From: Bacilli bacterium
GTDB lineage: Bacteria > Bacillota_I > Bacilli_A > RFN20 > CAG-826
DNA: 64,000 bases
NCBI GenBank assembly: GCA_045117995.1
Contig: JBGUOH010000003.1
Location: forward strand, 32,374 to 96,373
Direction of reading: 5' to 3'
Shown: piece after piece, positions 1 to 64,000 of the stretch
Position numbering within the stretch: position 1 is the first letter of the stretch
Layout: each line of letters begins with the position of its first letter
The notes under the pieces: generated by a model
Database searches by the model: none
The model's input: the letters and a program-made list of their open reading frames with translations, nothing else
What the model was told of the DNA's origin: nothing
Position numbers and translations under genes: made by a program

Positions 1-14
1 ATCCATACTTACTG

Positions 15-2348
15 ATGATGATTAATGATTCTAAAAATAAGCATAAAGGAACTGATATCAAGATGGAAATTAACTATAAAGAATTAATCAAAAGATCTCA
101 TTCGTTTAGAAAAGACGAATACATCGATTATTTTTTTAAAAATATAGTTGGAACGGATGAGAAACCTATCTATTGCAAAGAAAACGATTCCACTAAAGAT
201 TATTTTGACATAGCGATTGTTAAAAACTATAAAGAAAAGAAGAGTAAAGTAGGCAATTCTTACATAGGAAAGTATTGGCGCACTTGTATTTTTTACTGCA
301 TTGATAAGGAAGACGCATACGAATACTTAAACACTTCGAACAAAAAGGGCTATTCAATAGATGATGGTATAATTTCTTGGGACACTACTATTGATTTTAA
401 GAAAGAGATGATAAATGAAAGAAGTGCTAAATCGGTAAATTTTAATGTTCTAAAATATTATACAAAAGCTAGATCATCATGGTTTGTTAATTCATATGTT
501 TATTTTGTGTTAATAATATGTGATAAGACATCACCAATTAGTTCAAAGGATTTCTATATTCACTATTGGAACAGAAAATATGCTTTTAAATCAGGGAGTA
601 AATCATCACTTTTTGGAAAGAGTAAAAAGATTGTATTTGTTGAAGATGTTTTGAAGGAATTAGAACTTATTAAAGACAAAAATAAAGATTCTATCGATTG
701 TGTAAGAACCTTTTTCGGAGATTTAAATTTCTTTCCTGAAAACGAAGAAGCTTTTACTGATATCAAAAAAGATATAGATTCAGGAATTCCATATATAATT
801 TGTCAAGGAGCAGCAAGAACGGGGAAAACTATCTTGGCATTTAGATTATTGCGGGAATATCCAGATTTTAAATTATTATTAATGAATTACAACTTTTATG
901 TTTCGCTAAAAGACGCTTTCGGCGTTATTGGGCAACCTTTTCCAAGTGATAGGATTTTTCATCACGATTTAAAACATAAGGGTAATGGCTGTTGGATTAG
1001 TGGTTCAGAGAAAAAATATTTAAATATGAATATATCTCGTCTTATTGTGGATGAAGCTCAAAGATTGGGAACAATGGATGAGGCCAGAACTTTTCATGGG
1101 CGTTATTTATCTCGTCTAGATTCTATTAAAACAATTGTCGACTGCGATGACCACATTCAAACGATATTCTTTGGTGACGATTCTCAAATGCTAAATCCTA
1201 AATACGATAAAGGTATTCATACAATCAAAGAGGCAATTGGTGAAAATGATTACCGTGAGTATTATTTCTCTTCACCGCTAGGCATACCACAAGAGCTTTT
1301 AAGAAATATTCAGTTTTTACTCAACTTTGAAAATTCTGAGCCATACGCTCTAAATAATTTTTCTATTAGTGTAGAAAAGAACTCTATAGATTTTATTAAT
1401 CACTATTTAAATGATGGGCAAACCAAAAAGCATCTAATAGTTCCAATTATTGGTGATATAAAAATGGATGATATCGAAATCGGAGGGATTAACTTCAAAA
1501 ATTTAAAGAGCACTAATTCCTCAAAATATCTTTTTAATAGTGAGATACAAAACCAATATTTTTTAACGGCCTATTCCGTTATTTCTAGAGAAATTGAATC
1601 TGTCTATATTTATATACCGAAATATATTTACTTAGATGACAAAGGGATAATTCAGTCATTTAATGGTCAAAGTAATAGCTTTTTAATGAAACATTTATAC
1701 ACGATTATGACGCGAGCAACAATGTCGCTTGTTATTTGCTGCGAAGATGAAAAGTTGGCAGATTATTTTAATGAAAGAATCATGGCGATGAAATCTGTGA
1801 TTAAAAGTGAAGAAACTGACGAAACATTTACTTTTGATTACGATGTATTCATTGCCTATTTTGGGACCAATAGACCTGACGGTACTTACGAGGAAGCAAA
1901 AGCTGTGTGCGATCTGTTGAAAGAAAAAGGACTAAAAGTATTTTTAAATAACTATTCTTTTATTAGCGAGGATAACAATTTGATGTTTACTGAGACATGG
2001 CATGCTCTAAGTAGAAGTGAAACAATGGTTTTTGTGTTTAATGAAAATGTAGATAAAGACAATCGTGGATTAATCATTAGAGAATTACCAGACGGTAGTG
2101 TAAGTCAAATTTACCGGGAATTATCTGAATTCCAAAATATGATCGATAATGGATTTAGAAAAGCAAAATATGATGCAAAATTCTTTTATTCAGGCCAAAC
2201 GCTAACTAAATTTAATGTTTATCCTTTTCTAAATAAATATTATCCGCCTCTTACTCACGGCAATTCAGATTGTTGTTTTTTAAATAACGAAGAATTGCTA
2301 AATTGGCTTAAAATAAGATTTCCATTTAGAATTGAAGATGATGACTAA
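15..2348 (+). CDS. P-loop NTPase (DUF2075/helicase-related) with C-terminal TIR domain
   Basis: Walker A 'GAARTGKT' and Walker B-like 'LIVDEAQRL' mid-protein; C-terminal 'YDVFIAYFG...KVFL...ETWHALSRSETMVFVF' matches TIR beta-A (DVFISY-like) and a conserved Glu region. 777 aa ORF. Confidence 0.6.
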   Translation: MMINDSKNKHKGTDIKMEINYKELIKRSHSFRKDEYIDYFFKNIVGTDEKPIYCKENDSTKDYFDIAIVKNYKEKKSKVGNSYIGKYWRTCIFYCIDKEDAYEYLNTSNKKGYSIDDGIISWDTTIDFKKEMINERSAKSVNFNVLKYYTKARSSWFVNSYVYFVLIICDKTSPISSKDFYIHYWNRKYAFKSGSKSSLFGKSKKIVFVEDVLKELELIKDKNKDSIDCVRTFFGDLNFFPENEEAFTDIKKDIDSGIPYIICQGAARTGKTILAFRLLREYPDFKLLLMNYNFYVSLKDAFGVIGQPFPSDRIFHHDLKHKGNGCWISGSEKKYLNMNISRLIVDEAQRLGTMDEARTFHGRYLSRLDSIKTIVDCDDHIQTIFFGDDSQMLNPKYDKGIHTIKEAIGENDYREYYFSSPLGIPQELLRNIQFLLNFENSEPYALNNFSISVEKNSIDFINHYLNDGQTKKHLIVPIIGDIKMDDIEIGGINFKNLKSTNSSKYLFNSEIQNQYFLTAYSVISREIESVYIYIPKYIYLDDKGIIQSFNGQSNSFLMKHLYTIMTRATMSLVICCEDEKLADYFNERIMAMKSVIKSEETDETFTFDYDVFIAYFGTNRPDGTYEEAKAVCDLLKEKGLKVFLNNYSFISEDNNLMFTETWHALSRSETMVFVFNENVDKDNRGLIIRELPDGSVSQIYRELSEFQNMIDNGFRKAKYDAKFFYSGQTLTKFNVYPFLNKYYPPLTHGNSDCCFLNNEELLNWLKIRFPFRIEDDD

Positions 2349-2758
2349 ACAACCATATGGATTGGATGAAAGAATGCACATCTGGTGATTATCAAAAGTA
2401 TTATGAAAGAATGCACAAAGATGGATAGTATACGAGAAACTATTTTAAAAGTAATTAAAAATTACTAGTAGACATTTGAACACTGTGATGTGCGCGAAAA
2501 GACATCTTTGCTATTTAAATGGCGTATATGTGCATATAAGCAAAGCCCGTTTTCTAAACCTCTCAAAATTGTGATATCCATAAGCAGATTTAAGAATAGC
2601 TTTTAGCTTATTATTGAGGTCTTTTCTATTGCTATTGTCCGAAAGCTTTCAAATATTGAGTGGTTGCCTGTTTTTGAATGACTATATTAAAATTGAAAGG
2701 CAGTTATTATACGCACGTTAGTAAATGATAATATAGTATCGTATTCATATAACTCATT

Positions 2759-3328
2759 ATGTGTAGCAAAAGAAGAATAAAAGAACTAGCGGATAAGTAT
2801 TCTCCTCTTATTAGTTGGATAATAGAGTCTAACCAAATATATTTAGATATTAATGGTCCTATTAGGTGGGGTTTTAATTGGGATGATGATGTTAGAATAA
2901 CTGCTACTACAAATAGAAAGATAAGTATTATTTTAGTTAACCTTGCTTTTGTGGATGAACAATACCGCAACAAAGAATTGTTTGTAATTGAATATTTTCT
3001 TCTTCATGAAATGAGACATATCTATCAGCATATTCAAATAGCCAAATATAGAGAAGGCAAAAATGATGTTGGTAATCAATATATAGAAAAATGGATTAAA
3101 GAAAACGAAAACTATGAACAATCTGTTGATAAAGGCGGTAGAGAAAACATTAATTATCCAAAACAAGATTGTGAGTTAGATGCATACGCATTTGCATACA
3201 CTGTGATGCATTATAAATATCATGGGATATATGATCATTTCTTATATGTTCCGGAAATATACAAGAACGAATTGAGAGAAGATTTTGAAAAAGCTTTAAA
3301 AGAGTTTATTAAGTATCTAAAAGGTTGA
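2759..3328 (+). CDS. small putative zinc metallopeptidase-like protein (HExxH)
   Basis: 189 aa ORF with 'LLHEMRHIYQH' (HExxH motif); lies between TIR-ATPase gene and 1216-aa gene on same strand. Confidence 0.35.
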   Translation: MCSKRRIKELADKYSPLISWIIESNQIYLDINGPIRWGFNWDDDVRITATTNRKISIILVNLAFVDEQYRNKELFVIEYFLLHEMRHIYQHIQIAKYREGKNDVGNQYIEKWIKENENYEQSVDKGGRENINYPKQDCELDAYAFAYTVMHYKYHGIYDHFLYVPEIYKNELREDFEKALKEFIKYLKG

Positions 3329-3553
3329 TTGCATATCTTAAAAAAGATGTTAAAATCCACTGTGAAAAGTTCTTCTTGTAATCCATTGCGAGATGGATTT
3401 TGATGCTTGTCAACTATATGAATCTGTTGAATGAAGTGGGGTTTTAAAAATCTTGACCCCAATTAACTTAATAGAACCTCTAAAATATAATTTTTATCAT
3501 TGCCCAAAGTAATATGTTACTTACTCTTTGTATTTTTTTTATAAAATAGAGTT

Positions 3554-6500
3554 ATGAATATGAAGTTATTGGACGGAACGATACTAAACAAAATCGTAAG
3601 TTTAAATAGTAAAAAAGCCCAAGTCAAAATCCCTCTTATTTTAAGTATGCTTGTTAGAGAGGATTCTTCGAACGGTGCATATATTAGAATACCAAACAAT
3701 AACGACGTTTCTCTTACAGGCATTGATGGGAAAGTTATTAACAATTCAAATGAGTCACATTTTGTTCCGCTTGGCAACTCTTATTGGGAGATAGGCACTG
3801 GAGAGAAATTTGAAGAGAAAATTTATAATGACTTTCTGAAGAGAAATAATGATAATAATCTCAAAAAAGAAGGTTTTACTTTTGTTTCAATTGCTTGCAC
3901 AAAAGCATCAGAAGCAAAAAAGAATAAATTAATTAAAAAGATTAAGAAAGAATGTAAATTTAAGGATTTTATTATTTACGATTCTACTGATTTGGCAAAT
4001 TGGCTGAGTGAACATATCAACGTTTTACTAAGATTTTATGAATTGTTTGAAGAAACTCCATCTCTTTCTGGAATTGATTTATTGGACACATATTGGTCAA
4101 ATGTGAGCAAGTCCACAAATCCATGTCTTACAAAAGAATTCGTTCTTTATTTTAACGATGGCATTTCTTCAAAAATAGCGAGCGATATAAAAGACAGCTT
4201 ATCCTCTGGAAACATAATTAAACATATTTCTTCTAAGGATTATGGAAAGAAATTTGCACTTTTATTTACATGCGTTTCTATTTTGAAATCCGAGGATGAA
4301 GACCTTATTTGTAGAACGTTGGTTGTTAGGAACCAAGAATGCTTGGATTTTCTACTCACGTCAGCAAAGAACTTGATTTTGTTGTTAGACTTCAATTGCT
4401 TTGATGTGAAACTAGGGCTTGGAATTAACAATACCATCATTGTATTTAGTAACTCAAATGGCGATGATTCAATAAGACGTTTAAACAACAATTCTTTTAC
4501 TAGTGCTGTTGAAAAACTAGGGGTTAGCGAAAGCGAAGCACATAGACTTGCCGTTGAATCTGGCTACAACTATTCTGTTATCATAAGAAGATTGGCTGTA
4601 AATCCTGTTTTAAGAATCCCTTCATGGGCTAGCAACAAGAATAAAAGAGAATTAATTCCTTTAATGCTCTTGGGAACAATAAACACAGGCAATGACGAGT
4701 GCCTTGATATATTAAAAAACATTACATACAGTGATGCTGATAACTATGTTGATGAGCTGATTTTTTGGGGCGAGATGGACGATTCTCCAGTCAGCATAGA
4801 GGGCTCAATATTTGATGCCTGCTCACGTGCAGAACTGTTTGAATTTATCAATATTGATATAAATAACTCAAAACTTAGGTTTCTAGAAAATTATGTGATT
4901 GATGGTGTTGTAAAAAAATCAAAGAATGAATCAGTTTTAATAAATATCATAGATGGATTCATTTATCTAAGTGAAAAAAACTATGCCTGGAAAAATCATT
5001 TTGATAGGTATTTGTATGATCTGTTAAATGAAGTGGAAAAGAATACCAAACTTAAGAAACGTTTTGATTATACCATCTATAAATTATCCAGATTAAATAC
5101 TTCGATCACACTTAGGTATTTAAAAAAGGTGGTTGGTTCTAATGACGAATCAGTTTTAAAAACTATAATCGAAGATGATTCAGTAGAAAAATATAACACA
5201 AATACTTCAAGAGTTTATTTTTTGATGACTCTAGAACAGTGCCTCGTCAAAAAAGAGTTGGTTATTGAAGCCTTAGAAACATTGTTGGATCTTTTTGTTA
5301 GAACAAACAACAAAATAGTCGAAAAAGAGGTTATTAAAGTGTTTTCGCCTATGTCTTCTGCGATAGGATTGACTAATATCTCTTCTAAAAATAAAGCAAA
5401 CATATTATTTTCTTATTTAAACAAAATAGAAGATAATTTAATGTTTTATGAAATCATGAGCAATCTATCTAATGGTGGAGACACATCGTTTGTTATAGGA
5501 GTTAACAGCGACACTATTGACTACGAGCAATATCAACAAACTGTTACATATGATGATGTAGCTTACATTAAGCAAAAATCATCAGACTGGTTGCTAGAAA
5601 ATGCAAAAGAAGACAAAACTAGAGATGCGATTGAAACAGTGTTAGAAGGATTATATGGATGCGATGAAAATGGCTGTCAACATATAATTAAACAGATTGA
5701 AAAATTCATTAACGCCAATCAAAAAGATGATAAAAACCTTGCAATTGCAAACAAAGAATTACTTCGAACTATTAATAGTATTACTAAATATCGCAACAAA
5801 GGGAGTGCTATTAAGGCATACTATGGTGATTTGCAAAGACTTTACGATAAGTCTATTCCTAAGGATCTTATGATAAAGTATCGATATATTTTTGAATCTA
5901 ACGATTTTCCAATCATTAAATCTTCTAGACTAGACAGTGACGATTGGTATGAAAAAGATGAAGAAGAACGAAACAGAATAAGAAAACTGGCGCTTGCTGA
6001 GTTATTTGGCAAATATTCAGAAGATGATGTTATTGATTATCTAATCAATGTTTGCAAAAACTATATTTACTATGTTTGGAATTCTGTTTATGACATTGCT
6101 AAAGATAAAAATAAATGCTTAAAAAAGCTTATCCTCGCAGATAAACCAAGCGCTATCAAGGATTTCTTGTTTAAATATGATATCTGTTCAATAAAAGAAC
6201 TTTTTGAAAATTTGTCTAGTAACGAGCTAAATGTAGTTTGCCGCTGTTTGCCGCTAAGACAAGATATTGTCGATTACATTTCAGACACAGAATATGAAAA
6301 AGTGTTTTGGGAGAATTTGGAATATTTCAGAACAAACGACATATCAGAAGATATTTTGTTTGAGAAGCTACTTAAATACAATCCGATGAGGCTTCTTTCC
6401 CCGTATGCATATCTTATGAAAAGCAAAGATTATAAAAAAGGCATAAGTCTTTTATCTGCTATTGTAGATATTAGCAAGGATAGATTAATAGAAGATGACC

Positions 6501-7204
6501 ACTATGCTCTAGAACACATCGTCAAAGAAATGGATTCTATGTATTTTACAGAAGAACTATCTAATTGCGAAATAGCGCTCTTGCCACACTTAAAACGGAG
6601 TATGAGGGACTATCCACTTGGCATGAAAAGACTTTTTTGGTCTCGTCCAGAAAGATTTGTTGAATTTTTGAAAAATATTTATTCAAAGAAAAATTCTTTT
6701 GAAGAAGAGAGTGTAGGACGATCTATCTATTTTGAACTCGAATTTTCGTTCAGTCATGCGTGCTTTGTTCCAACGGATTATTTATATCAAAAAGCGGATG
6801 AACTCTGTAACTGGGTGGAAGAGATATTGACCAGTTTAAAAAAAGAAGAAAAAGATTTTGCTCGCTTCGCTAAAAAAATCGTGGTTTCTACTTTATCTTG
6901 CTGTCCTTCCACATCGGAATATATTTGGCCGAGCACTGTTATTGCCGACTTGACGGAGAAGATAGCAGAAGATGGCTTTGACGACCCATATGAAGTGAGC
7001 AGAATATTCTATACCTCCTTCATTAATCGAAGAGGTGCTATTTGGGTTGATGATGGGACAGCTGAATTCGAATCTGCGACAAAATATAAAAAGTATGCCG
7101 ATTTTTACAGCGAAACACATAAAATCATTTCTAAAGCTCTTCATTATATTTCAGACAGTTTTCAAACCGATGGAGAGGAATTCAAAAAAAGAAAAAGATT
7201 CTAG
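3554..7204 (+). CDS. large hypothetical protein (1216 aa), no recognisable NTPase motif, mostly helical-looking
   Basis: Uninterrupted 1216-aa ORF with plausible RBS context; no Walker A found by eye; 3' end overlaps by 4 nt the stop of the convergent TOPRIM-like gene. Confidence 0.5.
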   Translation: MNMKLLDGTILNKIVSLNSKKAQVKIPLILSMLVREDSSNGAYIRIPNNNDVSLTGIDGKVINNSNESHFVPLGNSYWEIGTGEKFEEKIYNDFLKRNNDNNLKKEGFTFVSIACTKASEAKKNKLIKKIKKECKFKDFIIYDSTDLANWLSEHINVLLRFYELFEETPSLSGIDLLDTYWSNVSKSTNPCLTKEFVLYFNDGISSKIASDIKDSLSSGNIIKHISSKDYGKKFALLFTCVSILKSEDEDLICRTLVVRNQECLDFLLTSAKNLILLLDFNCFDVKLGLGINNTIIVFSNSNGDDSIRRLNNNSFTSAVEKLGVSESEAHRLAVESGYNYSVIIRRLAVNPVLRIPSWASNKNKRELIPLMLLGTINTGNDECLDILKNITYSDADNYVDELIFWGEMDDSPVSIEGSIFDACSRAELFEFINIDINNSKLRFLENYVIDGVVKKSKNESVLINIIDGFIYLSEKNYAWKNHFDRYLYDLLNEVEKNTKLKKRFDYTIYKLSRLNTSITLRYLKKVVGSNDESVLKTIIEDDSVEKYNTNTSRVYFLMTLEQCLVKKELVIEALETLLDLFVRTNNKIVEKEVIKVFSPMSSAIGLTNISSKNKANILFSYLNKIEDNLMFYEIMSNLSNGGDTSFVIGVNSDTIDYEQYQQTVTYDDVAYIKQKSSDWLLENAKEDKTRDAIETVLEGLYGCDENGCQHIIKQIEKFINANQKDDKNLAIANKELLRTINSITKYRNKGSAIKAYYGDLQRLYDKSIPKDLMIKYRYIFESNDFPIIKSSRLDSDDWYEKDEEERNRIRKLALAELFGKYSEDDVIDYLINVCKNYIYYVWNSVYDIAKDKNKCLKKLILADKPSAIKDFLFKYDICSIKELFENLSSNELNVVCRCLPLRQDIVDYISDTEYEKVFWENLEYFRTNDISEDILFEKLLKYNPMRLLSPYAYLMKSKDYKKGISLLSAIVDISKDRLIEDDHYALEHIVKEMDSMYFTEELSNCEIALLPHLKRSMRDYPLGMKRLFWSRPERFVEFLKNIYSKKNSFEEESVGRSIYFELEFSFSHACFVPTDYLYQKADELCNWVEEILTSLKKEEKDFARFAKKIVVSTLSCCPSTSEYIWPSTVIADLTEKIAEDGFDDPYEVSRIFYTSFINRRGAIWVDDGTAEFESATKYKKYADFYSETHKIISKALHYISDSFQTDGEEFKKRKRF

Positions 7205-7893
7205 TTGTTTTCTAACAGAACCACATACTCTTTCTTCATGTATTCAACATTCTCAAACAACCAAAAGATAACGTTTGAATAAGGCAACAACGAGTTATTG
7301 TCTTTCATAATAAAGTCCCAACTATCTTCAAATGTTTTTACATCTGGTGAAACACCTTTTAACTTTTCTAATAAGGCACCTAAGTTATTAGAATACTTAG
7401 CGAACATCTTTAACGCTAATAGTTTCTTTTGTTTATTGTTTGCGTTTTGAATATTGTCAAAAGCATGTTCTGCATTAGTTGAGACGTAATACAGTTTAAT
7501 CTTTCCACTCTTTAAGATAGTGGCGATGTTGTTTCTCTTGTTCTCTCTTTGCTGCTTTAATGGCTTAGGATTTTCACAAATAATTGATGTAGTAGTGTAC
7601 TTGATATTAGTAACACTATGGTCAACTTGGATTAGACTATCTGATAAGAAGCATCCATCTGTATCAATGATTTGAATAATTTCATCAAAGCTTTCGAAAT
7701 CATAAACCTTTTCCTTGTTCAACACTTCTTTGATATTTGTCTTATATCTATTTGCATACGATTTCTTAGTTAAGATATCGGTTTGAAAAGGAACAATTAC
7801 TAGATTGCTCTTATCAAATAATCCTTGTAGCACAGAAAAACGTTGTCTATCTGTTGCGCCTTCCACTAAAAACAAACAACGTTTCTTATTCAT
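7201..7893 (-). CDS. TOPRIM/OLD-like small nuclease-family protein (DUF4435 AriB-like / RloB-like)
   Basis: N-terminal 'LFLVEGATD' (TOPRIM Glu) and downstream 'IIQIIDTDGCF' (DxD); 230 aa; immediately downstream of AAA_21-type ATPase on same strand. Confidence 0.55.
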   Translation of the reverse strand: MNKKRCLFLVEGATDRQRFSVLQGLFDKSNLVIVPFQTDILTKKSYANRYKTNIKEVLNKEKVYDFESFDEIIQIIDTDGCFLSDSLIQVDHSVTNIKYTTTSIICENPKPLKQQRENKRNNIATILKSGKIKLYYVSTNAEHAFDNIQNANNKQKKLLALKMFAKYSNNLGALLEKLKGVSPDVKTFEDSWDFIMKDNNSLLPYSNVIFWLFENVEYMKKEYVVLLENN

Positions 7894-7900
7894 ATATCCG

Positions 7901-9277
7901 TTAATCTCCTAAATATAAAGCATTAATCATTTCTTCGGTTCTGACGGCATCATATAATTTCTTGTCGGATTCTTCGAAGTTGATTAAATACTTATAGTAC
8001 ATATCTCTTAAATTATTGGATTCTCTGACTTTATTGATCTGCACGAAAGCATCATTTCTATCAGTTGTAGTGAAGAAGAAATTCTTGTAATCAACCTTTT
8101 CTAAGATTCGCATATTGTGAGAATTAAATATTAATTGCCCCTTAGCGAAATTAGCAAAAGCATAAACCATTTCTCCTAGTAAGTATTCAAAAATGCCGCT
8201 ATCAAGTTCATCGATGACAATTAGGCATCCTTCATGATTAAAAGCATCAATGAAACCACTTAAGATAGATAAAATCTTTTTAATGCCATTAGATTCTAAA
8301 GATAAAGGAATTGGAGCGTCGTCACCTCTTTTGGAAACAAGAATGAATTGAACGCTCTTTGAATATTCTCTTTCTATTTCTGAATTAAGGATATGGAAAT
8401 CCAGTTTATAATTTGGTATTAATGACGGGATTACTTTGTTAATTTGATTAACAATTTTCTTAAATGAATTAAATTGATCGATTGTTAACACGGTTGGTGC
8501 AAAAGGCACAAATATGTCGCTAACAATTGGCATTTCCGTATTTGATTGCATTACTCTAAATCTCATACCGACATTTTGGTTGTCGTTAAAGTAGCTTAAG
8601 GAGTAGATGGCGAATTTGTAAGATGCAAAAGCCGACAAACTTAAGCAAATGATTTTGAAGTCTTCGTTGATATTTTTTGCTTTAGAAATAATGTCGATTG
8701 TTTTTCTGTTAAACAAAGACGAAAGAGGAGCTTGAGTATTTATATTGGATTTTGTTTCAATTCCAATAGTAAAGGAGTAGATGGCTCTTTCTTTGTCATT
8801 TAAAGCGTTGGCAAAAACGCCATTAAGTGAATTAGGACTATTGAACAAATAATAATTATTCTTTCTAGGCTCTTTTTTGCTGAAGAATGAAACTTTCTCC
8901 TTTTTGATATAAGAGGTAAGTCTATCATTTGATCCTAATTCGATAAGGTAATTAACATAAAATGTATTGTCGTTGCTATCAATTAAAAAATCGGCTTCAA
9001 CAGCGCAGCTATTTTCTCCGTTTGTGATGTAATTAGGATTGAATGAAAATAGTGGCGTTCCACACAAAATGTGTTGCAAGATTCTAAGCGCATCAACGGT
9101 TGTGGTTTTACCGCTGCCATTTTGTCCATAAATGCCTATAACAGAACCAAAGTCGTCATCTGAAAAATCTCCTCTTTCCAACTTTTTTTGTTCGGGAAAA
9201 AAGATTTCTCCGTTTTTAACGTTCTTGATGTTTTGAACTTTTAATCTTTCTAGTCTGACAGTTCCTAAATTGCTCAT
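7901..9277 (-). CDS. AAA_21/ABC-type ATPase (AriA/AbiLi/OLD-ATPase-like)
   Basis: Walker A 'GIYGQNGSGKTT', Walker B 'LIVIDELDSGI', H-loop-like 'FNSHNM' near C-terminus; 458 aa. Confidence 0.65.
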   Translation of the reverse strand: MSNLGTVRLERLKVQNIKNVKNGEIFFPEQKKLERGDFSDDDFGSVIGIYGQNGSGKTTTVDALRILQHILCGTPLFSFNPNYITNGENSCAVEADFLIDSNDNTFYVNYLIELGSNDRLTSYIKKEKVSFFSKKEPRKNNYYLFNSPNSLNGVFANALNDKERAIYSFTIGIETKSNINTQAPLSSLFNRKTIDIISKAKNINEDFKIICLSLSAFASYKFAIYSLSYFNDNQNVGMRFRVMQSNTEMPIVSDIFVPFAPTVLTIDQFNSFKKIVNQINKVIPSLIPNYKLDFHILNSEIEREYSKSVQFILVSKRGDDAPIPLSLESNGIKKILSILSGFIDAFNHEGCLIVIDELDSGIFEYLLGEMVYAFANFAKGQLIFNSHNMRILEKVDYKNFFFTTTDRNDAFVQINKVRESNNLRDMYYKYLINFEESDKKLYDAVRTEEMINALYLGD

Positions 9278-9561
9278 AATTGCTCCCTCTACATTTAAAT
9301 CTTATCATGTTCTATATAAAAAACAATAAAAAGCGTATAAAAAATACACATTTTTCTAAATAGACTAAAAAAATGAAGAGATACTTTATAAGTAAAGTAT
9401 AACTTGTTTCTAAAATATAAATGAGATTAAATATTCTGTAATTTAATACATTCCTCTATTATTTTCCTAAATACGTGCTATGATAGGGCTAGACCATCAT
9501 ATACGTATAATTTGAATCAAATATTAGAAATTGGTTCCAGGGAGTTTTTTAAATATACATT

Positions 9562-11703
9562 ATGAAAAAGATTAATTGTTTTGTTGCTACGCTGGTAGGG
9601 TTTTTTGCTATAGGTTTAATTGGTTGTAATGCTAATAAGTTACCTACTACACAATATGAGAAAGTTAAGTTTGCTTTTAACGGGGTGGAGAAATCATTTA
9701 AGTCTCCTAAAGTAGTTAAAAGAAACAAACCATTATTATTAAAAAGAAATAAGATAGGGGGATCTAATCCATCCAGTGCTCTAGATACTATTTTCAGCAT
9801 GTATAACGAAGAAGATATACGAGATGACTTCCTAGAAGAAGTAGAATACAACCAACCTCCAATGGTCCAGTTCCAATATATTAAAAAAGTCTTAGAAAAA
9901 GTTGGAAGTGGCTATGAATTTGGCAAGAAGTACTATGACACCATAACTGGCGACATGTATTTAGATGTTGATACTGGTCTAAAAAGAGAAGGTGACGAAT
10001 ATAAATATAACTACACCTTCACTTTAGGTATGGATATTAATATCGATGATAATAATCTCATTACCGCGGATGTATCATTTGATATTAATCTTAAAAAAGG
10101 TAGTGAGTCATATACCACGAAATGGTATGTAGGAATAGAACTAGACTATGATATGGCTAATAACTCTCCTAACTATACAATGAGTATGGTGACAGAGAAT
10201 GATGAAAGAGAACTACCATATTATGGAAGCTATACATATGAATATGATTATGTAGAAGTTAAGAACTCCGAAATTAATGAATGGAGAAAATTCTGCATGG
10301 ATAACGATCATCGATTAGTGAAAGACGCTAGTCATCAAGACTTCAATGCTTACGTTAATGAAGGGTGTGAATATAAAGTAGATGCTTGTTCTTGGTATAA
10401 GAATGGTACTTACTATAAGAACAAGAATGTTAGACAAAAAAGCGAAGCTGCTAAGACAATCGCTAATGCTTTGTTTACTAATTTAGGATTGAACACTAAT
10501 GAGATAGATGCTGATAGATTCTTTAATAAAGCCGGTACACAAAACAGTGTTCTTAAAACTTGCTATAACGATTTCTCTAAAATCGCTAAAGAAGACATTA
10601 TCTATGATCTAGTTTGTAAAGAAGAACAAGAAGAACAAAAACAAGAGATTGTGGCTATTAGAGCAATGAATGCTGATTTATCCGGAGGTGCTGGTAACTA
10701 CCAAGTTCCTGGTAATGTCACTATACGAGAACTACTCAGTGGTTTTGTTGATGAAAATGGAGAGAAACTAGCTATCCATTTATATTACATTGATCAAAAT
10801 TATGCTTTAGTTTCAGAAATCACTGATTTAGTGGCTTTAAGATTCTATATTAGACAACAAGATAACAATGAAGCTAAAGAAGTAAGTTTAGTTGATAGTT
10901 TGTCTGACATTATGGAGAGATATAAATTCACAAGTAGAAACCTCATCATTGCCTTTATGGATGGTCAAGGTATAGGTGGTGTGATGGACTTCATCTATTC
11001 AGGTGATTTACCAGATACATATGTTAAACCAACATTCCCTAAAGCCTTAGCGGACATCGGTGTTCCTGAATATGACGGGGAAAGAATTGAATATGGTACA
11101 CAAGAATTAAGTAAAGAGCCATATGTCTTAGAAATTAAAAATACTAGATATAGTGAATCACAAAACTATAAAAATAAGCTAAACGGTAATGGTTTTATTC
11201 TTGATGGTGGATATCTTGGTACATTTAAAGGTGCCTATTACCGCAAAGAAGCAGGTGATAACTATCTCTGGGTTAATTATGATGATAGTGATGCTAGTTT
11301 AGGCACTGTTATTATTCGTGCTTTCCACGAAGCTAAACCACAACAACAGGAAGATGACAGTATTAATTCCATCTCCATGGTCGGTGATTTCAATGACTGG
11401 GATGTCACAAGTGGTGGTTTGATGTTTACAAAAATGGGTGATGATTTATTCCGTTTAACTAGTGTGTATCTTCAACCAAAACAAGCATTCAAATTTGTTG
11501 TTAATAATGATTGGGGCACTAGAGGCGGCTATGGTTATAGTGATGTTCTTAATATTGCCGAATATGGTGAGTACTTAGCTGGTGGAACAAACGATAATAT
11601 CGTTGTCCAAGATCAAACAGTGTTTTTCGCAGTCGACGCTGTTATTTATGAAGGTAGAATAACATTTACTATTTCTGAATTTGAAGTTATAGCGCCTAAG
11701 TAA
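9562..11703 (+). CDS. lipoprotein with C-terminal carbohydrate-binding-module-like (CBM48/CBM20-like) domain
   Basis: Signal peptide plus lipobox 'AIGLIGC'; C-terminal 'ISMVGDFNDWD...FKFVVNNDWG' resembles glycogen/starch-binding E-set/CBM motifs. Confidence 0.5.
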   Translation: MKKINCFVATLVGFFAIGLIGCNANKLPTTQYEKVKFAFNGVEKSFKSPKVVKRNKPLLLKRNKIGGSNPSSALDTIFSMYNEEDIRDDFLEEVEYNQPPMVQFQYIKKVLEKVGSGYEFGKKYYDTITGDMYLDVDTGLKREGDEYKYNYTFTLGMDINIDDNNLITADVSFDINLKKGSESYTTKWYVGIELDYDMANNSPNYTMSMVTENDERELPYYGSYTYEYDYVEVKNSEINEWRKFCMDNDHRLVKDASHQDFNAYVNEGCEYKVDACSWYKNGTYYKNKNVRQKSEAAKTIANALFTNLGLNTNEIDADRFFNKAGTQNSVLKTCYNDFSKIAKEDIIYDLVCKEEQEEQKQEIVAIRAMNADLSGGAGNYQVPGNVTIRELLSGFVDENGEKLAIHLYYIDQNYALVSEITDLVALRFYIRQQDNNEAKEVSLVDSLSDIMERYKFTSRNLIIAFMDGQGIGGVMDFIYSGDLPDTYVKPTFPKALADIGVPEYDGERIEYGTQELSKEPYVLEIKNTRYSESQNYKNKLNGNGFILDGGYLGTFKGAYYRKEAGDNYLWVNYDDSDASLGTVIIRAFHEAKPQQQEDDSINSISMVGDFNDWDVTSGGLMFTKMGDDLFRLTSVYLQPKQAFKFVVNNDWGTRGGYGYSDVLNIAEYGEYLAGGTNDNIVVQDQTVFFAVDAVIYEGRITFTISEFEVIAPK

Positions 11704-11811
11704 TAGTGCTTTAATAAATAGTTAAATACCTCAACGATAGTTTCTTGTTATTTTGTTATACTTTAAATACAATAAATAGCAATTAATTAAACATATCGTT
11801 GAGGTGTTTTT

Positions 11812-12294
11812 ATGAAAACCAAAATCTTAGAGTTATTAGAAAAGAACGCAAAACTTTCTATTAAAGAAATTGCAGAAGAACTTGATATCAAAGAAAAGGA
11901 TGCCCTCCAATTAGTGGGCGAACTAGAAGCGGATAAAGTGATATGTGGATATTCTGCCATTATTAACTGGGATAAGATCACTGAAGAAAAGTGCAATGCT
12001 TTAATTGAAGTGAAAGTCACGCCTCAAAGAGGTACTGGTTTTGATAGAATTGCTGACCGTATATCTAGATTTGATGAAGTAGATAGTATCTATCTTATTT
12101 CTGGTGGTTATGACTTTATGGTTATCATTAATGGTAAATCTATGAAAGAAGTATCCTCATTTGTGTTTAATAAATTAGCGACGATAGATTATGTACAAAG
12201 TACTGCCACTCACTTTGTCTTAAAGAAATATAAAGACCATGGAGTGCAGTTAGAAGATAAACTAGGTGATAAAAGAACTAATATTGTTTTATGA
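11812..12294 (+). CDS. Lrp/AsnC family transcriptional regulator
   Basis: 160 aa; N-terminal HTH 'LSIKEIAEELDI' and C-terminal RAM-like domain typical of Lrp/AsnC; overlaps the downstream aminotransferase by 4 nt. Confidence 0.7.
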   Translation: MKTKILELLEKNAKLSIKEIAEELDIKEKDALQLVGELEADKVICGYSAIINWDKITEEKCNALIEVKVTPQRGTGFDRIADRISRFDEVDSIYLISGGYDFMVIINGKSMKEVSSFVFNKLATIDYVQSTATHFVLKKYKDHGVQLEDKLGDKRTNIVL

Positions 12295-13448
12295 GAGATT
12301 TCGTATCAGAAAAAATTAAGAACATAAAACCTTCTGGTATCAGAAAGTTCTTTGATATTGCTAATAGTATTGAAGACTGTATCTCTTTAGGTGTGGGTGA
12401 ACCTGATTTTGATACGCCTTGGCATATTACAGAAGAAGGTATCTATTCTTTAGAACAAGGAAGAACTTTCTATACATCTAATCAAGGTTTACCGGAATTA
12501 AGAGAAGAAATCTCTAAATGGAATAAACGTAAATATAATCTTGATTATTCTAAAGAAGAAATCATTATCACCTGTGGTGGCTCAGAGGCTATTGATGTGG
12601 CCCTCAGAGCAACGATTAACCCAGGGGATGAGGTAATTATCCTTGAACCTAATTACGTCTGCTACGAGCCAGATATTTTACTTGCTGGTGGTGTACCTAT
12701 TAAGATTAAACTTAAAAATGAAAATGAGTTTAGATTAACTCCAATTGAATTAGAGAGCGTTATCACTCCTAAAACAAAGATCTTATTAATGAACTATCCT
12801 AATAACCCTACTGGGGCTATTATGGCTAAAGAAGATTTAGAAAAGATATCTAAGGTTATTATTAAACATGACCTCTTAGTAATATCTGATGAAATATATA
12901 GTGAATTAACATACGCTGGTAATCATTATTCTATCGGAGCATTACCAGGTATGAGAGATAGAACCATTACCATTAATGGCTTCTCTAAAACATATTCCAT
13001 GACTGGATGGAGATTAGGCTATGTCATGGGACCTAAAGAAATTATGGATCAAGTTAAAAAGATCCATCAATTCGTGGTCATGAGCGCACCTACGATATCT
13101 CAATATGCTGGATTAGAAGCATTAAGAAATGGTGATGAAGATATTGAAAGAATGAAGAAGGAATACGATAAGCGTAGAAAATATCTCTTAAAAGAATTTA
13201 ATAGATTATCACTTCCTTGCTTTGAACCTAAAGGAGCATTCTATATCTTCCCTGATATTAGAAAATACAATATGAGTAGCGAAGAGTTCGCCACTCAGTT
13301 ATTAAATAAAGAACATGTCGTTGTTGTTCCTGGAACAGCCTTTGGTGATAGTGGTGAAGGATTTATTAGAATATCCTATGCCTATTCATTAGATGCTTTA
13401 AAGGAAGCTATTAAGAGAATAGAGAGATTCCTTAAGAGTCTAAAGTAA
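12291..13448 (+). CDS. PLP-dependent aminotransferase class I/II (aspartate/aromatic aminotransferase-like)
   Basis: 'GFSKTYSMTGWRLGY' PLP-lysine motif region, 'NYPNNPTG' motif; 385 aa. Confidence 0.75.
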   Translation: MRDFVSEKIKNIKPSGIRKFFDIANSIEDCISLGVGEPDFDTPWHITEEGIYSLEQGRTFYTSNQGLPELREEISKWNKRKYNLDYSKEEIIITCGGSEAIDVALRATINPGDEVIILEPNYVCYEPDILLAGGVPIKIKLKNENEFRLTPIELESVITPKTKILLMNYPNNPTGAIMAKEDLEKISKVIIKHDLLVISDEIYSELTYAGNHYSIGALPGMRDRTITINGFSKTYSMTGWRLGYVMGPKEIMDQVKKIHQFVVMSAPTISQYAGLEALRNGDEDIERMKKEYDKRRKYLLKEFNRLSLPCFEPKGAFYIFPDIRKYNMSSEEFATQLLNKEHVVVVPGTAFGDSGEGFIRISYAYSLDALKEAIKRIERFLKSLK

Positions 13449-13474
13449 CAAAAACACTAACATTTTATTTAGAT

Positions 13475-13502
13475 ACCACCTCAATAAATGGGGTGGTTTT
13501 TT
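13475..13502 (+). terminator. rho-independent terminator after aminotransferase
   Basis: 'ccacc-tcaataaatgg-ggtgg' stem-loop followed by tttttt. Confidence 0.6.
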
Positions 13503-13584
13503 CTTAAATAAAATGTCTATAAAATATTGAATTCAATTTACTAAAATGGTAAAATGAATGTGCCACTAAAGAAAGGGGGCTCCA

Positions 13585-13938
13585 ATGAAGATAGTTTACA
13601 GCAATAAAAAGACCGAAAAACTTTGCGAAGATTATAGTAAGGCCATCAAAGATCTTGGCAAAGAAGTTGCTAATAAACTATCTGATTTACTTAACGCCAT
13701 TGAATCGTTCCCAACATTGCTTGATCTATTCTATTTACCACAATATAGATTGCATGCTTTGGGACAAAACAGACAATATCAATACTCATTCGTTATTCAT
13801 AAAGGATATAAGTGGCGATTGATTGTTTATCCACTTGATGAAGGTGGAAATATCCTTAAAGATAAGAGTAACGAAAAAGAGATGTTGTCTAAGGCAGTTA
13901 TGGTAGAGATATTGGAGGTGAGTGAGCATTATGATTGA
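13585..13938 (+). CDS. HigB-like toxin (RelE/ParE superfamily, plasmid killer family)
   Basis: 'RLHALGQNRQYQYSFVIHKGYKWRLIV' matches the HigB/killer-protein consensus (RLE.LKG.R.G.YSIRIN.QWRI.F); 117 aa; overlaps downstream antitoxin-like gene. Confidence 0.55.
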   Translation: MKIVYSNKKTEKLCEDYSKAIKDLGKEVANKLSDLLNAIESFPTLLDLFYLPQYRLHALGQNRQYQYSFVIHKGYKWRLIVYPLDEGGNILKDKSNEKEMLSKAVMVEILEVSEHYD

Positions 13939-15013
13939 GAGAAAGAGAATTGTCAGCCATCCTGGTGTATATGTTAAAGACGCTATTGAATCGTTAGGGC
14001 TGAGTCAAAGTGAATTTGCATATAGAACAGGATTATCAGTTAAAAACGTTTCAACACTTATTAATGGAGAAAGCAATATCACTTTTGATGTTGCTCTTAA
14101 ATTAGCGGGCTTTTTCCACAATAGTGTTGAAGGTTGGATTAATCTTCAAACTAAATACAATATCTTCTTAAATGAAGAAACAAAGCAAAAAGAATATGAA
14201 GAAGATTGGCTTATCGCAAAGCAATTCGATAAAACTTTTGTTCTTAATCTTCTACATATTCAAATCGATTCTAAGAACAAAGAATCCACAATTGATGAAC
14301 TAAGAAAACGATTTAAGGTTGTTAATTTACAAAATCTAAAAAGCCCAGATATGTATGCATTCTGCAGAACAAGTGTTTCGAAAGATATTAATGAAAAGAT
14401 GATTATCATGAGAAACGCATGGATTTCATTAGCTGAAGAAGAGGCAAGACAAATGGAATGCTCTGAGTTTGATAAGGACATGATTACTTCAAATGTTAAA
14501 TATCTCAGATCACTCACTCTTAAGGAACCAGATGAAATGAGCTCTGAATTAACAAACTTCTTAGCTAAGTGCGGTGTTAAACTCGTTATTCTTCCATTCC
14601 TTCCTGGAAGCAACATCAGTGGTGTTACCAAATGGGTCGCTAGCGAAAACTGCGTTATGGTAGCGGTTAATGACTGTGGTAAAGACGCTGATAAGATTTG
14701 GTTCTCCATATTCCACGAACTCGGCCACGCCATCAAGAATCATAAAAGACATCTAACCATTTCTCTTAGCAAGAACAATATAGAAGACGCTGAGGAGATT
14801 GAAGCAAATACATTTGCTAGAGATTCTTTATTAGATAAAAAAGACTTTGAAAGCTTCGTTAGAAAACAGGACTTCTCGATATCAAGCATTAAAGCCTTTG
14901 CTAGATCTCAAGATGTTGCTCCATTTGTGGTCATCGGCAGACTTCAAAAAGAGAAAATAATCGGTTGGGACAAATATCAAAACTATAAAACTAAATACGA
15001 AATTGGTTTTTAA
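13922..15013 (+). CDS. HigA-like HTH (XRE) antitoxin fused to ImmA/IrrE-family metallopeptidase domain
   Basis: N-terminal 'SHPGVYVKDAIESLGLSQSEFAYRTGLSVKNVSTLINGESNIT' (HigA/XRE HTH); C-terminal 'IFHELGHAIKNH' HExxH as in the COG2856 ImmA/IrrE family. Confidence 0.6.
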   Translation: MSIMIERKRIVSHPGVYVKDAIESLGLSQSEFAYRTGLSVKNVSTLINGESNITFDVALKLAGFFHNSVEGWINLQTKYNIFLNEETKQKEYEEDWLIAKQFDKTFVLNLLHIQIDSKNKESTIDELRKRFKVVNLQNLKSPDMYAFCRTSVSKDINEKMIIMRNAWISLAEEEARQMECSEFDKDMITSNVKYLRSLTLKEPDEMSSELTNFLAKCGVKLVILPFLPGSNISGVTKWVASENCVMVAVNDCGKDADKIWFSIFHELGHAIKNHKRHLTISLSKNNIEDAEEIEANTFARDSLLDKKDFESFVRKQDFSISSIKAFARSQDVAPFVVIGRLQKEKIIGWDKYQNYKTKYEIGF

Positions 15014-15196
15014 AGAAGATATCTAACTATTTTCTAGAATAATGATGAAAATCTTAAAAAACTCCGTTTAACTTCTAATAATTAGCCATTTATAATATTT
15101 TTTCTTGATAAAACCTCAATAAATTCGTAGACTAAACGAGTAGTGCGCATCAAATATTGAATTAGATGATGCTTTCGGAAGGAAACAATACAGCAG

Positions 15197-15694
15197 ATGA
15201 AGTATTTTCGACTAATCGTTTTCTCACTTATCTCAGTTATTTTTGTTTACCTTATACCTTTTTTAAATATTGTAGTCGTCAGTTCAAACGCTGAAGGCAT
15301 AATTGCTATTGTTAGTGTTTGCTCTGTTTTATCAAGTGCCGCTGCAGCTTCTTCTTGCTCAGCAAAGTTTTTAGGAAAAAAAGAGAATGGATGGCTTGCA
15401 GCCTTAATCATTCCGTCTCTTTCAATCTCTGTGTTTGTTTTCTGTGCTTGCTTGGCGTATCAATATTTCAATATATTGCTAATGCATGTTAGCTTTTTAA
15501 TTATCTTGACTGTCGTTGCCAATTTGCTAACTTTGGCTCTTTTAATCATTTCTTATTTCCTCGGATTTGATCCTACACCTGATGTAACAGCAGAAGAATC
15601 AAAAGAGGCTAAAGAGTTTGCTGAAAAAGCTAGTGGCGACGGTGAAACTAGTGGAGGTATCAATGTAACTAGAAAAGGAGGCGCCAAACAATGA
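15197..15694 (+). CDS. small multi-pass membrane protein, first gene of five-gene operon
   Basis: 165 aa, several hydrophobic segments, charged Gly-rich C-terminus; stop overlaps start of DGQHR gene (ATGA). Confidence 0.45.
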   Translation: MKYFRLIVFSLISVIFVYLIPFLNIVVVSSNAEGIIAIVSVCSVLSSAAAASSCSAKFLGKKENGWLAALIIPSLSISVFVFCACLAYQYFNILLMHVSFLIILTVVANLLTLALLIISYFLGFDPTPDVTAEESKEAKEFAEKASGDGETSGGINVTRKGGAKQ

Positions 15695-16809
15695 GTAAAA
15701 TAACAATTCCGGCATTTGAAATTGAACAACCAGTCGGTAAGTTTTACGTAGGAAAAGTTAAATACTATGATTTGATAGATTTGTGTTCTAAAGACCTTAG
15801 TAATATCAGTGGAACACAATATGACATATTCCAAAGAAATCTTGACTATACAAGGCTTCCTGCTCTTAAAAGATACATGGAATACTCAAGAGCCTCTTTT
15901 CCAAATGGTATAGTGCTTACTGCTAATTTACCATTCACTTATGAAAACGGAATGATTACTGTTGAAAAGAAAAAAGACGCGTTCTTTATTATAGATGGCC
16001 AACATCGTGTTGAAGCTTTGAAATATTATCATGGCAACAAAAAATTTGAAGTCTGTGTTGTTATTTTTGAACAAACAGACAAAGACATGAGAGCCGAGCT
16101 GTTTACAGTCATTAACAGCGAACAAAAGAAAGTGAATCCTACTGTTAAGTTAAACCTTAGAGGTAACGATATCGTAGATACTCCTGAAAAGGTTGTAAGG
16201 AAGATAGCGATTGCTTTGAATGAATCAAAGGAATCTCCTTTCTATCACCGCATTCGCTTTGGTGATGAATACACAAGAAGAGACTTAATTAAAATCTCCT
16301 TGGCTTCATTTGCTAAACCAATTATTTCCGCGATTTATTATCCAGATAATTTCTTCTCGCTTAAAGACAAATTAATTGAATCAAATAACGATAGAAGTGC
16401 TCTTGAAGAATTTGGATATGTTCATAAAAAATGTCTTTGGAATTACTACTTCAATAACAATGACGAAATTATATATTTAATTCTATTAAATTATTTTGGT
16501 GCGTTTGCAGATTTGTTTGAAAAAGATTGGAAATCACAAAAATCTATCTTGATGAAAACAACAGGTTTTAACGCAATGTTTATGTTGCTAAATGACTTGC
16601 TTAAGAATGCTAATGAGGAAGAAGAAAAAGACTTTAGCTATGAACATTTCTATAACCTCATTACACCATTAAAAATAATGGAAGGAACCTTCGTTCTTGA
16701 TAAATGGGGTGTAGGCCTTGCGGCATCGAGCAAATTATATAGAGAATTCACAAGAATACTTAACATGTCAGCTCAATATAAAGAGTTCGATGATTATAAC
16801 GAAGAATAA
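15691..16809 (+). CDS. DGQHR domain protein (DndB-like / ParB-like nuclease superfamily)
   Basis: Literal 'FFIIDGQHRVEAL' motif; 372 aa. Confidence 0.6.
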   Translation: MSKITIPAFEIEQPVGKFYVGKVKYYDLIDLCSKDLSNISGTQYDIFQRNLDYTRLPALKRYMEYSRASFPNGIVLTANLPFTYENGMITVEKKKDAFFIIDGQHRVEALKYYHGNKKFEVCVVIFEQTDKDMRAELFTVINSEQKKVNPTVKLNLRGNDIVDTPEKVVRKIAIALNESKESPFYHRIRFGDEYTRRDLIKISLASFAKPIISAIYYPDNFFSLKDKLIESNNDRSALEEFGYVHKKCLWNYYFNNNDEIIYLILLNYFGAFADLFEKDWKSQKSILMKTTGFNAMFMLLNDLLKNANEEEEKDFSYEHFYNLITPLKIMEGTFVLDKWGVGLAASSKLYREFTRILNMSAQYKEFDDYNEE

Positions 16810-16823
16810 TTAGTATTTAATCT

Positions 16824-17213
16824 ATGGAACCAATTAAAATAACTTATTGTTATCCCGATAGAACCAAAGAGGGACGAGAACCAGGAGAGTCTTCATTCAT
16901 AGTTTCTGATAGCAATATTGAAACCATTATTGGAGAATCAAATCCTATCGACTGTGTTTGTGACACTATGAAATTGGTAATCATGGAAAAATGTGATAGA
17001 AAGAAACTAAACGAACAAACTGTTTCTTTTTTCAGAGACTTAAATTCTTTCGCAGATTTTGTTAATAGAACCATCATCAACATATTCACGCAAGAGAATG
17101 AGCTTCGATATAGTTCGGTAGAAGTTAATAACATTTTGAAAGAAATAAATTCTGAGTCTGCCAAATTAGCAGATAGTTTTTTTGACGTCTATAATGATTG
17201 CAACAAGGAATAG
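16824..17213 (+). CDS. hypothetical small protein in DGQHR operon
   Basis: 129-aa ORF 14 nt downstream of DGQHR gene; no motif recognised. Confidence 0.3.
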   Translation: MEPIKITYCYPDRTKEGREPGESSFIVSDSNIETIIGESNPIDCVCDTMKLVIMEKCDRKKLNEQTVSFFRDLNSFADFVNRTIINIFTQENELRYSSVEVNNILKEINSESAKLADSFFDVYNDCNKE

Positions 17214-17784
17214 TATGATTGACCGCAAATACTTGTTAGAACTATATAATGCTAGAAAAAGCCAAGCCTGCGTAGCTTTTGCCTTTGACAATGATGGTAA
17301 AAGATATTTCGCTGTAAATGGTAAAGACACAAAATGCCCCGACCAGCTCGAACCCATTTTGAAAGTTTTTGGCGATTCTCCGATTTTTTGCGGTTACAAT
17401 TTTTCATTTACGGTGCTTAGACCATTTGTTAGTAAAAAAACATTAGATGACACATACAATCTTATTGATAATTTGGATTATTCTGGTTCTTCTGTTGGAT
17501 TCGATCTCTTATCTTTTAGATTATATAGGAAGTTCCCGATTAACTATTTATTTGATAATCGACATTTTTCATGCGCTGAAAAGAAAATTGTTGGTTATTG
17601 TGAGTTCATGGATATAACGATTGGGACTTTATATACAACTAAAACGCCGTGCTATTATTGCCTCCCTGTTATTGAATCTGTCGAGTTTCTTACGAAGAAA
17701 TTAGAAAAAAGAACAGTTAAGAAGAGCGGCAGTGCTTATTCTACAGGCGATGGATTGAGTTACTTTTTGTACAAAAGGTATTAA
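17182..17784 (+). CDS. putative zinc-dependent deaminase-fold protein (CDA-like C-A-E ... P-C-x-x-C)
   Basis: 'FSCAEKK' followed 24 aa later by 'TPCYYC', the spacing/signature of cytidine-deaminase-like zinc sites; true start may be ATG at 17215 (RBS aaggaa). Confidence 0.35.
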   Translation: MTSIMIATRNSMIDRKYLLELYNARKSQACVAFAFDNDGKRYFAVNGKDTKCPDQLEPILKVFGDSPIFCGYNFSFTVLRPFVSKKTLDDTYNLIDNLDYSGSSVGFDLLSFRLYRKFPINYLFDNRHFSCAEKKIVGYCEFMDITIGTLYTTKTPCYYCLPVIESVEFLTKKLEKRTVKKSGSAYSTGDGLSYFLYKRY

Positions 17785-17790
17785 TTTGTT

Positions 17791-19053
17791 ATGAGCTGGA
17801 TAAAATTTTCTAGAAAATTTAAGACAATCGTTGGAAACGATGTAATTACAATCTCAAATGGTTCTATCTTTTTCACCAGTGAAGACGGCGAGACACATTC
17901 TATATTTAGCAAGGATTTATATAATTCTATTATTGATGCTGCCGAAATAAAAAGTTTTAATGGTGACATATTGCTTAAGAAAGATACTGTCGAAATTAGA
18001 ATTGATGAAGTCAATGGTAGCGCTCGTGTGCCATTCCGTTATAATAATGAACGCATTAATCATTTTTTTGTAACCTCTGGCCAAACTTTTTTTGATTCTA
18101 TTCAAGTATCAAAAGCCTCTATTGAGTACTTAATTAGTTATTTTGAAAACAATGAGCCCAATAATGCAGTTATGGCGAAATATATGCTCGATAGGATTTT
18201 CGATCCAGATTCTGAGGAAGAAAACCCTAGTGTTAGAGAACCGATAAATATAGTAGGTAGAGTCCTATCTTACATTTTGAGCATTCCCCGTTGCGTTGTT
18301 GTCTCTAGAAAAAAGAATGGCCGCTCTTTGCAAATTAATACTATCTTAGAAAATTGTGAATCACTACTAATGTATATCGCGATGAATTACGGGTGTGCCA
18401 TAAAATTGGGAATTGATAAAAGCTTCTTAAAAAGAAGAGGTTTCTTGCCACGCATGACATACACAATGCCGATAATTAAATGCAAAGATGTATTTGTCGA
18501 AGAGAAATACATTCAGGCAACAGCTACAAATAGTTATGACACTAAGTTTCTGTTCTTTTATCAAATTTTGGAAAGAATCGCTCAAAAAATGGCTCCTTCT
18601 TTGTTCATTGCTGAAATCAGAGACGTCGTCTCTACAAGGTCAAGAGTGTCTGACTATGACAAGTTCGTTGACATGAAAAACAGAATAAATGGTGATAACG
18701 AACAACAATTGCTAGAAAAATTTCTGCGCTCAAAGGTTTTATTAAGCACACTAATGCCTATTATTCCCCCTTCTTTGATTACATATTTTGAGAATACTCT
18801 GCCACGTTTTATTGATCAAAAAATAGAAGCGAAAATCAATTTTAGTAATCAGGCTGATTATTCTAGAACGATGTCTAAAAGAATTTACTGGATTAGAAAC
18901 GCTATTGTTCACGCTAAAGAAGAGAATTTTAAGAAAAAAGCCAAAGAAACACCTTTTGATTGGGCCGTAGATGGCGAGCTGCTCATTCCTGAACTCGCGA
19001 TGCTGAAGTTGATAGTCGATTTTTCAATAAAAGTTTATTCTTCTCGAAAATAG
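17791..19053 (+). CDS. hypothetical protein with C-terminal HEPN-like R-x4-H motif
   Basis: 'YWIRNAIVHAKEE' (R-N-x-x-x-H) near C-terminus as in HEPN RNases; 420 aa; last gene of operon. Confidence 0.35.
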   Translation: MSWIKFSRKFKTIVGNDVITISNGSIFFTSEDGETHSIFSKDLYNSIIDAAEIKSFNGDILLKKDTVEIRIDEVNGSARVPFRYNNERINHFFVTSGQTFFDSIQVSKASIEYLISYFENNEPNNAVMAKYMLDRIFDPDSEEENPSVREPINIVGRVLSYILSIPRCVVVSRKKNGRSLQINTILENCESLLMYIAMNYGCAIKLGIDKSFLKRRGFLPRMTYTMPIIKCKDVFVEEKYIQATATNSYDTKFLFFYQILERIAQKMAPSLFIAEIRDVVSTRSRVSDYDKFVDMKNRINGDNEQQLLEKFLRSKVLLSTLMPIIPPSLITYFENTLPRFIDQKIEAKINFSNQADYSRTMSKRIYWIRNAIVHAKEENFKKKAKETPFDWAVDGELLIPELAMLKLIVDFSIKVYSSRK

Positions 19054-19246
19054 CGTGTAGAGCCAACTGGTTCTGAACACGAATATAAGATTTGGAAAGT
19101 TGAATATATCTCCTTGATATATCCTCTTTTTCTCGTCTCTTACAAATCTTTTGCGTTGTCACAATACTTAATTTATAATTAAAACAAATAACCAAACATA
19201 AGTCGTATTGACTATGTCCAGTCCATAATGGGGAGAGAACTTTTAT

Positions 19247-20419
19247 ATGTGTAGAAAGAAACAGAAGACAGATAATGTCCCAATGACCAACTACGTGGTT
19301 TCAGGCAACCATGAAGATGGCAAGTTAGTAGAATTACCATCTAACGTTGAAAAGATCAGATTAGAAACTGATAACAAGAATTTATTCTATCGTGCCTACG
19401 GTGCTTTTAAGAATCCAGATACCAAACTCATTTTATCCGCTCCTGGATGTGAAATGATGATTCTTAGAGATGGTGTGGCTAGTGAACCTTTAGGAAATGG
19501 TTCCTATCCAGCCTTTGGTGAAGATGATTTTGAATATAAGAAAAAATGCTTATTTGGAAAACCAAAGAAACAAGTTAAAGGTAACGTCATGTTTGACGTC
19601 ATCGTCTTTAACCAAAACCTTTCTTATGAAGGTTTCTGGGGTATTCCAAATCCAATCCCATATCGTGATCCAGAAACAGATATCCCAGTGGATATCAGAG
19701 GTCGTGGTAAATACGACATTAGAATTGCTGATGTAAAGAAATTCTTCGAAAGAGTCGTCGGTAGTAACCGTGACTTTAAGATGGAAGACTTATTAGAAAG
19801 AATTAATGATCATGTTGTCCATATTCTTAAAGGCGAATTAACCAAAGTCATTCATGACCATCACTTAGGATATATTGATTTACCATTACATGAAGCAGAA
19901 GTAGCAGAGGCTATTCAACCACTTGTGTCTGAAATGTTGAATGAACAATATGGTTTATTCTGTCCATTGTTCTCCGTTGAACAATTCTTCATCGATGAAG
20001 AACAACGTGCAGAAATCGAAGCCTTCCTTAAAGCTAATAGAGATGAAAAGAAATTCAAAGCCGACGCTAAAGAAATTGCTGCCGAACTTGAAAGACTTGA
20101 TGATAAAGAATGGGAAAGAACAAAGTTCCTTATCGCTTTAAGAAGAGAAGACGAATCCAAGTATTTAGAAGTTATCAAACTCTTAGGTTATCCAGATAAC
20201 CCATCATACGCTCAAGAAGCTAAGAAAGCCGCTGCAGAAGCAGCCAAAGACGTTGCTAAGAGATTCTGTCCAAAGTGTGGTGCAGAAGTCGTTAGAGGCG
20301 AACCATTCTGTCCACAATGTGGTGAAGCTTTAGCGCCAATCGAAAGAAAATGCCCATATTGTGGCAAGACCATCAAGAGTAAAGGCAAATACTGCCCACA
20401 TTGTGGTAGGGAGCTTTAG
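19247..20419 (+). CDS. SPFH/Band-7 (PF13421-type, B. subtilis YdjI-like) protein with C-terminal tandem zinc ribbons
   Basis: 'WGIPNPIPYRDPETDIPVDIRGRGKYDIRIADVKKFFERVVGS' closely matches the YdjI-family core; C-terminus has 'CPKCG...CPQCG...CPYCG...CPHCG'. Confidence 0.65.
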   Translation: MCRKKQKTDNVPMTNYVVSGNHEDGKLVELPSNVEKIRLETDNKNLFYRAYGAFKNPDTKLILSAPGCEMMILRDGVASEPLGNGSYPAFGEDDFEYKKKCLFGKPKKQVKGNVMFDVIVFNQNLSYEGFWGIPNPIPYRDPETDIPVDIRGRGKYDIRIADVKKFFERVVGSNRDFKMEDLLERINDHVVHILKGELTKVIHDHHLGYIDLPLHEAEVAEAIQPLVSEMLNEQYGLFCPLFSVEQFFIDEEQRAEIEAFLKANRDEKKFKADAKEIAAELERLDDKEWERTKFLIALRREDESKYLEVIKLLGYPDNPSYAQEAKKAAAEAAKDVAKRFCPKCGAEVVRGEPFCPQCGEALAPIERKCPYCGKTIKSKGKYCPHCGREL

Positions 20420-20422
20420 TTT

Positions 20423-21160
20423 ATGCGTTGCCCAAAATGTGGCGCTAACGTGCCAGACGGTAAGAGCAAATGCCCTTACTGCTTTTCACCATTAAACGCA
20501 TATTCTGAACCAGTTCCTAATCGTGCTAATTATGCATCTGTGAGTCCTGCTGCTCAAAGTCAAAGACCATCTCTCCAAGCAAGTGTTCCTGATATTTATG
20601 ACAAAAATGTCCGTGGAATAGTTATCGTCAACAAACCAGAGGGTACTGGTACAGGATGTATAATTTCTAAGGATGGCCTTATCTTAACTAATGCGCATAT
20701 GGCATTTAGTAAGAAAGAAAAAGCTTTTTACTCCGCTGTGGAAGTTATCATTGATAATGTTTCATACACTGGTCAACTAATAAATGCTAATGTCCCACAT
20801 GGGGATAATGACGTTGCTTTGCTCAAAGTTGATGGTACATTTGATCATATTTTAAAGTTTGGTGATTCATCAACCCTTAGAAACGGTGATGAAGTCATTG
20901 CTATTGGTAATTCATTGGGCTTGGGTATGAGCGTCGCTCGCGGCATTGTCTCTGACACACGAAAGAGTGTCGAGGGTTCAATATTGATTACAAGTGACGT
21001 GGCCACTAACCATGGTAACTCAGGCGGTCCATTATTTAATACACGTGGTGAAGTTATCGCCCTTTGTGTTTCCGGTATAGACGGCGCTAAAGGCATGAAT
21101 TTTTTCATTCCAATCAATCGCGTTCTCGATATTTTAGCAGCATGGGGGTATAAATTCTAA
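20423..21160 (+). CDS. zinc-ribbon + trypsin-like (S1/HtrA-like) serine protease
   Basis: N-terminal 'CPKCG...CPYC'; protease motifs 'LTNAHM' (His), 'DVALLKV' (Asp), 'GNSGGPLFN' (Ser); 245 aa; start 4 nt after the SPFH-gene stop. Confidence 0.65.
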   Translation: MRCPKCGANVPDGKSKCPYCFSPLNAYSEPVPNRANYASVSPAAQSQRPSLQASVPDIYDKNVRGIVIVNKPEGTGTGCIISKDGLILTNAHMAFSKKEKAFYSAVEVIIDNVSYTGQLINANVPHGDNDVALLKVDGTFDHILKFGDSSTLRNGDEVIAIGNSLGLGMSVARGIVSDTRKSVEGSILITSDVATNHGNSGGPLFNTRGEVIALCVSGIDGAKGMNFFIPINRVLDILAAWGYKF

Positions 21161-24100
21161 TGCCAGAAATTCTCATCAAGTGTCCGCACTGTGGTGGTGA
21201 GAAGTTAGTTGATCAGAATGAAGAATTTGTAAAATGCCAGTACTGTCATAAAACATTCCCTTTGAGGGAATCAAAAACTGGCCTTAACGCTCAATTACAA
21301 AGTCAAATTAATGACGCTATTAATAAGAGAAACAAGTTTGAATTTAATGAAGCAACAATCATTCTAGAAGATCTTGTTTCTACTTACCCTGATGTCGCGG
21401 AGATATATTTCCAATTACTCCTTTCGGATTATGGTATTTCTTATGTAAGTGAAGATAGTAACATTACAGAGAAGCCAGTAATTTCTAGTGTCCAAAAGGA
21501 ATCAATATTCTCTAAAGAGTATTACCATAAACTAGAATCTCTTTTAAGTGAGTTGCCAAGCACACTTAAAAACTATAAAGAGCGATTAGAGGAGATTGAA
21601 AAACTCCGTGAAGAATCACTCAAGACAATGAAAGAAATCGAACCTTTCGATATCTTTATTTGTTATAAAAGAACAACAGGTGACAGTGGTTTAACATTTG
21701 ATAGTAAAACCGCTGATAAGTTATATAGAAAGTTTTCTGAATGGGGACTTAATGTCTTCTATGCTGAAGAAACTCTCTATCGTAAATACGCTGGTAAAGC
21801 CTTCGAACCAGTTATTTGTAGTGCTTTATTAAGCGCTAAGTTATTTGTCTTGGTGTGTGCCACACCAGATCATAAAGAATATCTCTTAGCCCCTTGGGTT
21901 AAAAACGAATGGGCTAGATTTAAAAAGAGAGTGGAAAACGAAGTGGACGTTAAATTACGTTTACTCCCTGTCTTTGATAATGGCTTCACTCCAGAAAAAT
22001 TACCACGTGAATTAGAAGGCATTGAAGGCATTAAATTGGACGATGAATTTGATAACAACGTCTATAGCCTTATTAGTTCTTTAATTCCAAAGGAAAAGAA
22101 GAGCAAATTTAATGAAATTAAAGTCCAAGCCAATAAAGTTGGTTCTTTATCCGTTAAGAAAGAAGAAATCGTTGCTAGAAAGTTTACAGGCTTTAAAGAA
22201 AAAGAATTAAACAATTTAGAAAAGACTGACTTCAATATGGCGGTTGCTGATATGAAGATTAACAATAACAGCAAATACAAAGCCGCCTATAAGAAGTTAT
22301 GTCGTTTAACAGAAACTAATAAGTTTAACTTTGAAGCTAACTTAGCAAAGCTAAAATGTAACTTTAAGATTCCTAATGATGATAGTTTGGTTAACACATC
22401 ATTATGGAGAGTTGATGACATCAACCGTATGAATAATGACTTCCTCGCTTTAATGGAAGCGGGTGGTGAAGACTGCGCTAGAGTGAGAAAAGCCATGGTG
22501 CAGATGCTTAAGAAGTCATTCAATGATAATCCAAACAAATTCGCTAGTGAGTTAAAGAAAGAAGAAAGTACATTCTTAACCATTGCTAAAACATTTGAAG
22601 ATAGAAATGAAATGTTTGATTATGCAGTGGAGTTTGAAAAACCATACTTTGATTTACTCAATAACCGCGCTCAACACTCTAAACTTAAAGACGATGATAT
22701 TTTAAACATCGCTAATAAGTTATTTAGACGTATCTACTCTAACTATGAAGAAAAGGGTGCTCATCAAATCTTTAACTTATACCTTAGATCTTTCAAAATC
22801 TTATCCGCAGGCAATAAGAAAGAAAATAAGCACCTCGTGGATGAGTTTATTGACCTAGCGTTAGAGATTAACAAGTTAGATGTTGACTGCCTATGGTATC
22901 GATTCTGCTTCGATCTAGACTGCTTAGGGGCTAATGAATTTACCCTTGCTAAGAAGCTAAAGAAAGAAAACTTCGTGGAGTTCGATATCAAGAAAAAGAC
23001 TATCGATGATAAGCTTAAAAAAGCTAATCTCTATTACTTCATGATTAAGGCTATTGAAAGTGGCTATAAAATGGACTTCACTAGTCCATCATGTAATAAC
23101 AACTATTTCAATACCATCTTAAAAGCCACATGCATCATGGTTAATAAGAAAAAGAATAAGGAAATCACTAAAAAGATATTCACTCTTCTTGCTTCTTTAA
23201 CCGGCAGTGGTTCCACGAGTGACGCTAATACAATTAAGTTATTAATGACCATCGGTGATCGTTTATTACTCGAAAAGAGATATAAAGAAGCCAAACGTTA
23301 TTATGAAGAAATACTAAATATTGATGAAACTGATTGTGAAGCAAGATGGGGTATCGTTAAATGCGATATTAAGAAACCATCTAACTACAGCGTTTTATTC
23401 TATAGAAAATCACTTAATGATGTCCCATCATTTAGAATGCTTATCGCTGTTCACGATGAAAAACATCCTGACGAAGTAGACCATTATTTAGCGTTCTATC
23501 AAGCTATTGAAGCCATCAAGGGCGAACGCAGCAAAACCAATAGGCAACTCAAAAAAGCTTTTAAGAATAATCATCAGAGATTGATGAAAATAGATTTCCC
23601 ATATGATACACCTGTGAAAGATATCATCATCTCTATTGGTAATGGTACATTAGCTCAACAAGCCTTAAAGCCTAAGAGAGCGCCAAAACAATCTTCACAA
23701 GGCACATATAATAATCCAACTCACTATTCTTTCGCTAAAGAAAGAGTGAGCCTGGTATTCAATATCTTGTTCATATTAACCGCATTTGTGTCAGTGATTT
23801 TGCTAAAACCAGAATCTTCTTTCGTAGCGATATTTGCTTTAGCAATCATCGCAGCGATTATGTCGAGGGCCGGGTATGGTCATTTAGCGACAGGTAGAAG
23901 TCCATATAAGCCATTAATCATTGTCTTTGGCGTATTGTCGTTCATACCATATATCGTGGTTATTAGTATTCTATTTACCTCTAATGCAAATGCGATCAAT
24001 GACATAACTAAAACACAAGCGTTTGTTTACTTTGTGGTTGGTTTAGTATTCGCATTCATTTACTTCCTACTCACAATTATTAGAAAAACAAAACCAAGTT

Positions 24101-24351
24101 CTCAAGATATGGATAATTCCAATGTCTTCACTTATTACCTATTGAAGTTTATGGCGATTACCGGTTCTGTATTAGGTGGTTTCTATGCTTCAATGTCCAT
24201 TGGTGATACTGGGACGATATTTGGTATCACATTAGATACTTCTAATGTCTTCGTTAAATTCATGGTAACAGCTGGTCATCTTTACTTAATACCTGTTCTC
24301 TTTGTTTTAACGAATTTGATTTTAAGACTTATTAGGGGGCGTGGATTATGA
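21160..24351 (+). CDS. zinc-ribbon - TIR domain - long helical region - C-terminal multi-pass membrane domain protein
   Basis: N-terminal 'CPHCGG...CQYC'; TIR-like 'FDIFICYKR...NVFYAEE...LLAPWVKNEWARF'; last ~300 aa strongly hydrophobic (several TM helices); 1063 aa; overlaps flanking genes. Confidence 0.55.
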   Translation: MPEILIKCPHCGGEKLVDQNEEFVKCQYCHKTFPLRESKTGLNAQLQSQINDAINKRNKFEFNEATIILEDLVSTYPDVAEIYFQLLLSDYGISYVSEDSNITEKPVISSVQKESIFSKEYYHKLESLLSELPSTLKNYKERLEEIEKLREESLKTMKEIEPFDIFICYKRTTGDSGLTFDSKTADKLYRKFSEWGLNVFYAEETLYRKYAGKAFEPVICSALLSAKLFVLVCATPDHKEYLLAPWVKNEWARFKKRVENEVDVKLRLLPVFDNGFTPEKLPRELEGIEGIKLDDEFDNNVYSLISSLIPKEKKSKFNEIKVQANKVGSLSVKKEEIVARKFTGFKEKELNNLEKTDFNMAVADMKINNNSKYKAAYKKLCRLTETNKFNFEANLAKLKCNFKIPNDDSLVNTSLWRVDDINRMNNDFLALMEAGGEDCARVRKAMVQMLKKSFNDNPNKFASELKKEESTFLTIAKTFEDRNEMFDYAVEFEKPYFDLLNNRAQHSKLKDDDILNIANKLFRRIYSNYEEKGAHQIFNLYLRSFKILSAGNKKENKHLVDEFIDLALEINKLDVDCLWYRFCFDLDCLGANEFTLAKKLKKENFVEFDIKKKTIDDKLKKANLYYFMIKAIESGYKMDFTSPSCNNNYFNTILKATCIMVNKKKNKEITKKIFTLLASLTGSGSTSDANTIKLLMTIGDRLLLEKRYKEAKRYYEEILNIDETDCEARWGIVKCDIKKPSNYSVLFYRKSLNDVPSFRMLIAVHDEKHPDEVDHYLAFYQAIEAIKGERSKTNRQLKKAFKNNHQRLMKIDFPYDTPVKDIIISIGNGTLAQQALKPKRAPKQSSQGTYNNPTHYSFAKERVSLVFNILFILTAFVSVILLKPESSFVAIFALAIIAAIMSRAGYGHLATGRSPYKPLIIVFGVLSFIPYIVVISILFTSNANAINDITKTQAFVYFVVGLVFAFIYFLLTIIRKTKPSSQDMDNSNVFTYYLLKFMAITGSVLGGFYASMSIGDTGTIFGITLDTSNVFVKFMVTAGHLYLIPVLFVLTNLILRLIRGRGL

Positions 24352-25526
24352 GAAAAAGATCATTAATATTATTAGCGCTCAGCGCTATTGCTCTTACATC
24401 ATGCTCCTATAATCCATTCAATGAATTCACAGGCATTAACTTTACTTTTGGTAGTGGAATTAATGTCCTACAAAACCACAAGTATCTATTCTGGGAAGAC
24501 AATGATAAGTGTTCTGGCTATGAAATTTATCTTTACAACGACACTTCATCAAGTGACGAACCAATTCTAAGAACGTCAGATCATTTCGTTGAAGTTCAAG
24601 ATGGATGGGTAGGTAATAAGATTAAAGTTGTTGGCTACACATACGACATGAAAAACATTACCAGTCTTTTTGATATCAAAAAGAAAACCGTTGTCTCATC
24701 AAGTAAAATCAAAGTTACTACTAATAAAGTTCCTTCTTCAAGTGGTACCTCATTGATCGTTAATAATTCATATTTGCAAGAGCAATTAGGAACTAAGGGG
24801 TATGGCGCTATCAAGATTCCTAATACTGTCACGTATGTTGAAATTAGAGATATAACAAATAATTACCATCCTACTTTCATTTTTGATGCAAGAGATGATG
24901 GTGATGTTGTGAAGATTGAACTTCGTAGTTCAACTCTAGTTGGCACTAACGATTTATTTGGCCCATCTGTTTTCCGTTATAATGGAACAAATAAGGATGT
25001 GAATTTCTATATTAGAGTCTGTGGCAAAAATACAATAACTGCGCCTAATTTATCAAGTGATACTGGATCCGCGATTGATTTACCAAGAGTTACTTTCTAC
25101 GATTATTACGATTATTCAGAAGATAATAAAGCAGAACTAACTGTTACTGGTGGCGTTTCTGCTAATAAGAATATTAGCTCTGGTTATGCAATTAAGGCTG
25201 ATAGGGTAGTCAGTTATCTTTCTCCATCAGTGATTAAACTAATTGGTGGAGCGGGCTTTGCCGCTATCACAAATGGTGATAACGGTGGTACTGGTCAAAT
25301 GCCTATTGAACCACATGCTCAAATCTACGCTACCCAAAAGAACGCTATTGGCATACAAGCCGGTAATGGTGGCAAAGGCGGCAGTGTTGGTAGAGGTGGT
25401 AAGGCCTATGGCTATAAGTATCTTTCTGAAATTACATATAAGAAGTACGCTAGTTCAATCTACCGTATCAAAGAAGCTTCAGTGGGTACAGGTGGCATTG
25501 CTAGCGGCACTTATATTAGTAACTAA
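24348..25526 (+). CDS. secreted lipoprotein with Gly-rich C-terminus
   Basis: Signal peptide and lipobox 'ALTSC'; 'GNGGKGGSVGRGGKAYGY' near C-terminus; start overlaps stop of the TIR-membrane gene. Confidence 0.5.
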   Translation: MRKRSLILLALSAIALTSCSYNPFNEFTGINFTFGSGINVLQNHKYLFWEDNDKCSGYEIYLYNDTSSSDEPILRTSDHFVEVQDGWVGNKIKVVGYTYDMKNITSLFDIKKKTVVSSSKIKVTTNKVPSSSGTSLIVNNSYLQEQLGTKGYGAIKIPNTVTYVEIRDITNNYHPTFIFDARDDGDVVKIELRSSTLVGTNDLFGPSVFRYNGTNKDVNFYIRVCGKNTITAPNLSSDTGSAIDLPRVTFYDYYDYSEDNKAELTVTGGVSANKNISSGYAIKADRVVSYLSPSVIKLIGGAGFAAITNGDNGGTGQMPIEPHAQIYATQKNAIGIQAGNGGKGGSVGRGGKAYGYKYLSEITYKKYASSIYRIKEASVGTGGIASGTYISN

Positions 25527-25549
25527 GAATTAAACGCTTTATCAGACGA

Positions 25550-25577
25550 AAAGCATCAATAACATTGGTGCTTTTTA
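25550..25577 (+). terminator. putative rho-independent terminator after lipoprotein gene
   Basis: 'gcatcaat-aac-attggtgc' stem (one G-U pair) followed by ttttt. Confidence 0.45.
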
Positions 25578-25700
25578 TATATTTAAAAAATTGGCCAAAT
25601 AACATTTAAGCGTGGAAAAACAGACATAAATAGTTAAAATCGTTAAAAAAAGTAACACTTTTATATATTTATATGTATAATATTAGAGCAGGTAACAATT

Positions 25701-27059
25701 ATGTTTAGATTAAATTCAATTAAATTCCATAACTTCAGAAACATCCTTGATAGTGAAATTAACTTGAACACTAAAGAACTTAGCACACCATTAGGTGGCG
25801 CTATTGCGGGTATCTACGGTACTAATGGTTCTTCCAAGTCTAGCGTTGGATACGCCTTGTGCTATTTGTACAAACAAGCTTTTGATTTGTCACCAGCATT
25901 TTTTCATAATTTTGATAATGACTTTGGTATCTCAGATGACTATGTTTCTTTAGAATACGATTTCTCGTTTGCCCACGAAGACTATGAAGGTTTGATTATT
26001 AGATTTGTTTGGAAAAAGAACTCTGAGACAAAAAAGGTCTATATTTGTGAAGAGTCCATAACTTTTAAAACGAATAAAAAAGGAAAGCCATATTCATACA
26101 CAGTTAGTAAAACTGATAATAGTCTCGAATATCTAATTCCAGATAACGATGCCAAACGACTTTGCGATTTTTTCTCAGTCGATGAAAAGATGCTTTATAG
26201 ATTGTATAGTACCTCTGTTGATGGATCATATTCAATGCTCTTAAATCTCAAAAGCTTGCAAGCCATCATCGCTTATTTGCAAGAAAGAAAACCAGCTGAT
26301 TTTGAATTAAATAATAACTTTTCTTATCTATCTTTTTTTGCTCATAGTCTTTTCTCCTCGACTGCATTCATTATGCCTGATTCTTATGGCGCTAGTATCA
26401 CTAATAATTTATTCCTTTCATATGGTGATAAAGAAACGCCTTTATCCGCTTTAAACAAAGATCAAACGGGCACAATTTTTGCCACTGAGCAACAATTAAA
26501 AGCAATTGAAAGTATTGTGGCAACAAGCAACAAATTCATGAAAAAAGTTGTTTCTGATTTCGAAGTGACTATCGATAAAGAATTGCAAGAAACAACCGCT
26601 GACGGTATTAAAAAATACCGTGTTCAATTCATGTCCAACAAAAAAGAAGGAAGCTTCTTATTTGAAAACGAGAGTGAAGGTATTAAGAGATTGTTTAACA
26701 TTGCTGTCTCTCTCGCTAGATGTATGAATGAACCAGACTTCATCGCGTTCATTGATGAGTTTGATGAAGGCGTTTTTGAAGTGCTTTATGGTGAACTTAT
26801 TAATGGCTTGAACAAACAATGTATGGGCCAGCTCATTTTTACGTCTCATAATTTAAGACCATTAGAAGTATTGAATTATAAGAACTTTATTTTCTCAACA
26901 TTAAATCCAAAGAATAGATTTGTGACATTAAAGGGTGTTAAACCACAAAACAACCTTAGAGATATCTATATTAGAAAAATTATGTATGGTGGAAACGATG
27001 AGTTATCTTCATCTATTGATGACGATGACATCATCGAAGGTTTGATTGATGCCAAGTGA
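25701..27059 (+). CDS. AAA_21/ABC-type ATPase, paralog of 7901..9277 (degenerate Walker A)
   Basis: 'GIYGTNGSSKSS' (Walker A with Gly-to-Ser), 'IAFIDEFDEGVFE' Walker B, 'FTSHNLRPLEVLNYKNF...NNLRDIYI' C-terminus clearly homologous to 'FNSHNMRILEKVDYKNF...NNLRDMYY' of the first ATPase. Confidence 0.6.
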   Translation: MFRLNSIKFHNFRNILDSEINLNTKELSTPLGGAIAGIYGTNGSSKSSVGYALCYLYKQAFDLSPAFFHNFDNDFGISDDYVSLEYDFSFAHEDYEGLIIRFVWKKNSETKKVYICEESITFKTNKKGKPYSYTVSKTDNSLEYLIPDNDAKRLCDFFSVDEKMLYRLYSTSVDGSYSMLLNLKSLQAIIAYLQERKPADFELNNNFSYLSFFAHSLFSSTAFIMPDSYGASITNNLFLSYGDKETPLSALNKDQTGTIFATEQQLKAIESIVATSNKFMKKVVSDFEVTIDKELQETTADGIKKYRVQFMSNKKEGSFLFENESEGIKRLFNIAVSLARCMNEPDFIAFIDEFDEGVFEVLYGELINGLNKQCMGQLIFTSHNLRPLEVLNYKNFIFSTLNPKNRFVTLKGVKPQNNLRDIYIRKIMYGGNDELSSSIDDDDIIEGLIDAK

Positions 27060-27807
27060 GGAAATTACAGGATCTTTTTCCACTCCCCTTATTGTGGTTA
27101 TAGGGGAGGGACCAAGCGATATACAATATTTAGAGCCGCCTTTAAAAGCCTATTACTCTAAGAAATATGGCGTGAAGTGTAAACTTATCACAATCAGTGA
27201 TGTGACAAGTGATCCTAATTACACAGATGCACAGTTAATGGATCTCCTTCCTGCATTTATTGAAGGAGAACTAAAAAGACCTATCAATAAAATTGATAAA
27301 GAAATAGCTGCCAATATTAAAGAAATAATTCAGATTATCGATATAGATGAAGCGTTTATTGATGATAGTTTAATTAGAGAAGATAAGACAAAAGATAAGT
27401 TCTTCTACACAAGAAACGGGATTGAGTATAAAAACATTGAGACTGTCAAAGAGAGAAATCGAAGAAAACAAAATAGAATAGCAACGCTCAGAACCACAGA
27501 AACAGTTAACGTCTTTGGATACGATATTCCATACACGTTATTATTCTTTTCCATCAACATTGATGATTTTCATTATCCGAACGCATTAAATTGGACACAA
27601 GAAAAAAAGAATCTACAAGCAGCAATGTTTGCTAGAAGAAACTATTATTCGAAAGATGATGACGCTAAGATTGAAACTTTTAAAGCGTTATTTGATAAAA
27701 ACCCAACAGATTTTCCGAATAATATCCAGGATGCATGGGACTATGTTTCTAGAGACAACAACTGCTTAAAAACTTGTTCGAATGTAATTTATAAAATTAA
27801 AGAGTAA
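27046..27807 (+). CDS. TOPRIM/DUF4435-like small protein, paralog of 7201..7893
   Basis: 'VVIGEGPSD' and 'IIQIIDIDEAFIDDSLI' versus 'LVEGATD' and 'IIQIIDTDGCFLSDSLI' in the first copy; 14-nt overlap with upstream ATPase. Confidence 0.55.
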   Translation: MMPSEEITGSFSTPLIVVIGEGPSDIQYLEPPLKAYYSKKYGVKCKLITISDVTSDPNYTDAQLMDLLPAFIEGELKRPINKIDKEIAANIKEIIQIIDIDEAFIDDSLIREDKTKDKFFYTRNGIEYKNIETVKERNRRKQNRIATLRTTETVNVFGYDIPYTLLFFSINIDDFHYPNALNWTQEKKNLQAAMFARRNYYSKDDDAKIETFKALFDKNPTDFPNNIQDAWDYVSRDNNCLKTCSNVIYKIKE

Positions 27808-27808
27808 A

Positions 27809-27834
27809 GGAACGCGGGGGTGCGTTCTTTTTTC
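27809..27834 (+). terminator. rho-independent terminator after second ATPase/TOPRIM pair
   Basis: 'gaacgc-gggggt-gcgttc' hairpin followed by ttttttc. Confidence 0.5.
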
Positions 27835-27870
27835 TTTTTAATGCGTATACATAATGCTAGACTTATACGC

Positions 27871-29082
27871 ATGAATGAAGACTTATTAAAACAATACGAA
27901 TATTACAAATCACTTAAGTTAAACATTAATATGTCCAGAGGTAAACCATCCCCTGAACAATTAGATTTATCTTTACCTATGCTTGATATTGTTAATTCTA
28001 AGACAACATGCATCGATGAAGATATCGATTGCCGTAACTATAGTGCTTTAGAAGGTATTCCAGAAGCTAAAAGGTTATTCGCGGAGATTATGGAAATCCC
28101 AGTGGAGAATACCATTGTCTGTGGTGCTTCTTCTTTAAACATCATGCATAACTTATTAGTGAAGTCTATGCTTGTGGGTCTTCAAGGTGGTGTTCCATTC
28201 TTAAAACAAGAAAAACTCAAATGGTTATGTCCTGTTCCTGGCTATGACAGACATTTCGCGATGACTGAATATTTTGGTTTTGAAATGATTAATATCCCAA
28301 TGGATGATAATGGTCCAGATATGGATATGATTGAGGAGTATATTAAAGATCCAACAGTTAAAGGTATTTGGTGTGTTCCTAAGTATTCTAATCCAACAGG
28401 TATTATCTTTTCTGATGAAGTAATTAGAAGATTCGCTAAACTTAAACCAGCCTCTAAAGACTTTAGAATTTATTGGGATAACACATACACATCTCAACTA
28501 TCTTTCAACGGTGAAGAAGAACCAGTCTTAAATATTTATGATGAATGTTTAAAGAATGGCACTGAAGATTTAGTGTATATCTTCGCTTCTACTTCTAAGA
28601 TGACATTCCCTGGCAGTGGTGTTTCAGCATTAGGCTGTAGTCTTAATAACAAAAAAGATTATTTAAGTTACTTACAATATCAAACAATCTGCTTTGATAA
28701 GTTAAATCAATTAAGACACGCGGAGTTCTTAAAAGATAAAGAAACAATTATCAAACATATGAAGAAACACGCGGCAATCTTAAAACCAAAGTTTGAAACA
28801 GTATTATCAATCTTTGAAGAAGAACTTAAAGGTATTGCGACATTCACTAAACCAACAGGTGGTTACTTCATCTCCTTATATGTTCCAGGTATCGCTAAAG
28901 AAGTGGTGGCTAAATGTAAAGAGTTAGGTGTCACACTCACATCCGCGGGTAGTGCGTATCCATACGGAAAAGATCCTGATAACTCACATATTAGAATCGC
29001 TCCAACGTTTGTGTCTTTAAAAGAGTTAGAGACCGCTACGAGGGTGTTGTGCTTAGTTACTAAGCTATTAAGCAATAAATAA
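27871..29082 (+). CDS. PLP-dependent aminotransferase-family protein
   Basis: ORF track starts at 27820 but that overlaps the upstream terminator; likely start 'MNEDLLKQYEY' at 27871. 'YIFASTSKMTFPGSG' PLP-Lys-like motif. Confidence 0.55.
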   Translation: MNEDLLKQYEYYKSLKLNINMSRGKPSPEQLDLSLPMLDIVNSKTTCIDEDIDCRNYSALEGIPEAKRLFAEIMEIPVENTIVCGASSLNIMHNLLVKSMLVGLQGGVPFLKQEKLKWLCPVPGYDRHFAMTEYFGFEMINIPMDDNGPDMDMIEEYIKDPTVKGIWCVPKYSNPTGIIFSDEVIRRFAKLKPASKDFRIYWDNTYTSQLSFNGEEEPVLNIYDECLKNGTEDLVYIFASTSKMTFPGSGVSALGCSLNNKKDYLSYLQYQTICFDKLNQLRHAEFLKDKETIIKHMKKHAAILKPKFETVLSIFEEELKGIATFTKPTGGYFISLYVPGIAKEVVAKCKELGVTLTSAGSAYPYGKDPDNSHIRIAPTFVSLKELETATRVLCLVTKLLSNK

Positions 29083-29084
29083 TA

Positions 29085-29112
29085 AAAACGTTCCTTATCT
29101 TGGAACGTTTTT
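29085..29112 (+). terminator. rho-independent terminator after aminotransferase
   Basis: 'aacgttcc-ttatct-tggaacgtt' followed by ttttc. Confidence 0.55.
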
Positions 29113-29224
29113 CATTCGTCGACCAGGGCAGTTACCATCCTGGAACACCGTAGCCATCTATTTCTAGATGCGTCGTGGTCGCGCACTGATTCTCCACCTT
29201 CGACGAATTAATTATATCAAATAT

Positions 29225-30106
29225 TTACTTACTGTACTTATTTTTAATAAAGTCGATGAAGTTTTCTTCGAGTGTAGAGAGTTGATGACCTTTACGCCAG
29301 ACGAAAAGGTAATCGACTTTTTTCTCTTCACCTTCAATCTCTTTAGAGATTAAGGAGTTATTCATAATATAAGCGGTCTTAGGGAAGATAGAGATACCCA
29401 CTCCTCGACCCGCCATAGCAGCGGCATCCAGATAGTTATCCATTTCACAGACGATATTCGCATCTAAATGTTCTTTCTTGAACCATTTATTAATACCATC
29501 AACGTGTATCTTTCTACTAGGAACAATAATCTTCTCATCTTTTAATTGTTCAATAGTGATCTTCTCATTAGGGGATTTCGCTAATGGATGGTCTTTATTC
29601 ATTAAAGCAACCATCTTTTCTTCACCAACCTTAAAGCTATTTAATAAGATTTGATCATATGGTGAAGTAATAACGGCAAGTGAAATAATACCCGCTCTCA
29701 TTTTATCAATTAAGTCATCACTGTTACCGTCTAAGATTCTAAACTTAACGTTTGGATGCATCTTTAAGAATTCAGAGATCCATTCCGCAGCGATATCAGG
29801 AGCGGTGCCTTCAACTAGACCAATACCAATCGTGCCACTTAAACCTTTGTTCATTAATAAGATTTCATTAATGGTTTTATCGTTTAATAAGAGAATATCT
29901 TTAGCCTTTTGATATAAGTATTTACCTTCATCAGTTAACTCTAGATGTCTTTTACCTCTAATAAATAAAGTGGTGTTTAATTCTTCTTCCAAATTTTTAA
30001 TTTGATTAGAGAGAGGTGGTTGACTCATCATTAAAATCTTACTTGCTCTGGTGATGTTTAATTCTTCTGCGACAACCACAAAATATCTTAAAGTCTTTAG
30101 ATCCAT
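29225..30106 (-). CDS. LysR family transcriptional regulator
   Basis: N-terminal 'LKTLRYFVVVAEELNITRASKILMMSQPPLSNQIKNLEEEL' LysR HTH; 293 aa; divergent from aminotransferase gene at 30214. Confidence 0.75.
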   Translation of the reverse strand: MDLKTLRYFVVVAEELNITRASKILMMSQPPLSNQIKNLEEELNTTLFIRGKRHLELTDEGKYLYQKAKDILLLNDKTINEILLMNKGLSGTIGIGLVEGTAPDIAAEWISEFLKMHPNVKFRILDGNSDDLIDKMRAGIISLAVITSPYDQILLNSFKVGEEKMVALMNKDHPLAKSPNEKITIEQLKDEKIIVPSRKIHVDGINKWFKKEHLDANIVCEMDNYLDAAAMAGRGVGISIFPKTAYIMNNSLISKEIEGEEKKVDYLFVWRKGHQLSTLEENFIDFIKNKYSK

Positions 30107-30213
30107 AATTATCTCCTATCATACGAAAAACGTATAACAACCATTTCATTATATGTATTTATTTATACTTATTTCAATGTGATAGTGTTTTTCTATAAAG
30201 GAATACACATATT

Positions 30214-31398
30214 ATGTTTGATAAGAAAATGTTAGATATTGGTTATAGCCAATCCACAATTAGGGATTTATATACATATGGTTTAGCTAGAAAGAAAGTA
30301 ATAGGCGAAGATAACGTCTATGACTTTAGTATTGGTAATCCTTCTATTCCCGCTCCTAATATTGTTAACGAAACACTTATCAAACTTTTAACAACAGAAG
30401 ATTCCGTAAAGATACATGGCTATACTGTTTCTCCTGGTGATATCGATGTAAGAAACAGCATTGCTGATTATTTAAACAAAACATATAACACGAGCGTTAT
30501 TGGTGAATATATCTTCCTAACTTGTGGCGCTGCCGCATCTTTAGCGATCGCCACAAAAGCTCTCGTGGCCCCAGGTGAAGAAGTTATTGTCTTCGCCCCT
30601 CACTTTCCAGAATATCGTACATATACAGAAGCAGTAGGCGGTATCTTAGTGCCCGTTATGCCCGCGAAAGACTTCCTACCAGATTTTGAAGATTTGGAAA
30701 GAAAGATTACTAGTAAAACTAAAATGGTCATCTATGATTCCCCTAATAATCCAACAGGGGCATTCTATGATGAAGATACCATTAAGAAACTAAGTGAAGT
30801 ACTTCATAAAAAAGAAATCGAATATAATCATCCAATCTATTTAGTAAGTGATGAACCATATAGAGACCTTTTATATGGTAATGAAGCATATCCATTTATC
30901 ACTAACTACTATAACAACTCACTTGTTTGTTATTCATTTTCTAAATCTTTATCTCTTCCAGGAGAAAGAATTGGTTACGTATTAGTGAATCCAAAATGCG
31001 AAGATGTCGAAGATGTCTATGCTGTTATCTGTGGCGCAGCCTCTATGCTAGGCTATATATGCGCACCTGCGTTATTCCAACACATGGTGCCTTATGTGCT
31101 TGGACATACATCAAATCTAGATGAATATAAAAAGAATAAGGATACTTTATATAACGCGCTTAAAGAGATTGGCTATGATGTCATCTATCCAACAGGTGCT
31201 TTCTATTTATTTATGAAAGCGTTAGAGGAAGACGCTGAAGCTTTTAGCGAAACCGCTAAGAAGTTTGAATTACTTCTCGTACCAAGTGATCCATTCAGTT
31301 ATAAAGGATATATACGAATTGCCTATTGTGTAAGTTACAAACAGATTGTAAATTCACTTCCTGCATTTAAAAAACTCTACGATTATTATAAGAAATAA
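30214..31398 (+). CDS. PLP-dependent aminotransferase class I/II
   Basis: 'YSFSKSLSLPGERIGY' PLP-Lys motif, 'DSPNNPTG'; 394 aa. Confidence 0.7.
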   Translation: MFDKKMLDIGYSQSTIRDLYTYGLARKKVIGEDNVYDFSIGNPSIPAPNIVNETLIKLLTTEDSVKIHGYTVSPGDIDVRNSIADYLNKTYNTSVIGEYIFLTCGAAASLAIATKALVAPGEEVIVFAPHFPEYRTYTEAVGGILVPVMPAKDFLPDFEDLERKITSKTKMVIYDSPNNPTGAFYDEDTIKKLSEVLHKKEIEYNHPIYLVSDEPYRDLLYGNEAYPFITNYYNNSLVCYSFSKSLSLPGERIGYVLVNPKCEDVEDVYAVICGAASMLGYICAPALFQHMVPYVLGHTSNLDEYKKNKDTLYNALKEIGYDVIYPTGAFYLFMKALEEDAEAFSETAKKFELLLVPSDPFSYKGYIRIAYCVSYKQIVNSLPAFKKLYDYYKK

Positions 31399-31527
31399 AG
31401 CATTTTCTTTTGATATCGAGTAAAGAAAACATAACATACGAAAAAGATATGATAACCATAATGTTATATGTATTTTATTGATGCAATATGTGCATGATAG
31501 TATATGCCCATAGTTGGTTGTCGAATT

Positions 31528-33120
31528 ATGAAGTACATATTTGTTACAGGCGGTGTTGTTTCAGGTTTAGGTAAGGGCATCTGCGCCGCTTCTTTAGCCC
31601 GTTTATTAAAGCAAAGAGGATACTCTGTTAAGAATCAAAAATTTGATCCTTATTTAAATGTTGACCCAGGAACTATGTCTCCTTATCAACACGGTGAAGT
31701 GTTTGTCACCGATGATGGCGCGGAAACAGACTTAGACTTAGGTCACTATGAAAGATTCACTAATGTGCCTTTAGATGCATCTTGTTCTGTTTCTTCTGGT
31801 AAGGTTTACTGGAATGTTATTAATAGAGAAAGAACAGGTGGCTATTTAGGCAGAACCGTTCAAATCATCCCTGATGTTATTGATGAAATTAAAAGATGGA
31901 TTTATATCTCTGAAAAACAAAACATCGATATCGCTATTTGCGAAATCGGTGGTACTGTCGGTGATATTGAATCTTTACCATTCTTAGAAGCTATTAGACA
32001 AGTTGGTCAAGATAAGGGTAGAGAAAACGTTATCTATATCCATGTCCCACTTATCGTTGAGATTCCAGGTAGTGGTGAACTTAAAAGTAAACCAGTCCAA
32101 CACAGTGTCCGAGAACTCAATTCTTTAGGTATCCAACCAGATGTACTCGTTTGTAGAAGCACACAACCATTAACACAAGAAATCAAAGATAAGATTGCTT
32201 TACTTTGTGATATTGATAAAAGAGCGATTATTGAAAATTTAACTGCTTCTAGTATTTATGAAGTGCCACTTCTTTTAGAAAACGAAGGTTTAACTGATAT
32301 TGTTTGTGAAAAGCTTCACTTACCAATTACTAAACCAGATTTAGAAAAGTGGACTGCGATGGTTGATAAAATCAAAGGCGCTCATAAGAAAGTTAAAATT
32401 GCCCTTGTGGGTAAATATACCCAATTACATGATGCTTATTTAAGTGTTGAAGAATCAATCTTCCACGCGGCATCATCTTTAGACGCAAAAGCGGAAATCC
32501 TTTGGATTGATAGTGAAAAGATCACCGCGAAGAACGTCAAAGAAAAATTAAAAGAAGCTGATGGTCTCATCATCCCAGGTGGTTTTGGTACCCGTGGTAT
32601 TGAAGGTATGGTGGAATCCGCGAAATACGCTAGAGAAAACAATATCCCATGCTTAGGTATCTGTTTAGGTATGCAAGTGATGGTTATTGAATACGCTAGA
32701 AGTGTTTTAGGTTTTAAAGACGCTAATAGTAGTGAGTTTGATGAAAATACAACTCATCCAGTTATTGCCCTTTTACCAGAACAAGTTAATATCGTCGCTA
32801 AAGGGGCCACGATGAGATTAGGTAGCTATCCATGTGCCTTACAAAAAGACTCTTTGGCGAAATCCCTCTATAACAAAGACATGATTAATGAACGTCATAG
32901 ACATAGATACGAATTTAACAATATCTATCGTCAAGACTTTATCGATAAGGGCTTAAGATTAAGTGGTTTATCCCCAAATAAGTCACTCGTTGAAATCGTT
33001 GAATGCCCTGCTAATAAATATCATATTGGTTCTCAATTCCATCCAGAATTTAAATCAAGACCTACTAAGCCACACCCATTATTCGTGGGCTTAATCTCTA
33101 ACGCGTTAGAAGGTAAGTAA
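31528..33120 (+). CDS. pyrG: CTP synthase
   Basis: '[18 protein letters not shown]', GATase 'GICLGMQ', conserved layout; ORF track starts at 31504 but the conserved N-terminus begins at the Met at 31528. Confidence 0.9.
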
Positions 33121-33122
33121 TT

Positions 33123-34661
33123 ATGCATGAGACAGTATTAGTTATCGACTTTGGTGCCCAATATTCGGAAGTCATCGCGCGTAGGATTAGAGAGAACAAT
33201 GTCTATTGCGAGGTTTTGCCTTGGACTACTTCGACAACTTTCATTCAAAGCAAGAATCCAATAGGCATTGTTCTTTCTGGTGGTCCTAGTAGTGTTTATG
33301 AAGAAGGTTCACCAAAGGTGGATCCATCTTTATTTGAACTCGGTATTCCTGTTTTAGGTATCTGCTACGGCATGCAATTAATGGTCACCCTTTTAGGGGG
33401 TAAAGTTGTCCCAGCGCAAGATGATAAGGGTAGAGAGTATGGCAAAGCGGTCGCTCATTTTGATACACACTGTCCATTATTCAAACGTTTACCAAATAGA
33501 AGTGTCGCGTGGATGAGCCATGGTGATCATACAGAAAAGATTCCTGAAGGATTTAAAGTAAGTGCGACCACTAAGAACTGTGAATATGCTGCTATCTATA
33601 ACGAAGAAAAGAACTTTTATGGTGTGCAATTCCACCCAGAAGTTGAACATACACAATGTGGTAAAGAAATGATTAAAGCTTTCCTTGAACGTGTCTGCCA
33701 CGCGAAAGGTGATTGGTCAATGAAAGACTATTACCATCAAGCGATTGATGAGATCAAAAGAGAAGTTGGTGATAAGAAAGTCTTATTAGCCCTCTCTGGT
33801 GGTGTTGATAGCTCAGTTGCCGCGGTCTTACTTAGCCATGCGATTGGCAAAAACTTAACGTGTGTTTATGTTGACCATGGCTTTATGAGAAAAAACGAAA
33901 CTGAAGAAATCGTTGAGCGTTTCTCTAAATATGACCTTAATTTTATTAAAGTCGACGCTCGTAAGGATTTCATGAATGCCTTAAAAGGTGTTAAAGAACC
34001 TGAACAGAAAAGACATATCATTGGTAAAACATTTATCGATGTCTTTAGTAATGTCGCTAAAGAACTTAAAGGTATTGATTATTTAGCCCAAGGTACCATC
34101 TATCCAGACGTGATTGAATCTGGTTCTATCAATGGTAACACCATTAAGAGTCATCATAATGTCGGCGGTTTGCCAGAGCATTTACCATTTAAAAAGATTA
34201 TTGAACCTCTTTCTAAACTATTTAAAGACGAAGTCAGAGAACTTGGCTTAGAAATGGGTATTGATGAAGCATTAGTTTTCCGACAACCTTTCCCAGGTCC
34301 AGGATTAGCGGTCCGTATTATCGGGGATATCACTGATGAGAAATTAGAAATTCTTAAAGAAGCAGATTATATCTTTAGAGAAGTGATCGCTAAAAACAAT
34401 TACCAAAAGAAAATCAGTCAGTATTTCGCTGTTTTAACCAATATGCAAAGCGTTGGTGTGATGGGGGATATGAGAACCTATCAATATGCGATTGCCTTAC
34501 GTGCGGTTTCTACAGACGACTTTATGACTGCGAATTATGTAAGACTACCTTACCGTGTCTTAGATGAAGCGAGTAGAAGGATAGTCAATGAAGTCAAAGG
34601 TGTGAATAGAGTGGTCTATGACATCACTAGTAAACCACCAGCGACTATCGAATATGAATAG
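33123..34661 (+). CDS. guaA: GMP synthase (glutamine-hydrolysing)
   Basis: GATase 'GICYGMQ', ATP-PPase 'LALSGGVDSSV', C-terminal dimerisation domain; 512 aa. Confidence 0.9.
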   Translation: MHETVLVIDFGAQYSEVIARRIRENNVYCEVLPWTTSTTFIQSKNPIGIVLSGGPSSVYEEGSPKVDPSLFELGIPVLGICYGMQLMVTLLGGKVVPAQDDKGREYGKAVAHFDTHCPLFKRLPNRSVAWMSHGDHTEKIPEGFKVSATTKNCEYAAIYNEEKNFYGVQFHPEVEHTQCGKEMIKAFLERVCHAKGDWSMKDYYHQAIDEIKREVGDKKVLLALSGGVDSSVAAVLLSHAIGKNLTCVYVDHGFMRKNETEEIVERFSKYDLNFIKVDARKDFMNALKGVKEPEQKRHIIGKTFIDVFSNVAKELKGIDYLAQGTIYPDVIESGSINGNTIKSHHNVGGLPEHLPFKKIIEPLSKLFKDEVRELGLEMGIDEALVFRQPFPGPGLAVRIIGDITDEKLEILKEADYIFREVIAKNNYQKKISQYFAVLTNMQSVGVMGDMRTYQYAIALRAVSTDDFMTANYVRLPYRVLDEASRRIVNEVKGVNRVVYDITSKPPATIEYE

Positions 34662-34672
34662 GAGAAAAGATT

Positions 34673-36766
34673 ATGAAAATCGTTCCAGAAGAATTTGGAA
34701 AACTAGTGTTCAATGAAAACGCGATGCGCAAAGCATTGAGCAAAGAAGTTTTTGATAAATTAGAACAAACAATTAAAAATGGTGAATCATTGGATTCATC
34801 ATTAGCCCACAAAGTGGCGGAAGCTATGAAAGACTGGGCTATCGCTAATGGGGCAACCCATTATACCCACTGGTTCCAACCATTAACGGGTATCACTGCT
34901 GAAAAGCACGAAAGTTTCTTAACCAATGTTGAATCTGGTAATCCAGTTTTAGAGCTTTCTGGTAAAGAACTTATTAAAGGTGAACCAGATGCTTCCTCTT
35001 TCCCTTCCGGTGGCTTAAGAAGCACATTTGAAGCTAGAGGCTATACAGCATGGGATCCAACAAGCTATGCCTTTATTAAAGACCATACCTTATGCATTCC
35101 AACAGCGTTTTGCTCCTATGGTGGTCACGCTCTTGATAAAAAGACCCCATTACTTAGAAGTATTGACGCTTTAAATAAAGAAGCTTTAAGAGTATTTAAA
35201 GCCTTAAAGATGAATGATGTGAAACACATCGTCACTAATGTTGGTCCTGAACAAGAATACTTCCTTGTTGATAAAGCTTTATTTGAAAAGAGATTAGACT
35301 TAATCCTTACAGGTAGAACATTATTTGGCGCTCCCGCACCAAAGGGTCAAGAATTAGATGACCATTACTTTGGTGTTATTAAACCAAGAGTGCAAAACTT
35401 CATGGAAGAAGTTGATAGAGAACTTTGGAAGTTAGGTATCAGTGCTAAAACAGAACATAACGAAGTCGCTCCTTCTCAACACGAACTCGCTAATATTTAT
35501 ACAACATGTAATTTAGCATGTGACCAAAACCAATTAGTGATGGAAATCATGACTAAGATTGCGGATAAACATCATTTCGTCATCTTATTCCATGAAAAAC
35601 CATTTGATGGTGTTAATGGTAGTGGTAAACACAATAACTGGTCTATCTCCACAGATACAGGTATTAACTTATTACATCCAGGTGATACACCATTTGAAAA
35701 TAGAGTCTTCTTACTCTTCTTAGCCGCGATCATCAAAGCGGTTGATGAATACCAAGACTTATTAAGAATAAGTGTGGCCTCCGCCTCTAACGATCACCGT
35801 TTAGGTAAAAATGAAGCCCCACCAGCCATCATTTCCATCTTCTTAGGTGATGAATTAACGAAAGTTTTAAAAGCGATTGTTAATGATGAAATGACCTATG
35901 AATCACATAAAGAAAAGATTCTTTTAGGCAGCGATGTCTTACCAAGTATTAATAAAGACAACACTGATAGAAATAGAACGTCTCCATTTGCCTACACTGG
36001 TAACAAGTTTGAATTCAGAATGCCAGGTAGTAACAAAGCGGTTTCTGATGCGAATATGGTCCTTAATACCGCAGTGGCTAATTCCTTAAGAGAATTCGCT
36101 GATGCTTTAGAGGGCGCTAATGACTTAGATAAAGCCATCCATGATTTAGTGAAAGATACCGTTAAGAAACATGAACGTATCTTATTCTCTGGTAATGGCT
36201 ATAACGATGCCTGGGTTTTAGAAGCGGAAAAACGTGGCTTATGTAACTATCCAACAACCCCAGATGCATTAGCCCACTTACTTGATGAAAAGAACGTGAA
36301 GTTATTCGCTGAAGAAAAGGTCTTAGGCTTAGAAGAACTCAAAGCGAGACAAGAAACAGACTATGAAAACTATATCAAGTCTTTAGAAATCGAAGTTAAG
36401 ACTATGATTCATATGGCGAGAAGAGACATTATGCCAGCAATCAACAAATACGTTGGTAAACTCGCTAGAAACATTAATGAAATGAAAGCTATCAGTAAGA
36501 ATATCTCCACTGATTATCAAATCACCATCCTCAATAAGTTAAGTGAAAACCTCACCAAGATTAGTGATGATGTTGACTGGTTAGAAGTGAAATATGAAGA
36601 CGCTGATAAGATCGAAGATGTCGAAAGAAGAGCCTTCTTCATTAAAGACACCTTATTACCATCTATGGCGAAGCTTAGAAAAGTTGTCGATGAATGTGAA
36701 ACATTAATGCCAAAGAACTATTGGCCAATGCCAACATACGAAGAATTATTATTCTCCGAACATTAA
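34673..36766 (+). CDS. glnN: glutamine synthetase type III
   Basis: 697 aa; N-terminal 'AMKDWAIANGATHYTHWFQPLTG' characteristic of GS-III. Confidence 0.7.
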   Translation: MKIVPEEFGKLVFNENAMRKALSKEVFDKLEQTIKNGESLDSSLAHKVAEAMKDWAIANGATHYTHWFQPLTGITAEKHESFLTNVESGNPVLELSGKELIKGEPDASSFPSGGLRSTFEARGYTAWDPTSYAFIKDHTLCIPTAFCSYGGHALDKKTPLLRSIDALNKEALRVFKALKMNDVKHIVTNVGPEQEYFLVDKALFEKRLDLILTGRTLFGAPAPKGQELDDHYFGVIKPRVQNFMEEVDRELWKLGISAKTEHNEVAPSQHELANIYTTCNLACDQNQLVMEIMTKIADKHHFVILFHEKPFDGVNGSGKHNNWSISTDTGINLLHPGDTPFENRVFLLFLAAIIKAVDEYQDLLRISVASASNDHRLGKNEAPPAIISIFLGDELTKVLKAIVNDEMTYESHKEKILLGSDVLPSINKDNTDRNRTSPFAYTGNKFEFRMPGSNKAVSDANMVLNTAVANSLREFADALEGANDLDKAIHDLVKDTVKKHERILFSGNGYNDAWVLEAEKRGLCNYPTTPDALAHLLDEKNVKLFAEEKVLGLEELKARQETDYENYIKSLEIEVKTMIHMARRDIMPAINKYVGKLARNINEMKAISKNISTDYQITILNKLSENLTKISDDVDWLEVKYEDADKIEDVERRAFFIKDTLLPSMAKLRKVVDECETLMPKNYWPMPTYEELLFSEH

Positions 36767-36787
36767 TTACGAAAGGAAACCTAACTT

Positions 36788-38080
36788 ATGATTAAAAGAT
36801 ATTCCCATAAAGAATTCGAAGAAATCTTCTCTGACAAGAATAGATTTAATAACTACTTATTAATCGAAGAAGCGGTCATTGAAGCCTACTTTAAGTTAGG
36901 TTTAATTCCTGAAAGTGATTATAAAGCCATCGTGGAGAAAGCCCACGTTGACTTAGATAGTATTGAAGAGATTGAAGCCATCACTAAACATGATGTCATT
37001 GCGTTCACTAGAAGTATTTCTCTTCAACTTGGTGAAGAAAAGAAATGGTTCCATTATTCACTGACATCCACGGATGTTGTGGATAGTGCTCAATCTTTAA
37101 CTTTAAAAGCCGCGAATAGCCTTCTTTTAAAGGATCTAGATAATTTAATCGAAGTCACGAAGAAAATGGCTAAAAAGTACGTAGATCAACCAATTATGGG
37201 TAGAACTCATGGCATGCACGCAGAAATCACATCCTTTGGTCTTAAATGGGCCTTATGGTTTGATGAACTTAATCGCTGCAAAGAACGTTTCTTAAACGAA
37301 AGAAAGAACATTGAAGTTATTAAGTTAAGTGGAGCGGTTGGTAACTACGCAAACATCCCAATGGAAGTGGAAGAATATGTCGCTAAGAAATTGGGTATGG
37401 ATTACGCGAAGATTTCCACTCAAGTCCTATCAAGAGATAGACATGCTGGTTATATTTTCTCATTAGCCCAAATCGCTTCTTGCTTAGAAAAGATGGCCAC
37501 TGAAATCAGACATCTTTCTAGAAGTGAAATTGGTGAAGTTCAAGAACCATTCTCTAAAGGCCAAAAAGGTAGCAGTGCGATGCCACATAAAAAGAACCCA
37601 ATTGGCTGTGAAAACATCTGTGGTTGTGCTCGTTTAATGAGAAGCTATGTTGATGTGGCATTAGAAGATAATAACTTATGGCATGAAAGAGATATCTCTC
37701 ATTCTTCTGCGGAACGTATCATCCTTCCTGATGCTTGCACCTTATTAGATTACATGCTTAAGAGGTTCACAGGTATTTGTAAAGACCTCGTAGTTAATAC
37801 CGAAAAGATGAATGAAAACATTCTTCTTCATTATGGTGTCACCTATTCAGGTGGTGTCTTAAGTAAACTCATTAATAAAGGTATGTCTAGAGAAGAAGCC
37901 TATGACCTCATTCAACCAATTGCGTTTAAAGCGTTAAACGAAAAGAAATTATTTAGACATTTATTAATTGAAGACGCTGAAGTTAGCAAAGTGCTCACTA
38001 AGAAAGAAATTACTGAATGCTTTGATGAAAATAACTATTTAAAGAACGTCAAGAAAATCTATAAGAGACTAGGTATTTAA
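36788..38080 (+). CDS. purB: adenylosuccinate lyase
   Basis: Fumarate-lyase superfamily signature 'SSAMPHKKNP'; 430 aa. Confidence 0.85.
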   Translation: MIKRYSHKEFEEIFSDKNRFNNYLLIEEAVIEAYFKLGLIPESDYKAIVEKAHVDLDSIEEIEAITKHDVIAFTRSISLQLGEEKKWFHYSLTSTDVVDSAQSLTLKAANSLLLKDLDNLIEVTKKMAKKYVDQPIMGRTHGMHAEITSFGLKWALWFDELNRCKERFLNERKNIEVIKLSGAVGNYANIPMEVEEYVAKKLGMDYAKISTQVLSRDRHAGYIFSLAQIASCLEKMATEIRHLSRSEIGEVQEPFSKGQKGSSAMPHKKNPIGCENICGCARLMRSYVDVALEDNNLWHERDISHSSAERIILPDACTLLDYMLKRFTGICKDLVVNTEKMNENILLHYGVTYSGGVLSKLINKGMSREEAYDLIQPIAFKALNEKKLFRHLLIEDAEVSKVLTKKEITECFDENNYLKNVKKIYKRLGI

Positions 38081-38082
38081 TT

Positions 38083-39363
38083 ATGGGTAAATCATTATTA
38101 GTGTTAGGTAGCCAATGGGGCGATGAAGGAAAGGGTAAAATCACTAACTTTCTTTCTGAAAAAGCTGACATCGTTATTAGATATCAAGGTGGTAATAACG
38201 CAGGACACACAATTGTGTTCGGTGGTCATAAGTACGCTTTAAGACTAATACCTTCTGGTGTCTTTAATGAAAATGTTAAATGCGTACTCGCTAACGGGAT
38301 GGTTATTAATCCAAGAGCGTTCAAAGAAGAAGTGGAAGAAATTAGAAAAGCAGGATTTCCCGCTAAAAACATCTATATCTCCGATAGAGCGCACGTTTTA
38401 TTTGATCACCATATCGAATTAGATCGATTAAATGAAGAATCATTAGGCTCTAAAAAGATTGGCACTACCAAACGTGGTATTGGTCCTGCCTATGCGGATA
38501 AGATTTCTCGTGTCGGTATGAGAATGTGTGATTTCATTTCAAATGAATTCCCAGAATTATATAAAAACTTATTAACCATTAAAAACAAACAAATCATTGA
38601 TATGGGTGGTAACCCAATTGATTACGATAAAACAGTTAAAGAATACCTTGAACTCGCTGACTATATTAGACCAATGGTCATTGATACAGTGGCGATGATT
38701 GGTAAAGCCAGAAAAGAAGGTAAGAACATCCTCTTTGAAGGTGCGCAAGGCGCTTTATTAGATGTTGACTTTGGTAGCTATCCATATGTTACTTCCTCAA
38801 ATGTCACCTCAGGTGGCACAGTTGATGGAACTGGTATTGGTTGCCACGGCATCGATAACATCTTAGGTATCGTCAAAGCCTATGAGACACGTGTGGGTGA
38901 AGGCGCTTTCCCAACCGAACAATTAAATGAAGTGGGTAACCTTATTAGAGAAAGAGGCCATGAATATGGTACAGTGACCCATCGTCCAAGAAGAACAGGC
39001 TTCTTAGATTTACCTGCTTTAAAATACTCTATTCAAATTAACTCTATTTCATATATTTGCTTAACACTTGTGGACGTTTTAACGGGCTTTGATAAAGTCC
39101 CAGTTTGTACCCATTATGAATACCAGGGTCAACTAATTGATACTTTACCAGCCTCAGATAGAGTGCTCAGAGAATGTAAACCAGTCTATGCTTATTTAGA
39201 TGGTTGGAGTGAAGATATTTCTAATATCAAAACATATGATGCGTTACCAGAAAACGTTAGAAAATACGTTGAGTTTATTGAAAAAGAAACTGGCACTCCA
39301 GTGGTGATGGTTTCCACTGGTCCAGATAAAAATCAAACAATTATTAGGGAAGAAATATTCTAA
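38083..39363 (+). CDS. purA: adenylosuccinate synthetase
   Basis: 'GSQWGDEGKGKI', 'GNNAGHT', 'TTKRGIGPAY'; 426 aa. Confidence 0.9.
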   Translation: MGKSLLVLGSQWGDEGKGKITNFLSEKADIVIRYQGGNNAGHTIVFGGHKYALRLIPSGVFNENVKCVLANGMVINPRAFKEEVEEIRKAGFPAKNIYISDRAHVLFDHHIELDRLNEESLGSKKIGTTKRGIGPAYADKISRVGMRMCDFISNEFPELYKNLLTIKNKQIIDMGGNPIDYDKTVKEYLELADYIRPMVIDTVAMIGKARKEGKNILFEGAQGALLDVDFGSYPYVTSSNVTSGGTVDGTGIGCHGIDNILGIVKAYETRVGEGAFPTEQLNEVGNLIRERGHEYGTVTHRPRRTGFLDLPALKYSIQINSISYICLTLVDVLTGFDKVPVCTHYEYQGQLIDTLPASDRVLRECKPVYAYLDGWSEDISNIKTYDALPENVRKYVEFIEKETGTPVVMVSTGPDKNQTIIREEIF

Positions 39364-39401
39364 TCGGTATAATGTAATATAACATTAAGAGGAATTATTA
39401 A

Positions 39402-41180
39402 ATGTGTGGTATTGTTGGCGCTGTTGGATTTATTAGCCCAAAAGACTATGTCTTTAATGGATTAAAGATGCTTGATTACCGTGGATATGATTCCGCGGGT
39501 GTCGCATACTTTAATAACGGCATTCAAATCTTTAAAGATGTCGGTAGTGTGGAACATCTTTTAACCATTGTTCCTGAAACCATTGATACCAATATCATGA
39601 TTGGTCATACAAGATGGGCCACTCATGGTGCGCCTACTAAACTTAATACCCATCCTCACTTATCTTTCCATGAAAAAATCTGTTTAGTGCATAACGGTGT
39701 TATTGAAAACTTCAAAGAATTAAGAAGTTTCTTAACTGGCAAAGGCTATCGTTTCTATGGCGAAACCGATACTGAAATTATCGCTAATTTATTGGAATAT
39801 TATTACCTTGAAAAAGGTGGAATCATTGAAGCTATTAAAACAATTATGACATTAGTAAAAGGTAGTTATGCTTTCGCTTTCTTTACAAGCGAAGATAAAA
39901 ATACCTTATATGTTATTAAGAAAGCTTCTCCATTAGTCATTGGTTTAGGTGAAGGCTTTAATCTTATTGCCTCTGATGCTTCCCCAATGATTGAACACAC
40001 GAATAAGTTTATTGAATTAGACGACTTAGAATTTGGTATTGTCACTAAAGATAAAGTCGCTATCTATAACAAAAAAGGTGAACAAATTAAAAAGAATACC
40101 ATCTCTAAAGATGTGGAATTAATTTCCCATGATTTAAAAGGCTATCCTCACTATATGATTAAGGAAATCGAAGAGATCCCTCAAACAGTCAGACGTTTAA
40201 TGACTAAATACTATGATGATGGTAAATATCAATTCGATCCAAACTTAATCAAAGATTTAGAAGAATCTGACCATATTATCTTTATTGCCTGTGGTACTTC
40301 TTATCACGCCGGTTTAGTGGGTGGTCGTTATTTTGAAAAATACGATAAGTCCACATCGAGATTCATTGCTTCTGAATGGGCCTTTCATCCAACATATCCT
40401 GGTAAGAAACCATTCATCATTATGATTTCTCAATCTGGCGAAACCGCGGACTTAATTCACTGTTTAAAGATTATTAAAGAACATAACTTAAAGAATTTGA
40501 TAATCACTAATACTGGTGGTTCTACATTAGATAGAAACGCCATGTACTCCTTACTACTCTATAGTGGTATTGAAGTATCAGTTGCCTCCACAAAAGCCTA
40601 TGTCGCTCAAGTGACATTACTCGCAATGCTCGCTGCAGCCTTAAGTAATGATAAGAAACTCATTGATGACTTAACTGATTCTTTGGATGTTATCTACGAT
40701 ATCCAAGATCACTATAAGCCACTTATTATGAAAGTTGCTGATGAAATCAAAGATAAAAAGAATCTCTTCTATTTAGGTAGAAGCTTTGATTATTTCCTTT
40801 CTTTAGAAGCTTCTTTGAAACTTAAAGAAATTAGTTATATCCATAGTGAAGCTATCCCTGGTGGTGAACTTAAACATGGTCCAATTGCTTTAATTGAAAA
40901 AGGTATTCCAGTTATCGTCTTTATTACAGATCCAGATACCGCGCCTAGTATGAGAGGCAATATTGAAGAAGTGAAATCTAGAGGTGCGAAAGTTTATACT
41001 ATCGCTACGAAAAGTTTATCTAGACCAGAAGATACCATCATGGTGGAAGATTATGCTTATTACTTATCCAGTGTGGCTGTCTCTTCCATTGCATTCTATT
41101 TAGCTTATTATGTCGCTTTAGCGAAAGGCTTAAATGTCGATAAGCCAAGAAACCTCGCTAAGAGTGTGACTGTTGAATAA
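39402..41180 (+). CDS. glmS: glutamine--fructose-6-phosphate aminotransferase
   Basis: 'MCGIVG' Ntn-amidotransferase start, two SIS domains; 592 aa; only ~38-nt leader, so no glmS ribozyme. Confidence 0.9.
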   Translation: MCGIVGAVGFISPKDYVFNGLKMLDYRGYDSAGVAYFNNGIQIFKDVGSVEHLLTIVPETIDTNIMIGHTRWATHGAPTKLNTHPHLSFHEKICLVHNGVIENFKELRSFLTGKGYRFYGETDTEIIANLLEYYYLEKGGIIEAIKTIMTLVKGSYAFAFFTSEDKNTLYVIKKASPLVIGLGEGFNLIASDASPMIEHTNKFIELDDLEFGIVTKDKVAIYNKKGEQIKKNTISKDVELISHDLKGYPHYMIKEIEEIPQTVRRLMTKYYDDGKYQFDPNLIKDLEESDHIIFIACGTSYHAGLVGGRYFEKYDKSTSRFIASEWAFHPTYPGKKPFIIMISQSGETADLIHCLKIIKEHNLKNLIITNTGGSTLDRNAMYSLLLYSGIEVSVASTKAYVAQVTLLAMLAAALSNDKKLIDDLTDSLDVIYDIQDHYKPLIMKVADEIKDKKNLFYLGRSFDYFLSLEASLKLKEISYIHSEAIPGGELKHGPIALIEKGIPVIVFITDPDTAPSMRGNIEEVKSRGAKVYTIATKSLSRPEDTIMVEDYAYYLSSVAVSSIAFYLAYYVALAKGLNVDKPRNLAKSVTVE

Positions 41181-41193
41181 GGAGGATTAAGTC

Positions 41194-42492
41194 ATGATTA
41201 ACTTAGAAAAGTATAATGACCAACCAGAATTTAAAGCCGCATTAAAGGAAATGTTCTCATCCTTAGATGAATCTGTGCTCAACAATCCTAGATATGCTTC
41301 TATCTTAAAAAGAATCGTGGAACCAGATAGAATCTTAACATTTGACATCAAATGGAAAGATGACCAAGGCAATGTTCGTATGAACAAAGGCTATCGTGTG
41401 CAATATAATAACGTAAACGGTGTTTATAAAGGTGGTCTTAGATTCCATCCAACAGTCAATGTTTCAATTTTAAAATTATTAGGTTTTGAACAAATCTTTA
41501 AAAACTACTTAACCACTTTACCAATGGGTGGCGCGAAAGGTGGTAGTGACTTTGATCCAAAAGGTAAAAGCGACGCTGAAGTCATTAGATTCTGCGAAGC
41601 CTTTATGAAAGAACTCTATCCATATATTGGTGTTGATAAAGATGTCCCTGCGGGCGATATCGGTGTGGGCGCTAGAGAGATTAGAGCCATGTATGAAGCC
41701 TATAAGAAATATTCTGGTAAATCAGATTGTTCCTTAACTGGTAAACCATTAGATTTAGGTGGTTCTTTATGTAGAACTGAAGCCACAGGCTTCGGTGTGA
41801 CTTACTTTGCCTTAGAAGCCCTTAAAGCTTATAAAGGTACTGATTTAAAAGGTAAAAAGGTTATCGTTTCCGGTAGTGGTAACGTCGCTCTTTACTGCTT
41901 AAAGAAGGTCACTGAATTAGGTGGCAAAGTCATCGCGATGAACGATAGTAGCAATGCGATTTACGTCCCTAATGGCATCGACTTTGAAACCATGAGAGCC
42001 TTAAAAGAAGATAGACGTGGCAGAATTAAAGAATATAAAGACCTCGTTAAGGATAAAGTGGAAGTGATGAATTCCAAAGATATCTGGGGTGTTAAATGTG
42101 ATGTTGCCTTCCCATGCGCAACACAATTCGAATTAGATGAAAATGATGCGGACAAATTAATCGCTAATGGATGTATCGGCGTCTTTGAAGGTGCAAATAT
42201 GCCATGTACATTAGAAGCGGCGATGAAATTCATTAACAACAAGATCATCTATTCTCCAGGTAAAGCCAGTAACGCTGGTGGTGTTGCGGTTTCAGGTTTA
42301 GAAATCGAACAAAACAAAAAAGGCGAAAAGTGGTCCTTTGAAGAAGTGGACAATAGATTAAAAGACATCATGGCCACAATCTTTAGAAACTGCTATAAGA
42401 CTGCGAAAGACTTAAACGATGAATATAACCTTATTAAAGGCGCAAACAATTATGCATTTATCGGTATCGCAGAAAAGATGCTAAAAAGATAA
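41194..42492 (+). CDS. gdhA: glutamate dehydrogenase (NAD(P)-dependent)
   Basis: 'LPMGGAKGGSDFDPKGKSD' GDH catalytic motif; 432 aa. Confidence 0.85.
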   Translation: MINLEKYNDQPEFKAALKEMFSSLDESVLNNPRYASILKRIVEPDRILTFDIKWKDDQGNVRMNKGYRVQYNNVNGVYKGGLRFHPTVNVSILKLLGFEQIFKNYLTTLPMGGAKGGSDFDPKGKSDAEVIRFCEAFMKELYPYIGVDKDVPAGDIGVGAREIRAMYEAYKKYSGKSDCSLTGKPLDLGGSLCRTEATGFGVTYFALEALKAYKGTDLKGKKVIVSGSGNVALYCLKKVTELGGKVIAMNDSSNAIYVPNGIDFETMRALKEDRRGRIKEYKDLVKDKVEVMNSKDIWGVKCDVAFPCATQFELDENDADKLIANGCIGVFEGANMPCTLEAAMKFINNKIIYSPGKASNAGGVAVSGLEIEQNKKGEKWSFEEVDNRLKDIMATIFRNCYKTAKDLNDEYNLIKGANNYAFIGIAEKMLKR

Positions 42493-42501
42493 CAAATAAG
42501 A

Positions 42502-42524
42502 GCCCACTTAACCGTGGGTTTTTG
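42502..42524 (+). terminator. rho-independent terminator after gdhA (end of seven-gene operon)
   Basis: 'cccac-ttaacc-gtggg' followed by ttttt. Confidence 0.6.
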
Positions 42525-42619
42525 TTTGAATTCAAAATGTCACAAAATTATACATTAATGTATAAAAAACATATGTCACTAATATTGTAAATATTTCGAT
42601 AAAATGATAAAATTAAAGC

Positions 42620-43249
42620 ATGGATATCATCGATTACTTAAAAGAAATTTATGGTTATGCAACTCCTATCTTTCTAAAAGACATCAGGATTGGTCGTAAG
42701 AGCAAAACTGCTATTAGAAAAGAACTTTCTCGTGCGGTTGCGGATAATAGAATCATCCGTCGTTCGCCAGGTGTTTATTATTTTAAAGAAGATAAAGAAT
42801 TAGCTGACGAACTATCTTTCACAGAAATCGTAATAAAAAAATATATTAAAGATGACTATGGAATAAGTGGCCTCAATCTTAATATTTTCGGATATTTTTC
42901 AGGCCAAACATTTTTAAATCAAATCGGGATTTCACAGCAAGTACCCGCTGTTTTGGAAGTTACTACAAACAACACATCCTGCAAAAGAATCTATCATAGT
43001 GGAAAATACCGTTGCCTTTTAAGAAAAGGAAGAACTCACATAGATCGCTTTAACTGTAAAGCATTACAATTCTTCGATATGTTGTCTGGATGGCTAACCG
43101 ATGAAGAAATAAAAGAAAACAAAGATTTATTGTTTAGGTATATTAGTAAAAACCTTACCAAAAACGATTTTCAGAAAAACATTCAATTTTATAGCAATAG
43201 AGTTATGAAAATTCTTGTTGAGGAGGGTTTGATTAATGCGTTTAGATAA
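42620..43249 (+). CDS. AbiEi-like antitoxin / transcriptional regulator (type IV TA)
   Basis: 209 aa directly upstream of and overlapping an AbiEii-family gene; 'RRSPGVYYF' region typical of AbiEi N-terminal wHTH. Confidence 0.5.
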   Translation: MDIIDYLKEIYGYATPIFLKDIRIGRKSKTAIRKELSRAVADNRIIRRSPGVYYFKEDKELADELSFTEIVIKKYIKDDYGISGLNLNIFGYFSGQTFLNQIGISQQVPAVLEVTTNNTSCKRIYHSGKYRCLLRKGRTHIDRFNCKALQFFDMLSGWLTDEEIKENKDLLFRYISKNLTKNDFQKNIQFYSNRVMKILVEEGLINAFR

Positions 43250-44273
43250 TAGCAAAAAAGATTTTGCATCAGCGGTCCGTAATACTGCCATATCCGCTGA
43301 TATTTTAGATGAATACGTCGAAAAAGATTATTGGCTATTTTTAATATTGAAACAAATTTTCAAGAATGACAAACGCGGATATGTATTCAAAGGCGGAACG
43401 TCACTTTCTAAATGCTACCACCTTATTAATCGTTTCTCTGAAGACATAGACATTTCATATTCTTCCCCATTTGGAGAAGTTAACAGTGGTGAAATAAAAA
43501 GAAAGTTCAAAGGGATAACCGATGCGATTAAAGCGGTTGGCTTAGAAATAGTTAATACGGACAAGCTTAGATGGAACCGTTATTTCAACCAATTTCAATG
43601 TCCTTATAATAGTTTTTTCTCGGGTACCAATATAGAGAAAAAAGTGGTGATAGAATTAGCCGCTCAAACTCCATCTTTTCCAAGTGAAGAGAAGATCTTC
43701 TCTAGTTTTATCGGAGATTACTTCGAATCAATTGGCCGCCATGATTTGGTTGAACAATATGAATTGGCGCCATTTAATTTGCAAGTTCAAACATTAGAAA
43801 GAACCCTCGTGGATAAGACATTTGCGATTTGCGATTACTACATTGATGATAAATGTGAAAACCATTCACGTCATTTATATGACATTAGTAAATTGCTAAC
43901 TAAGGTCAACTTAAATCAAAAACTCGCTGACTTGTTTAAAGAAGTAAGGAGTTATAGAAATAAGATTAGCGTCTGCAGATCCGCCAGAGACGGAATGAAA
44001 CTTAATCAACTGATTGACGCAATTATAAAAAATGAATCGTTCAAAAAGGATTACGAAACAAAGACTGAGATTTTGTTGTATGAGAACTATCCATATGAGA
44101 CGTGCAAGGAATCGTTAATAAAATTAAAAGACTTTCTAAAAGAAAATGAAACATATCTAGAGCAAAAAGAAGAAGCAAACCTTATTAATCCTGCATTAGA
44201 TGAATTAGAGAACAATAAAACCGTTGATGGTGAAGCAGCGCTAGAAGAATTAAAAGATAAATACGATAAATAA
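43236..44273 (+). CDS. AbiEii/AbiGii-family nucleotidyltransferase toxin (DUF1814)
   Basis: 'FKGGTSLSKCYHLINRFSEDIDISY' is the hallmark DUF1814 motif; 345 aa. Confidence 0.7.
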   Translation: MRLDNSKKDFASAVRNTAISADILDEYVEKDYWLFLILKQIFKNDKRGYVFKGGTSLSKCYHLINRFSEDIDISYSSPFGEVNSGEIKRKFKGITDAIKAVGLEIVNTDKLRWNRYFNQFQCPYNSFFSGTNIEKKVVIELAAQTPSFPSEEKIFSSFIGDYFESIGRHDLVEQYELAPFNLQVQTLERTLVDKTFAICDYYIDDKCENHSRHLYDISKLLTKVNLNQKLADLFKEVRSYRNKISVCRSARDGMKLNQLIDAIIKNESFKKDYETKTEILLYENYPYETCKESLIKLKDFLKENETYLEQKEEANLINPALDELENNKTVDGEAALEELKDKYDK

Positions 44274-44478
44274 TTAAGTTTCATTTAAGCTCCAACGTAA
44301 ACAAACAATTACGTAAAGAAAAATAATTTATATAATTATTAATAAGGATATATATTCTTATAACAAAGTTATAATACTCTCTTATAAACAATCAAGTAAA
44401 CAAAACTTTACACTTTTTAATTGTAATTTACATTTAACATGTTAATCTATTGTCACATGCAAGGGAGCCATACATAAT

Positions 44479-46122
44479 ATGACAATTGGTGAAAAAATTG
44501 TTCACCTTAGAATTGCTAACAACATTTCTCAGGAAGAACTAGCGAAAGCTTTAAAAACATCCAGACAATCCCTATCTAAATGGGAAAATAATGACACACT
44601 TCCTCCTTTAAACACTATTAAGGATTTATGTGTGTTATTCAAAATTACCGCTGATGAATTAATTGACGATAACATCGTTATCCATCGTGGTAAGAAAGTC
44701 GAACTTCCAAGTGAAAACGTCAAAACCAAATATTTTGGTACTGATGGTTTCAGAGGCGAAGCTAATGAATTATTGAATTCAGATAAAGCCTATAAGATTG
44801 GTAGATTCCTCGGTTGGTTCTACTCTAATCCTAAATACAATATGCAAAAACCAGGCTATAGACCAAAGATTGTTATTGGTAAAGATACCAGAAGATCTTC
44901 CTATATGCTTGAATACGCAGTGGCCGCTGGTGCAGCATCATCTGGCGCGGACGTAGAATTACTCCACGTTACAACCACTCCATCAGTCTCTTACATTGTA
45001 AGACAAGACTGCTTTGACTGTGGCGTCATGATTACTGCTTCTCATAACCCATTCTATGATAATGGCATTAAAGTCATTAACGGTAATGGTGAAAAGCTTG
45101 AAGATGGTGTTGCTTATCTCGCCGAAGCCTATTTAGATGGTGATTTCAAAACATTAGGCCTAGAAGATGGTGAAACAGATTTACCATTCGCCAAACGTGG
45201 TGATATCGGCACAATTAATGACTACTCTTCAGGTAGAAATAGATACATTGGTTACTTAATTTCTTTAGCCAAACACTCCATGAAGAAACTTAGAATCGGT
45301 TTAGATACCGCGAATGGTGCTTCTTGGATGATTGCTAAGAGTGTTTTCGAAGCCTTAGGCGCTCAAGTCTACATTATTAATAACCGTCCAGATGGTTTAA
45401 ACATCAATGTTGATGCTGGTAGCACACACATTGAAAAATTCTGTAAGTTTGTTAAAGAAGAAAAACTCGATGTTGGTTTTGCCTTCGATGGTGACGCTGA
45501 TAGATGTATTGCCGTTGATGAAAATGGTAAAGAAGTCGACGGTGATAAAATCATGTACTTATTAGCCAACAAACTTAAGAGTGAAGGTTCTCTTGATAAC
45601 GACACAGTCGTTGCCACAATCATGTCCAACAGCGGTCTTGAAAAAGCCCTTAAAGGTATTGGCTGTAAGATGATTAGAACTAAAGTTGGTGATAGATTCG
45701 TCTTTGAAAAAATGATGAGTGATGGTTACACACTCGGTGGTGAACAATCAGGTCATATCATCATTAGAAAATATGCCACTACAGGTGATGGTGTTTTAAC
45801 GGCAATTATGGTTGCTGAAGAAATGCTTGAAAGAAAAGATTCTTTATCCAAATTAGTGGCCCCAGTTAAGTTATTACCACAAAAAACAAAGAACGTCAGA
45901 GTTACCGATAAGAGCGCGGCTGTTGAAGATGATGCTGTTAAAGCTAAATTCGACGAAGTGAATAAAGAAATCGGTGATAACGGTAGAGCGTTATTAAGAC
46001 AATCCGGTACTGAACCAGTCATCCGTATTATGGTGGAATATCCAACATTGCAAGGTTGTGATGAATATATCGAAAAGATCTATAACGTTGTGAAGAAAAG
46101 AGGCTTTGTCATCGATGAATAA
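44479..46122 (+). CDS. glmM: phosphoglucosamine mutase with N-terminal XRE-type HTH extension
   Basis: GlmM motifs 'KYFGTDGFRG', 'ITASHNPFYDNG', 'GGEQSGHII'; an in-frame 70-aa 'IVHLRIANNISQEELAKALKTSRQSLSKWENN' HTH precedes the mutase with no internal ATG. Confidence 0.75.
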   Translation: MTIGEKIVHLRIANNISQEELAKALKTSRQSLSKWENNDTLPPLNTIKDLCVLFKITADELIDDNIVIHRGKKVELPSENVKTKYFGTDGFRGEANELLNSDKAYKIGRFLGWFYSNPKYNMQKPGYRPKIVIGKDTRRSSYMLEYAVAAGAASSGADVELLHVTTTPSVSYIVRQDCFDCGVMITASHNPFYDNGIKVINGNGEKLEDGVAYLAEAYLDGDFKTLGLEDGETDLPFAKRGDIGTINDYSSGRNRYIGYLISLAKHSMKKLRIGLDTANGASWMIAKSVFEALGAQVYIINNRPDGLNINVDAGSTHIEKFCKFVKEEKLDVGFAFDGDADRCIAVDENGKEVDGDKIMYLLANKLKSEGSLDNDTVVATIMSNSGLEKALKGIGCKMIRTKVGDRFVFEKMMSDGYTLGGEQSGHIIIRKYATTGDGVLTAIMVAEEMLERKDSLSKLVAPVKLLPQKTKNVRVTDKSAAVEDDAVKAKFDEVNKEIGDNGRALLRQSGTEPVIRIMVEYPTLQGCDEYIEKIYNVVKKRGFVIDE

Positions 46123-46789
46123 GAAAGCTGTCTTAACTAAAGATTTATTTAACATCGAAGAACCATCTTTCATGAAAGAGTTCTTTGATCAATATGAATA
46201 CCCATGGGAAATGCTCCCACACATTAAAGAATTAATCGCTAAATGTTTAGAAATGGGTATTCCAGGATACACTCTTCTAAAAGAAGGTGTCCTCGTTGGT
46301 GAGAATGTGAAAATCGCTGAAACAGCGACCATCATTCCTCCTGCTATCATTGGTAGTAATACCGAAGTGAGACCAGGCGCCTACATTAGAGGTAATCTCA
46401 TCTGTGGTGATAACTGTGTCTTAGGTAATTCTTGCGAATTTAAAAACGCGATTCTCTTATATCACGTGCAAGTTCCACATTATTCCTACGTTGGTGATTC
46501 CGTTTTAGGTAATTACGCTCATATGGGTGCAGGTAGTATCTGCTCTAACTTAAAGAGTGATGGTAAGAACATCGTTATCCATGGCGAAAAGGACTATGAA
46601 ACTGGTTTAAGAAAAATAGGCGCTATCTTAGGTGACTATGCTGATATTGGTTGTCAATCAGTCTTAAACCCAGGAACAGTCATTGGTCAACACTCTCAAG
46701 TTTATCCATTAAGCATGGTGAGAGGCGTTGTCCCAGAAAATAGCATTTATAAAGCAAAAGATAATATTGTTGTCAAAGAAAAGAGGTAG
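46106..46789 (+). CDS. hexapeptide-repeat (left-handed beta-helix) acyltransferase-family protein
   Basis: Repeated [LIV]-G-x-x-x-x hexads ('IIGSNTEVRPGAYIRGNLICGDNCVLGNSCEF...'); between glmM and nagB. Confidence 0.5.
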   Translation: MSSMNKKAVLTKDLFNIEEPSFMKEFFDQYEYPWEMLPHIKELIAKCLEMGIPGYTLLKEGVLVGENVKIAETATIIPPAIIGSNTEVRPGAYIRGNLICGDNCVLGNSCEFKNAILLYHVQVPHYSYVGDSVLGNYAHMGAGSICSNLKSDGKNIVIHGEKDYETGLRKIGAILGDYADIGCQSVLNPGTVIGQHSQVYPLSMVRGVVPENSIYKAKDNIVVKEKR

Positions 46790-46798
46790 TCGAAAATT

Positions 46799-47521
46799 AT
46801 GAAAGTTGTCGTTGGCAGTAATGAAGAAATCAGCAAATTAATCGCTGAAGAGTTTATCAAGCAAGTACAAGCTAAACCAAACAGTGTTTTAGGCTTAGCC
46901 ACAGGTACATCCCCAATTGAAGTTTATGCGAACATGATTAAGGCTTGTAAAGAAGGCCGTGTATCATTCAAAGATGTCGCGACATTCAATCTCGATGAAT
47001 ACATCGGATTAGAAGGTACACATGATCAATCATATCGTTACTTCATGAACAAATACTTATTCGATGGTTTAGATATCGATAAAGCGCGTACACACGTCCT
47101 TAAAGGCGTTGGTGATTATTTAGCTTATGCTAATCAATACGACGCGGAAATCGCCTCTTTTGGTGGCATTGATCTCCAAATCTTAGGTATTGGTAGTGAT
47201 GGCCATATCGCATTTAATGAACCAGGTACTCCATTTGATTCCTTAACCCATGTCGCAGAATTAACCGAACAAACAATTAGAGATAACTCTAGATTATTCA
47301 ATGATATCTCTGAAGTTCCAACTAAAGCGGTCACTATGGGCTTAAAGAGCATTATGAACGCTAGAAAGATTGTTCTTATCGCTACGGGTAAAAACAAAGC
47401 GCAAGCGATCTATAACTTATTAAAAGGTCCAATGACTGAAGAAGTTCCTTGCTCCATCCTTCAAAAACATCCAGATTGCACAATCTATGTGGATGAAGAT
47501 GCTTATAGCATGGTGAAATAG
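46799..47521 (+). CDS. nagB: glucosamine-6-phosphate deaminase
   Basis: 'GLATGTSP', 'NLDEYIGL', 'GIGSDGHIAFNEPG' motifs; 240 aa. Confidence 0.85.
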   Translation: MKVVVGSNEEISKLIAEEFIKQVQAKPNSVLGLATGTSPIEVYANMIKACKEGRVSFKDVATFNLDEYIGLEGTHDQSYRYFMNKYLFDGLDIDKARTHVLKGVGDYLAYANQYDAEIASFGGIDLQILGIGSDGHIAFNEPGTPFDSLTHVAELTEQTIRDNSRLFNDISEVPTKAVTMGLKSIMNARKIVLIATGKNKAQAIYNLLKGPMTEEVPCSILQKHPDCTIYVDEDAYSMVK

Positions 47522-48220
47522 TTAGATCTTAATTAACTTATTACATTTAGAACATTTTAAGCCATTAGGCACAATAGAGAGTATGCCCCCACAGTCGGGG
47601 CATATTTTCTTTTCTATCGCTGTTCTTATTTCTTTTTGATAGTCTCTTCTCTCTTTAATCGTCTTCTTGATATTAGCGAGATGCATCTCATCATTAACGT
47701 CCGCTTCAGAATATAGAAGGGTATTATAAATGCTTTCAATAACCTGTTCTGATAAAGGATTATCGATAGTGATTAAGTTAATGCGCTTTAAGATATCTTC
47801 GGGACCACAGACATTAAATAAATCTAACCCGTCTCCGTTATTTTTAACTAAAACGATAAAGCAATACATTGGATAATCTCTTCCAATAATGCGTTTAATC
47901 ATTCTGATATGAGATTGATTTTGTTTTAGAGGATTATGGAATGTTTCTGTTTTCGTTCTGCCTTTAAAAGGAAATGTCTTTTTCCAATAGGAATCATCCT
48001 CTCCACCGACAATGTTTCCAAAGTAGTTTTTAGTCTCAATAACAAAAATACCATTACTACGAATGAGTATGTGGTCAATTTGATGTGAGACTTGATTGTC
48101 CCCTAGTAGAACCAGATTGTTAATTAAACGATGGAATGATTTATCAGCATCTAAAATAGAGGCGACCAAGCGTTCGCCTTCTTCGCCTCTTTTAAGTTTT
48201 CTTTTATTGTTGTTCGCCAT
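47522..48220 (-). CDS. NERD (nuclease-related domain) protein with C-terminal zinc ribbon
   Basis: 'GEEGERLV...IDHILIRSNGIFVIETKNYFG' NERD core; C-terminal 'CPDCGG...CSKC'. Confidence 0.6.
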   Translation of the reverse strand: MANNNKRKLKRGEEGERLVASILDADKSFHRLINNLVLLGDNQVSHQIDHILIRSNGIFVIETKNYFGNIVGGEDDSYWKKTFPFKGRTKTETFHNPLKQNQSHIRMIKRIIGRDYPMYCFIVLVKNNGDGLDLFNVCGPEDILKRINLITIDNPLSEQVIESIYNTLLYSEADVNDEMHLANIKKTIKERRDYQKEIRTAIEKKICPDCGGILSIVPNGLKCSKCNKLIKI

Positions 48221-48635
48221 CCAAGATTGGTTTTAAGTATTTCATAGTGTTTTCACTTAATAAGTCATTAAGTAAGAAACCAAATGTATCAATTGCTTCA
48301 TCTTCGTTAGCTAAACCAACGGAAGTGTAATGAAGTTCTAAATAATCACGATCATGGATATTAGTGATATACGCTCTAAACCAAGGATTGTTTTCGTTAA
48401 AAGCGTTAATCAAATATAAGTTATCATATGTTCTTTCAATCACATCAAATGTTAAGAATAAGTGAATCGTGCCACTTGAGAAAGCCACAAATCTACAGTA
48501 GACAGAATTAATGAAATATTCTTTCGCAGTGATTTGGCTATGGAGTGTTAAAGAATTCGCGTCTTCTTCATGAACTTGAAGACCAATCTTCTCACCAAGT
48601 TTTAACATTTTTTCTTTTAAGTTATTAAGATTCAT
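48204..48635 (-). CDS. hypothetical protein (possibly YbjN-like), translationally coupled to NERD gene
   Basis: 143-aa ORF overlapping NERD start by 17 nt; no strong motif. Confidence 0.3.
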   Translation of the reverse strand: MNLNNLKEKMLKLGEKIGLQVHEEDANSLTLHSQITAKEYFINSVYCRFVAFSSGTIHLFLTFDVIERTYDNLYLINAFNENNPWFRAYITNIHDRDYLELHYTSVGLANEDEAIDTFGFLLNDLLSENTMKYLKPILDGEQQ

Positions 48636-48716
48636 ATGATATTACCTCTATCCGTAACAAATATTATATCATAATTAACTTTTAATAAGTTATGCACTTG
48701 TGTAAAATAGGGTGGT

Positions 48717-49430
48717 ATGAAATTAAGCATTGTCATCCCTTGCTATAACGAAAGTAAGGATATCGCTAAAAACGCGGAAATTATCAAAGATAAATTAAAA
48801 GAGCTCAAACAAGATTATGAATTAATCTTGGTTAACGATGGTAGTAAAGATAACACTAAAGAAGTTATCGAATCTATCGAGGGAGTAAAGGCTTTATCAT
48901 ACGATGTTAATCGTGGTAAAGGTGGTGCGGTTAAATACGGCATTGAAAACGCTACTGGCGATTATGTTTTGTTCATGGACGCTGATTTAAGTACAGATTT
49001 AGAAGCGATTCAACGTACCTTAGAATTAGCCCCTAACTACGATGTGATCATTGGCAGCAGACACGCTAAAGATAGTGTCATCAAAAAGAAACAACCAGCC
49101 TTAAGAGTGTTTATTGGTTGGTGCTGCCGTAAACTCGTGAACATGAAATTCCATTTCAACTACAAAGACACCCAATGTGGTTTTAAGGCAATTAGAACTG
49201 ACTTAGCTAAAAAGATAGTGGCTAAACAAGTCGTTACTAATTTCGCTTTTGACGTTGAATATCTCTATATCGCTAAATTAAATAATTTATCTATTTATGA
49301 AATGGGTGTTATTTGGTCTGATGACCGTGGTAGTACAGTCTCACCATTAAAATCATCCATTAAGTTCTTTAAGGACTTATCGTTTATTAAAAAGCATAAG
49401 AAGACATACTTATTTGAAGAAGCTAAATAG
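48717..49430 (+). CDS. family 2 glycosyltransferase (polyprenol-phosphate sugar transferase-like)
   Basis: 'LSIVIPCYNE', 'LVNDGSKD', 'FMDADL' GT-A motifs; 237 aa. Confidence 0.7.
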   Translation: MKLSIVIPCYNESKDIAKNAEIIKDKLKELKQDYELILVNDGSKDNTKEVIESIEGVKALSYDVNRGKGGAVKYGIENATGDYVLFMDADLSTDLEAIQRTLELAPNYDVIIGSRHAKDSVIKKKQPALRVFIGWCCRKLVNMKFHFNYKDTQCGFKAIRTDLAKKIVAKQVVTNFAFDVEYLYIAKLNNLSIYEMGVIWSDDRGSTVSPLKSSIKFFKDLSFIKKHKKTYLFEEAK

Positions 49431-50532
49431 CTAAATCAATTAAGGTCTCATCTTTAAGCAAATTTTCTAAATCATTAACGTCACGTAAAGTGATGTTTTT
49501 TGTTTTTTGATAAAAGTTATTAATCACTCTATCAGTAGGGGTTCTTGCGTGCTTATAAGCCTTTTCGTCTAATCCCTCTAAGGACTCTTCGATTAAAGTA
49601 ATCATACATCTACGAAGTAAAGCGATTAATGAAGTCTCTAACCAGCAATCAATGCTCTTATTAATACGTTTTAGTTTGATAAATAACTCTAAACCATCCT
49701 CAGGAGCGTGCCATAAGTCCGCGAAGATATAGTCATATTTCATTTTATTCACAAAATAGCTAATCGCATCATCAGGAATAATGGTGATTTTGTTTTTATT
49801 CTTAAATGATGGGAATAAGACTTTATTAAATAAATTAATAATATTTCTATCTTTTTCGATAATTGTGATGTGCTTAACTTCAGGCTTATCTGACATCATG
49901 AATGGAACATAACCCATACCTAGGCCAAGCACTAAAACTTCGCCTTTAGCCTTTTCAATAAATGGCTTCATGGTTTCGATTTCATTAGGGTTTAGCGACA
50001 TCCAAACGTTATTGCCTTGACATAACGCTAAATAGGAGAACTTTTCCTTAAAGAAACCAATATTGCTAAATTCTTGATACTTATCATTCACATTGATTTC
50101 ATCGTATGGGAATGTTTGATATGGTTCATAGCTAATCTTTCTCACCGTATAACCATTATAGTTACCTGTAACGTTTACTCTTTTAGCGTATTCATCGTTT
50201 TCATAGACTTTATGATCTAAACATTTAATTCTGTCGTAGCAGAACTCTTTTAAGATGTCGTATGTCTCTTTGTCATCTTTATCCAAGTTAAATGTTTCAA
50301 ACATCATATCAAGCATTGCGTCTTGAGTGGTCTTACCCGCTTTTTCGTATTGTTTAATTTTATTAACATCAAAAAAGTCTGTGTAGTTACACGCTTCGCT
50401 TAATAAGTCCGCTGCCCAAGTATTAATTTGGTTGGTTTTGATGATGTCATCTATACGATCTTTTAGAAAGATATTATCGGTAATTTTCATACTTTTATGA
50501 TACAACAGATATACGTATAATATGTATATCAA
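49423..50532 (-). CDS. spermidine-synthase-like / class I SAM-MTase-fold protein
   Basis: 'VLVLGLGMGY' G-rich loop, 'ITIIEKD', 'YDYIFADLW' resemble the polyamine aminopropyltransferase fold. Confidence 0.35.
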   Translation of the reverse strand: MIYILYVYLLYHKSMKITDNIFLKDRIDDIIKTNQINTWAADLLSEACNYTDFFDVNKIKQYEKAGKTTQDAMLDMMFETFNLDKDDKETYDILKEFCYDRIKCLDHKVYENDEYAKRVNVTGNYNGYTVRKISYEPYQTFPYDEINVNDKYQEFSNIGFFKEKFSYLALCQGNNVWMSLNPNEIETMKPFIEKAKGEVLVLGLGMGYVPFMMSDKPEVKHITIIEKDRNIINLFNKVLFPSFKNKNKITIIPDDAISYFVNKMKYDYIFADLWHAPEDGLELFIKLKRINKSIDCWLETSLIALLRRCMITLIEESLEGLDEKAYKHARTPTDRVINNFYQKTKNITLRDVNDLENLLKDETLIDLAI

Positions 50533-50542
50533 TTAGAGGGAA

Positions 50543-52222
50543 TTGTTTATGAAGAAGTTTTTTAAGGGTTTATTAATCACCCTTGTTGTACTAATTATCT
50601 TACCTATCGCCTTGCTATTTATCTTTGTCTTTGACACCGGTAGAATGGCGGTCACATATGATGATAACTTTACTCAAGAAGCGATGACTAAGAAATTAGC
50701 CGTTGATTCTTTAGACCACACTGTCGATGAAAAACTCGTCAAATTCTCTCTTACTGAGCAAGATATCAATAACTACATTTACGCTGCGATTAAAGATAAC
50801 GATAAGTTAAATAAATACTTAACTCAACTCGCTATCGACATCAAAGATGATTCCTATGTTTTAAATGTTTCTGGTAAAGCCTGGTTCTTTGAAACAAGAG
50901 CGAAATTAACCACAACATTATCTAAAGAAACAGTCGTGTCCGCGGATGGAGAAAAAGAAGCCTTTGTTTTAACTGTTAAGAAAATGACTTTAGGTCGTTT
51001 AACAAAGTTAAAAGAAGTCATTTCCTTCTTCCTTTCTAGATACATTAATAATGAAACAATTGATGCATTAACCGCGGCGATTCACTTACATTCTGATTTA
51101 AAGAATTCCAAACTCTTCATCTACACTGAAGACTTAAGAGAAATGATTAATAAAGGCATCAGTGGTGGTTCAGGTTCCTCTGATTTCTACTTCTCATTTA
51201 TTAATGACTTCTTAGATTTAAATCTCATTAAAATCGATTTCTACGGTGGTGAATCCATCAATATTGACGTTAACTTAGAAAGGTTAACCGGTAATGATTA
51301 CGATGCTTCTTTAGGCGAAAACGTCTATTACCCAATGAACTATGACGCCACTACAACAAAGCTCACCATTAATGGCGAAGAAAAGAAATTATCTTTAGAT
51401 GTCATTAGAGAAGCTCTTGTCTCACTTATGAACCAACAATTAATCAACACCAGCAACCTTAACGCTGTCAGTGATTATTTATTCCATGGTTATAACGGCA
51501 CTAATGCTCCTGAAGCTAACTTAACTTCGATTGGCATTCCAGTTAAAGAAACATATAAAGGCTTTAACCTTGTTACTTCAGAAGACATTGACGTCATCCT
51601 CGCCAATGCGATTAGTACATTCGATGGTTATTCCCTCTCATTAAATAGCTTTGATATCGCTAAATTAAAAGAAAGCGAAATCAATCTCTTCATGAAGACA
51701 CAAAGTGCTTTAGGTCATAAGTTCTTCTTACAACGTGAAGTTGCTGATGGTCAAAACAAGATTAACTATATCGCTTTAGATAATGCTTATATGAACCTTT
51801 ATGGTGACGCTGCTATCATCAGTGTGGGTCTTAACATCAATGGTTTAGAAACATGGACCACATTAAAGATGGACGCTGATAAGAGCAATACTGATACTCA
51901 TAAGTTAGTCTACAAGCCAGCAGATCTCTACTTTGGTAAAGCTAGTGAAAAACTTACCGTTAGTGATGAATCTAAGAAAGTCATCTATGAAACACTCGCA
52001 GAAGCCGTTAACCAATCTTCTTTCAAATTTGAAAGAGATGGCACAATGACAATCTCCTTTGATTCATTATTTACCAACGCAGTTAATAGCATTGATACAT
52101 CTAACCCAATCATGGCCCAATACAAAACATTCCTTCAAAACAACGCTGATATCAGTGTGATGATTGAAGGTGACGCTGTGACTGATAACTCAACAGTTAA
52201 GATTCAAGCGGTTCGTAAATAA
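50543..52222 (+). CDS. N-terminally membrane-anchored hypothetical protein
   Basis: 559 aa, single N-terminal TM 'GLLITLVVLIILPIALLFIFVF'. Confidence 0.4.
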   Translation: MFMKKFFKGLLITLVVLIILPIALLFIFVFDTGRMAVTYDDNFTQEAMTKKLAVDSLDHTVDEKLVKFSLTEQDINNYIYAAIKDNDKLNKYLTQLAIDIKDDSYVLNVSGKAWFFETRAKLTTTLSKETVVSADGEKEAFVLTVKKMTLGRLTKLKEVISFFLSRYINNETIDALTAAIHLHSDLKNSKLFIYTEDLREMINKGISGGSGSSDFYFSFINDFLDLNLIKIDFYGGESINIDVNLERLTGNDYDASLGENVYYPMNYDATTTKLTINGEEKKLSLDVIREALVSLMNQQLINTSNLNAVSDYLFHGYNGTNAPEANLTSIGIPVKETYKGFNLVTSEDIDVILANAISTFDGYSLSLNSFDIAKLKESEINLFMKTQSALGHKFFLQREVADGQNKINYIALDNAYMNLYGDAAIISVGLNINGLETWTTLKMDADKSNTDTHKLVYKPADLYFGKASEKLTVSDESKKVIYETLAEAVNQSSFKFERDGTMTISFDSLFTNAVNSIDTSNPIMAQYKTFLQNNADISVMIEGDAVTDNSTVKIQAVRK

Positions 52223-52223
52223 C

Positions 52224-52667
52224 TTAAATATTCTTAAATATATCGTGAATACAGTCTGTGATTTCATCGCAGACTTTTTCATATCTTCCTGTATACCAAG
52301 GATCTTCAATCTCATAGATACGAGGAGTGTATTTATTAATGCGATAAATAATGTTTTTGTGATTATCTAATTGTCTTAAAAGAGAATAGTAGTTTTCATC
52401 ATCCATACAAAAGATGTAATCCGCTTCTTCATAGTCTCTTTGTCTAATTCTTGTTGCAGCGTGAGGATATAAAGTAATGCCTCTTCTATATAGTTCTCTT
52501 TTCATTGGAGGATAGACATCGTTACCAATTTCTTCAGAGGATGTCGCTCTGATAGAAATATTGAATTCTCTATCACGTCCTTGCTCTTTTAGGTATTGTT
52601 TCGCAATGAAAGCCGCAGCAGGGCTACGGCAAATAGAACCATGACAAACAAAGATAATGTTCTTCAT
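52224..52667 (-). CDS. low-molecular-weight protein-tyrosine-phosphatase family protein (LMW-PTP/ArsC-like)
   Basis: 'IIFVCHGSICRSPAA' C-x5-R(S) P-loop; 147 aa. Confidence 0.65.
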   Translation of the reverse strand: MKNIIFVCHGSICRSPAAAFIAKQYLKEQGRDREFNISIRATSSEEIGNDVYPPMKRELYRRGITLYPHAATRIRQRDYEEADYIFCMDDENYYSLLRQLDNHKNIIYRINKYTPRIYEIEDPWYTGRYEKVCDEITDCIHDIFKNI

Positions 52668-54715
52668 TATTCGAGTTCAAACGCTCCAGTATAGAGTTGA
52701 TAGTAATAGCCTTTTTCGGCAATTAAGGATTCGTGATTACCTCTTTCGATAATCTCGCCTTTATCTAAGACTAAAATATAGTCAGCATTTTGAATGGTGC
52801 TTAATCTATGGGCAATAACGAATGTTGTTCTACCTTTCATTAATTGATCCATACCTTGTTGGACAAGTCTTTCAGTTCTGGTATCAATAGAAGATGTCGC
52901 TTCGTCTAAAATCATGACAGGGGCATCCGCGATAGCCGCTCTAGCGATAGAGATTAATTGTCTTTGACCTTGTGAGAGGTTTGCGCCATCACCAGAAAGA
53001 ACAGTGTTGAAGCCTTGTGGTAATCTCATAATGAAATCATAAGCATTAGCGATTTTCGCAGCTTCATAGACTTCTTCATCAGTTGCATCTAATCGACCAT
53101 ATCTAATATTTTCCATGACAGTACCTGTGAACAAGTTCACATCTTGTAAAATCACGCCTAAAGAGTGACGTAAGTCGTCTTTCTTGATCTTATTGATATT
53201 TATGCCGTCGTATCTGATTTTGCCGTCCGCAATGTCATAGAAACGGTTAATTAAGTTTGTAATAGTGGTCTTGCCCGCACCAGTAGCGCCCACTAACGCG
53301 ATTTGTTGACCTGGGTGAGCGTATACAGAGACGTTCTTAAGAACAATCTTCTTACCATCATAAGAGAAGTCAATATCGTCAATAACGATATCACCCTTAA
53401 GTTCAGTATATGTTAATGTACCATCCGCTTTATGTGGATGTTTCCAAGCGTAGTATCTTGTCTTTTCAGATGTTTCAACGAACGAACCGTCTTCGTTATA
53501 TTTGATGTTTACTAAAGTAACATAGCCTTCATCTGTTTCGACTTTTTCATCAATGATATCAAAACATCTTGATGCACCAGCAGTGCCCATAACCACGAAT
53601 GTCACTTGTTGTGAGAAGTTGGAAATATTTTGTGTGAACATTCTGGATAACATTAAGAATGGAACGAGTAAGTTGGAATAGAAGTCATCCGCTTCGATTT
53701 TATCGAAACCACCGATGAGTTTAAGGTTGAATGTTTCAACGTGATAAATCTTTGGTAAGAGGTATAAGACACAACCTAGGATAACAATTAAGGCATACAT
53801 AAAGTTACCAATATTACCATTGATTGGCATCATGATATTGCCATGTATATTCGCGGTACTGGCGTTTTGATATAATTCATCATTCACGACATCAAAGTCT
53901 TTTAAACTATCTTCTTCGTGAGTGAACACTTTAATAACTTTTAAGCCAGTAATACTTTCTTCAATATTACCTTCGACTTTACCCAAGCTCTTTTGTTGGG
54001 CAACAAAGTATTTCGATGCACGTCCCCCGATAATTTTAGTATTAAAGACCATCGCGATAGCGCCTAAGATAACAATTAATGTCATCCAAATAGAGAACAT
54101 CAACATAATCATTAACGCACTGACAGCGGTAATACCTGTCGCAAAGATATTTGGAAGAGATTGAGAGATTAATTGTCTAATGGTATCGATATCGTTAGTG
54201 TATAACGACATAATCGCACCGTTTTGGTGTGTATCAAAATATTTGATAGGAAGCTTTTGCATATGAGAGAACATCTCAATACGGAAAAGGTTCAAATACT
54301 TCTGTGTCACAATAGCCATGGTTCTATTCCATGTCCATGAGCAAATAACACCTAAACCATAAATACAGATTAAGGCGATTAATAAACCAGTTAAATTCGC
54401 TCTGATTGGGAAAGTACCAAACAAAGCAATATCAAACATATCGGTAAAGAGATTAACGCTACCGATTGGGTTATTCGCTGGAATTGCTTTAGTTAATAAA
54501 TCAGTAATTAAGCTAGCGAAAATACTACCACATAAGTTAACAGCGATAGAGAGGATGAGAGTAACTAAAGAAAGAATAAGTTCTAACTTAAAGTTCTTCC
54601 ATAAAGATTTGAATAATCTTTTAATGGTGCCTTTTTTAGGTTTAGCGTATTGCTTAATCGCAGGACCTGGCATATTATTCTCCTCCTTTCTGTGTTTGTG
54701 ATTGATAAACTTCAC
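52667..54715 (-). CDS. ABC transporter, fused permease/ATP-binding (exporter type)
   Basis: TMD followed by Walker A 'GATGAGKTT', signature 'LSQGQRQ', Walker B 'ILDEATS'. Confidence 0.8.
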   Translation of the reverse strand: MKFINHKHRKEENNMPGPAIKQYAKPKKGTIKRLFKSLWKNFKLELILSLVTLILSIAVNLCGSIFASLITDLLTKAIPANNPIGSVNLFTDMFDIALFGTFPIRANLTGLLIALICIYGLGVICSWTWNRTMAIVTQKYLNLFRIEMFSHMQKLPIKYFDTHQNGAIMSLYTNDIDTIRQLISQSLPNIFATGITAVSALMIMLMFSIWMTLIVILGAIAMVFNTKIIGGRASKYFVAQQKSLGKVEGNIEESITGLKVIKVFTHEEDSLKDFDVVNDELYQNASTANIHGNIMMPINGNIGNFMYALIVILGCVLYLLPKIYHVETFNLKLIGGFDKIEADDFYSNLLVPFLMLSRMFTQNISNFSQQVTFVVMGTAGASRCFDIIDEKVETDEGYVTLVNIKYNEDGSFVETSEKTRYYAWKHPHKADGTLTYTELKGDIVIDDIDFSYDGKKIVLKNVSVYAHPGQQIALVGATGAGKTTITNLINRFYDIADGKIRYDGININKIKKDDLRHSLGVILQDVNLFTGTVMENIRYGRLDATDEEVYEAAKIANAYDFIMRLPQGFNTVLSGDGANLSQGQRQLISIARAAIADAPVMILDEATSSIDTRTERLVQQGMDQLMKGRTTFVIAHRLSTIQNADYILVLDKGEIIERGNHESLIAEKGYYYQLYTGAFELE

Positions 54716-56540
54716 GATAAATTTCGTTATTCTTCAATAACTCTTCGTGAGTACCAACACCGTTAATTTCACCGTTATCTAAAACAATGATTTGATCAGC
54801 TTCTTCAATAGAGCTAATTCTTTGAGCAATGACAATTTTTGTCATGTTTGGTAAATCATTCTTTAAAGCAGTTCTAATTAATCTATCTGTTCTTGTATCA
54901 ACAGCGGAAGTGGAGTCATCTAATATTAAAATCTTAGGAGACTTTAATAACGCTCTTGCGATACACAATCTTTGTTTTTGACCACCAGAGAAGTTAGCGC
55001 CACCTTGTTCAACGACTTTATCAAGTCTTTCTTTAGTGGCTTCAATGGTTTCAGAGATTTGGGCCACTCTTAAAGCGGCAATCATTTCTTCTTCGGTCGC
55101 GTCCTTATTACCCCAACGCATATTAGAGGCCACTGTACCAGAGAACAAGAAGTTCTTTTGTAAGACAACAGAAACAGAATCTCTTAATGTTTTGAGGTCG
55201 TAATCTTTAACGTCTTTACCGCCCACTAAAACACGTCCGTCAGTGGTGTCATATAATCTAGAAATCAAATTAACTAATGTGGATTTACCGGAACCGGTGG
55301 AACCGATAATACCAACGAATTGACCAGACTTAATATTGATATTTAAGTTACTAACTGCATAACGTTCCGCTTCTTTTTTATATTTGAAGGAAACATTATC
55401 AAAGACAACAGAACCATCTTCTACAGCCATCACTGGTTCTTCTGGGTTCTTAATTGTTGGTTCTTCGTCAAGCACTTCACCAATACGTCTAATAGATTCA
55501 AAGGACATGACTAACATTGTGACAATCATGGAGATCATCATAATGGACATTAAGATTTGAATGCCGTATGTAAGTAACGCTGACATTTGAGGAATGGATA
55601 AATCACCCCAGTTATAGCCCCAGATGATTTGACCATCTTCAGTTCTTTTACCAGTATCAAATGCGGAAGCAGTATTGAAGATTAAGATACCGGAAAGGAA
55701 CATTGTTAATAAATAAACAACGTGAATAGATGTATTCATTAAAGGAGTCATTAAAGCGACAATCTTCTCCGCTTTAATAAAGTCCTTCGATAAATTATTA
55801 GAGGCAGTGGAGAACTTGTTGTCTTCATATTCTTCTCTAACGAATGATTTAACAACGCGCATACCTGCGACGTTTTCTTGCACGGATTCATTCAAAGCGT
55901 CATAACGCTTAAAGACTCTTCTGAAGATACCCATTGCTAATCTAGCAAGGACAATGAAGATAAGGCCGATAACTGGAATAGCAATAACGAAGATCCACGC
56001 CATATTGCCACCGACAATAAACGCCATAATCGCAGAGAAGATGAGCATTAATGGTGCTCTAACGACAATTCTAATCGCCATAGCGAATGAGTTTTGTGCG
56101 TTAGTGACGTCTGTGGTCATTCTAGTGACTAAGCTAGAAGCATGGAAATGGTCGATATTCTCAAATGAGAATGATTCGACTTTCGCATATAAATCTCTTC
56201 TTAAGTTTTTAGCAAAACCTGAGGAAGCATAGGAGGCAAATCTACCGCCTAAAATACCACAGGTAATAGATACGATAGTCATGGCGAAAATCAAAATGAA
56301 ATAAGGCACTAATTCTTCAATGCCATTAACTTTTTCAATCTTACCAACGAATTCAGACATGACATATGGTAAGAAACACTCAACAGCGGCCTCACCAATC
56401 ATGAATAAAGGAGTGATAATAGCGAATATTTTATATTCCCTGACGCTTTTCAAGACTCTAAGTATTGATTTAAACATCTTTTCTCCCTCCTTTTTATCTT
56501 CATGCTCAAAAATTGTAAAGTTCGATAACGAACTTGTCAA
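54675..56540 (-). CDS. ABC transporter, fused permease/ATP-binding (heterodimer partner)
   Basis: 'GSTGSGKST', 'FSGGQKQR', 'ILDDSTSAVD'; overlaps partner by 41 nt. Confidence 0.8.
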   Translation of the reverse strand: MTSSLSNFTIFEHEDKKEGEKMFKSILRVLKSVREYKIFAIITPLFMIGEAAVECFLPYVMSEFVGKIEKVNGIEELVPYFILIFAMTIVSITCGILGGRFASYASSGFAKNLRRDLYAKVESFSFENIDHFHASSLVTRMTTDVTNAQNSFAMAIRIVVRAPLMLIFSAIMAFIVGGNMAWIFVIAIPVIGLIFIVLARLAMGIFRRVFKRYDALNESVQENVAGMRVVKSFVREEYEDNKFSTASNNLSKDFIKAEKIVALMTPLMNTSIHVVYLLTMFLSGILIFNTASAFDTGKRTEDGQIIWGYNWGDLSIPQMSALLTYGIQILMSIMMISMIVTMLVMSFESIRRIGEVLDEEPTIKNPEEPVMAVEDGSVVFDNVSFKYKKEAERYAVSNLNINIKSGQFVGIIGSTGSGKSTLVNLISRLYDTTDGRVLVGGKDVKDYDLKTLRDSVSVVLQKNFLFSGTVASNMRWGNKDATEEEMIAALRVAQISETIEATKERLDKVVEQGGANFSGGQKQRLCIARALLKSPKILILDDSTSAVDTRTDRLIRTALKNDLPNMTKIVIAQRISSIEEADQIIVLDNGEINGVGTHEELLKNNEIYREVYQSQTQKGGE

Positions 56541-56584
56541 TCAAAATGCACACATATGAGCAAAAGTTGTATAATTAAGGAGCT

Positions 56585-57694
56585 ATGAAAACTAATTATG
56601 ATTATCTAATTGTTGGCGCTGGTTTATATGGCGCTGTTGCCGCTCATGAATTAAATAAGCGCGGCTATAAAGTACTCGTTGTTGAAAAAAGAAATAACAT
56701 CGCGGGTAATATCTACACTGAAGAAATTGAAGGTATCCAAGTTCATAAATATGGTCCACACATCTTCCATACTTCCAAGAAAGAAATCTGGGACTATGTT
56801 AATCAATTTGCGAAGTTCAATGACTTCATCAATATGCCTTTAGCGTTCTATAAAGACAAATACTACAACATGCCTTTTAACATGAACACTTTCCATCAAA
56901 TTTTTGGGGTGAATACCGCAGAAGAAGCGAAGGCGTGTATCGAAAAAGAGATTAAAGAAGCTAACATCAAGGAACCAAAAAACCTTGAAGAAAAAGCTAT
57001 CTCCATGGTGGGCACAACCATCTATGAAATGCTCATTAAAGGCTATACCCAAAAACAATGGGGTAGACCATGTAATGAACTCCCACCATTCATCATCACC
57101 CGTTTACCAGTGAGATATGAATACAATAACAACTACTTCAATGATATCTATCAAGGTATCCCAATCGGTGGTTACACCAAATGGATTGAAAATATGCTTA
57201 AAGGCATTGAAGTGAGATTAGGTGTTGATTACTTAGAACACAAAGAAGAATTAAACAAACTCGCTGATAAGATTATCTATACTGGTGAGATTGATAAGTT
57301 CTTTGATTACAAATATGGCGCTCTTGAATGGAGATCATTAAGATTTGAAGAAGAAATCATCGATAAGCCAGATTATCAAGGTAACGCTGTTGTTAACTAC
57401 ACAGAATTTGAAGTTCCATATACTCGTATCGCAGAACATCAATACTTTGAACCAGGACAAAAACACAATAAAACTGTCATCACTAAAGAATATTCCAAAA
57501 CATGGACTTTAGGGGATGAAGCTTACTACCCTATTAATAACGAACGAAATAGTGTGCTATACTCAAAATATCAAGAGCTCGCCAAAGAAAATCCAAATGT
57601 CTACTTTGGTGGTCGCTTAGGCACCTATTCCTACTACAACATGGACGTGGTAGTAGAGAAGGCTTTGCAATTAGTAGAGTCATTAATTCATTAA
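56585..57694 (+). CDS. glf: UDP-galactopyranose mutase
   Basis: 'YDYLIVGAGLYGAVAA' FAD-binding start and 'HKYGPHIFHT' typical of Glf; 369 aa. Confidence 0.85.
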   Translation: MKTNYDYLIVGAGLYGAVAAHELNKRGYKVLVVEKRNNIAGNIYTEEIEGIQVHKYGPHIFHTSKKEIWDYVNQFAKFNDFINMPLAFYKDKYYNMPFNMNTFHQIFGVNTAEEAKACIEKEIKEANIKEPKNLEEKAISMVGTTIYEMLIKGYTQKQWGRPCNELPPFIITRLPVRYEYNNNYFNDIYQGIPIGGYTKWIENMLKGIEVRLGVDYLEHKEELNKLADKIIYTGEIDKFFDYKYGALEWRSLRFEEEIIDKPDYQGNAVVNYTEFEVPYTRIAEHQYFEPGQKHNKTVITKEYSKTWTLGDEAYYPINNERNSVLYSKYQELAKENPNVYFGGRLGTYSYYNMDVVVEKALQLVESLIH

Positions 57695-57762
57695 TTAACT
57701 TGCTTAAATATTCAACTTTACTATAATGTGTAAGGGCTGAGGGCCAGTTAAAAACGAAAATT

Positions 57763-58797
57763 ATGAAATACATTACATTTACGATCCCATGCTATAACTC
57801 CCAAGATTATATGCGCCACTGTATCGATAATCTCGTTGCAGCAGGTGATGAAGTCGAAGTCATCATCGTCAATGACGGTAGCAAGGACGACACAGGTAAA
57901 ATTGCTGACGAATATGAAAAGAAATATCCAACTATCGTTAAAGCTATTCAAAAAGAGAATGGTGGACATGGTTCTGGTGTTATGGCGGGTATCCGCAATG
58001 CCACCGGTATGTTCTTCAAAGTTGTGGATAGTGACGACTGGGTGGAAACTAAAGATGTTTTAGATATGCTCATGTTAATTAAGAAGCATATCGAAGAAAA
58101 ACAAGATATCGATCTTTATATCACAAACTATGTTTACGAACACGCTGCTGACAATTCTCAATTTGTCATGCATTATCGTAAATGCTTACCACCAGAACAA
58201 ACATTCGCGTGGGAAGATATGAAGCGTGTCAAATTAGAAACAGTCTTCTTAATGCACTCATTAATGTATAGAACTGAGAAATTAAGAGAATCCAAAATGG
58301 AACTCCCAAATCACACCTTCTATGTTGATGACATCTATGCCTATCAACCATTACCATTCATGAAGAAGATTTTCTACCATGATATTGACTTGTATCACTA
58401 TTTCATCGGTAGAGCGGATCAATCTGTTAACTATGGCACAATGTGTAAACGTTACGAACAACAAATGAGAGTGTTCAAGATTATGTTCTGTGCCTACACA
58501 TACGATGAAATCTACAAATTACCATATCACTTAAGAAAATATATGATTAAGTGGTTGATGACTATCTGCGGTGTCACCTTCATGACAATTGTTGGCACTA
58601 AAGAAGATAAGGAAACACGTTGGCAAGCCTTCAAAGAATACTTCAAAGAACTTAAGGCTATCGATAGAAAGTTATATAACAAAATCCGTCATCGTTCCTT
58701 AGCGGCATTCGCCTTCTTCGTTCCTGGATACAACTTAAAGTCATTTGCGTCCAAGAAAGTCTATGGCGTTTACCAAAAGAAATTAAAACTTGGCTAA
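57763..58797 (+). CDS. family 2 glycosyltransferase
   Basis: 'FTIPCYNSQDY', 'IVNDGSKD', 'VVDSDD' GT-A motifs. Confidence 0.65.
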   Translation: MKYITFTIPCYNSQDYMRHCIDNLVAAGDEVEVIIVNDGSKDDTGKIADEYEKKYPTIVKAIQKENGGHGSGVMAGIRNATGMFFKVVDSDDWVETKDVLDMLMLIKKHIEEKQDIDLYITNYVYEHAADNSQFVMHYRKCLPPEQTFAWEDMKRVKLETVFLMHSLMYRTEKLRESKMELPNHTFYVDDIYAYQPLPFMKKIFYHDIDLYHYFIGRADQSVNYGTMCKRYEQQMRVFKIMFCAYTYDEIYKLPYHLRKYMIKWLMTICGVTFMTIVGTKEDKETRWQAFKEYFKELKAIDRKLYNKIRHRSLAAFAFFVPGYNLKSFASKKVYGVYQKKLKLG

Positions 58798-58802
58798 AAG
58801 AA

Positions 58803-58824
58803 AAGCGGTTCAAACCGCTTTTTT
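58803..58824. terminator. bidirectional rho-independent terminator between convergent genes
   Basis: 'agcggtt-caa-accgct' followed by tttttt; A-run on the other side. Confidence 0.6.
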
Positions 58825-58825
58825 C

Positions 58826-60511
58826 TTATAAAGAATCGTTAATATCTTTAATCACAGGAATATCAACTTTAATCTCTCTTCGGTCATATGTCACAAAACC
58901 GTTCATCTCTTCTTCGACATCACTTAATTGAGTGTAGATAAATCCAGACATGCCTTTATCCTTACAAGGTTTGATTTCCTCATTAATAAATCTAATATAT
59001 TCTTTTTGGAAGTCTTCTTTATTGTTAAAAAGTAAGTAAATGAAGCCTTCTTTTTTCTTTGCTTCTTTTAAACGTTTATCAAGGATATAAGCGCCACATT
59101 CTGAACAGACATAGGCTCTTCCTTTGAGTTTATGTTTAGAAGGAACTTTAACTTTCCATTTATAGATATGCATGGATTTAACATCACTGCTTCCTTGGTC
59201 ATGCCAACCTGAAGCGTGGTCATAGATTCTAGTAGGGTCAACAGCCTTTAGTTTTTCATATATTTCTTTCGCATCGAATTGTCCCCAAGCTTCATTGAAA
59301 ATTGTCCAATAAACAATGCATGGACAATTATAGAGAAGGTCAATTGTATCTAAGAATTCTTGGTAAGCTTCTTTTCTACCTTCTTCATTTTCTCTAAAGA
59401 ATTTCTTATAGCGATGGTCGTTAATTTTATATCTCACAAATAGGGGAACTTGGTTAAGCCAGAAATCATATTTTGTACAGCCATTTACAAAGTCTTGCCA
59501 CACGAGTAAACCGAGCCTATCGCAGTGATAATACCACCTCATAGATTCAATCTTAATATGCTTTCTAGAAACGTTAAATCCTAGTGACTTAATGAGGTTA
59601 ATATCATTGATGTAATCTTCATCGCTATTAGGCGTTAACAAACCATCTTGATAATATCCTTGATCGAGCACGCCTTTCATAAAATAAGGTTTATTATTAA
59701 GCGCGATAACTTTCATCCCTTTTTCATTTTGCATTAAAGAAACTTTTCTCATCGCAAAATAAGAAGAAACTTCATCAACATCATTAGAAATAACGAATTC
59801 GTAAAGGTAAGGATTTTCTGGTGACCAGAGAATTGGATTTTCGATTGGAATAATGTTTTCTTTATCCGCTTCGATTTCGTAAATTCGATTATTTAATTTG
59901 AGTTTTGCAGACTTATTGGAAGATTTAAAGCTTAATTTGAGGACTTTTTCATCAATATCTGGCGTAATTTTTAGTTTTTCAATACATCCATCGTTTACGC
60001 TCTCTAACCATACTGGCATATAAATACCAGATTGAGGTTTATACCATATGCCTTCAGGTTTTAAATGTTGCTTTCCTGAGGAGTGATATGAGGCATTTGT
60101 GGTGTCAACCACTCTAACAATAAGTGTACCTTTTCCTTCTTTTAAATATGGTTTAATATCCATTTCAAAAGGTAGGAAACCACCGATGTGTTTCATTACA
60201 AATTGATCATTTACAAATACTTCTGCTATTTGGTCAACTGCACCAAAGTGTAGTATAACTTTATCTTTTATGAAATCACTAGGTAAATCTAAGTTTAATC
60301 TATAGAAAAGATAGTCATCTGGAAGAACGGTTTTATTGACTCCACTCTTATTAACTTCAGGAGAAAATGGCACTAAGATTTGGCCATCAAATTTAGCAGG
60401 AATTTTCTCTTCTTTTCTAATCGCGTATTCCCAGTATCCGTTAAGACAAATATAGGAATCTCTTTTAAATTGAGGACGAGGATATTCACTCAGCGGTTGG
60501 CTTTGATTCAT
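58826..60511 (-). CDS. glycoside hydrolase family 2-like (beta-galactosidase-family)
   Basis: N-terminal 'YPRPQFKRDSYICLNGYWEY' GH2 sugar-binding start; 'WTIFNEAWG' TIM-barrel motif with catalytic-Glu context. Confidence 0.55.
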   Translation of the reverse strand: MNQSQPLSEYPRPQFKRDSYICLNGYWEYAIRKEEKIPAKFDGQILVPFSPEVNKSGVNKTVLPDDYLFYRLNLDLPSDFIKDKVILHFGAVDQIAEVFVNDQFVMKHIGGFLPFEMDIKPYLKEGKGTLIVRVVDTTNASYHSSGKQHLKPEGIWYKPQSGIYMPVWLESVNDGCIEKLKITPDIDEKVLKLSFKSSNKSAKLKLNNRIYEIEADKENIIPIENPILWSPENPYLYEFVISNDVDEVSSYFAMRKVSLMQNEKGMKVIALNNKPYFMKGVLDQGYYQDGLLTPNSDEDYINDINLIKSLGFNVSRKHIKIESMRWYYHCDRLGLLVWQDFVNGCTKYDFWLNQVPLFVRYKINDHRYKKFFRENEEGRKEAYQEFLDTIDLLYNCPCIVYWTIFNEAWGQFDAKEIYEKLKAVDPTRIYDHASGWHDQGSSDVKSMHIYKWKVKVPSKHKLKGRAYVCSECGAYILDKRLKEAKKKEGFIYLLFNNKEDFQKEYIRFINEEIKPCKDKGMSGFIYTQLSDVEEEMNGFVTYDRREIKVDIPVIKDINDSL

Positions 60512-61826
60512 TAATCTTCTTCTCCTTTTTGATCATTAAGATAACTGGGATAATCGCTAAGGCAAAAATAACACCAGTAGCGAAGAATAACCATCTATTA
60601 GGAGGATAGACCATTACGCCATATTCGTTAGGATAAGGTTCTCCGCCTAATCGACAAATAATTTCCGCGATAACCATAGGACCAATAATCATTGGGATTA
60701 AAACACAGAAAATCATTCTCACACCTTGGAATAAACCAACTTCTTTAACTGGTGTGTAGTCTCTAACTTTCGCGCCTAATACTGCGGTACTAATTAAGTA
60801 ACCTGACATTAAGATAATGCCACCGATGATTAAGCCAATTTGAGTGCCAATTCCTTGATTCGCAGGAATCGCAAACACTGTGATACCACCAATTGCACCA
60901 ACGATTAATGCAGGAATCATGATTTTGTTTTTACCAATCTTGTCCATGAATAAACCAAAGACAACAGTAATTGCGCTCGCGGTTAATAAGACAATACCCA
61001 AACTAATAGTGAAGTCTAAATCCACAATGCCTAAGATGTTTTGCACATAAAGAATGAAGTAAGGCATGAATACTTGTAAGCCAATATTGAAAACCATGAA
61101 AGCGATTAATGTGATATATAAAACTGGATTAGCTTTAATAACGCTTGGTCTAAATCCATGAATAATGTTCTTGAAATATGGTTCTTCTCTATTTGGTTTA
61201 ACCACATCATTAGGGGCTAAGAAGATAGAAGCAATACCAATGGCTAAGGTAATACCACCGAAGATATAGAAGAATAAATCCCATCTCTTAGGGGTATCAA
61301 CTTTAACATCAACGAATTTACCCGCTACAACGATAACGGCAATTAATGCCAATAATGGAAGAACGGATAAAACGCTCTCCACTTTACTACGGTTATTCTC
61401 GGTAGTGTTATCAGTAACAAAGGCATTAAATGCTGCGTCATTCGCAGTGCTACCAAAGAATGTCATCACACAGTCCATAATGACAATCATCGTACCAGCT
61501 AAGAAGACGTTATTCGCCACAAAGCTAACTGAAGACTTTGGATCTAAGAAGGCAAATAAGAGAATCGATATACCCCAAAGGATATAACCAGTGGATATTA
61601 ATAGTTTTCTTTTACCTAATCTATCGCTGACCGCACCCATGAGTAATGTTGTAATGGTGGCCGCAGCCGCGCTGCACGCAGTCATCACAGGAATAAAGCC
61701 ATATTCACTAGTGCAGTCATAGACATAAACATTAAAATAGTTGTTCTCAATGGCCCAGGCTAATTGACCAACAAAACCGGCTAAAATGAACATTAGCCAT
61801 CTTCTAATACCTATCTTATTATCCAT
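60486..61826 (-). CDS. MFS transporter, glycoside-pentoside-hexuronide:cation symporter-like
   Basis: 12-TM hydrophobic profile; 'GAVSDRLGKRK' loop 2-3 motif; adjacent to GH2 and galK. Confidence 0.65.
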   Translation of the reverse strand: MDNKIGIRRWLMFILAGFVGQLAWAIENNYFNVYVYDCTSEYGFIPVMTACSAAAATITTLLMGAVSDRLGKRKLLISTGYILWGISILLFAFLDPKSSVSFVANNVFLAGTMIVIMDCVMTFFGSTANDAAFNAFVTDNTTENNRSKVESVLSVLPLLALIAVIVVAGKFVDVKVDTPKRWDLFFYIFGGITLAIGIASIFLAPNDVVKPNREEPYFKNIIHGFRPSVIKANPVLYITLIAFMVFNIGLQVFMPYFILYVQNILGIVDLDFTISLGIVLLTASAITVVFGLFMDKIGKNKIMIPALIVGAIGGITVFAIPANQGIGTQIGLIIGGIILMSGYLISTAVLGAKVRDYTPVKEVGLFQGVRMIFCVLIPMIIGPMVIAEIICRLGGEPYPNEYGVMVYPPNRWLFFATGVIFALAIIPVILMIKKEKKINESKPTAE

Positions 61827-61837
61827 ACACGTCTCCT

Positions 61838-62998
61838 TTATTTTAGTTCAGAAGGAATTTCATTACGTATATTCACGAGGTGCACATTCTGTTCCCCGTA
61901 TTTAGCTTTTGTTTCTTTTAAAACGTTATCTAATTCATCGTTAGGGACAAGGGCGATAACTGAACCCGCAAAACCACCGCCGTTAGTCTTAACGCCAGCT
62001 TTTTCATTGGATGCTTTGATAATTAATTCACAAGCCTCCAAAGGAGAACCTTGCTTATCTTCCACATACATATTGTGTAATAAATCAGTGGATGACATTC
62101 TTGATTCATTCATTAATCTAGTAAGAACATCTAATTCACCTTTTTCAATTGCGTCAAAAGCTTCTTTAACGCGTCTATTTTCGCCAAAGAAGTGTAATGC
62201 TCTTTCGTAGGCTAATTCCCCACATTTATCAATCACGTCTTGCTTGTTTTTGATCACTTCAGCCTCTTTCACTTCTCTTAAATATTCTTTTCCAAAGTAG
62301 TGGGCCACCTTATACATATCGTCAGGAATTGCTTTATATAAATGGTCTAGTCCAGCGTGACTACCACCAGAATTAACAATCACAAAAGAATAGTTTTCTA
62401 GTGTTACTTTTAATGGCTTAACCACTGGATTAACGATATCTTCAAAATCAATATAAACAAGACCACCATAGGCCACACCGATTTGATCTAACAGACCACA
62501 CATCTTGCCATAGTATTCTCTTTCCGCAAATTGAGAAGCTTTGCATAAAGTCATAAGTGGGATTTGTTCGTTATTAAATAACTTATTAAATGTTTGAGCG
62601 AATAATAATTCAAAAGCGGCGCTGCTACTTACACCTGCGCCACCAGGAATTTGACTCTTGATATAAATATCAAAGCCACCGATCTTATATTCTTTAGCTA
62701 AGTAAGCAGCAACACCTTTAACTAAAGCATCTGGTTTACCTTTAATATCATCGCTTTTATCTAAAATAGATAAATCAATCGTGGATTCAGTAAAACCTTC
62801 ACTATAAAGGTGAACTAGTAAGTCATCTCTTCTTTTAATTGAGGCGAATATTGATAAGGAACAAGTTGCCGCCATACATAAACCATGGTTATGGTCTGTA
62901 TGATTACCTAACACTTCAAATCTACCGCCACAACTAAGATATAGTTCTGGTTCAGCTTTATATTGTTCTAAGAATTTATTCTTGAGGTAATTCTTCAT
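61838..62998 (-). CDS. galK: galactokinase
   Basis: 'GGRFEVLGNHTDHNHG' (GHMP N-terminal galactokinase signature), 'PGGAGVSSSAAF' GHMP motif. Confidence 0.8.
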   Translation of the reverse strand: MKNYLKNKFLEQYKAEPELYLSCGGRFEVLGNHTDHNHGLCMAATCSLSIFASIKRRDDLLVHLYSEGFTESTIDLSILDKSDDIKGKPDALVKGVAAYLAKEYKIGGFDIYIKSQIPGGAGVSSSAAFELLFAQTFNKLFNNEQIPLMTLCKASQFAEREYYGKMCGLLDQIGVAYGGLVYIDFEDIVNPVVKPLKVTLENYSFVIVNSGGSHAGLDHLYKAIPDDMYKVAHYFGKEYLREVKEAEVIKNKQDVIDKCGELAYERALHFFGENRRVKEAFDAIEKGELDVLTRLMNESRMSSTDLLHNMYVEDKQGSPLEACELIIKASNEKAGVKTNGGGFAGSVIALVPNDELDNVLKETKAKYGEQNVHLVNIRNEIPSELK

Positions 62999-63974
62999 CT
63001 TTCTTTTCTAATTCTGCTCTCTTTCTTTGAGCAACCACTAAACGGTAACTTAAGAAAGCACATAACGCTAATGCCGCAAAACCAATAATCATTTCTAACC
63101 ACATTGGCAAGACAGGATGAATCTTTAAGGCATCACCTAAGTTAACATCCATCCACACTCTATAGTAATTAACGATATTGGAATTGAAGAATAAGACAAA
63201 TATTGATCCGGCAATGAAACCGATAATTGCAAAGAATGTTTCCTTACGCCATTTCTTAAGTAAGATGTTCATGATTTTAGAAACAACCACAACACCAATT
63301 AAACAACCGACAGCGAAACATCCTAAGACACCAAATAGGGCACCCGTGTGTGTGAAATCACCATGTTTGAGCATTTCACTAGCCCAGTCTTTAACATTGT
63401 CCACAAGTGGTCTATAGAAGCCTAGGATTAATAAAATCAAAGAACCTGATAAACCAGGAACAGTTAACGCTACTGCGGCAATAGCGCCCACAGGGATAAG
63501 CAATAAATATAACCACCAAACTGGTTGAGGATTAAATAAGTTATCAACGGTAAAACCGTTAAGTCCAATAATAACGTTCAAAACACCTAAGACGATAACA
63601 AATACTGCTCCTAGAGCAATTAATAAACCATATTTCTTGGTAATCTTAGTGCCTTTAACTTCATCAGTAATGCCTGGGAATGAACCAAGTAAGAAACCAG
63701 CGAATACACAAATTAATACAAACATGAGGTATTCAAAGGCATAAGAGAAGATGATAATACACGCTACTACAGCGATGATAATGCCTAATAAGATAGGGAT
63801 TAAAACTTTAATAGCCCAGCCAAATCTCTTTCTAAAATTGTTAACTGCGGCAATGATATCTTCATAAACGTGGAAGATGACCGCAATCGCGGCACCAGAA
63901 ACACCAGGAATCGCGGCTCCTGCGCCGATGGCTAAACCAGCCACAAGTTTTCTAAACCATTCTTTAATTTTCAT
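62976..63974 (-). CDS. DUF368-family membrane protein (putative undecaprenyl-phosphate translocase family)
   Basis: 'AGLAIGAGAAIPGVSGAA' N-terminal motif and second 'TVPGLSGSL' repeat typical of DUF368. Confidence 0.6.
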   Translation of the reverse strand: MKIKEWFRKLVAGLAIGAGAAIPGVSGAAIAVIFHVYEDIIAAVNNFRKRFGWAIKVLIPILLGIIIAVVACIIIFSYAFEYLMFVLICVFAGFLLGSFPGITDEVKGTKITKKYGLLIALGAVFVIVLGVLNVIIGLNGFTVDNLFNPQPVWWLYLLLIPVGAIAAVALTVPGLSGSLILLILGFYRPLVDNVKDWASEMLKHGDFTHTGALFGVLGCFAVGCLIGVVVVSKIMNILLKKWRKETFFAIIGFIAGSIFVLFFNSNIVNYYRVWMDVNLGDALKIHPVLPMWLEMIIGFAALALCAFLSYRLVVAQRKRAELEKKDEELPQE

Positions 63975-64000
63975 ACAAAAAGAGTATACAAAATTTATTT

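Follow-up and report, generated by a model that had tools for sequence, protein, structure and literature searches.

A defence-island stretch in a Bacilli contig with a helicase-TIR protein, an HExxH protein and a 1216-residue protein: probable autonomous units rather than one three-gene system

Do genes that stand side by side in a putative defence island also work together? This question is raised by the left end of the window, the 64,000-nt stretch of contig JBGUOH010000003.1 from a Bacilli bacterium that was analysed here. Three adjacent genes on the same strand encode a helicase with a TIR-like tail, a small HExxH protein and a giant protein of 1216 residues (Table 1), and a preliminary description had asked whether they form one system. 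The three open reading frames, their motifs (GAARTGKT at residues 265-272 and IVDEAQ at residues 344-349 of the 777-aa frame, HEMRH at residues 83-87 of the small protein) and the 4 nt (7201-7204) by which the giant frame overlaps the 3' end of a 230-aa frame converging on it were all found where that description had placed them, and the defence setting that it proposed for the block is supported. We give a probability of roughly 0.6 to the reading that positions 1-9.3 kb are a stretch of a defence island, in a low-GC genome of Bacilli/Erysipelotrichales-like type, and hold autonomous units and not one three-gene system; the biochemical activities and the defence phenotype of all three proteins are treated as predictions.

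Table 1. Coordinates of the features discussed, in nucleotides of the window.
Feature	Position	Strand	Basis or remark
Helicase-TIR gene	63..2348 (mechanical ORF 15-2348)	+	ORF listing, Pfam, homologue alignment
N-terminal domain, ~240 aa	63-800	+	uncharacterised
SF1/DUF2075 helicase core	807-1721	+	
Walker A	807-830	+	
DEAQ	1044-1061	+	
FFGDDSQ	1167-1187	+	
MTRAT	1704-1721	+	
TIR-like C-terminal effector domain	1839..2348	+	AF2 model, Foldseek, invariant Glu
Strand betaA, YDVFIAY	1839-1859	+	
YRELSEF, start of helix alphaC	2112-2132	+	putative catalytic Glu702
1.1-kb segment missing from L001, bears HExxH gene	2349..3478	.	blastn breakpoints
Transposase 3'-end remnant	2514..2630	-	six-frame translation
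HExxH gene, 189 aa	2759..3328	+	ORF listing
HEMRH motif	3005-3019	+	
Promoter-like site, TTAACT-17-TATAAT	3463..3491	+	consensus match (10/12), 5' of giant gene
Giant gene, 1216 aa	3554..7204	+	ORF listing
N-terminal alpha/beta domain, aa 1-165	3554..4048	+	predicted nuclease-type effector
D58	3725-3727	+	N-domain triad
E79	3788-3790	+	N-domain triad
K89	3818-3820	+	N-domain triad
Middle alpha/beta and helical region, aa ~166-425	4049..4828	+	low-confidence model
All-alpha HEAT/ARM-like solenoid, aa ~426-1216	4829..7204	+	AF2 secondary structure; presumed sensor or scaffold
ATPase and TOPRIM-like pair	7201..9277	-	separate from the three genes
Convergent 230-aa ORF	7201-7893	-	ORF listing
AAA_21 ATPase, 458 aa	7901-9277	-	ORF listing and PADLOC

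Independence of the three genes

Independence was judged across a set of more than 100 related loci. The arrangement of the window was repeated only in the near-identical loci L001 and L122, and L001 is without the HExxH gene; elsewhere the three genes essentially never occur together. Nucleotide identity between the window and L001 is 95% from position 3479 onward and only 71% over the helicase gene, while 2349-3478 is missing from L001, which points to recombination at the module borders. L002 retains the giant gene together with the convergent pair and has no helicase gene; an unrelated reverse-strand gene lies upstream. No homologue of the helicase-TIR or the HExxH protein was encoded in any of 80 metagenomic loci with a giant-family gene (26 clusters at 70% identity). 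The helicase likewise occurs without the HExxH and giant genes, its TIR-tailed homologues standing behind a P4_cII-like/302-aa/RES operon, behind an Abi_2 pair or beside a ThsB-like TIR gene, and no giant-family gene was present in the other helicase loci examined. HExxH homologues were found near the helicase, but not adjacent to it, in L017 and L018. In the window itself 410 nt separate the helicase from the HExxH gene and 225 nt separate the latter from the giant gene; the promoter-like site ahead of the giant gene lies mostly inside the stretch common to the window and L001, and the stretch shared with L002 starts downstream of it, at 3507.

These observations bear on the reading that the three genes are an operon-like abortive-infection system in which the helicase-TIR protein would sense, the HExxH protein would process as a protease and the giant protein would scaffold or execute. 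Their adjacency on one strand, the same arrangement in L122, which is an independent sample, and the helicase still adjoining the giant gene in L001 speak for it. It is nevertheless highly improbable and largely refuted by the wide gaps and the promoter-like site, by the missing HExxH gene and discordant helicase divergence in L001, by the lack of the helicase in L002, and by helicase and giant loci that each do without the proposed partners.

The HExxH gene probably came in on the 1.1-kb insertion, which is flanked by a transposase remnant and which L001, 95% identical in other respects, lacks. The remnant peptide (...NNKLKAILKSAYGYHNFERFRKRALL..., ending at a stop) looks by eye like ISL3-family C-termini, and a search of plasmid DNA with it gave no match. 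No match to the 189-aa protein was found in Pfam, NCBIfam, PADLOC, PHROGs or PDB; its relatives are stand-alone proteins of ~170-210 aa that are also present on viral contigs. We treat this zincin-like protein as the product of an accessory or mobile gene. A different possibility is that it is a dedicated partner of nuclease-headed giants, be it a regulator, an antitoxin-like protein or a processing protease, and forms a two-gene unit with the 1216-aa protein. In L018 the gene of a 56% identical homologue begins 20 nt after that of a 1523-aa protein combining SMEK_N with a STAND-like region, a hint that HExxH and giant genes may pair repeatedly, and in the window the gene lies directly upstream of a giant gene one of whose relatives (P0043) bears SMEK_N. 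However, the 1523-aa protein has no detectable homology to the 1216-aa family, the giant protein of L001 is 96% identical and yet stands without an HExxH gene, HExxH homologues are missing from all 80 giant-family loci, and the HExxH relatives on phage contigs are stand-alone genes; a dedicated partnership is thus very unlikely.

A helicase with an exchangeable tail

The preliminary description had the first gene encode a 777-aa protein from nt 15. The frame stands, but the start is more likely at nt 63: in the alignment all homologues begin at MEINYKE, which corresponds to M17, and an AAGGA ribosome-binding site precedes the ATG. By this evidence the protein most likely has 761 aa, with the start not absolutely fixable because the frame stays open to the window edge. 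Its assignment as a helicase-like P-loop ATPase is borne out by a Pfam SLFN-g3_helicase/DUF2075 match (34.8 bits; cutoff 24) and by intact SF1 motifs I, II, III and VI, the helicase motifs being invariant across 31 homologues.

No Pfam TIR model matches the C-terminus. The TIR-like nature that had been proposed for it is supported by structural modelling: the AF2 model of the last 184 aa reached a pLDDT of 91 and a pTM of 0.87, and the top Foldseek matches in the PDB were all TIR domains (RUN1, RPS4, L7, TIR-STING, RPP1, SARM1 and SPARTA), with moderate scores (E ~1e-4, TM 0.4-0.55). The Glu at the start of alphaC is invariant in 21 of 21 aligned TIR-tailed homologues. In paralogues a DarT1 ADP-ribosyltransferase stands in place of the TIR domain and is followed by a NADAR antitoxin gene; these genes, matched as NADAR-DarT1 antitoxin at E 1e-80 and 9e-63, overlap the DarT-tailed helicase genes, and the family profile also matches the DarT1 structure 8baq. 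The C-terminus is therefore a toxic effector that can be swapped while the SF1/DUF2075 helicase stays intact, and the DarT and NADAR of the paralogues indicate that its slot holds a toxin.

We regard the helicase-TIR as most likely an autonomous single-protein helicase-effector. The uncharacterised N-domain and the SF1/DUF2075 core would most likely sense or translocate on phage nucleic acid and thereby activate the TIR domain, which may destroy NAD+ or make an NAD-derived product and so lead to abortive infection; the sister proteins that carry DarT1 would need the NADAR antitoxin. Nhi and Nhi-like proteins, with an N-terminal nuclease and a DUF2075 helicase, similarly join a DUF2075/SLFN-group-3 SF1 core to an extra N-terminal domain in a single polypeptide and are also found in defence islands. 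They differ in that no PADLOC Nhi model matches the helicase-TIR, whose N-domain is unassigned, and in that the descriptions of Nhi consulted mention no TIR or DarT1 tail. A TIR-like fold with a conserved alphaC Glu is shared with Thoeris ThsB, SPARTA TIR-APAZ, TIR-STING and plant TIR NADases, whereas the present domain has diverged too far in sequence to be matched by Pfam TIR models, its NADase activity is a prediction, and its fusion partner is a helicase and not a STING, APAZ or NLR module. The likeness to DarTG1 is confined to the paralogues, in which DarT is tethered to the helicase and not a free toxin as in DarTG1; the protein of the window has TIR instead of DarT and is without an antitoxin gene.

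Family and architecture of the giant protein

The preliminary description reported neither an NTPase motif nor an assignable domain in the 1216-aa protein. The former is true family-wide, Walker A and B being conserved nowhere among 153 members. The latter applies to the curated libraries searched, which assigned no domain, but not to the protein as such: its family is very large, and three parts can be recognised in the architecture. A profile of residues 1-430 retrieved 4,012 cluster representatives at E<=1e-3, of which 2,062 reach E<=1e-30; most have 1,250-1,280 aa and nearly all are un-named. D58, E79 and K89 of the N-domain are invariant (100% of the 153 members). The secondary structure of this domain in the AF2 model fits alpha-beta-beta-beta-alpha-beta, the loop bearing D58 having a pLDDT below 50, and no direct fold or HMM match to it was obtained. 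The solenoid resembles CAND1, importin-beta, CRM1, SF3B1 and Pds5 in Foldseek, with low TM scores.

Homology between P0043 and the giant protein begins at position 167 and extends through the C-terminus (hhalign 99.7%, E 1e-25), and in P0043 SMEK_N (1.9e-44) stands exactly in place of the N-domain, SMEK being a nuclease domain found in the partner proteins of short Argonautes (PMC10810196). A profile-profile comparison of the giant N-domain with SMEK_N was not significant. By eye, its G-x-D-G ... W-E-I-G ... K pattern resembles Mrr and SMEK motifs; in contrast to PD-(D/E)xK domains of the SMEK/DUF4365/Mrr type, Gly81 occupies the canonical (D/E)xK lysine position and the invariant Lys follows 10 residues further on. 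The D58/E79/K89 domain is predicted to be a PD-(D/E)xK-type nuclease.

An ATPase-less sensor-nuclease defence protein is the best reading of the giant protein. Its HEAT-like solenoid and non-NTPase middle domain may detect either a trigger of phage origin or that a guarded partner has been lost, and detection would unleash the N-terminal domain. A small putative N-terminal effector, a middle domain and a long helical-repeat C-terminus follow each other in the order of Avs/STAND proteins (N-terminal nuclease, central NTPase, C-terminal repeat sensor), which are also single-gene and located in defence islands and prophages. They differ in their Walker motifs, and judged from its sequence the giant protein cannot be an NTP-driven switch. 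No STAND HMM matched recurrently; iSTAND did so with E 0.015-0.019, in two of six members in one scan and one of 24 in the other, and in the wrong region.

Genomic neighbours of the giant family

Giant relatives are often embedded in restriction-modification operons as hsdM-hsdS-giant-hsdR, with gaps of 9-12 nt and 2-5 nt. Others follow DUF499/HEPN_Swt1 ATPases, converge with an S8 peptidase and AAA pair, or adjoin SIR2-HerA, and in a prophage they stand alone, with the holin/tail-fibre genes on one side and the integrase on the other. 'Guilt by embedding' is well established as a means of predicting defence genes (bioRxiv 10.1101/2024.01.29.577857; PMC11411939). The family shares this embedded signature, with hsdS/hsdR gaps of 2-12 nt, and the location beside DUF499 ATPases with embedded genes such as PrrC, TgvAB and the HEC/PDC candidates, but the giant protein is matched by none of the HEC and PDC models in PADLOC, and the giant gene of the window adjoins an AbiL-like pair instead of lying inside such an operon.

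That pair consists of a 458-aa ATPase with a PADLOC AbiLi match (2e-27) and a 230-aa protein with TOPRIM-like E...DxD motifs, and might form a three-gene system with the giant protein as its sensor or effector. The window and the close relatives L001 and L002 all keep the pair together with the giant gene and the 4-nt convergent overlap; in L006-L008 an AAA_21/AAA_15 ATPase and a 204-aa gene stand immediately upstream of a distant relative, and in L003 an AAA_21-like 770-aa gene lies 1.2 kb downstream. However, the pair that abuts the giant relative in L006 is a different one, not specifically related to that of the window; the genes are convergent and not co-transcribed, no AAA_21-type partner recurs beside the 80 metagenomic relatives or was present beside the prophage and plasmid relatives examined, and AAA_21 pairs are very common in defence islands anyway, so that such a system is distinctly improbable.

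The family could also be non-immune, serving in mobile-element maintenance or as a regulatory or exclusion factor, for example as a DNA-binding scaffold. This is unlikely in view of the repeated tight hsdS/hsdR embedding and of DUF499/HEPN, SIR2-HerA, AbiL-like and OLD neighbours, all typical of defence genes, and of the invariant D/E/K triad and the SMEK swap, both of which argue for catalysis. Pointing the other way are N-terminal HTH domains in many members, annotated as regulators, some giant genes flanked by housekeeping genes, and one that directly follows parAB on a conjugative plasmid. The relatives on conjugative plasmids are annotated merely as 'hypothetical protein' or 'HTH regulator'.

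Giant protein family and its N-terminal domain

The most valuable outcome of the analysis is a very large and un-named protein family around the 1216-aa protein of the window (hereafter the giant), a candidate ATPase-less sensor-nuclease. The giant had appeared to be a near-orphan, with 5-6 matches in a word-index search, an appearance that an exhaustive profile search exposed as a sensitivity artefact. When a family profile of residues 1-430 was searched against 1.84 billion representatives, 4,012 proteins were found at E≤1e-3, of which 2,062 reached E≤1e-30, and almost every one is 1,250-1,280 aa long. Clustered at 50% identity, the family numbers 2,000 clusters or more, drawn from Bacillota, Proteobacteria, Chloroflexota and others. 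No name for it was found in Pfam, NCBIfam, PADLOC v2 or RefSeq; the members that bear a name are called 'hypothetical protein', or 'HTH regulator' if an HTH is fused N-terminally, and PHROG 18693, of unknown function, matches the giant at 1.7e-30.

Several family members carry an independently fused HTH at the N-terminus (HTH_3, HTH_31, HTH_17), namely P0071, P0121, P0123, P0165, P0173 and the one in L124, a locus on the Rhizobium plasmid pPR4 (5656-9774), and RefSeq calls the whole 1,350-aa HTH-fused giant a 'helix-turn-helix transcriptional regulator'. In L124 another hypothetical protein (1,281 aa; 9838-13683) is encoded 64 nt past the HTH-fused giant, and both are within a Tn7-like (Mu transposase/TniB) element. 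In some metagenomic loci (L037 5103-8926, L047/L048 and L052) the family gene is split into two ORFs, for example of 635 and 641 aa that overlap by 4 nt; frameshifting, pseudogene formation or faulty assembly may account for this.

An AlphaFold2 (AF2) model of the giant truncated to 1200 aa (pLDDT 73) places an alpha/beta domain at residues 1-165, a poorly modelled alpha/beta and helical region at 166-425 and an all-alpha part at 426-1216, for which solenoids of HEAT/ARM type were the sole Foldseek matches. Across 153 members D58, E79 and K89 are 100% conserved, and G56, G59, P72, G74, W78, D93, R97 and W150 are conserved in at least 90%. The order of secondary structures in the N-domain is compatible with an alpha-beta-beta-beta-alpha-beta core, the loop of D58 having a pLDDT below 50. 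One relative, P0043, shares homology with the giant from position 167 through its C-terminal end (hhalign 99.7%, E 1e-25) and starts with SMEK_N instead (1.9e-44), so that the N-domain is swapped between the two. SMEK is a nuclease domain of partner proteins of short Argonautes (PMC10810196). Because of this swap, the invariant D58/E79/K89 and the secondary-structure order, the N-domain of the giant is predicted to be a nuclease head. The invariant Lys does not lie at the +2 position expected of PD-(D/E)xK nucleases. Direct comparisons gave no nuclease match: hhalign against SMEK_N was not significant (P 0.41), N-domain profiles of 6 or 24 sequences found no match in the PDB, and no Pfam nuclease family matched in 24 members.

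Like STAND/Avs proteins, the giant appears to join an N-terminal effector and a C-terminal helical-repeat sensor in one polypeptide, as judged from the AF2 model, Foldseek and the SMEK_N swap. STAND/Avs proteins, however, carry Walker A and B motifs in a central domain, and neither GxxxxGK[ST] nor a conserved acidic Walker B was found in any of the 153 members. The only STAND-type match, iSTAND (E 0.015-0.019), was seen in 2 of 6 members in one scan and in 1 of 24 in another; as it did not recur, it was rejected as chance. As a mechanism we infer that the N-terminal nuclease would be licensed once the solenoid and middle domain either engage a trigger or are deprived of a guarded partner. The fuller reading, in which the family are single-polypeptide immune sensors without an ATPase whose HEAT-like solenoid responds to a phage cue, or to inactivation of the restriction-modification (R-M) complex in whose operon the gene is frequently found, and turns on the D-E-K nuclease head, is tentative, with a probability of about 0.3. 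If true, the family would parallel Avs/STAND without depending on NTP and would be a common 'guard' of restriction systems, and its new D-E-K head would be interchangeable with the SMEK nuclease.

Genomic settings of the giant family

The contexts of the giant family vary but are consistently defence-related or mobile. In the window and in L001, its closely related locus, the neighbours are OLD/Abi_2/AbiL-like; elsewhere relatives are found alongside SIR2-HerA and a serine recombinase (L005), alongside an Eco57I-like gene, an AAA_15/21 pair and DAC and PIN genes (L006), or in a prophage slot between holin/tail-fibre genes and the integrase (L014). Giant N-domain patterns in IMG/VR came from one prophage locus only, and conjugative plasmids, including those of Shewanella, Rhizobium and Ralstonia, carry the family too. 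The 80 metagenomic loci form 26 clusters when grouped at 70% identity, and three arrangements recur among them. In one, the order is hsdM-hsdS-[giant]-hsdR, the giant being separated from its neighbours by 9-12 and 2-5 nt. In another, the giant is preceded by a DUF499 ATPase, in some cases together with HEPN_Swt1. In the third, an S8 peptidase and an AAA gene form a pair convergent with the giant. Embedding in R-M operons is a setting from which a defence function can be predicted (PMC11411939; bioRxiv 10.1101/2024.01.29.577857). What had seemed an orphan is a member of a family of thousands in which the triad is invariant and looks catalytic, a nuclease domain has been swapped in, and genes have repeatedly been inserted between hsdS and hsdR.

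The overlap of 4 nt previously described between the giant ORF and the stop end of the convergent 230-aa ORF was reproduced. The AAA_21 ATPase of this convergent pair matches PADLOC AbiLi at 2.3e-27; its 230-aa partner has VEGATD...DTDG (TOPRIM-like) motifs and a weak mad4 match (E 0.021), with no AbiLii match in PADLOC. A specific tie of the giant to AAA_21 and small-protein pairs was considered and rejected because these pairs are unrelated to each other and absent from most loci. Since a universal partner is absent, the giant is most simply a one-gene module. The defence hypothesis can be tested directly with members from cultivable hosts, such as Shewanella baltica pSBAL17501 WP_014615232.1 and those on plasmids of Rhizobium and Ralstonia.

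The convergent pair is more conserved than the giant, with the ATPase at 99% and 91% identity in L001 and L002, a second related locus, and the giant at 96% and 71%.

Coordinates of the genes and gene remnants discussed
Feature	Sequence	Positions	Strand	Basis or remark
Helicase-TIR ORF, 777 aa	window	15-2348	+	mechanical ORF list
Transposase 3' end, truncated	window	2514-2630	-	ISL3-like by eye; peptide ends in NNKLKAILKSAYGYHNFERFRKRALLICTYTPFK and stop
HExxH ORF, 189 aa	window	2759-3328	+	mechanical ORF list
Giant ORF, 1216 aa	window	3554-7204	+	mechanical ORF list
230-aa ORF	window	7201-7893	-	mechanical ORF list
458-aa ATPase	window	7901-9277	-	mechanical ORF list
DUF2075 helicase with DarT C-terminus	L020	9602-12600		NADAR-DarT1 antitoxin next, genes overlapping
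DUF2075 helicase with DarT C-terminus	L022	9917-12897		NADAR-DarT1 antitoxin next, genes overlapping

The helicase-TIR protein and its exchangeable tail

All three forward ORFs of the preliminary description were reproduced by the mechanical ORF list, and the GAARTGKT, IVDEAQ and HEMRH motifs are present where they had been placed. The start of the helicase-TIR gene is probably shifted: MEINYKE are the first residues in all homologues and correspond to M17 (nt 63) of the window ORF, where an AAGGA site lies upstream of the ATG, while the frame stays open up to the window edge. In Pfam, the SLFN-g3_helicase/DUF2075 model (PF09848) scores 34.8 bits with the protein, above its cutoff of 24. In an alignment of 31 sequences, out of 37 homologues retrieved, GAARTGKT, IVDEAQR, FFGDDSQ and MTRAT, and with them the SF1 motifs I, II, III and VI, vary little or not at all, and assignment of the core to the DUF2075/SLFN-group-3 SF1 helicases is well supported. 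Among named proteins the closest are Nhi and Nhi-like ones, which combine a nuclease with DUF2075. Nhi has its nuclease N-terminally, whereas the N-terminal 240 aa of helicase-TIR were assigned to no family in the libraries and profile searches run; the Nhi models of PADLOC gave no match, the sole PADLOC match being a GajB fragment (E 0.011), and the protein is therefore not placed in Nhi.

The TIR-ATPase fusion that had been proposed is supported, as the C-terminus does model as a TIR domain. The last 184 residues, modelled by AF2 with 20 homologues, gave a pLDDT of 91 and a pTM of 0.87, and the model has the flavodoxin-like betaA-alphaA-betaB-alphaB-betaC-alphaC-betaD-alphaD-betaE-alphaE fold of solved TIR domains. 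In a Foldseek search against the PDB the top 20 were TIR domains only (RUN1, RPS4, L7, TIR-STING, RPP1, TIR-1/SARM1, TcpB, PdTIR), at E 1e-4 to 5e-3 and TM 0.33-0.55, and SPARTA TIR-APAZ chains followed at ranks 25-32. Glu702 (YRELSEF) is invariant in 21 TIR-tailed homologues and sits in the N-terminal first turn of the post-betaC helix (residues 105-118 of the domain model). RUN1 E100 and SARM1 E642, the catalytic Glu residues of these TIR NADases, stand at the corresponding position, and from position, rather than from residue-level superposition, we infer that Glu702 is their equivalent. The TIR families of Pfam (TIR, TIR_2, ThsB_TIR) gave no match at E≤0.1, precomputed Pfam domains of the 37 homologues include no TIR, and phmmer against the PDB found no TIR chain. 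The assignment nevertheless holds because of the confident model, the TIR-only top matches and the invariant Glu702, and the tail is, on modelled structure, a divergent TIR. The SF1 core would sense nucleic acid or translocate, and so trigger TIR-mediated NAD+ destruction.

About nine helicase-TIR homologues have a DarT domain (PF14487) in place of the TIR, and the helicase family profile matched the DarT1 structure 8baq. In L020 and L022, two loci of this kind, a NADAR-DarT1 antitoxin gene overlaps the 3' end of the DarT-tailed helicase gene (E 1e-80 and 9e-63). The DarT1-NADAR paper searched makes no mention of a helicase fusion. As a DarT tail with an adjoining antitoxin replaces the TIR, the helicase C-terminus is a site that takes toxic effectors: DarT1 is a constitutively dangerous tail that brings its antitoxin, and the TIR version comes without one. 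A helicase chassis with swapped TIR and DarT1 toxins is a natural experiment with one sensor and different effectors, and bears on why an antitoxin is needed only for DarT1.

Relations among the three genes

A single system made up of the three forward genes, which had been left as a possibility, is not supported. When co-occurrence was checked, their order was not conserved across diverged genomes and co-occurrence was confined to near-identical loci, and a false three-gene system is thereby taken out of the catalogue. L001 is 95% identical to the window in nucleotides from 3479 onward, yet lacks window 2349-3478 with the HExxH gene, and its helicase gene (L001 3883-6168 against window 63-2348) is 71% identical (70% in aa). 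The step from 71% to 95% over the 6.8 kb downstream points to a helicase cassette that was recombined or replaced by another allele. L002 shares window 3507-9225 only; the helicase is absent and a different reverse-strand gene is found upstream. Nor does the helicase family have a constant neighbour: in 24 contigs it follows a P4_cII-like/302-aa/RES operon, in L001 and L018 an Abi_2 pair, and it has further settings elsewhere. HMMs for the HExxH protein and the helicase found no match in the 80 metagenomic loci with giant relatives. Gaps of 410 and 225 nt among the three genes and a promoter-like site before the giant gene (3463-3491) fit separate transcription.

Directly upstream of the helicase-TIR homologue in L017 (Mycoplasmatota bacterium zrk2) is a ThsB-like TIR gene (9384-9893; Pfam ThsB_TIR, 2.9e-13). 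In the window, a 13-nt direct repeat, GAAAGAATGCACA, is found at 2368-2380 and 2405-2417, 37 nt apart and directly past the helicase stop.

The HExxH protein had no match in Pfam, NCBIfam, PADLOC, PHROGs or the PDB. Its homologues are in L018 (56% identity), L017 (weak) and 11 viral contigs, and a search of GenBank phages and PLSDB plasmids gave none. Each viral relative is a stand-alone ORF, 170-210 aa long, and they share the pattern HE[MI]RH[IY]YQ ... W ... Y ... Q..E.DA; in these and in three HExxH homologues HE[MI]RH does not vary, and E115, E117, E139 and D141 are retained as well. A remnant of a transposase marks the left side of the 1.1-kb segment missing from L001, which suggests an IS-mediated rearrangement at the junction; intergenic 2349-2758 had no match in plasmid DNA. 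We treat the HExxH gene as a mobile accessory gene. A minor rival makes it a partner of giant nuclease-headed proteins: in L018 the homologue begins 20 nt past a 1523-aa protein that joins SMEK_N to a STAND-like region (weak nSTAND3 match). That 1523-aa protein was itself rejected as a member of the giant family, no homology being found.

In L018 the SMEK_N protein and the HExxH homologue (16190-21341) lie 8.5 kb downstream of a helicase-TIR homologue, and the island also carries the 213-aa and 223-aa (Abi_2) pair known from L001. Just beyond the housekeeping genes of the window (13585-15013, forward strand), a 117-aa ORF overlaps a 363-aa ORF with an HTH-like N-terminus and an HELGH motif, which looks like a toxin/ImmA-type antitoxin pair.

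Follow-up and report, generated by a model that had tools for sequence, protein, structure and literature searches.

The array and its surroundings

The window (the whole 64,000-nt stretch of DNA that was analyzed) carries five co-directional plus-strand open reading frames (ORFs), A to E, at positions 15197-19053. Neighboring ORFs overlap or lie no more than 14 nt apart, and inspection of the ORFs and junctions confirmed this part of an earlier, sequence-only reading of the DNA. Gene A (15197..15694) encodes a 165-aa protein with four predicted TM segments and an acidic, charged tail; one gene caller called only its C-terminal 70 aa. The stop codon of A overlaps the start of gene B (15691..16809) by 4 nt (ATGA), and profile matches identify the product of B as a 372-aa DGQHR-domain (ParB/DndB-like) protein. 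After a gap of 14 nt follows gene C (16824..17213), which encodes a fast-evolving, acidic protein of 129 aa (pI 4.6) that we regard, from its position as a partner, as a putative antitoxin or regulator. Gene D (17215..17784) encodes a basic protein (189 aa, pI 8.8), predicted from motif and fold to be a CDA-like zinc deaminase. Gene E (17791..19053), 6 nt further on, encodes a 420-aa orphan protein whose C-terminal part is DzbB/MauJ-related by profile matches.

Two starts can be considered for D. An ATG at 17215 is preceded by an AAGGA ribosome-binding site and leaves a 1-nt gap after C, while a TTG at 17182 would create a 32-nt overlap. A separate gene call on contig L001 also starts D at ATG 17215, and a length of 189 aa is more likely than one of 200 aa.

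The 183-nt gap 5' of A contains a candidate plus-strand promoter for the array (15068..15096, TTAACT-17-TATAAT, 10/12 positions), which is a consensus match only, promoter-like sites in the region being no more frequent than in shuffled controls. No convincing internal terminator or promoter was found within the five genes, which are probably co-transcribed. Given this and the tight, operon-like packing, functional cross-talk among the cassettes described below is possible.

An aminotransferase gene flanks the array on one side and an SPFH-protease-TIR operon on the other, the latter matching the SPFH-TIR operon that had been placed after the array. Many defense-type genes occupy 0-28 kb of the window, and the housekeeping genes pyrG, guaA, purB, purA, glmS, gdhA, and glmM lie at 31-46 kb. 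As the earlier reading held, dnd and dpd genes are lacking nearby: none turned up in the ORFs scanned from 0 to 47 kb. The HigBA module it placed directly upstream of the array fared less well, with "HigB" a weak match only (Pfam E 0.067) and "HigA" a protein with an HTH and an M78 peptidase that matches PADLOC PD-Lambda-2_B (6.6e-23).

Membrane protein A and DGQHR protein B

The hydrophobicity profile of A has four hydrophobic segments or peaks, and the protein matched no family in the profile libraries searched. B contains a literal DGQHR motif (residues 102-106, nt 15994-16008) and scores 130 bits against TIGR03187, above the curated cutoff of 58.85, in line with its first identification as a DGQHR protein. 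The score against Pfam DndB is also above cutoff (38.7 bits; cutoff 29.1). TIGR04172 is the best full-length model for B, at 149 bits and under the equivalog cutoff of 450; DpdB NF041060 is likewise under its equivalog cutoff (64.3 bits; cutoff 300), and PADLOC DpdB matches at 7e-17. The match to DUF262/GmrSD_N is weak (22.7 bits, E 1.2e-4) and under the cutoff of 33.2. In BLAST comparisons, similarity to bona fide DndB is marginal (E 3.5e-4), whereas plasmid-borne homologues are far closer (E 1e-18 to 1e-69). Together, the profile matches support B as a true DGQHR-domain protein located outside any dnd/dpd cluster.

We examined the six nearest homologues of B on plasmids (24-36% identity), from Bacillus, Acinetobacter, Roseateles, Pontibrevibacter, and Rhizobium (two). 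All six have an ORF of 157-207 aa with 3-4 TM segments abutting or overlapping directly upstream, and none of these six loci has a C-, D-, or E-like gene beside the homologue. Their contexts comprise dnd/PT-restriction, R-M, or methylase genes, and the plasmid proteins annotated "DNA phosphorothioation-associated DGQHR protein 1" have a small upstream membrane partner, as B does. The A-type membrane proteins share a like topology with almost no sequence similarity, so we infer their equivalence from position. A-B is probably a copy of a widespread, uncharacterized two-gene cassette that joins a small 3-4-TM protein to a DGQHR/ParB-like protein resembling those named "phosphorothioation-associated DGQHR protein 1". 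Elsewhere, the neighbors of this cassette are dnd clusters, R-M systems, or DNA methyltransferase genes. The cassette could supply a ParB-like NTPase/nuclease that acts on DNA or nucleotides and that the membrane partner tethers or regulates.

Putative deaminase D, its partner C, and gene E

D contains the CAE (residues 120-122, nt 17572-17580) and PCYYC (residues 145-149, nt 17647-17661) motifs reported for it, with a spacer of 22 aa rather than 24. Among 59 members of the D family, C120, P145, C146, and C149 never vary, and at least 90% of the sequences keep E122; since mean column identity is 11%, near-invariance of these residues argues that the motif did not arise by chance. In the predicted structure, D adopts the alpha/beta fold of deaminases and its motifs sit at the N termini of helices 2 and 3; classical CDAs are among the top matches of the structure search. 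Strand 2 and the catalytic helix are separated by an insert of approximately 85 residues, and the C-terminal part consists entirely of beta strands. Fold and motif thus support the initial suggestion that D is a CDA-like zinc deaminase, with a putative catalytic activity.

D itself has no match in Pfam, NCBIfam, or PADLOC. Other family members gave sub-threshold matches only (best E 1.9e-4; 20 of 59 to Pfam dCMP_cyt_deam_1), and at the sequence level family members fit the generic dCMP/cytidine deaminase zinc-binding profile best. Three PHROG dCMP-deaminase families match the motif region of D at E ~0.01. D did not qualify as a member of the curated deaminase families compared (dCMP_cyt_deam_1, MafB19-deam, OTT_1508_deam, APOBEC_N, and others). 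D is a member of the CDA superfamily outside every curated family searched (Pfam, NCBIfam, PADLOC). The family is extremely rare and patchy: 1.8 billion representatives yielded 66 clusters, and 185,579 species genomes a single degenerate remnant. Genes neighboring its loci include type I R-M, Abi_2, and Ser/Thr kinase genes, and one D homologue is fused to AbiH. In the L002-L005 lineage, D is pseudogenized, split by a frameshift in a T-run, and the relative of E is intact.

A small ORF lies directly 5' of D, with an overlap or a gap of at most 3 nt, in 12 distinct loci (the window, L002, L006, L008, L009, L011, L012, L013, L015, L018, L027, and L029). In 10 of the 11 other loci, BLAST or an HMM established that this ORF is homologous to C; the ORF in L018 is too fragmentary. 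In protein P0070, C and D are fused, with C at the N terminus (C-family HMM E 2.1e-8 over residues 15-137). C has no match in any profile library searched or in the PDB, and its homologues have no invariant residues. The pI is acidic for the C proteins (4.1-5.5 in 10 of 11) and basic for the D proteins (8.0-9.5). The other 11 C-D loci have no DGQHR gene in the sequence available, and C-D loci mostly lack E; because most of them are short metagenomic contigs, distant partners could be missed.

C-D has the two-gene architecture of a small partner translationally coupled to a putative enzymatic toxin and is most likely a toxin-antitoxin-like deaminase defense module. The P0070 fusion would suit an autoinhibitory regulator and a classical labile antitoxin equally, and it hints indirectly that C and D interact. 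Like the biochemical activities and the defense role that we infer for each cassette of the array, neutralization of D by C is a proposal: C would bind D and keep it inactive, in the manner of a type II antitoxin or an autoinhibitory sensor, and phage infection would remove or override C. Once free, D would deaminate cytosine, more likely that of nucleic acid than that of the nucleotide pool, and infection would be aborted. It is possible, if on balance doubtful, that D is the founding member of a compact (~190 aa) family of cytoplasmic polynucleotide cytosine deaminases that restrict phage DNA or RNA as APOBEC does, gated by C as a fast-evolving sensor or inhibitor. If D is a polynucleotide cytosine deaminase, a new small scaffold for base editing would be a by-product.

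E has a candidate HEPN-type motif, RNAIVH (residues 369-374, nt 18895-18912), which agrees with the Rx4-6H pattern. Contrary to the earlier description of E as ending in WIRNAIVHA, 45 residues separate the motif from the C terminus. The motif is identical in P0007, the one homologue of E among 5.8 billion proteins (61% identity, lineage L002), though two sequences carry little weight. No Pfam HEPN family matched E at E values up to 10, and hhalign with an Abi_2 protein aligned only the motif (probability 0.7%); the motif noted in the earlier reading is present, and E is a candidate HEPN protein. Residues 242-382 (nt 18514-18936) match positions 197-313 of 341 in PADLOC DzbB (E 2.3e-6 to 2.9e-7; P0007, 2.3e-8), the N-terminal 240 residues being unmatched, and Pfam MauJ matches at 5e-4 (P0007, 4e-5), under the 28-bit cutoff.

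The E family is known only directly downstream of C-D, at a gap of 5-6 nt in both lineages that have it. An SPFH leader of ~150 nt is conserved in three lineages and begins just 3' of the E stop codon in the window and L002 and just 3' of the D stop codon in L006. Across the loci compared, E is a presence/absence cassette. It may be a lineage-restricted add-on with a DzbB-related C-terminal domain bearing an RNxxxH motif, and it could act as a HEPN-like RNase, either an independent or a back-up suicide effector.

Probably stacked cassettes and their relation to known systems

Gene structure, the domain and fold assignments of B and D, and the patterns of pairing and modularity, all shown by the analysis, bear on how the five genes belong together. 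The sequence-only reading had coupled the DGQHR protein to the deaminase and the HEPN protein, but the examined relatives of B occur without C, D, or E, C-D occurs without B, and E comes and goes. The neighborhood comparison it called for found that the five-gene combination is not conserved and that the A-B and C-D cassettes recur apart. We see a slightly better than even chance that A-B, C-D, and E are three cassettes stacked in a chromosomal defense-island hotspot rather than one evolutionarily coherent system. The core novelty of the array would be C-D, an undescribed zinc deaminase with a small acidic partner. The packing of the array (B overlapping A by 4 nt, then gaps of 14, 1, and 6 nt), the single promoter-like site 5' of A, and the want of a convincing internal terminator would also suit one integrated defense system, in which DGQHR/ParB-like B and its membrane partner sense foreign or modified DNA and control D and E as effectors. 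ParB-like proteins do recurrently partner HEPN and other effectors (PMC3710099, PMC3632139); such pairings have been described since 2013, so this part of what had been called an uncharacterized combination is a known theme. We nevertheless consider an integrated A-E system quite unlikely: the five-gene set is found only in this genome, C, D, and E are absent beside 6/6 examined B homologues, 0/11 other C-D loci have a DGQHR gene in the available sequence, and the sister lineage L002 has Abi_2 and an unrelated 274-aa protein where A-B would be.

Smaller groupings of the genes also have evidence on either side. C-D-E could work as an obligate set of three genes in which a single regulator governs two effectors, A-B being a separate neighbor, as E is seen solely right after C-D in both lineages having it, and L008 has a different 375-aa gene after D, suggesting a variable third slot. 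This is unlikely, however, since in L006 the SPFH leader comes straight after D without a third gene, L010 has no plus-strand ORF of at least 50 aa in the 738 nt after D, and the next gene in L027 is a housekeeping aminotransferase; moreover, the frameshifted D and intact E of the L002-L005 lineage indicate that E can do without a functional D. Dazbog is made up of DzbA (DUF262, ParB-like) and DzbB (PMC10952713), and B and E might form a similar pair of ParB-like NTPase and DzbB-like effector, with C-D inserted between them. The DzbB match of the C-terminal part of E (2.9e-7; homologue 2.3e-8) and the weak DUF262/GmrSD_N match of B (E 1.2e-4) point that way. Against it, B matched no DzbA model and its 22.7 bits fall below the GmrSD_N cutoff of 33.2, about one-third of the DzbB profile is matched (197-313 of 341), the sole homologue of E, in L002, has no ParB-like neighbor, relatives of B are paired with a membrane protein instead of a DzbB-like neighbor, and B and E are not adjacent; we rate this pairing as very unlikely. 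Finally, the generic deaminase profile matches of the D family and the classical CDAs among its top structural matches would accord with an ordinary metabolic deaminase (nucleoside/nucleotide salvage or RNA modification) in a variable region, beside an unrelated small ORF C. Extreme rarity, variable and defense-rich contexts, strict pairing and one fusion with the fast-evolving C, the AbiH fusion, and pseudogenization in one lineage make D unlike an expected housekeeping enzyme, and a metabolic role is highly improbable.

The stacked-cassette reading places each part of the array near, and apart from, known systems. The deaminase toxins SsdA (with SsdAI), DddA (with DddI), DddB, and BaDTF are C-terminal domains of secreted T6SS/polymorphic toxins with the immunity gene downstream. 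In contrast, D is a stand-alone 189-aa cytoplasmic protein without an identified trafficking domain, its partner is upstream or fused N-terminally, it has the ~85-residue insert between strand 2 and the catalytic helix, and its sequence similarity stays under the threshold of every family. AvcD, a dCMP/dCTP deaminase, carries a fused P-loop NTPase domain and is under the control of an RNA antitoxin; RdrB of RADAR, an adenosine deaminase, has a different fold. Both resemble the proposed C-D module in being defense-island deaminase effectors restrained until phage infection, and AvcID is explicitly a toxin-antitoxin system (PMC10511110). D differs in having no such domains and in having a protein as its partner, with no Rfam-detectable RNA nearby.

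B shares the DGQHR ParB-like domain with DndB, DpdB, and TIGR04172 (TIGR03187 above cutoff), but it is far under the equivalog cutoffs (149 versus 450; 64 versus 300), and the scanned parts of the window have no dnd/dpd genes. The array resembles Dazbog in its ParB-superfamily gene and in the probable homology between the C-terminal parts of E and DzbB; it departs from Dazbog in matching about one-third of the DzbB profile, in a B that is not DzbA-like, in the intervening C-D, and in a pairing that relatives do not keep. E is like the ParB-partnered HEPN RNases (MAE_28990, RiboL-PSP-HEPN, Abi2; PMC3710099) in its hRNxhxH motif of the Abi2/Swt1 type, its defense-island location, and the ParB-like gene nearby. 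It is unlike the HEPN RNase families in the Pfam and hhalign comparisons given above.

In fused toxin-antitoxin defense of the CapRel(SJ46) type, an antitoxin-like domain autoinhibits the toxin and is also the phage sensor. C-D would differ in its chemistry, deaminase rather than pyrophosphokinase, and in the N-terminal position of the C domain. At the level of genes alone, the P0070 fusion and the split C-D pairs mirror the CapRel(SJ46) design, and the fast evolution of C is as expected of a sensor.

Gene layout and the deaminase D

The five genes that the sequence-only reading had placed at window 15197-19053 were borne out as co-directional plus-strand open reading frames (ORFs): gene A (15197-15694, 165 aa), gene B (15691-16809, 372 aa), gene C (16824-17213, 129 aa), gene D (17182 or 17215 to 17784) and gene E (17791-19053, 420 aa). 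A and B overlap by 4 nt, and the remaining junctions are gaps of 14 nt (B/C), 1 nt (C/D) and 6 nt (D/E). The start of D is most likely the ATG at 17215, because an AAGGA ribosome-binding site precedes it and it was also chosen, independently, in the gene call of a near-identical contig. NCBI records four of the five proteins on a 318-kb contig, the exception being the 189-aa form of D, and each of the A-E proteins is a singleton at 90% identity. Promoter and terminator scans of the region gave counts not above shuffled controls. Rfam matched no RNA at the locus, so the curated families hold no candidate for an RNA antitoxin like AvcI of the phage defence AvcID. The literal motifs were each located in the predicted proteins, with DGQHR at residues 102-106 of B, CAE at 120-122 and PCYYC at 145-149 of D, and RNAIVH at 369-374 of E. 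Two details needed correction: the spacer between CAE and PCYYC measures 22 aa rather than 24, and RNAIVH sits 45 residues ahead of the C terminus of E, which had been said to end in the motif.

D has no above-threshold profile match; three PHROG dCMP-deaminase families touch its motif region at an E value of about 0.01. A word-indexed search of 5.8 billion proteins returned five relatives only, and an exhaustive HMMER profile search of 1.84 billion cluster representatives returned 66 family members at E values up to 1e-3, nearly all 180-215 aa long. Alignment of 59 of these gave a mean column identity of 11%, with C120, P145, C146 and C149 invariant and E122, K124 and C19 at least 90% conserved, a pattern that reads as the [C]xE...PCxxC zinc-deaminase signature. 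When family members were scanned singly, deaminase families were foremost among the sub-threshold matches (dCMP_cyt_deam_1 in 20 of the 59, MafB19-deam in 8, OTT_1508_deam in 7, and APOBEC_N in 3), and deaminases also headed the list in a D-family profile search of PDB sequences.

An AF2 model of D built from five close homologues was unusable (pLDDT 44) and was remade with 59 sequences. Past the PCxxC helix the model consists of beta strands throughout, and so D presumably falls in the C-terminal-hairpin division, with the CDA, DYW, and bacterial toxin deaminases, in the deaminase classification of Iyer et al. 2011. The D family also has an insert of its own, about 85 residues long, between strand 2 and the catalytic helix. 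The nearest structural relatives of D are polynucleotide deaminase toxins; a fold search of the BFVD viral fold library gave no significant match. D is a divergent CDA-superfamily deaminase, outside every curated library searched. The check for a deaminase fold and zinc site yielded both a predicted fold and the conserved motif, which upholds the earlier deaminase call.

With the closer D alignment, a scan of 185,579 species genomes found one truncated remnant only (L007), and a metagenome scan found 4 loci. A viral-contig scan for D loci found none, and neither D nor E had a tblastn match in plasmids. A polymorphic-toxin origin of D was rejected, as the partner gene lies upstream and no trafficking domain was identified.

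C and D as a recurring pair

C has no match in Pfam, NCBIfam, PADLOC, PHROGs or PDB. Comparison of loci nevertheless points to C-D as a conserved unit. Across all D-family loci retrieved (most comparison loci being short metagenomic contigs), an ORF of 107-160 aa lies directly 5' of D, overlapping it or separated by 3 nt or less, in 12 distinct loci: the window with its near-identical L001, L002-L005, L006, L008, L009, L011, L012, L013/L014, L015-L017, L018, L027/L028, and L029. The upstream proteins are homologous to C by direct BLAST, by a BLAST chain or by a C-family HMM (L027, 8e-12; L029, 5e-13), with L018 alone left out as a fragment too short. C proteins share no invariant residue and are acidic, 10 of 11 having a pI of 4.1-5.5; the pI of D proteins, which are basic, is 8.0-9.5. 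P0070 (354 aa, L026 127-1191) is a natural C-D fusion, in which a match to the C-family HMM at residues 15-137 (E = 2.1e-8) is followed by a deaminase domain, and in P0055 (454 aa, L013 5676-7040) the deaminase domain is fused to the abortive-infection domain AbiH. Neighbours of C-D include type I restriction-modification genes, Abi_2, membrane Ser/Thr kinases, and DUF6680. No DGQHR gene lies in the available sequence of any retrieved C-D locus other than the window, and E is found in one C-D lineage besides the window.

Ser/Thr protein kinases are encoded just 5' of C-D in two unrelated loci (L011 4577-5995, with a hydrophobic, membrane-like N-terminal half, and L013 3547-5247), and these may represent a subtype of the module linked to kinases. 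In L011 and L015, C is immediately preceded by a 166-aa lipoprotein-like ORF.

In the sister lineage L002-L005, D is split into 68 and 138 aa by one extra T in a T-run (L002 4320-4335; the sequence was read in L002). The identical split gene call recurs in all four loci, which come from different samples, and C and E are intact. The split D may have become fixed as a pseudogene, or the T-run may be a homopolymer tract that makes a toxic gene phase-variable.

Gene E, the A-B pair, and the hotspot

Searches that included a profile search at E values up to 10 found a single homologue of E, P0007 (61% identity), whose gene lies directly 3' of C-D in the L002-L005 lineage. Elsewhere, an unrelated 375-aa gene without family matches follows D in L008 (3731-4858), no gene follows it in L010, and a housekeeping aminotransferase does so in L027. 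By eye, the L008 protein has a putative HD-like HDYGY motif. A leader of about 150 nt 5' of the SPFH gene of the downstream SPFH-protease-TIR operon is conserved in three lineages (window ~19096-19246, L002 ~6030-6168, and L006 ~1530-1666); it begins right after the E stop in the window and L002, and right after the D stop in L006, which is without E. E is a discrete cassette. The leader could be a promoter or regulatory leader, and it had no Rfam match above noise.

Residues 242-382 of E match the PADLOC model of DzbB (2.3e-6), and the only other match is to Pfam MauJ, below threshold. For the C-terminal parts of E and P0007, the values are 2.9e-7 and 2.3e-8 for DzbB and 5e-4 and 4e-5 for MauJ, the latter below the 28-bit cutoff. 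DzbB forms the defence system Dazbog together with DzbA, a DUF262, ParB-like NTPase (PMC10952713). The earlier designation of E as a HEPN protein found no backing in profiles, as no Pfam HEPN family matched. An hhalign comparison with an Abi_2 HEPN protein aligned only KRIYWIRNAIVHA with IRIQVIRNIINHY, at a probability of 0.7%, which is not significant. At motif level, E is a plausible HEPN candidate. Searches of PDB sequences with B, C and E gave nothing meaningful, and literature searches brought up nothing relevant on DGQHR with a deaminase, on DzbB, or on MauJ with HEPN.

A 306-aa protein encoded 5' of the C-D pair in L009 (95-1015) has an LRNYIH (Rx4H) motif without a profile match, and hhalign detected no significant similarity between it and E. 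The downstream 1063-aa TIR/TPR protein (window 21160-24351) has a faint Pfam MauJ match at residues 771-807 (E = 0.045); that it has this match in common with E may be coincidental.

A has four hydrophobic segments and no family match. B was confirmed as a DGQHR-domain protein, scoring 130 bits against TIGR03187 (cutoff, 58.85) and 38.7 against Pfam DndB (cutoff, 29.1); it falls below the equivalog cutoffs of TIGR04172 (149 versus 450) and DpdB (64 versus 300). Relatives of B were found by tblastn in 34 records among 72,556 plasmids, and we inspected six: Bacillus thuringiensis (36% identity), Acinetobacter, Roseateles, Pontibrevibacter, Rhizobium leguminosarum, and R. rhizogenes. In all six, an ORF of 157-207 aa with 3-4 hydrophobic segments lies immediately 5' of the DGQHR gene (overlapping or within 12 nt), and none has C-, D- or E-like genes nearby. 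Two carry the annotation "DNA phosphorothioation-associated DGQHR protein 1" and have PT-restriction or dndBCD genes next to them; the other four adjoin restriction-modification systems or DNA methyltransferases. B matches these plasmid relatives far better, at E values of 1e-18 to 1e-69, than it matches a genuine DndB from the Rhizobium plasmid (3.5e-4). The membrane partners are equated with A by position and architecture, having a common topology and little sequence in common. A-B appears to be a separate, widespread cassette.

In several plasmid and phage records (L020 2062-5051, L021 4584-7134, and L025 2997-4906), a DNA methyltransferase gene lies directly 5' of the DGQHR gene, or of its pair with the membrane-protein gene, in the same orientation. 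The arrangement suggests a link to DNA methylation status, one that is absent in the window.

Defence-type genes abound in window 0-28 kb: they encode a Schlafen-like helicase, two AAA_21 ATPases, a HigA/M78 protein, the proteins A-E, and the SPFH, trypsin-like protease and TIR proteins. An AsnC-aminotransferase pair interrupts them, and housekeeping genes come after the region. The stretch 5' of that pair (15-11703) encodes a 777-aa Schlafen-group-3-like helicase, 1216-aa and 713-aa proteins without family matches and, on the minus strand, an AAA_21 (AbiEii/OLD-like) ATPase with a 230-aa partner. A hotspot lies immediately 3' of the aminotransferase: C-D occupies it in the window, L002, L008, and L012, and the opposite side in L027, with different companions each time. 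The "HigBA" module at 13585-15013 is atypical. Its toxin-like ORF matches HigB at an E value of 0.067 only, and in the 363-aa partner a HigA-type HTH is joined to an M78 (ImmA/IrrE) peptidase domain (PADLOC PD-Lambda-2_B, 6.6e-23; also RmrA and CapP models). A colinear direct repeat of about 75 nt flanks this cassette on both sides (13458-13533 and 15093-15163); it is composed of a 32-nt block at 81% identity and a 15-nt block at 93%, equally spaced. The first copy comes after the aminotransferase terminator and the second lies ahead of gene A, and the post-aminotransferase region of L002 has part of the repeat, which resembles an insertion scar or a junction between cassettes in the hotspot. 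A phage origin of the gene cluster was rejected, given zero viral matches and the housekeeping genes on its flanks.

A probable stack of cassettes and its relation to known systems

The most economical reading of the array is three stacked cassettes, A-B, C-D, and E, probably co-transcribed. The sequence-only reading had coupled all five genes into one DGQHR-deaminase-HEPN system, and the neighbourhood check did not find that co-occurrence outside this genome. Such an integrated system was scored lower, as were a Dazbog-like pairing of B with the DzbB-related E into which C-D was inserted, an obligate trio of C, D, and E, and a housekeeping deaminase, because the co-occurrences they require are absent outside this genome.

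As one of three stacked cassettes, C-D would act like a type II toxin-antitoxin or autoinhibited-effector module, in which C, acidic and fast-evolving, would bind D, a basic deaminase, and silence it until infection lifts the inhibition and D deaminates cytosines. Nucleic acid is the favoured substrate, because the nearest structural relatives are polynucleotide deaminase toxins and D is basic; a less likely target is the nucleotide pool, on which AvcD acts (PMC10511110). E would serve as an effector, independent or back-up, and is possibly a HEPN-type RNase; A-B may be a ParB-like NTPase/nuclease module associated with the membrane. What looks like a tight "operon" in a defence hotspot can be a stack of independent cassettes, which matters for calling candidate multi-gene systems from one genome.

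Deaminase effectors are known in secreted toxins (DddA and SsdA) and in a few phage-defence systems acting on nucleotide pools, so that deaminases are already familiar both as toxins paired with immunity proteins and as the basis of phage defences. Descriptions linking ParB-like/DGQHR proteins to HEPN and other nucleases go back to 2013 (PMC3632139, PMC3710099). New here are the widespread and so far unnamed two-gene pair of a DGQHR protein and a small membrane protein, the orphan DzbB-related protein E, and a family of CDA-fold deaminases that none of the curated libraries searched contains, that has an obligate small partner and that lies in defence islands. With a stand-alone, immunity-paired family of CDA-fold deaminases in defence islands, intracellular bacterial immunity would gain a new effector class. 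Should the substrate of D be DNA or RNA, the family would parallel APOBEC-type restriction on the prokaryotic side and supply base editing with a new small enzyme.

Follow-up and report, generated by a model that had tools for sequence, protein, structure and literature searches.

A four-gene SPFH–protease–TIR–lipoprotein operon as one local form within a very large family of membrane TIR proteins

Does the joining of an SPFH protein, a serine protease, a membrane-anchored TIR protein and a lipoprotein in one operon mark a defence system against phage, a module for envelope stress, or something else? We analysed a 64,000-nucleotide stretch of DNA from a Bacilli bacterium (contig JBGUOH010000003.1), here called the window, following up a prediction made from its letters alone. 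Our leading reading, to which we give a probability of about 0.45, is an SPFH-organised envelope-surveillance module whose TIR domain would cleave NAD+ when the membrane is disturbed; phage entry is the leading candidate trigger.

Organization of the operon

ORF calling recovered four plus-strand ORFs spanning 19247-25526, precisely where the original prediction had placed them. The operon has the following features, all on the + strand.

19151..19179, +: putative promoter, read off the sequence (TTGCGT at 19151-19156, 17-nt spacer, perfect TATAAT at 19174-19179)
19247..20419, +: gene 1, soluble YdjI-type SPFH protein, 390 aa
19634-20017, +: gene 1 Band_7_1 core, residues 130-257 (Pfam E 6.8e-15, 55.7 bits, cutoff 24)
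20261-20416, +: gene 1, two zinc ribbons with four CPxCG knuckles, residues 339-390
20423..21160, +: gene 2, cytoplasmic HtrA-like serine protease, 245 aa
20429-20482, +: gene 2 N-terminal DZR-type zinc ribbon, residues 3-20
20648-21064, +: gene 2 trypsin-fold domain, residues 76-214 (Trypsin_2 E 1.2e-26, 94.6 bits)
21160..24351, +: gene 3, membrane TIR protein, 1063 aa
21160-21267, +: gene 3 zinc ribbon, residues 1-36 (CPHCG-x14-CQYC)
21277-21639, +: gene 3 adaptor, helical plus beta-hairpin, residues 40-160
21646-22089, +: gene 3 TIR domain, residues 163-310
21907-21909, +: gene 3 catalytic-type E250
22207-23667, +: gene 3 TPR-type superhelix of ~480 aa, residues 350-836 (model, Foldseek TPR matches)
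23731-24336, +: gene 3, six TM helices, residues 858-1059 (Kyte-Doolittle scan)
24348..25526, +: gene 4, predicted lipoprotein, 392 aa
24348-24404, +: gene 4 signal peptide and lipobox LTS-C19, the lipobox kept in four orthologues
25548..25586, +: terminator-like hairpin at the operon end (13-bp stem, then a T-run)

The junctions read, in order, TAG-ttt-ATG, TAATG and ATGA; these short gaps and overlaps give the spacing expected for translational coupling, as had been predicted. A GGGGAG ribosome-binding site lies ~10 nt 5' of the gene 1 ATG. The putative promoter is missing from the output of the consensus scan because its −35 hexamer agrees with the consensus at only three of six positions. 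Promoter-like sites for the next gene lie at 25613-25681, downstream of the terminator-like hairpin. With coupled junctions, one terminator and a candidate promoter, genes 1-4 are a single operon. The genes are real and under constraint: in comparison with a close strain, dN/dS comes to 0.02 for the TIR protein, 0.13 for the protease and 0.15 for the lipoprotein, indicating purifying selection. Orthologue comparison shows identity falling outward, from 91-92% in the cytoplasmic parts to 49% in the TM region and 41% in the lipoprotein. The SPFH–protease–TIR triad is kept down to 33-35% TIR identity, across differing genomic contexts.

The SPFH protein and the protease

Gene 1 encodes the YdjI-like SPFH/Band-7 protein that had been predicted. 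An Ala/Lys-rich linker connects the Band_7_1 core to the C-terminal tail, which scores 40.6 bits for DZR and 45.4 bits for Zn_Ribbon_1 in Pfam. The tail had been described as four zinc ribbons; its four CPxCG knuckles form two. A scan for hydrophobic segments found none, leaving the protein with no TM segment. Judged by its predicted domains, a Band_7_1 core followed by a DZR at the C-terminus, in a protein that lacks TM segments, is the architecture of YdjI. Orthologues, 47-95% identical, occupy the same operon position.

Membrane recruitment of YdjI requires the membrane proteins YdjG, which carries an N-terminal zinc ribbon, and YdjH (PMC8581546, PMC11237479). The PspA–YdjGHI system of B. 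subtilis resembles the window operon in its soluble Band_7_1 protein with a C-terminal zinc finger, in the placement of the SPFH gene with membrane-protein genes, and in the zinc ribbons with which YdjG starts; relatives of the operon also have ESCRT-III/PspA-superfamily-like genes. The window operon, however, lacks pspA, a YdjG-type NTF2-like domain, a YdjH-type TPM protein and any known sigma-W context. Its ribbon-bearing membrane partner, likened to those of YdjI by architecture, bears a TIR domain and a TPR superhelix, and a zinc-ribbon serine protease and a lipoprotein are added. The operon might then be a YdjGHI-type variant that serves envelope stress or membrane homeostasis and in which phage plays no part, a possible though somewhat unlikely reading. 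The SPFH scaffold and its ribbon-bearing partners would organise membrane repair or cell-wall synthesis, and the TIR domain would serve ordinary physiology, either as a regulatory enzyme that consumes NAD+ or makes a signal, or by sensing nucleotides. The shared architecture, part of the PspA envelope-stress system, supports this; the window, which gave no PspA- or Snf7-like gene with the queries used, speaks against it.

The gene 2 product is, as predicted, a trypsin-fold protease with an N-terminal zinc ribbon. Its triad consists of H92 (20696), D130 (20810) and S200 within GNSGGP (21020). NCBIfam matches are restricted to the DegP/HtrA catalytic domain, and a PDZ domain, signal peptide and TM segment are all absent. 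The ribbon is a weak match in the Pfam search. C3, C6, C17 and C20 are unchanged, with the triad, in seven orthologues down to 33% identity, and this invariance of triad and ribbon extends to the distant operon versions L092 and L093. The gene holds a recombined segment (dS 0.88 versus ~0.13).

An SPFH scaffold gene beside the gene of a membrane-acting protease is also found in HflK/C–FtsH and stomatin–STOPP/NfeD, with control or processing presumed. In the window, by contrast, the SPFH protein is of the TM-less Band_7_1 type and the protease, neither FtsH nor a ClpP-like STOPP, is soluble, has a trypsin/HtrA fold and bears a zinc ribbon; we infer the functional relation. SPFH proteins are reported to assemble into large closed oligomers.

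The membrane TIR protein and the lipoprotein

The zinc ribbon with which gene 3 opens is of another, longer type; DZR-type ribbons are common to the SPFH protein and the protease. The claim that every component carries the same ribbon thus holds for those two and fails for the TIR protein. In Pfam, the window protein scores 27.5 bits for TIR_2, marginally under the cutoff of 28, and its orthologues carry PF13676. Structure models were available at pLDDT 88 (AlphaFold, used for the TIR Foldseek matches) and 81. The modelled domain matches TIR-STING, TIR-1/SARM1, SPARTA and plant TIRs at Foldseek probability 1.0, and TRIF and the IL-17R SEFIR are also among the fold matches. In hhalign, W246-V-K-N-E250 lands on the WVHKE motif of SARM1, with E250 at the position of the catalytic Glu. 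The TIR fold, called clear in the original prediction, is confirmed by evidence independent of the Pfam score, and the Glu on which that prediction hinged is present and invariant. C8, C11, C26, C29, FICYKR and W246-V-K-N-E250-W are unchanged in the TIR protein alignment (A1), and WVKNEW is unchanged in 14 full-length and 40 diverse relatives.

A disordered linker leads from the TIR domain to the TPR-type superhelix, which gives a specific identity to what had been noted as a long helical middle. The C-terminal membrane region, previously put at ~300 aa, spans ~200 aa with six TM helices. The structure model of the window protein shows no ectodomain.

The lipoprotein assignment of gene 4 is supported by its signal peptide and lipobox. 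The C-terminal part is Gly-rich, and the protein has zero matches in Pfam, NCBIfam, PADLOC and the PDB. Only nine homologues were found, every one within this clade. It diverges fastest of the four components (41% identity where the SPFH protein has 91%), and the operon version L001 is without its gene.

A very large family of SPFH-linked membrane TIR proteins

The combination of SPFH protein, protease, membrane TIR and lipoprotein was not found described in the published literature, and no PADLOC model covers it. In the search for a known defence system, the TIR (E ≤ 0.01), SPFH and lipoprotein components had zero PADLOC matches. The architecture is to that extent undescribed, as had been suspected, but it is no isolated oddity: the operon is one local form within a very large and apparently undescribed family, the SPFH-linked membrane TIR proteins of gut Firmicutes. 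The family comprises at least 4,123 clusters at 50% identity from at least 588 species genomes, mostly of gut Clostridia and Bacilli. Its hallmark is a zinc ribbon–TIR–TPR module at the N-terminus of membrane proteins, which often bear PASTA/RCC1/LRR ectodomains. A same-strand Band_7_1 plus zinc-ribbon gene is linked to the TIR gene in about two thirds of loci (19 of the 28 having at least 4 kb of flank on each side); in 79 species genomes the SPFH gene was present in 47 loci, its strand always that of the TIR gene. All five of the SPFH-DZR homologue loci examined contain a TIR gene. The linkage of these genes is conserved over hundreds of species.

One TM segment followed by at least 100 aa was seen in 99 of 241 sampled members, and nine members examined in detail have PASTA, RCC1, LRR_5 or DUF6273 C-terminal of the TM segment. 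Such ectodomains bear on a further reading, which we regard as very unlikely: that the TIR is a non-catalytic interaction module, serving with the TPR for assembly only, in surface receptors or adhesin-like scaffolds that make contact with other cells or with host surfaces. Many animal TIRs are pure scaffolds, the scaffold-type TRIF and IL-17R SEFIR match the fold, and BspA-type LRR, RCC1 and DUF6273 are typical of Firmicute surface proteins. However, the catalytic WxxxE is unchanged in more than 50 diverse members, E250 aligns to a catalytic Glu that scaffolding TIRs generally lack, and the window protein has no ectodomain.

A link to the envelope, as in our leading reading, is supported by these ectodomains, by the Snf7-like and Vps4-like AAA genes added in some related operon versions, and by the outward fall in identity. 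The YdjGHI-type alternative likewise gains from the PASTA and other wall-facing ectodomains and from the added genes; in L006, L007, L092 and L093, a Vps4-like AAA gene lies beside TPR-plus-six-TM proteins. The 4TM partner and Snf7/AAA genes of these relatives are absent from the window, so extrapolation from them is indirect. TIR paralogues also form tandem arrays of up to five with hypervariable C-termini, and the L092 operon encloses a BrxL-like gene, features unusual for housekeeping systems.

Genomic neighbourhood

Two flanking regions lie outside the system.

13585..19053, +: strain-variable slot, upstream (HTH-M78 protein, DndB/DGQHR-like gene, four uncharacterised genes)
25701..27807, +: AbiLi-like ATPase (452 aa) with a 253-aa partner, downstream (PADLOC AbiLi E 2.9e-21, Pfam AAA_21)

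The operon had been assigned to a defence island. The DndB/DGQHR-like and AbiLi-like genes are there, but no Pfam support was found for the deaminase, HEPN and TOPRIM domains ascribed to flanking genes. The upstream slot instead holds AAA_15/AAA_21, a 350-aa protein and HD in L094 (99% TIR identity), and a 537-aa protein, RT and Lactamase_B in L005. The ATPase pair is found in L094-L096 and missing from L005. The operon itself keeps its place, flanked by one and the same pair of aminotransferase genes, in strains whose TIR proteins are 99% and 77% identical, and in L092 that anchor carries a related SPFH operon. It is a stable resident next to a strain-variable slot, not itself movable island cargo, and looks vertically inherited within its lineage. 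Because it stays fixed while the slot genes are swapped, the defence-island argument is weak.

We consider it improbable that the operon is a dedicated abortive-infection system that travels in a mobile defence island and arrived by horizontal transfer along with the DGQHR and AbiL genes next to it. This would account for the adjacency, for the other defence-type genes (RT, AAA_15 plus HD) in the slot of relatives, for the recombined protease segment, and for the Mob_Pre and recombinase genes beside L093 and the resolvases beside L008. Against it, the variable genes move without the operon, L092 keeps its related operon at the same anchor, and L001 and L003 have housekeeping neighbours; distant relatives in other genera sit amid ftsZ/surE/rnhB/mutS2 or efp/gyrB. 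Across 54 family loci, ~5% of 148 flanking genes match any PADLOC model, mostly generic ones, and the flanks are thus not enriched. Among 2.9 million viral contigs, just 3 have a family member, and plasmid and phage genome records yielded none. With unenriched flanks, rare mobile carriage and a vertical look, a housekeeping stress module is no worse a fit than a dedicated immune system; the housekeeping neighbours, stable locus and very strong purifying selection favour the YdjGHI-type alternative in the same way.

A proposed model for envelope surveillance

We know of no TIR domain with an established part in the envelope homeostasis of bacteria, and the characterised prokaryotic TIRs that bear this catalytic Glu, BcTir/Tpr included, act in immunity or conflict; both points weigh against the YdjGHI-type alternative. 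A conflict flavour is also suggested by the TIR arrays, the BrxL-like gene of L092 and the neighbouring slot with its defence-type genes.

Under the envelope-surveillance reading, the four genes would encode a membrane-associated assembly. By analogy with YdjI, YdjG and YdjH, the soluble SPFH protein would oligomerise and be brought to the membrane by the ribbon-bearing TIR protein. The ribbons at the SPFH C-terminus and at the N-termini of the protease and the TIR protein, conserved in the alignments, may be docking adaptors that hold both enzymes latent. Perturbation of the envelope or membrane, with phage adsorption or DNA entry as the leading candidate trigger, would be sensed either by the six-TM domain together with the surface lipoprotein or by the TPR superhelix in the cytoplasm. 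The TIR domains, whose catalytic-type Glu is intact, would then cluster and cleave NAD+, leading to depletion or to a signal nucleotide. The protease, by analogy with SPFH–protease pairs, could cut the SPFH tail or the TIR-protein linker and so activate or reset the assembly. Abortive infection via NAD+ depletion is plausible as the outcome, one that we infer throughout. The family may tie damage to the membrane to cell suicide or to signalling based on NAD+.

Comparison with other TIR and TPR systems

Thoeris ThsB, TIR-STING, SPARTA TIR-APAZ and the CBASS/Pycsar TIR effectors share the TIR fold and catalytic-type Glu with the window protein, whose best structural matches are TIR-STING, SARM1/TIR-1 and SPARTA TIRs; activation by oligomerisation would be expected here as well. 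The window operon differs in having no ThsA, STING, Argonaute, cyclase or SAVED partner. Its TIR is SPFH-linked and belongs to a polytopic membrane protein that starts with a zinc-ribbon adaptor, and the system is chromosomal and largely non-mobile. BcTir/Tpr of Bacillus cereus, a TIR-type NADase whose activity a TPR domain modulates, confers phage resistance (preprint 10.1101/2023.05.26.542521). It likewise combines TIR and TPR in Firmicutes, but is a soluble two-gene system of another sequence family, without SPFH protein, zinc ribbon, protease or membrane anchor.

A bacterial Vps4-like AAA+ ATPase has a partner described as 'TPRs and 6TM' (PMC11237479), which by that description resembles the C-terminal half of the gene 3 protein. 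TIR, SPFH and protease are not mentioned in that account, and the window operon has no AAA gene. The wider family resembles animal Toll-like receptors in joining an ectodomain (LRR, PASTA, RCC1) through a single TM segment to a cytoplasmic TIR, and shares the WVxxE catalytic motif with SARM1. Its polarity is the opposite, the TIR being N-terminal and the ectodomain C-terminal, and the window protein, with six TM helices, lacks an ectodomain; there is no evidence for common descent of the whole architecture. Separately, classical Band_7 plus NfeD pairs adjoin some family loci.

Organization and constraint of the operon

The four genes form a single operon on the forward strand, and all four ORFs lie at exactly the positions of the original prediction. 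They meet at the junctions TAG-ttt-ATG, TAATG and ATGA, in that order. Gene 1 is preceded by an AT-rich spacer of 193 nt, which holds its ribosome-binding site, GGGGAG, and a putative promoter. A hairpin follows gene 4, with promoter-like sites of the next gene beyond it.

Features of the operon (window positions)
19151–19179, within the upstream spacer: putative promoter TTGCGT-17 nt-TATAAT, read from sequence
19247–20419, + strand: ORF of gene 1, SPFH protein, 390 aa
20423–21160, + strand: ORF of gene 2, protease, 245 aa
21160–24351, + strand: ORF of gene 3, TIR protein, 1063 aa
24348–25526, + strand: ORF of gene 4, lipoprotein, 392 aa
25548–25576, 3′ of gene 4: 13-bp hairpin and T-run

Minus-strand ORFs within the operon are short (87–98 aa) and lie inside well-supported genes. 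Chance adjacency of the operon genes was ruled out because of their coupling, their conservation over 33–99% identity and the purifying selection acting on them.

Judged by divergence between relatives, genes 1–4 are functional and unequally constrained. Relative to L094, the locus of a strain with a 99%-identical TIR protein, dN/dS is 0.02 for the TIR protein, 0.13 for the protease and 0.15 for the lipoprotein. The protease has a dS of 0.88, compared to ~0.13 for the neighboring TIR and lipoprotein genes, and its protein identity (window 20423–21160 vs L094 8377–9114) is 79%, against 96–99% for these flanking genes. The high dS therefore points to a recombined segment; a recombination tract has probably replaced the protease and may have extended into the 3′ end of the SPFH gene. 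Identity to L005, a relative at 77%, falls from the cytoplasmic to the surface-exposed parts.

Identity to L005 by component
SPFH protein: 91%
TIR protein, residues 1–330: 92%
TPR region of the TIR protein (331–850): 80%
Protease: 63%
TM region of the TIR protein (851–end): 49%
Lipoprotein: 41%

The SPFH protein, the protease and the lipoprotein

The Pfam families expected for genes 1 and 2, PF13421 and Trypsin_2, were both recovered. The SPFH protein scores 55.7 bits against Band_7_1 (PF13421; cutoff 24, E 6.8e-15), which places it among YdjI-type proteins; the match spans profile positions 82–203 only and is shared by the orthologs. It has no hydrophobic segment, and hence no membrane anchor of its own, and carries a DZR at residues 339–390. 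The tail had been described as four Zn ribbons; the four CPxCG knuckles are there, but they form two DZR-type ribbons. YdjI likewise lacks its own anchor and has a C-terminal Zn finger or ribbon (PMC8581546, PMC11237479). It combines band-7 and Zn-ribbon domains and is coupled to the Zn-ribbon-bearing membrane protein YdjG and to YdjH (PMC11237479); in experiments, it is soluble by itself and depends on YdjG and YdjH for its membrane localization, and it recruits PspA at that site (PMC8581546). Within the operon we found no pspA, YdjG (two Zn ribbons, NTF2-like domain and TM) or YdjH (TPM domain), so that it does not have the composition of PspA–YdjGHI.

The catalytic domain of the protease is of the trypsin/HtrA type (Trypsin_2, 94.6 bits; degP_htrA_DO, E 4.7e-35, with the catalytic domain covered). 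Its NCBIfam score of 121 is far below the family cutoff of 416 because it has no PDZ domain. The HtrA/DegP traits of a PDZ domain and an extracytoplasmic location are missing, with no PDZ match, signal peptide or TM segment in the protein. A short N-terminal Zn ribbon of the same DZR type as the SPFH ribbons implies a cytoplasmic location. His92, Asp130, Ser200 and the four ribbon cysteines are invariant in seven orthologs, down to 33% identity.

The signal peptide of gene 4 ends in the lipobox MRKRSLILLALSAIALTS-C19, an L-x-x-C motif from which a lipoprotein is predicted, and this lipobox is kept in the orthologs of L094, L005, L003 and L091. Searches with gene 4 gave neither a domain nor a structure match, and no homolog came from beyond its own clade.

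The TIR protein

Gene 3 scores 27.5 bits against TIR_2 (PF13676), under the cutoff of 28, and its TIR identity was therefore tested further. Precomputed PF13676 matches are present on orthologs P0004, P0009 and P0012–P0015, and members of the wider family reach 39–50 bits. Cys8, Cys11, Cys26, Cys29, the FICYKR motif and W246-V-K-N-E250-W251 are invariant in an alignment of 14 full-length relatives (25–82% identity) and also across 40 diverse family members. An AlphaFold model of residues 1–330 (pLDDT 88, pTM 0.78) gave Foldseek matches at probability 1.0 to TIR-STING (6wt6), C. elegans TIR-1 (8p2m) and SPARTA TIR-APAZ (8isy/8spo), as well as to TRIF and plant NLR TIRs. The region is thus modeled with a TIR (flavodoxin-like) fold.

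A single-sequence search of the PDB with the TIR region returned no match, and in a profile search the SARM1 matches were weak and shifted in register. The register was settled by hhalign, in which WVKNE of gene 3 falls on WVHKE of the SARM1 TIR, whose Glu we take to be the catalytic E642. Glu250 thereby occupies the catalytic-type position (WxxxE, at the start of helix αC). Both the TIR-like fold and the catalytic-type Glu of the original prediction are thus borne out, and the domain is probably an intact catalytic-type TIR, predicted to act as an NADase. The full-length AlphaFold model has a pLDDT of 81.

Predicted architecture of the TIR protein (residues of gene 3, full-length model)
3–34: Zn ribbon
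44–159: helical and β-hairpin adaptor
165–308: TIR, then a disordered linker
352–836: confident all-α region, matching TPR superhelices such as OGT, CTPR and IFIT5
858–1059: six TM helices (model and hydrophobicity scan), after a second linker

A wider family of Zn-ribbon–TIR proteins

The N-terminal 330 residues of gene 3 match at least 4,123 clusters at 50% identity (E ≤ 1e-10), 962 of them at E ≤ 1e-30, and the Zn-ribbon–adaptor–TIR module is nearly always N-terminal. It is carried by at least 588 species-representative genomes. Among the matches listed, these are mostly Lachnospiraceae, Oscillospiraceae, Ruminococcus and other Clostridia, together with Erysipelotrichaceae and Anaeroplasmatales; the window's own clade is absent among the matches listed in this genome-collection scan. 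The layout is receptor-like, with the TIR at ~158–281 and TPRs at ~316–435, followed by a TM segment. A single TM with at least 100 residues after it occurs in 99 of the 241 sampled members, and nine members examined in detail have PASTA, an RCC1 propeller, BspA-type LRR or DUF6273 past the TM.

In 47 of the 79 fetched loci, and in 19 of the 28 that have 4 kb or more of flank on each side, the TIR gene has a nearby Band_7_1 gene whose product ends in a Cys-rich C-terminus; in all 47 the two genes share a strand. Band_7_1 genes are rare in genomes, and we therefore infer that the linkage is far beyond chance. A protein of ~233 aa without a Pfam match, comprising 4TM and a helical tail, is present in 42 of the 79 loci and accompanies the SPFH gene in 40. 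Its conserved tail ends ...DRNxKCKLxK (for example L014 12009–12707, L008 4562–5263 and L034 7271–7969), and in relatives it occupies the position where the window has the protease. We considered whether the six-TM region of gene 3 is a fused copy of this partner and rejected the idea (hhalign probability 2%). Both the protease and the lipoprotein occur only in the window's clade, apart from a Zn-ribbon–trypsin protease that reappears in the more distant operons L092 and L093.

Family loci hold one to five TIR paralogs in tandem. Arrays of three to five were seen in Lachnospiraceae and Christensenellales (L020 6268–14933, L071 3644–12288, L051 and L075), and many of these paralogs are tail-anchored forms of ~550 aa. 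No SPFH gene lies beside the L020, L071 and L051 arrays within the fetched flanks.

Putative membrane-remodeling genes in relatives

Five relatives (L006, L007, L009, L092 and L093) have an SPFH-DZR gene together with a ~110-aa protein, two paralogous coiled-coil proteins of ~190–210 aa and an AAA ATPase; four of these operons span L006 3037–5363, L007 140–1867, L092 4391–7503 and L093 8063–11651. In two independent members, one of the ~190–210-aa proteins has a nearly full-length match to Pfam Snf7, at E ~1e-4 and under the cutoff, and the ATPase is of the classical type with weak Vps4_C similarity. A PDB profile search for the ~190-aa proteins found nothing, and the ESCRT-III assignment is a lead that draws on the sub-threshold Snf7 matches. 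In these relatives, SPFH and TIR may be linked to a bacterial module resembling ESCRT-III/Vps4. With the queries used, no Snf7-like, AAA, 110-aa or 4TM component was found in the whole window.

L092 and L093 add the Zn-ribbon–trypsin protease and BrxL-like or Hint-domain proteins, followed by Zn-ribbon–TIR–TPR proteins. The BrxL-like (BREX Lon-type) ATPase lies inside the L092 SPFH–TIR operon (8261–9676), and the Hint-domain protein of the L093 operon (12719–14422) has an N-terminal Zn ribbon and TM segments. The N-terminal Zn ribbon may be a common docking tag for swappable components.

Genomic context and the question of defense

The SPFH–protease–TIR triad lies between ftsZ/surE and rnhB/mutS2, without gene 4, in L001 (33–35% TIR identity) and between a metallo-β-lactamase-fold gene and efp in L003 (46%); it is also present in L091. 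In the window's lineage, an AsnC–aminotransferase pair lies on one side of the operon and an aspartate aminotransferase on the other, and in L092 a related SPFH operon directly follows the same AsnC–aminotransferase anchor. Between this pair and the operon is a slot whose gene content differs from strain to strain.

Gene content of the upstream slot
Window 13585–19053: HTH-M78, DndB/DGQHR-like gene, four uncharacterized genes
L094 2487–6804: AAA_15/AAA_21, 350-aa protein, HD protein
L005 1157–5933: 537-aa protein, RT, Lactamase_B protein

The slot looks like a defense-gene integration hotspot. Its genes are swapped while the operon stays between the same aminotransferases, which argues against movable cargo; on this comparison of loci, the operon is a stable resident adjoining a hypervariable slot. 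At the slot edge, a single ORF of 363 aa (window 13922–15013) fuses HTH_3 (residues 19–68) to an IrrE/ImmA-type M78 peptidase (246–317), and 5′ of it lies an ORF of 117 aa that gave a faint HigB-like match. Downstream of the operon, window 25701–27807 encodes an AbiLi-like ATPase (PADLOC AbiLi, E 2.9e-21) and a 253-aa partner without a Pfam match; the pair is found in L094 and absent from L005. Neighbors had been labeled deaminase, HEPN and TOPRIM, and Pfam supports none of these labels, including TOPRIM for the 253-aa partner.

At E ≤ 0.01, the TIR protein and lipoprotein had no match in PADLOC-DB v2 (Thoeris, CBASS, Pycsar, Lamassu, RT-protease and others). The SPFH protein gave a 15-bit partial match only, and matches of the protease were limited to the protease domains of RT-Protease_XI and LmuA. 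The suggested check for a known system thus found no PADLOC model for the TIR, SPFH or lipoprotein components, which weighs against a role in defense. So does the neighborhood of the family: about eight of the 148 genes flanking 54 family loci (about 5%, in a crude test with no matched control) match PADLOC at E ≤ 1e-5. These matches are mostly generic (IscS-like DndA/SspA, the system's own AAA, HTH), and the commonest Pfam families in the flanks are metabolic or regulatory. Family members were found on 3 of 2.9 million viral contigs (IMG/VR) and, by tblastn, in no plasmid or phage record, and the operon looks vertically inherited, again at odds with defense. Taken with neighbors that vary while the operon stays and housekeeping neighbors in other genera, this low mobile carriage does not fit the defense-island cargo originally proposed. 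The crude flank test removes the guilt-by-association argument and leaves immunity itself standing. The main rival to the mechanism proposed below, an envelope-stress role outside immunity, seems to us somewhat doubtful.

Several features favor a defense role: the predicted intact catalytic-type TIR, its protease partner, paralogue arrays with hypervariable outer domains in the family, the BrxL-like gene in one operon, and the defense-type variable slot adjoining the operon. So does the experimentally supported TIR/TPR anti-phage dyad of B. cereus (preprint 10.1101/2023.05.26.542521).

Two of the three IMG/VR contigs have SPFH adjoining TIR (L088 5403–10448 and L089 7797–12967) and are either true phages or prophage host flanks. 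The L088 contig also encodes the 4TM protein.

Proposed mechanism and significance

We consider an SPFH-organized envelope-surveillance assembly the most likely mechanism, at a probability of roughly 0.45; what goes beyond domains, conservation and linkage is our inference. A soluble SPFH oligomer would dock on the Zn-ribbon-bearing membrane TIR protein, by analogy with YdjI and YdjG/H, with the Zn ribbons of all three cytoplasmic components serving as adaptors. Either the six-TM domain together with the lipoprotein or the TPR superhelix would detect membrane or envelope perturbation, for which phage entry is the leading candidate, and the perturbation would allow the TIR domains to cluster and cleave NAD+. 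The protease would activate or reset the complex, as in SPFH–protease pairs such as stomatin–STOPP. HflK/C–FtsH is a further pair, from the cited literature.

More broadly, gut Firmicutes may hold a large unrecognized class of SPFH-organized TM TIR receptors, some coupled to ESCRT-III/Vps4, that follow a Toll-like-receptor logic, which we think unlikely. An ectodomain (LRR, PASTA, RCC1) or polytopic sensor would face outside and Zn-ribbon–TIR–TPR inside, YdjI-type SPFH proteins would organize the receptors, and some lineages would couple ESCRT-III/Vps4-like membrane-remodeling proteins. Envelope damage or phage contact would lead to NAD+-derived signaling or cell suicide, and the window's operon, with its protease and lipoprotein, would represent one specialized branch. 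The wider family's ectodomain–TM–cytoplasmic TIR layout offers a directly testable bacterial analog of Toll-like receptors.

Full-text literature searches found no description of SPFH, Band-7 or YdjI combined with TIR, in agreement with the view that the architecture is undescribed; SPFH/Band-7 and TIR occurred together solely through a reference-list mention of Band-7/SPFH. The operon is not categorically new, because every building block (TIR effector, SPFH scaffold, HtrA-fold protease, TPR sensor) is known. It merits experiments because of the family's size, receptor-like layout and connection to SPFH, and its four-gene compactness and predicted active sites (TIR E250, protease S200) make it directly testable by mutation. 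If surveillance by the SPFH-organized assembly is correct, it would add to the known TIR-based systems one that is new and very widely distributed. With more than 4,000 protein clusters in at least 588 species genomes, this system would be found chiefly in Clostridia and Bacilli of the gut and rumen, which experimental defense screens cover poorly. It would also be the first functional link of SPFH/flotillin-type scaffolds to TIR NADase signaling; what YdjI-type bacterial SPFH proteins organize has long been an open question.

In two or three loci, classical Band_7 (PF01145) and NfeD pairs adjoin the SPFH–TIR cassette (alignment A5), so that each of these loci contains two distinct SPFH systems next to each other.

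Follow-up and report, generated by a model that had tools for sequence, protein, structure and literature searches.

The window, which is the whole 64,000-nucleotide stretch of DNA analyzed here, contains two pairs of adjacent genes that share one architecture, an ABC-type ATPase and a smaller TOPRIM-like protein (Table 1). The pairs, here called pair 1 and pair 2, are separated by 16.4 kb inside 18 kb of one variable region and lie on opposite strands, in agreement with the original prediction. The reading frame of partner 2 has two possible starts, at 27046 and 27049 (253 and 252 amino acids), and the orthologs of partner 2 begin with MP; we therefore assign the start to the ATG at 27049. 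Pair 2 forms a 2.3-kb cassette that carries a promoter-like site and a terminator of its own. The promoter-like site matched the consensus at 10 of 12 positions and had the top score in the region, but it is a consensus match only, and the total of such sites in the region was not above shuffled expectation. Independent metagenome assemblies contained near-identical proteins, differing by one residue each (Y95H in the ATPase and T146M in the partner), on at least 15 contigs, which rules out an assembly artifact. No frameshift was present.

Table 1. Genes and sequence features of the two pairs
Feature	Position	Strand	Description
ATPase 2	25701..27059	+	452 aa; ABC/SMC-head-type ATPase (AAA_21, AbiLi-like); Ser-P-loop clade member
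Partner 2	27049..27807	+	252 aa; TOPRIM-like putative nuclease; 11-nt overlap with ATPase gene
ATPase 1	7901..9277	-	458 aa; canonical Walker A GQNGSGKTT; separate lineage
Partner 1	7201..7893	-	230 aa; TOPRIM-like; E11-G12 and D77-T-D79; weak mad4 match (E 0.021)
Promoter-like site GTAACA-18-TATAAT	25652..25681	+	20 nt upstream of ATPase 2 start
Terminator-like hairpin with T-run	27806..27831	+	Directly 3′ of partner 2 gene; 11-bp stem, then TTCTTTTT
Pair 2 insertion/deletion	25527..27854	.	Absent from sister MAG locus L015
Variant Walker A G40-T-N-G-S-S45-K46-S47-S48	25818..25844	+	Ser45 in place of Gly before Lys
ABC signature-like motif E324-S325-E-G327, ATPase 2	26670..26681	+	Invariant in clade and whole family
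Walker B D352-E353 and D-loop D355, ATPase 2	26754..26765	+	Invariant in clade and whole family
H-loop His383, ATPase 2	26847..26849	+	Invariant in clade and whole family
E20-G21 of partner 2, TOPRIM-type Glu	27106..27111	+	Directly after predicted strand β1
D98-I-D100 of partner 2, TOPRIM-type DxD	27340..27348	+	End of predicted strand β3

The proteins of pair 2 had been predicted to be homologs of those of pair 1, and the homology was found to be full length and to go beyond the level of motifs. The two ATPases were 26% identical over approximately 430 amino acids (E 2e-30). BLASTP aligned the two partners at 33% identity over 161 amino acids (E 9e-17) and missed an N-terminal EGxSD motif, which was taken in by the hhalign profile-profile alignment over 226 columns (probability 100%, E 1.6e-45). 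We conclude that pair 1 and pair 2 are members of the same family.

ATPase 2 was matched by Pfam AAA_21 at 33 bits (E 8.6e-8) and ATPase 1 at 49 bits, against a curated cut-off of 27, and the best PADLOC model for both was AbiLi (E 2.9e-21 for ATPase 2 and 2.3e-27 for ATPase 1). An AF2 model of ATPase 2 had a pLDDT of 90.9, and Foldseek matched the model to Rad50, SMC heads, and the PtuA protein of Septu and retrons (E 9e-12 to 1e-9, probability 1.00). Searched against PDB sequences, the ATPase profile of the whole family gave P-loop-level matches only (ABCE1, RecF, and Rad50). We conclude that the predicted fold of ATPase 2 is of the Rad50/SMC/PtuA head type.

The Walker A motif of ATPase 2 departs from the canonical pattern GxxxxGK[ST]. 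ATPase 1 has GQNGSGKT and the wider family GQNGSGKT[TA], whereas in ATPase 2 the second Gly is a Ser (GTNGSSKS), and the GTNGSSKSS reported in the original prediction is real. That prediction had also called the motif degenerate, a description that did not survive comparison with related sequences. The pattern Gx-N-[GS]-[ST]-S-K-S-S was shared without exception by the 21 full-length members of a clade that extends down to 46% identity, here called the Ser-P-loop clade. The codon for Ser45 was always TCN, two steps from Gly, and varied synonymously at its third position (TCC in the window; TCT, TCT, and TCA in the related loci L007, L008, and L009, respectively). Moreover, every other catalytic motif was invariant across the clade, namely, K46, S47, the signature E324-S325-x-G327, D352-E353, D355, and H383. 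Five of the nine fixed clade-specific switches fell inside residues 13 to 47 (Fisher p = 0.013), where the swaps fixed beside G45S are K13R, V15I, G18S, Q41T/A, and T47S. We conclude from this pattern of conservation that the odd Walker A of ATPase 2 represents a conserved lineage hallmark, not decay, and that the replacement by Ser of the Gly preceding the Walker A Lys appears to be a selected, lineage-defining change.

The Gly before the Walker A Lys of P-loop NTPases is normally needed for phosphate binding, its backbone contacting the β-phosphate, and loss of ATP binding by ATPase 2 is therefore conceivable. If binding were lost, ATPase 2 could be a scaffold or antitoxin that works without ATP, holding on to the nuclease and sensing through protein-protein contact alone. 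Consistent with such a scaffold, the precomputed AAA_15 match (PF13175) is gone in the clade and that of SMC_N (PF02463) is mostly gone, the wider family having both, and the clade ATPase profile matched no PDB sequence at E <= 0.01. Retention of the Lys46, Ser47, signature, D352-E353, D355, and H383 residues would be unexpected once binding was lost, however, and the clustering of fixed swaps in the N-terminal P-loop stretch resembles compensation more than decay. We consider an ATP-independent scaffold unlikely; the Ser45 change most likely adjusts the affinity for ATP or its turnover and leaves ATP use in place. We searched the literature for natural Gly-to-Ser changes in the Walker A motif of SMC/Rad50-type ATPases and obtained nothing usable. 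A bolder reading, and a decidedly doubtful one, is that the clade is a re-engineered ABC sensor in which K13R, V15I, G18S, Q41T/A, G45S, and T47S change the bound nucleotide or slow its hydrolysis greatly, which would alter the timing or trigger with which the coevolved TOPRIM-like nuclease is released. If true, the clade would constitute a mechanistic subclass undescribed so far among ABC ATPase and TOPRIM defense systems.

The small partner protein had been labeled TOPRIM on the basis of its sequence. The TOPRIM signature consists of a Glu after strand β1 and DxD after strand β3 (PMC12065111). An AF2 model of partner 2 (pLDDT 94.8) placed β1 at residues 14 to 19 and β3 at residues 90 to 98, and among 110 members of the partner family, D98, D100, K140, K187, and N245 were invariant and E20-G21 was present in at least 90%. 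Thus, by AF2 topology and family conservation, partner 2 has both the Glu after β1 and the DxD after β3. Single sequences among the 110 members also gave weak matches to Toprim (7 members), DUF4276 (6), OLD-like_TOPRIM (4), mad4 (6), HEC-01B (5+3), PDC-M38B (7), and AbiLii (1; E 0.004). The motifs, the topology of the model, and the weak profile matches therefore favor the label, but Foldseek did not confirm a TOPRIM fold, and a search of the partner profile against PDB sequences returned nothing meaningful. Neither partner was matched by Pfam, NCBIfam, or the PADLOC AbiLii model or by a PHROG phage family, and partner 2 was matched by no PADLOC model at all. We conclude that partner 2 is a TOPRIM-like protein and a putative nuclease.

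The organization of pair 2 recurs elsewhere. An ATPase gene followed by a gene for a partner of 220 to 260 amino acids, overlapping or nearly so, was found in the window and at L001 to L008, L011, L012, L059, and L060. The partner subfamily to which partner 2 belongs, subfamily 2, was always accompanied by a Ser-P-loop ATPase (window, L001 to L008, L060, and L061), and the nearest partner outside the subfamily, P0013, was paired with an ATPase with the canonical-type motif GQNGSGKTV. At L009, a truncated partner remnant adjoins the variant ATPase, indicating that some variant loci are decaying. An AAA_21 gene beside the variant at L009 was considered as a second case of variant and canonical pairs residing together and was rejected, as it encodes a more distant ATPase that is similar only over the C-terminal 110 amino acids (E 7e-10) and has a different partner. 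We note that variant pairs recur within polysaccharide/capsule gene clusters.

Pair 2 also behaves as a discrete unit. At locus L015 of a sister MAG, pair 2 is missing from the same site, between a lipoprotein gene and an Asp aminotransferase gene. The sequences flanking the cassette contained short chance-level repeat matches only, with no target-site duplication and no terminal inverted repeats. The neighbors of pair 2 include TIR/TPR, SPFH, trypsin-like, DndB/DpdB-like, and ImmA/PD-Lambda-2_B-like genes, and AbiH, AbiEii, and BrnT/A genes lie near the variant pair at L007. The two pairs had been described as bracketing defense operons; the region is indeed variable and defense rich, but the genes between the pairs include conserved housekeeping ones (AsnC-type regulator and aminotransferase) at 11812..13448.

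A module that travels in variable regions might serve an end other than antiphage immunity, acting in DNA processing or as a toxin-antitoxin (addiction) cassette. Even PARIS shows toxin-antitoxin behavior (PMC13064643), toxin-antitoxin genes lie near some variant pairs (HipA/HTH at L009 and BrnT/A at L007), and the recurrence in polysaccharide/capsule clusters would be in keeping with such a role. Nevertheless, the profile matched best is that of AbiLi, an abortive-infection ATPase, the neighbors are mostly of defense type, the tested ABC ATPase and TOPRIM pairs (AbiL, PARIS, and MADS3-4) are defense systems, and toxin-antitoxin-like action can coexist with a role in defense. We therefore regard a nonimmune function as very unlikely and a defense function as the more probable role of pair 2.

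The original prediction had proposed that pair 2 arose by duplication followed by divergence in specificity, or that one copy acts as a decoy or regulator. Among 119 family ATPases, ATPase 1 ranked 118th as a match for ATPase 2, and ATPase 2 ranked 106th as a match for ATPase 1. ATPase 1 belongs to its own graded lineage (93% down to 30% identity) and ATPase 2 to a separate clade (46 to 100% identity) that was monophyletic (21 of 21 members), with a stem of 0.17 compared with a median internal branch of 0.028. The closest relatives of the window are ruminal MAGs. The clade profile found no relative among GTDB representative genomes, and all members of the variant clade known here thus come from metagenome assemblies and MAG contigs. 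Variant pairs at L007, L008, and L060, where flanks of 10 kb were covered, had no canonical pair of the family within 10 kb. That pair 2 is a duplicate of pair 1 that later diverged in the same genome, with one copy now regulating the other or acting as its decoy, draws on the full-length homology of pairs lying so close together in one variable region but is highly improbable, as the pairs are near-worst mutual matches with close orthologs of each on other contigs, pair 2 is a separate cassette absent from L015, and the variant comes exclusively with its own intact, codiverged partner, catalytic residues conserved, and stands alone in other genomes (L007, L008, and L060). Divergence in specificity remains plausible between two coresident subfamilies, though as an outcome of independent acquisition. 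We conclude that separate acquisitions, not duplication in place, brought in the two pairs and that the lineage of pair 1 differs from, and is commoner than, that of pair 2 within the same family.

Taken together, pair 2 is probably a self-contained two-gene antiphage module of the ABC ATPase and TOPRIM-type nuclease kind (AbiL, PARIS, and MADS3-4), of a rare lineage, that arrived as a cassette, in an event independent of the acquisition of pair 1, and has a retuned nucleotide pocket. Literature searches found no experimental work on any member of the exact family of pair 2. With PARIS as the model, the SMC-head-like ATPase would oligomerize and keep the small nuclease inactive, sense a phage cue in an ATP-dependent manner, and then free or activate the nuclease. 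The freed nuclease, if it acts as its PARIS counterpart does, would cut host or phage nucleic acid such that infection is aborted.

ABC ATPase and TOPRIM modules (OLD, Gabija, PARIS, AbiL, and MADS3-4) belong to the most common sensors of bacterial immunity. To our knowledge, the way in which ATP use sets the trigger threshold in such modules has been worked out for PARIS only. One genome carrying a canonical and a Ser-P-loop pair of the same family, each with a codiverged nuclease, is a natural contrast, and swaps (S45G, G-to-S, and partner exchange) could therefore directly test what the Walker A glycine does and how specific the partners are. The pairs also point to a gap in annotation. The partner 2 family comprises 1222 clusters at 50% identity, which lack a model in Pfam, NCBIfam, and PADLOC and whose members are called "hypothetical protein" in RefSeq plasmids, and both pairs are probably missed by current defense-finder models.

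Pair 2 resembles several known systems in part. In Gabija and class 1 OLD nucleases, the ATPase and nuclease are fused in one polypeptide (GajA in Gabija), unlike the two genes in the window; Gabija also includes the GajB helicase, whereas no helicase is present here, and matches to GajA were marginal (E 1.5e-4 and 2.9e-4). PtuA of Septu and retron I-A is among the closest solved defense structures to the ATPase 2 model (Foldseek E ~1e-11), but its partner is the HNH nuclease PtuB rather than a TOPRIM-like protein, and the window locus has no reverse transcriptase or msDNA locus. Mad3 models of MADS matched both ATPases (E 1.8e-8 and 6.6e-9), and Mad4, a DUF4276-type TOPRIM protein, weakly matched partner 1 and 6 of the 110 partner family members. 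MADS is multigenic and methylation associated, however, whereas neither pair is adjoined by a methyltransferase or other mad genes, and the NCBIfam MAD3 score was 22 bits against a cut-off of 420.

AbiL of Lactococcus (AbiLi and AbiLii; related to RloA/RloB) has the same layout as the pairs in the window, with adjacent genes for an ABC/Rad50-like ATPase of approximately 450 amino acids and then a small TOPRIM-type protein. The likeness to AbiL is nonetheless incomplete, as the AbiLi match spans only profile positions 50 to 277 of 326, neither partner in the window matches AbiLii or Pfam RloB (E <= 0.1), and pair 2 has a Ser P-loop; a tblastn search of plasmids with ATPase 1 returned no Lactococcus record. 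PARIS (AriA and AriB; OLD class 4) likewise combines an AAA_15/21-type ABC ATPase with a separate TOPRIM nuclease, and AriA models were secondary matches to the window ATPases (E 3.6e-9 and 1.9e-13), although the matching AriA model is essentially a generic AAA_21 profile. The partners differ, being 230 to 252 amino acids in the window compared with the approximately 35-kDa DUF4435 protein AriB, and no AriB/DUF4435 match was obtained. What PARIS offers is a worked-out mechanism of sequestration, ATP-dependent trigger sensing, and release, in which AriA sequesters AriB and a Walker A K39A mutant loads AriB but neither senses the trigger nor releases the nuclease (PMC11464382).

Pair 2, the feature under study (ATPase 2 and partner 2), and the comparison pair, pair 1 (ATPase 1 and partner 1), lie 16.4 kb apart on opposite strands, and the strand, distance and motifs given for both in the original prediction were all confirmed. 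The start of partner 2 was assigned to the ATG at 27049, which makes the two genes overlap by 11 nt, because MP(S/N)(E/D)E opens its orthologues and, on identical contigs, the start chosen by gene callers lies one codon later. Both pair 2 ORFs are intact, and versions with one residue changed in each protein recur on at least 15 contigs of independent assemblies, which excludes a frameshift or assembly artefact. ATPase 1 and ATPase 2 share 26% identity over about 430 residues (E = 2e-30). BLASTP aligned the partners over their C-terminal 161 residues only (33%, E = 9e-17), and profile-profile comparison of the partner subfamilies covered 226 columns (probability 100%, E = 1.6e-45), taking in the N-terminal (V/I)EGxSD motif. 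We conclude that pair 2 consists of real genes and that the two pairs are, as predicted, homologous at full length and not at the level of motifs only.

Coordinates of features in the window and, where a locus handle is given, in relatives
Feature	Coordinates	Strand	Size	Remark
ATPase 2	25701..27059	+	452 aa	ORF
Partner 2	27046..27807	+	253 aa	as ORF; 252 aa from ATG at 27049
ATPase 1	9277..7901	-	458 aa	
Partner 1	7893..7201	-	230 aa	
Insertion/deletion holding pair 2	25527..27854		2.3 kb	synteny with sister MAG L015
Four-gene block	19247..25526	+		kept together in L001, L002, L005 and L015
Gene run, defence-flavoured	13922..19053			
1216-aa protein gene	3554..7204	+	1216 aa	converges on pair 1, ending 4 nt inside partner 1's 3' end
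Schlafen group 3-type helicase/AAA_22 domain protein	15..2348		777 aa	left edge of window, upstream of pair 1
Capsule/polysaccharide clusters with Ser-P-loop pairs	L007 1..9000 and 12205..16007; L008 1..7846; L060 2983..7771			

Both ATPases matched Pfam AAA_21 above cut-off, and AbiLi, the ATPase of an abortive-infection system, was the top PADLOC model for both (E = 2.9e-21 and 2.3e-27), with weaker matches to AriA, Mad3, PtuA and HEC-01A/PDC-M models. The AlphaFold2 model of ATPase 2 (pLDDT 90.9) resembles Rad50, SMC heads and PtuA, the ATPase of Septu/retron systems, with E near 1e-11. Partner 2 had no match in Pfam, PADLOC, NCBIfam or PHROGs; partner 1 had none in Pfam, NCBIfam or PHROGs and only a marginal mad4 match in PADLOC; and in RefSeq the plasmid homologues carry the label "hypothetical protein." Profile search recovered a family of 1222 clusters at 50% identity (889 at E <= 1e-10), and among 110 members five residues (D98, D100, K140, K187 and N245) do not vary, while E20-G21 hardly does. 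The predicted structure of partner 2 (pLDDT 94.8) places this Glu directly after β1 and the DxD at the end of β3, the TOPRIM signature (PMC12065111). Moreover, a minority of members weakly match Toprim, DUF4276, OLD-like_TOPRIM and DUF3226, or mad4, HEC-01B, PDC-M38B and AbiLii. Based on conserved motifs, predicted topology and weak profile matches, we call partner 2 TOPRIM-like, a putative fold assignment that Foldseek did not back.

ATPase 2 carries GTNGSSKSS, and the predicted replacement of the Gly before the Walker A Lys by Ser is real. The motif is not degenerate, however, as G-x-N-[GS]-[ST]-S-K-S-S is fixed in 21 of 21 full-length members of the Ser-P-loop clade, and Lys46, Ser47, signature E324-S325-x-G327, Walker B D352-E353, D-loop D355 and H-loop H383 are clade invariant. 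All other family members examined have the canonical Gly, predominantly within GQNGSGKT[ATS]. Ser45 codons in four lineages (TCC, TCT, TCT and TCA) are two substitutions from any Gly codon and drift synonymously at the third position, and at the sequence level this pattern is therefore a signature of purifying selection on Ser. At columns conserved in the family, the clade has nine fixed switches of its own, and five of them (K13R, V15I, G18S, G45S and T47S) fall within residues 13 to 47, the N-terminal strands and P-loop (Fisher p = 0.013), which also include the variable Q41T/A. By analogy with other ABC ATPases, the switched residues would line the nucleotide pocket, and their pattern looks like a remodelled pocket rather than a dead one.

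In PARIS, oligomers of AriA keep the TOPRIM nuclease AriB sequestered, trigger sensing and AriB release need ATP binding, and an AriA Walker A K39A mutant loads AriB and does not release it (PMC11464382). AbiL has been placed in a group with PARIS (PMC13064643). Because of this analogy and grouping, we propose that ATPase 2 would keep partner 2 inactive, that a phage cue would cause ATPase 2 to free or activate it, and that the freed partner, a putative nuclease, would abort infection. The Ser P-loop may tune nucleotide affinity or turnover. That ATPase 2 is instead an ATP-independent scaffold is unlikely.

The partner-2 subfamily adjoins Ser-P-loop ATPases only (in the window and related loci L001 to L008, L060 and L061), and the nearest partner outside it, protein cluster P0013 (31% identity), sits beside a GQNGSGKTV ATPase. 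The variant clade is rare, found here solely in metagenome assemblies and MAG contigs, and a pattern scan of GTDB representative genomes found none. Decay of the variant pair does occur, since in L009 the clade's most divergent ATPase (GPNGTSKSS) is an orphan variant with only a 41-codon partner remnant after it (4866..4991; "MPQNDVQYKKPIVVLYCEG"). We consider a non-defence addiction module an improbable reading of pair 2. Beyond a HipA/HTH pair, L009 also encodes, in 2..1594, a distant AAA_21 ATPase with GTNGMGKSA, and the gene downstream of that ATPase, which begins "MELKLLVLIESSDES" and is truncated by the contig edge, is possibly another TOPRIM-like partner. Three of the four contexts seen outside the window place Ser-P-loop pairs within or next to clusters for capsule/polysaccharide biosynthesis, which include glycosyltransferases, Wzy, epimerases and Polysacc_synt_2.

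Duplication and divergence in place, with one copy as decoy or regulator, had also been suggested. Among 119 family ATPases, copy 1 ranked 118th for copy 2 and copy 2 106th for copy 1. The copy 2 clade spans 46 to 100% identity across 22 database clusters (P0014 to P0035; 21 full length), beyond which identity falls to about 30%. A separate series, grading between 93% and 30%, belongs to copy 1, and proteins with names from Bacilli and Izemoplasmatales MAGs are among its members. By neighbour joining, the variant clade was monophyletic (21/21), with a stem of 0.17 versus a median internal branch of 0.028. The ruminal Bacilli sister MAG L015 has an adjacent Asp aminotransferase 95% identical to that in the window and, immediately next to it, counterparts of the SPFH, trypsin-like, TIR/TPR and lipoprotein genes, with pair 2 absent. 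Erysipelotrichaceae MAG L014 has a different 6.5-kb gene set (3526..9991) in place of window 13436..27863, a stretch between two aminotransferase genes that is a swap hot spot. Pair 2 thus occupies a discrete insertion/deletion; the cassette includes a promoter-like site of its own and is bordered on either side by a terminator, and a search for flanking repeats found none. Between the variable regions of the two pairs lie the conserved AsnC and aminotransferase genes (11812..13448). Moreover, in L007, L008 and L060 the variant pair has unrelated surroundings and no canonical family pair lies within 10 kb of it, which speaks against its being a decoy or regulator of copy 1. That pair 2 is a duplicate of pair 1 with a decoy role is thus highly improbable. 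We conclude from sequence comparison that the pairs are two lineages and not a local duplication.

The products of the four-gene block beside pair 2 are an SPFH/Band_7 protein that bears double zinc ribbons, a trypsin-like protease that has a zinc ribbon and resembles RT-Protease_XI and LmuA protease domains, a 1063-aa protein that combines TIR and TPR and whose C-terminus is multi-pass membrane, and a lipoprotein of 392 aa. The block matched no PADLOC system and looks like a candidate defence operon. The gene run upstream encodes an HTH and ImmA/IrrE M78 peptidase protein (PD-Lambda-2_B-like, E = 7e-23), a DndB/DpdB-like DUF262 protein (E = 7e-17), a 420-aa protein weakly matching DzbB, and several small ORFs with no matches. 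L001, with an almost identical pair 2, has a distinct upstream cassette (1..3150: an AAA_15/21 ATPase, a 350-aa protein and an HD protein). The pair-1 lineage seems to be accompanied by large effector-like genes: a gene for a 1171-aa SIR2_2 protein comes after, and on the same strand as, the pair-1-type module of L012 and L013 (ATPase 84% identical), and the 1216-aa protein beside pair 1 had no Pfam or PADLOC match.

We conclude that pair 2 belongs to a family uncharted in current models, within which one rare clade has a fixed non-canonical P-loop. Although no new principle emerges from it, the clade is a clean experiment of nature on what the Walker A glycine does in immune ABC ATPases. In its action pair 2 would resemble AbiL, PARIS and MADS3-4, but membership in each fails on the partner protein. 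In Gabija and class 1 OLD the ATPase and partner are fused, whereas here they are split in two genes, and Septu has an HNH nuclease partner, which partner 2 is not.
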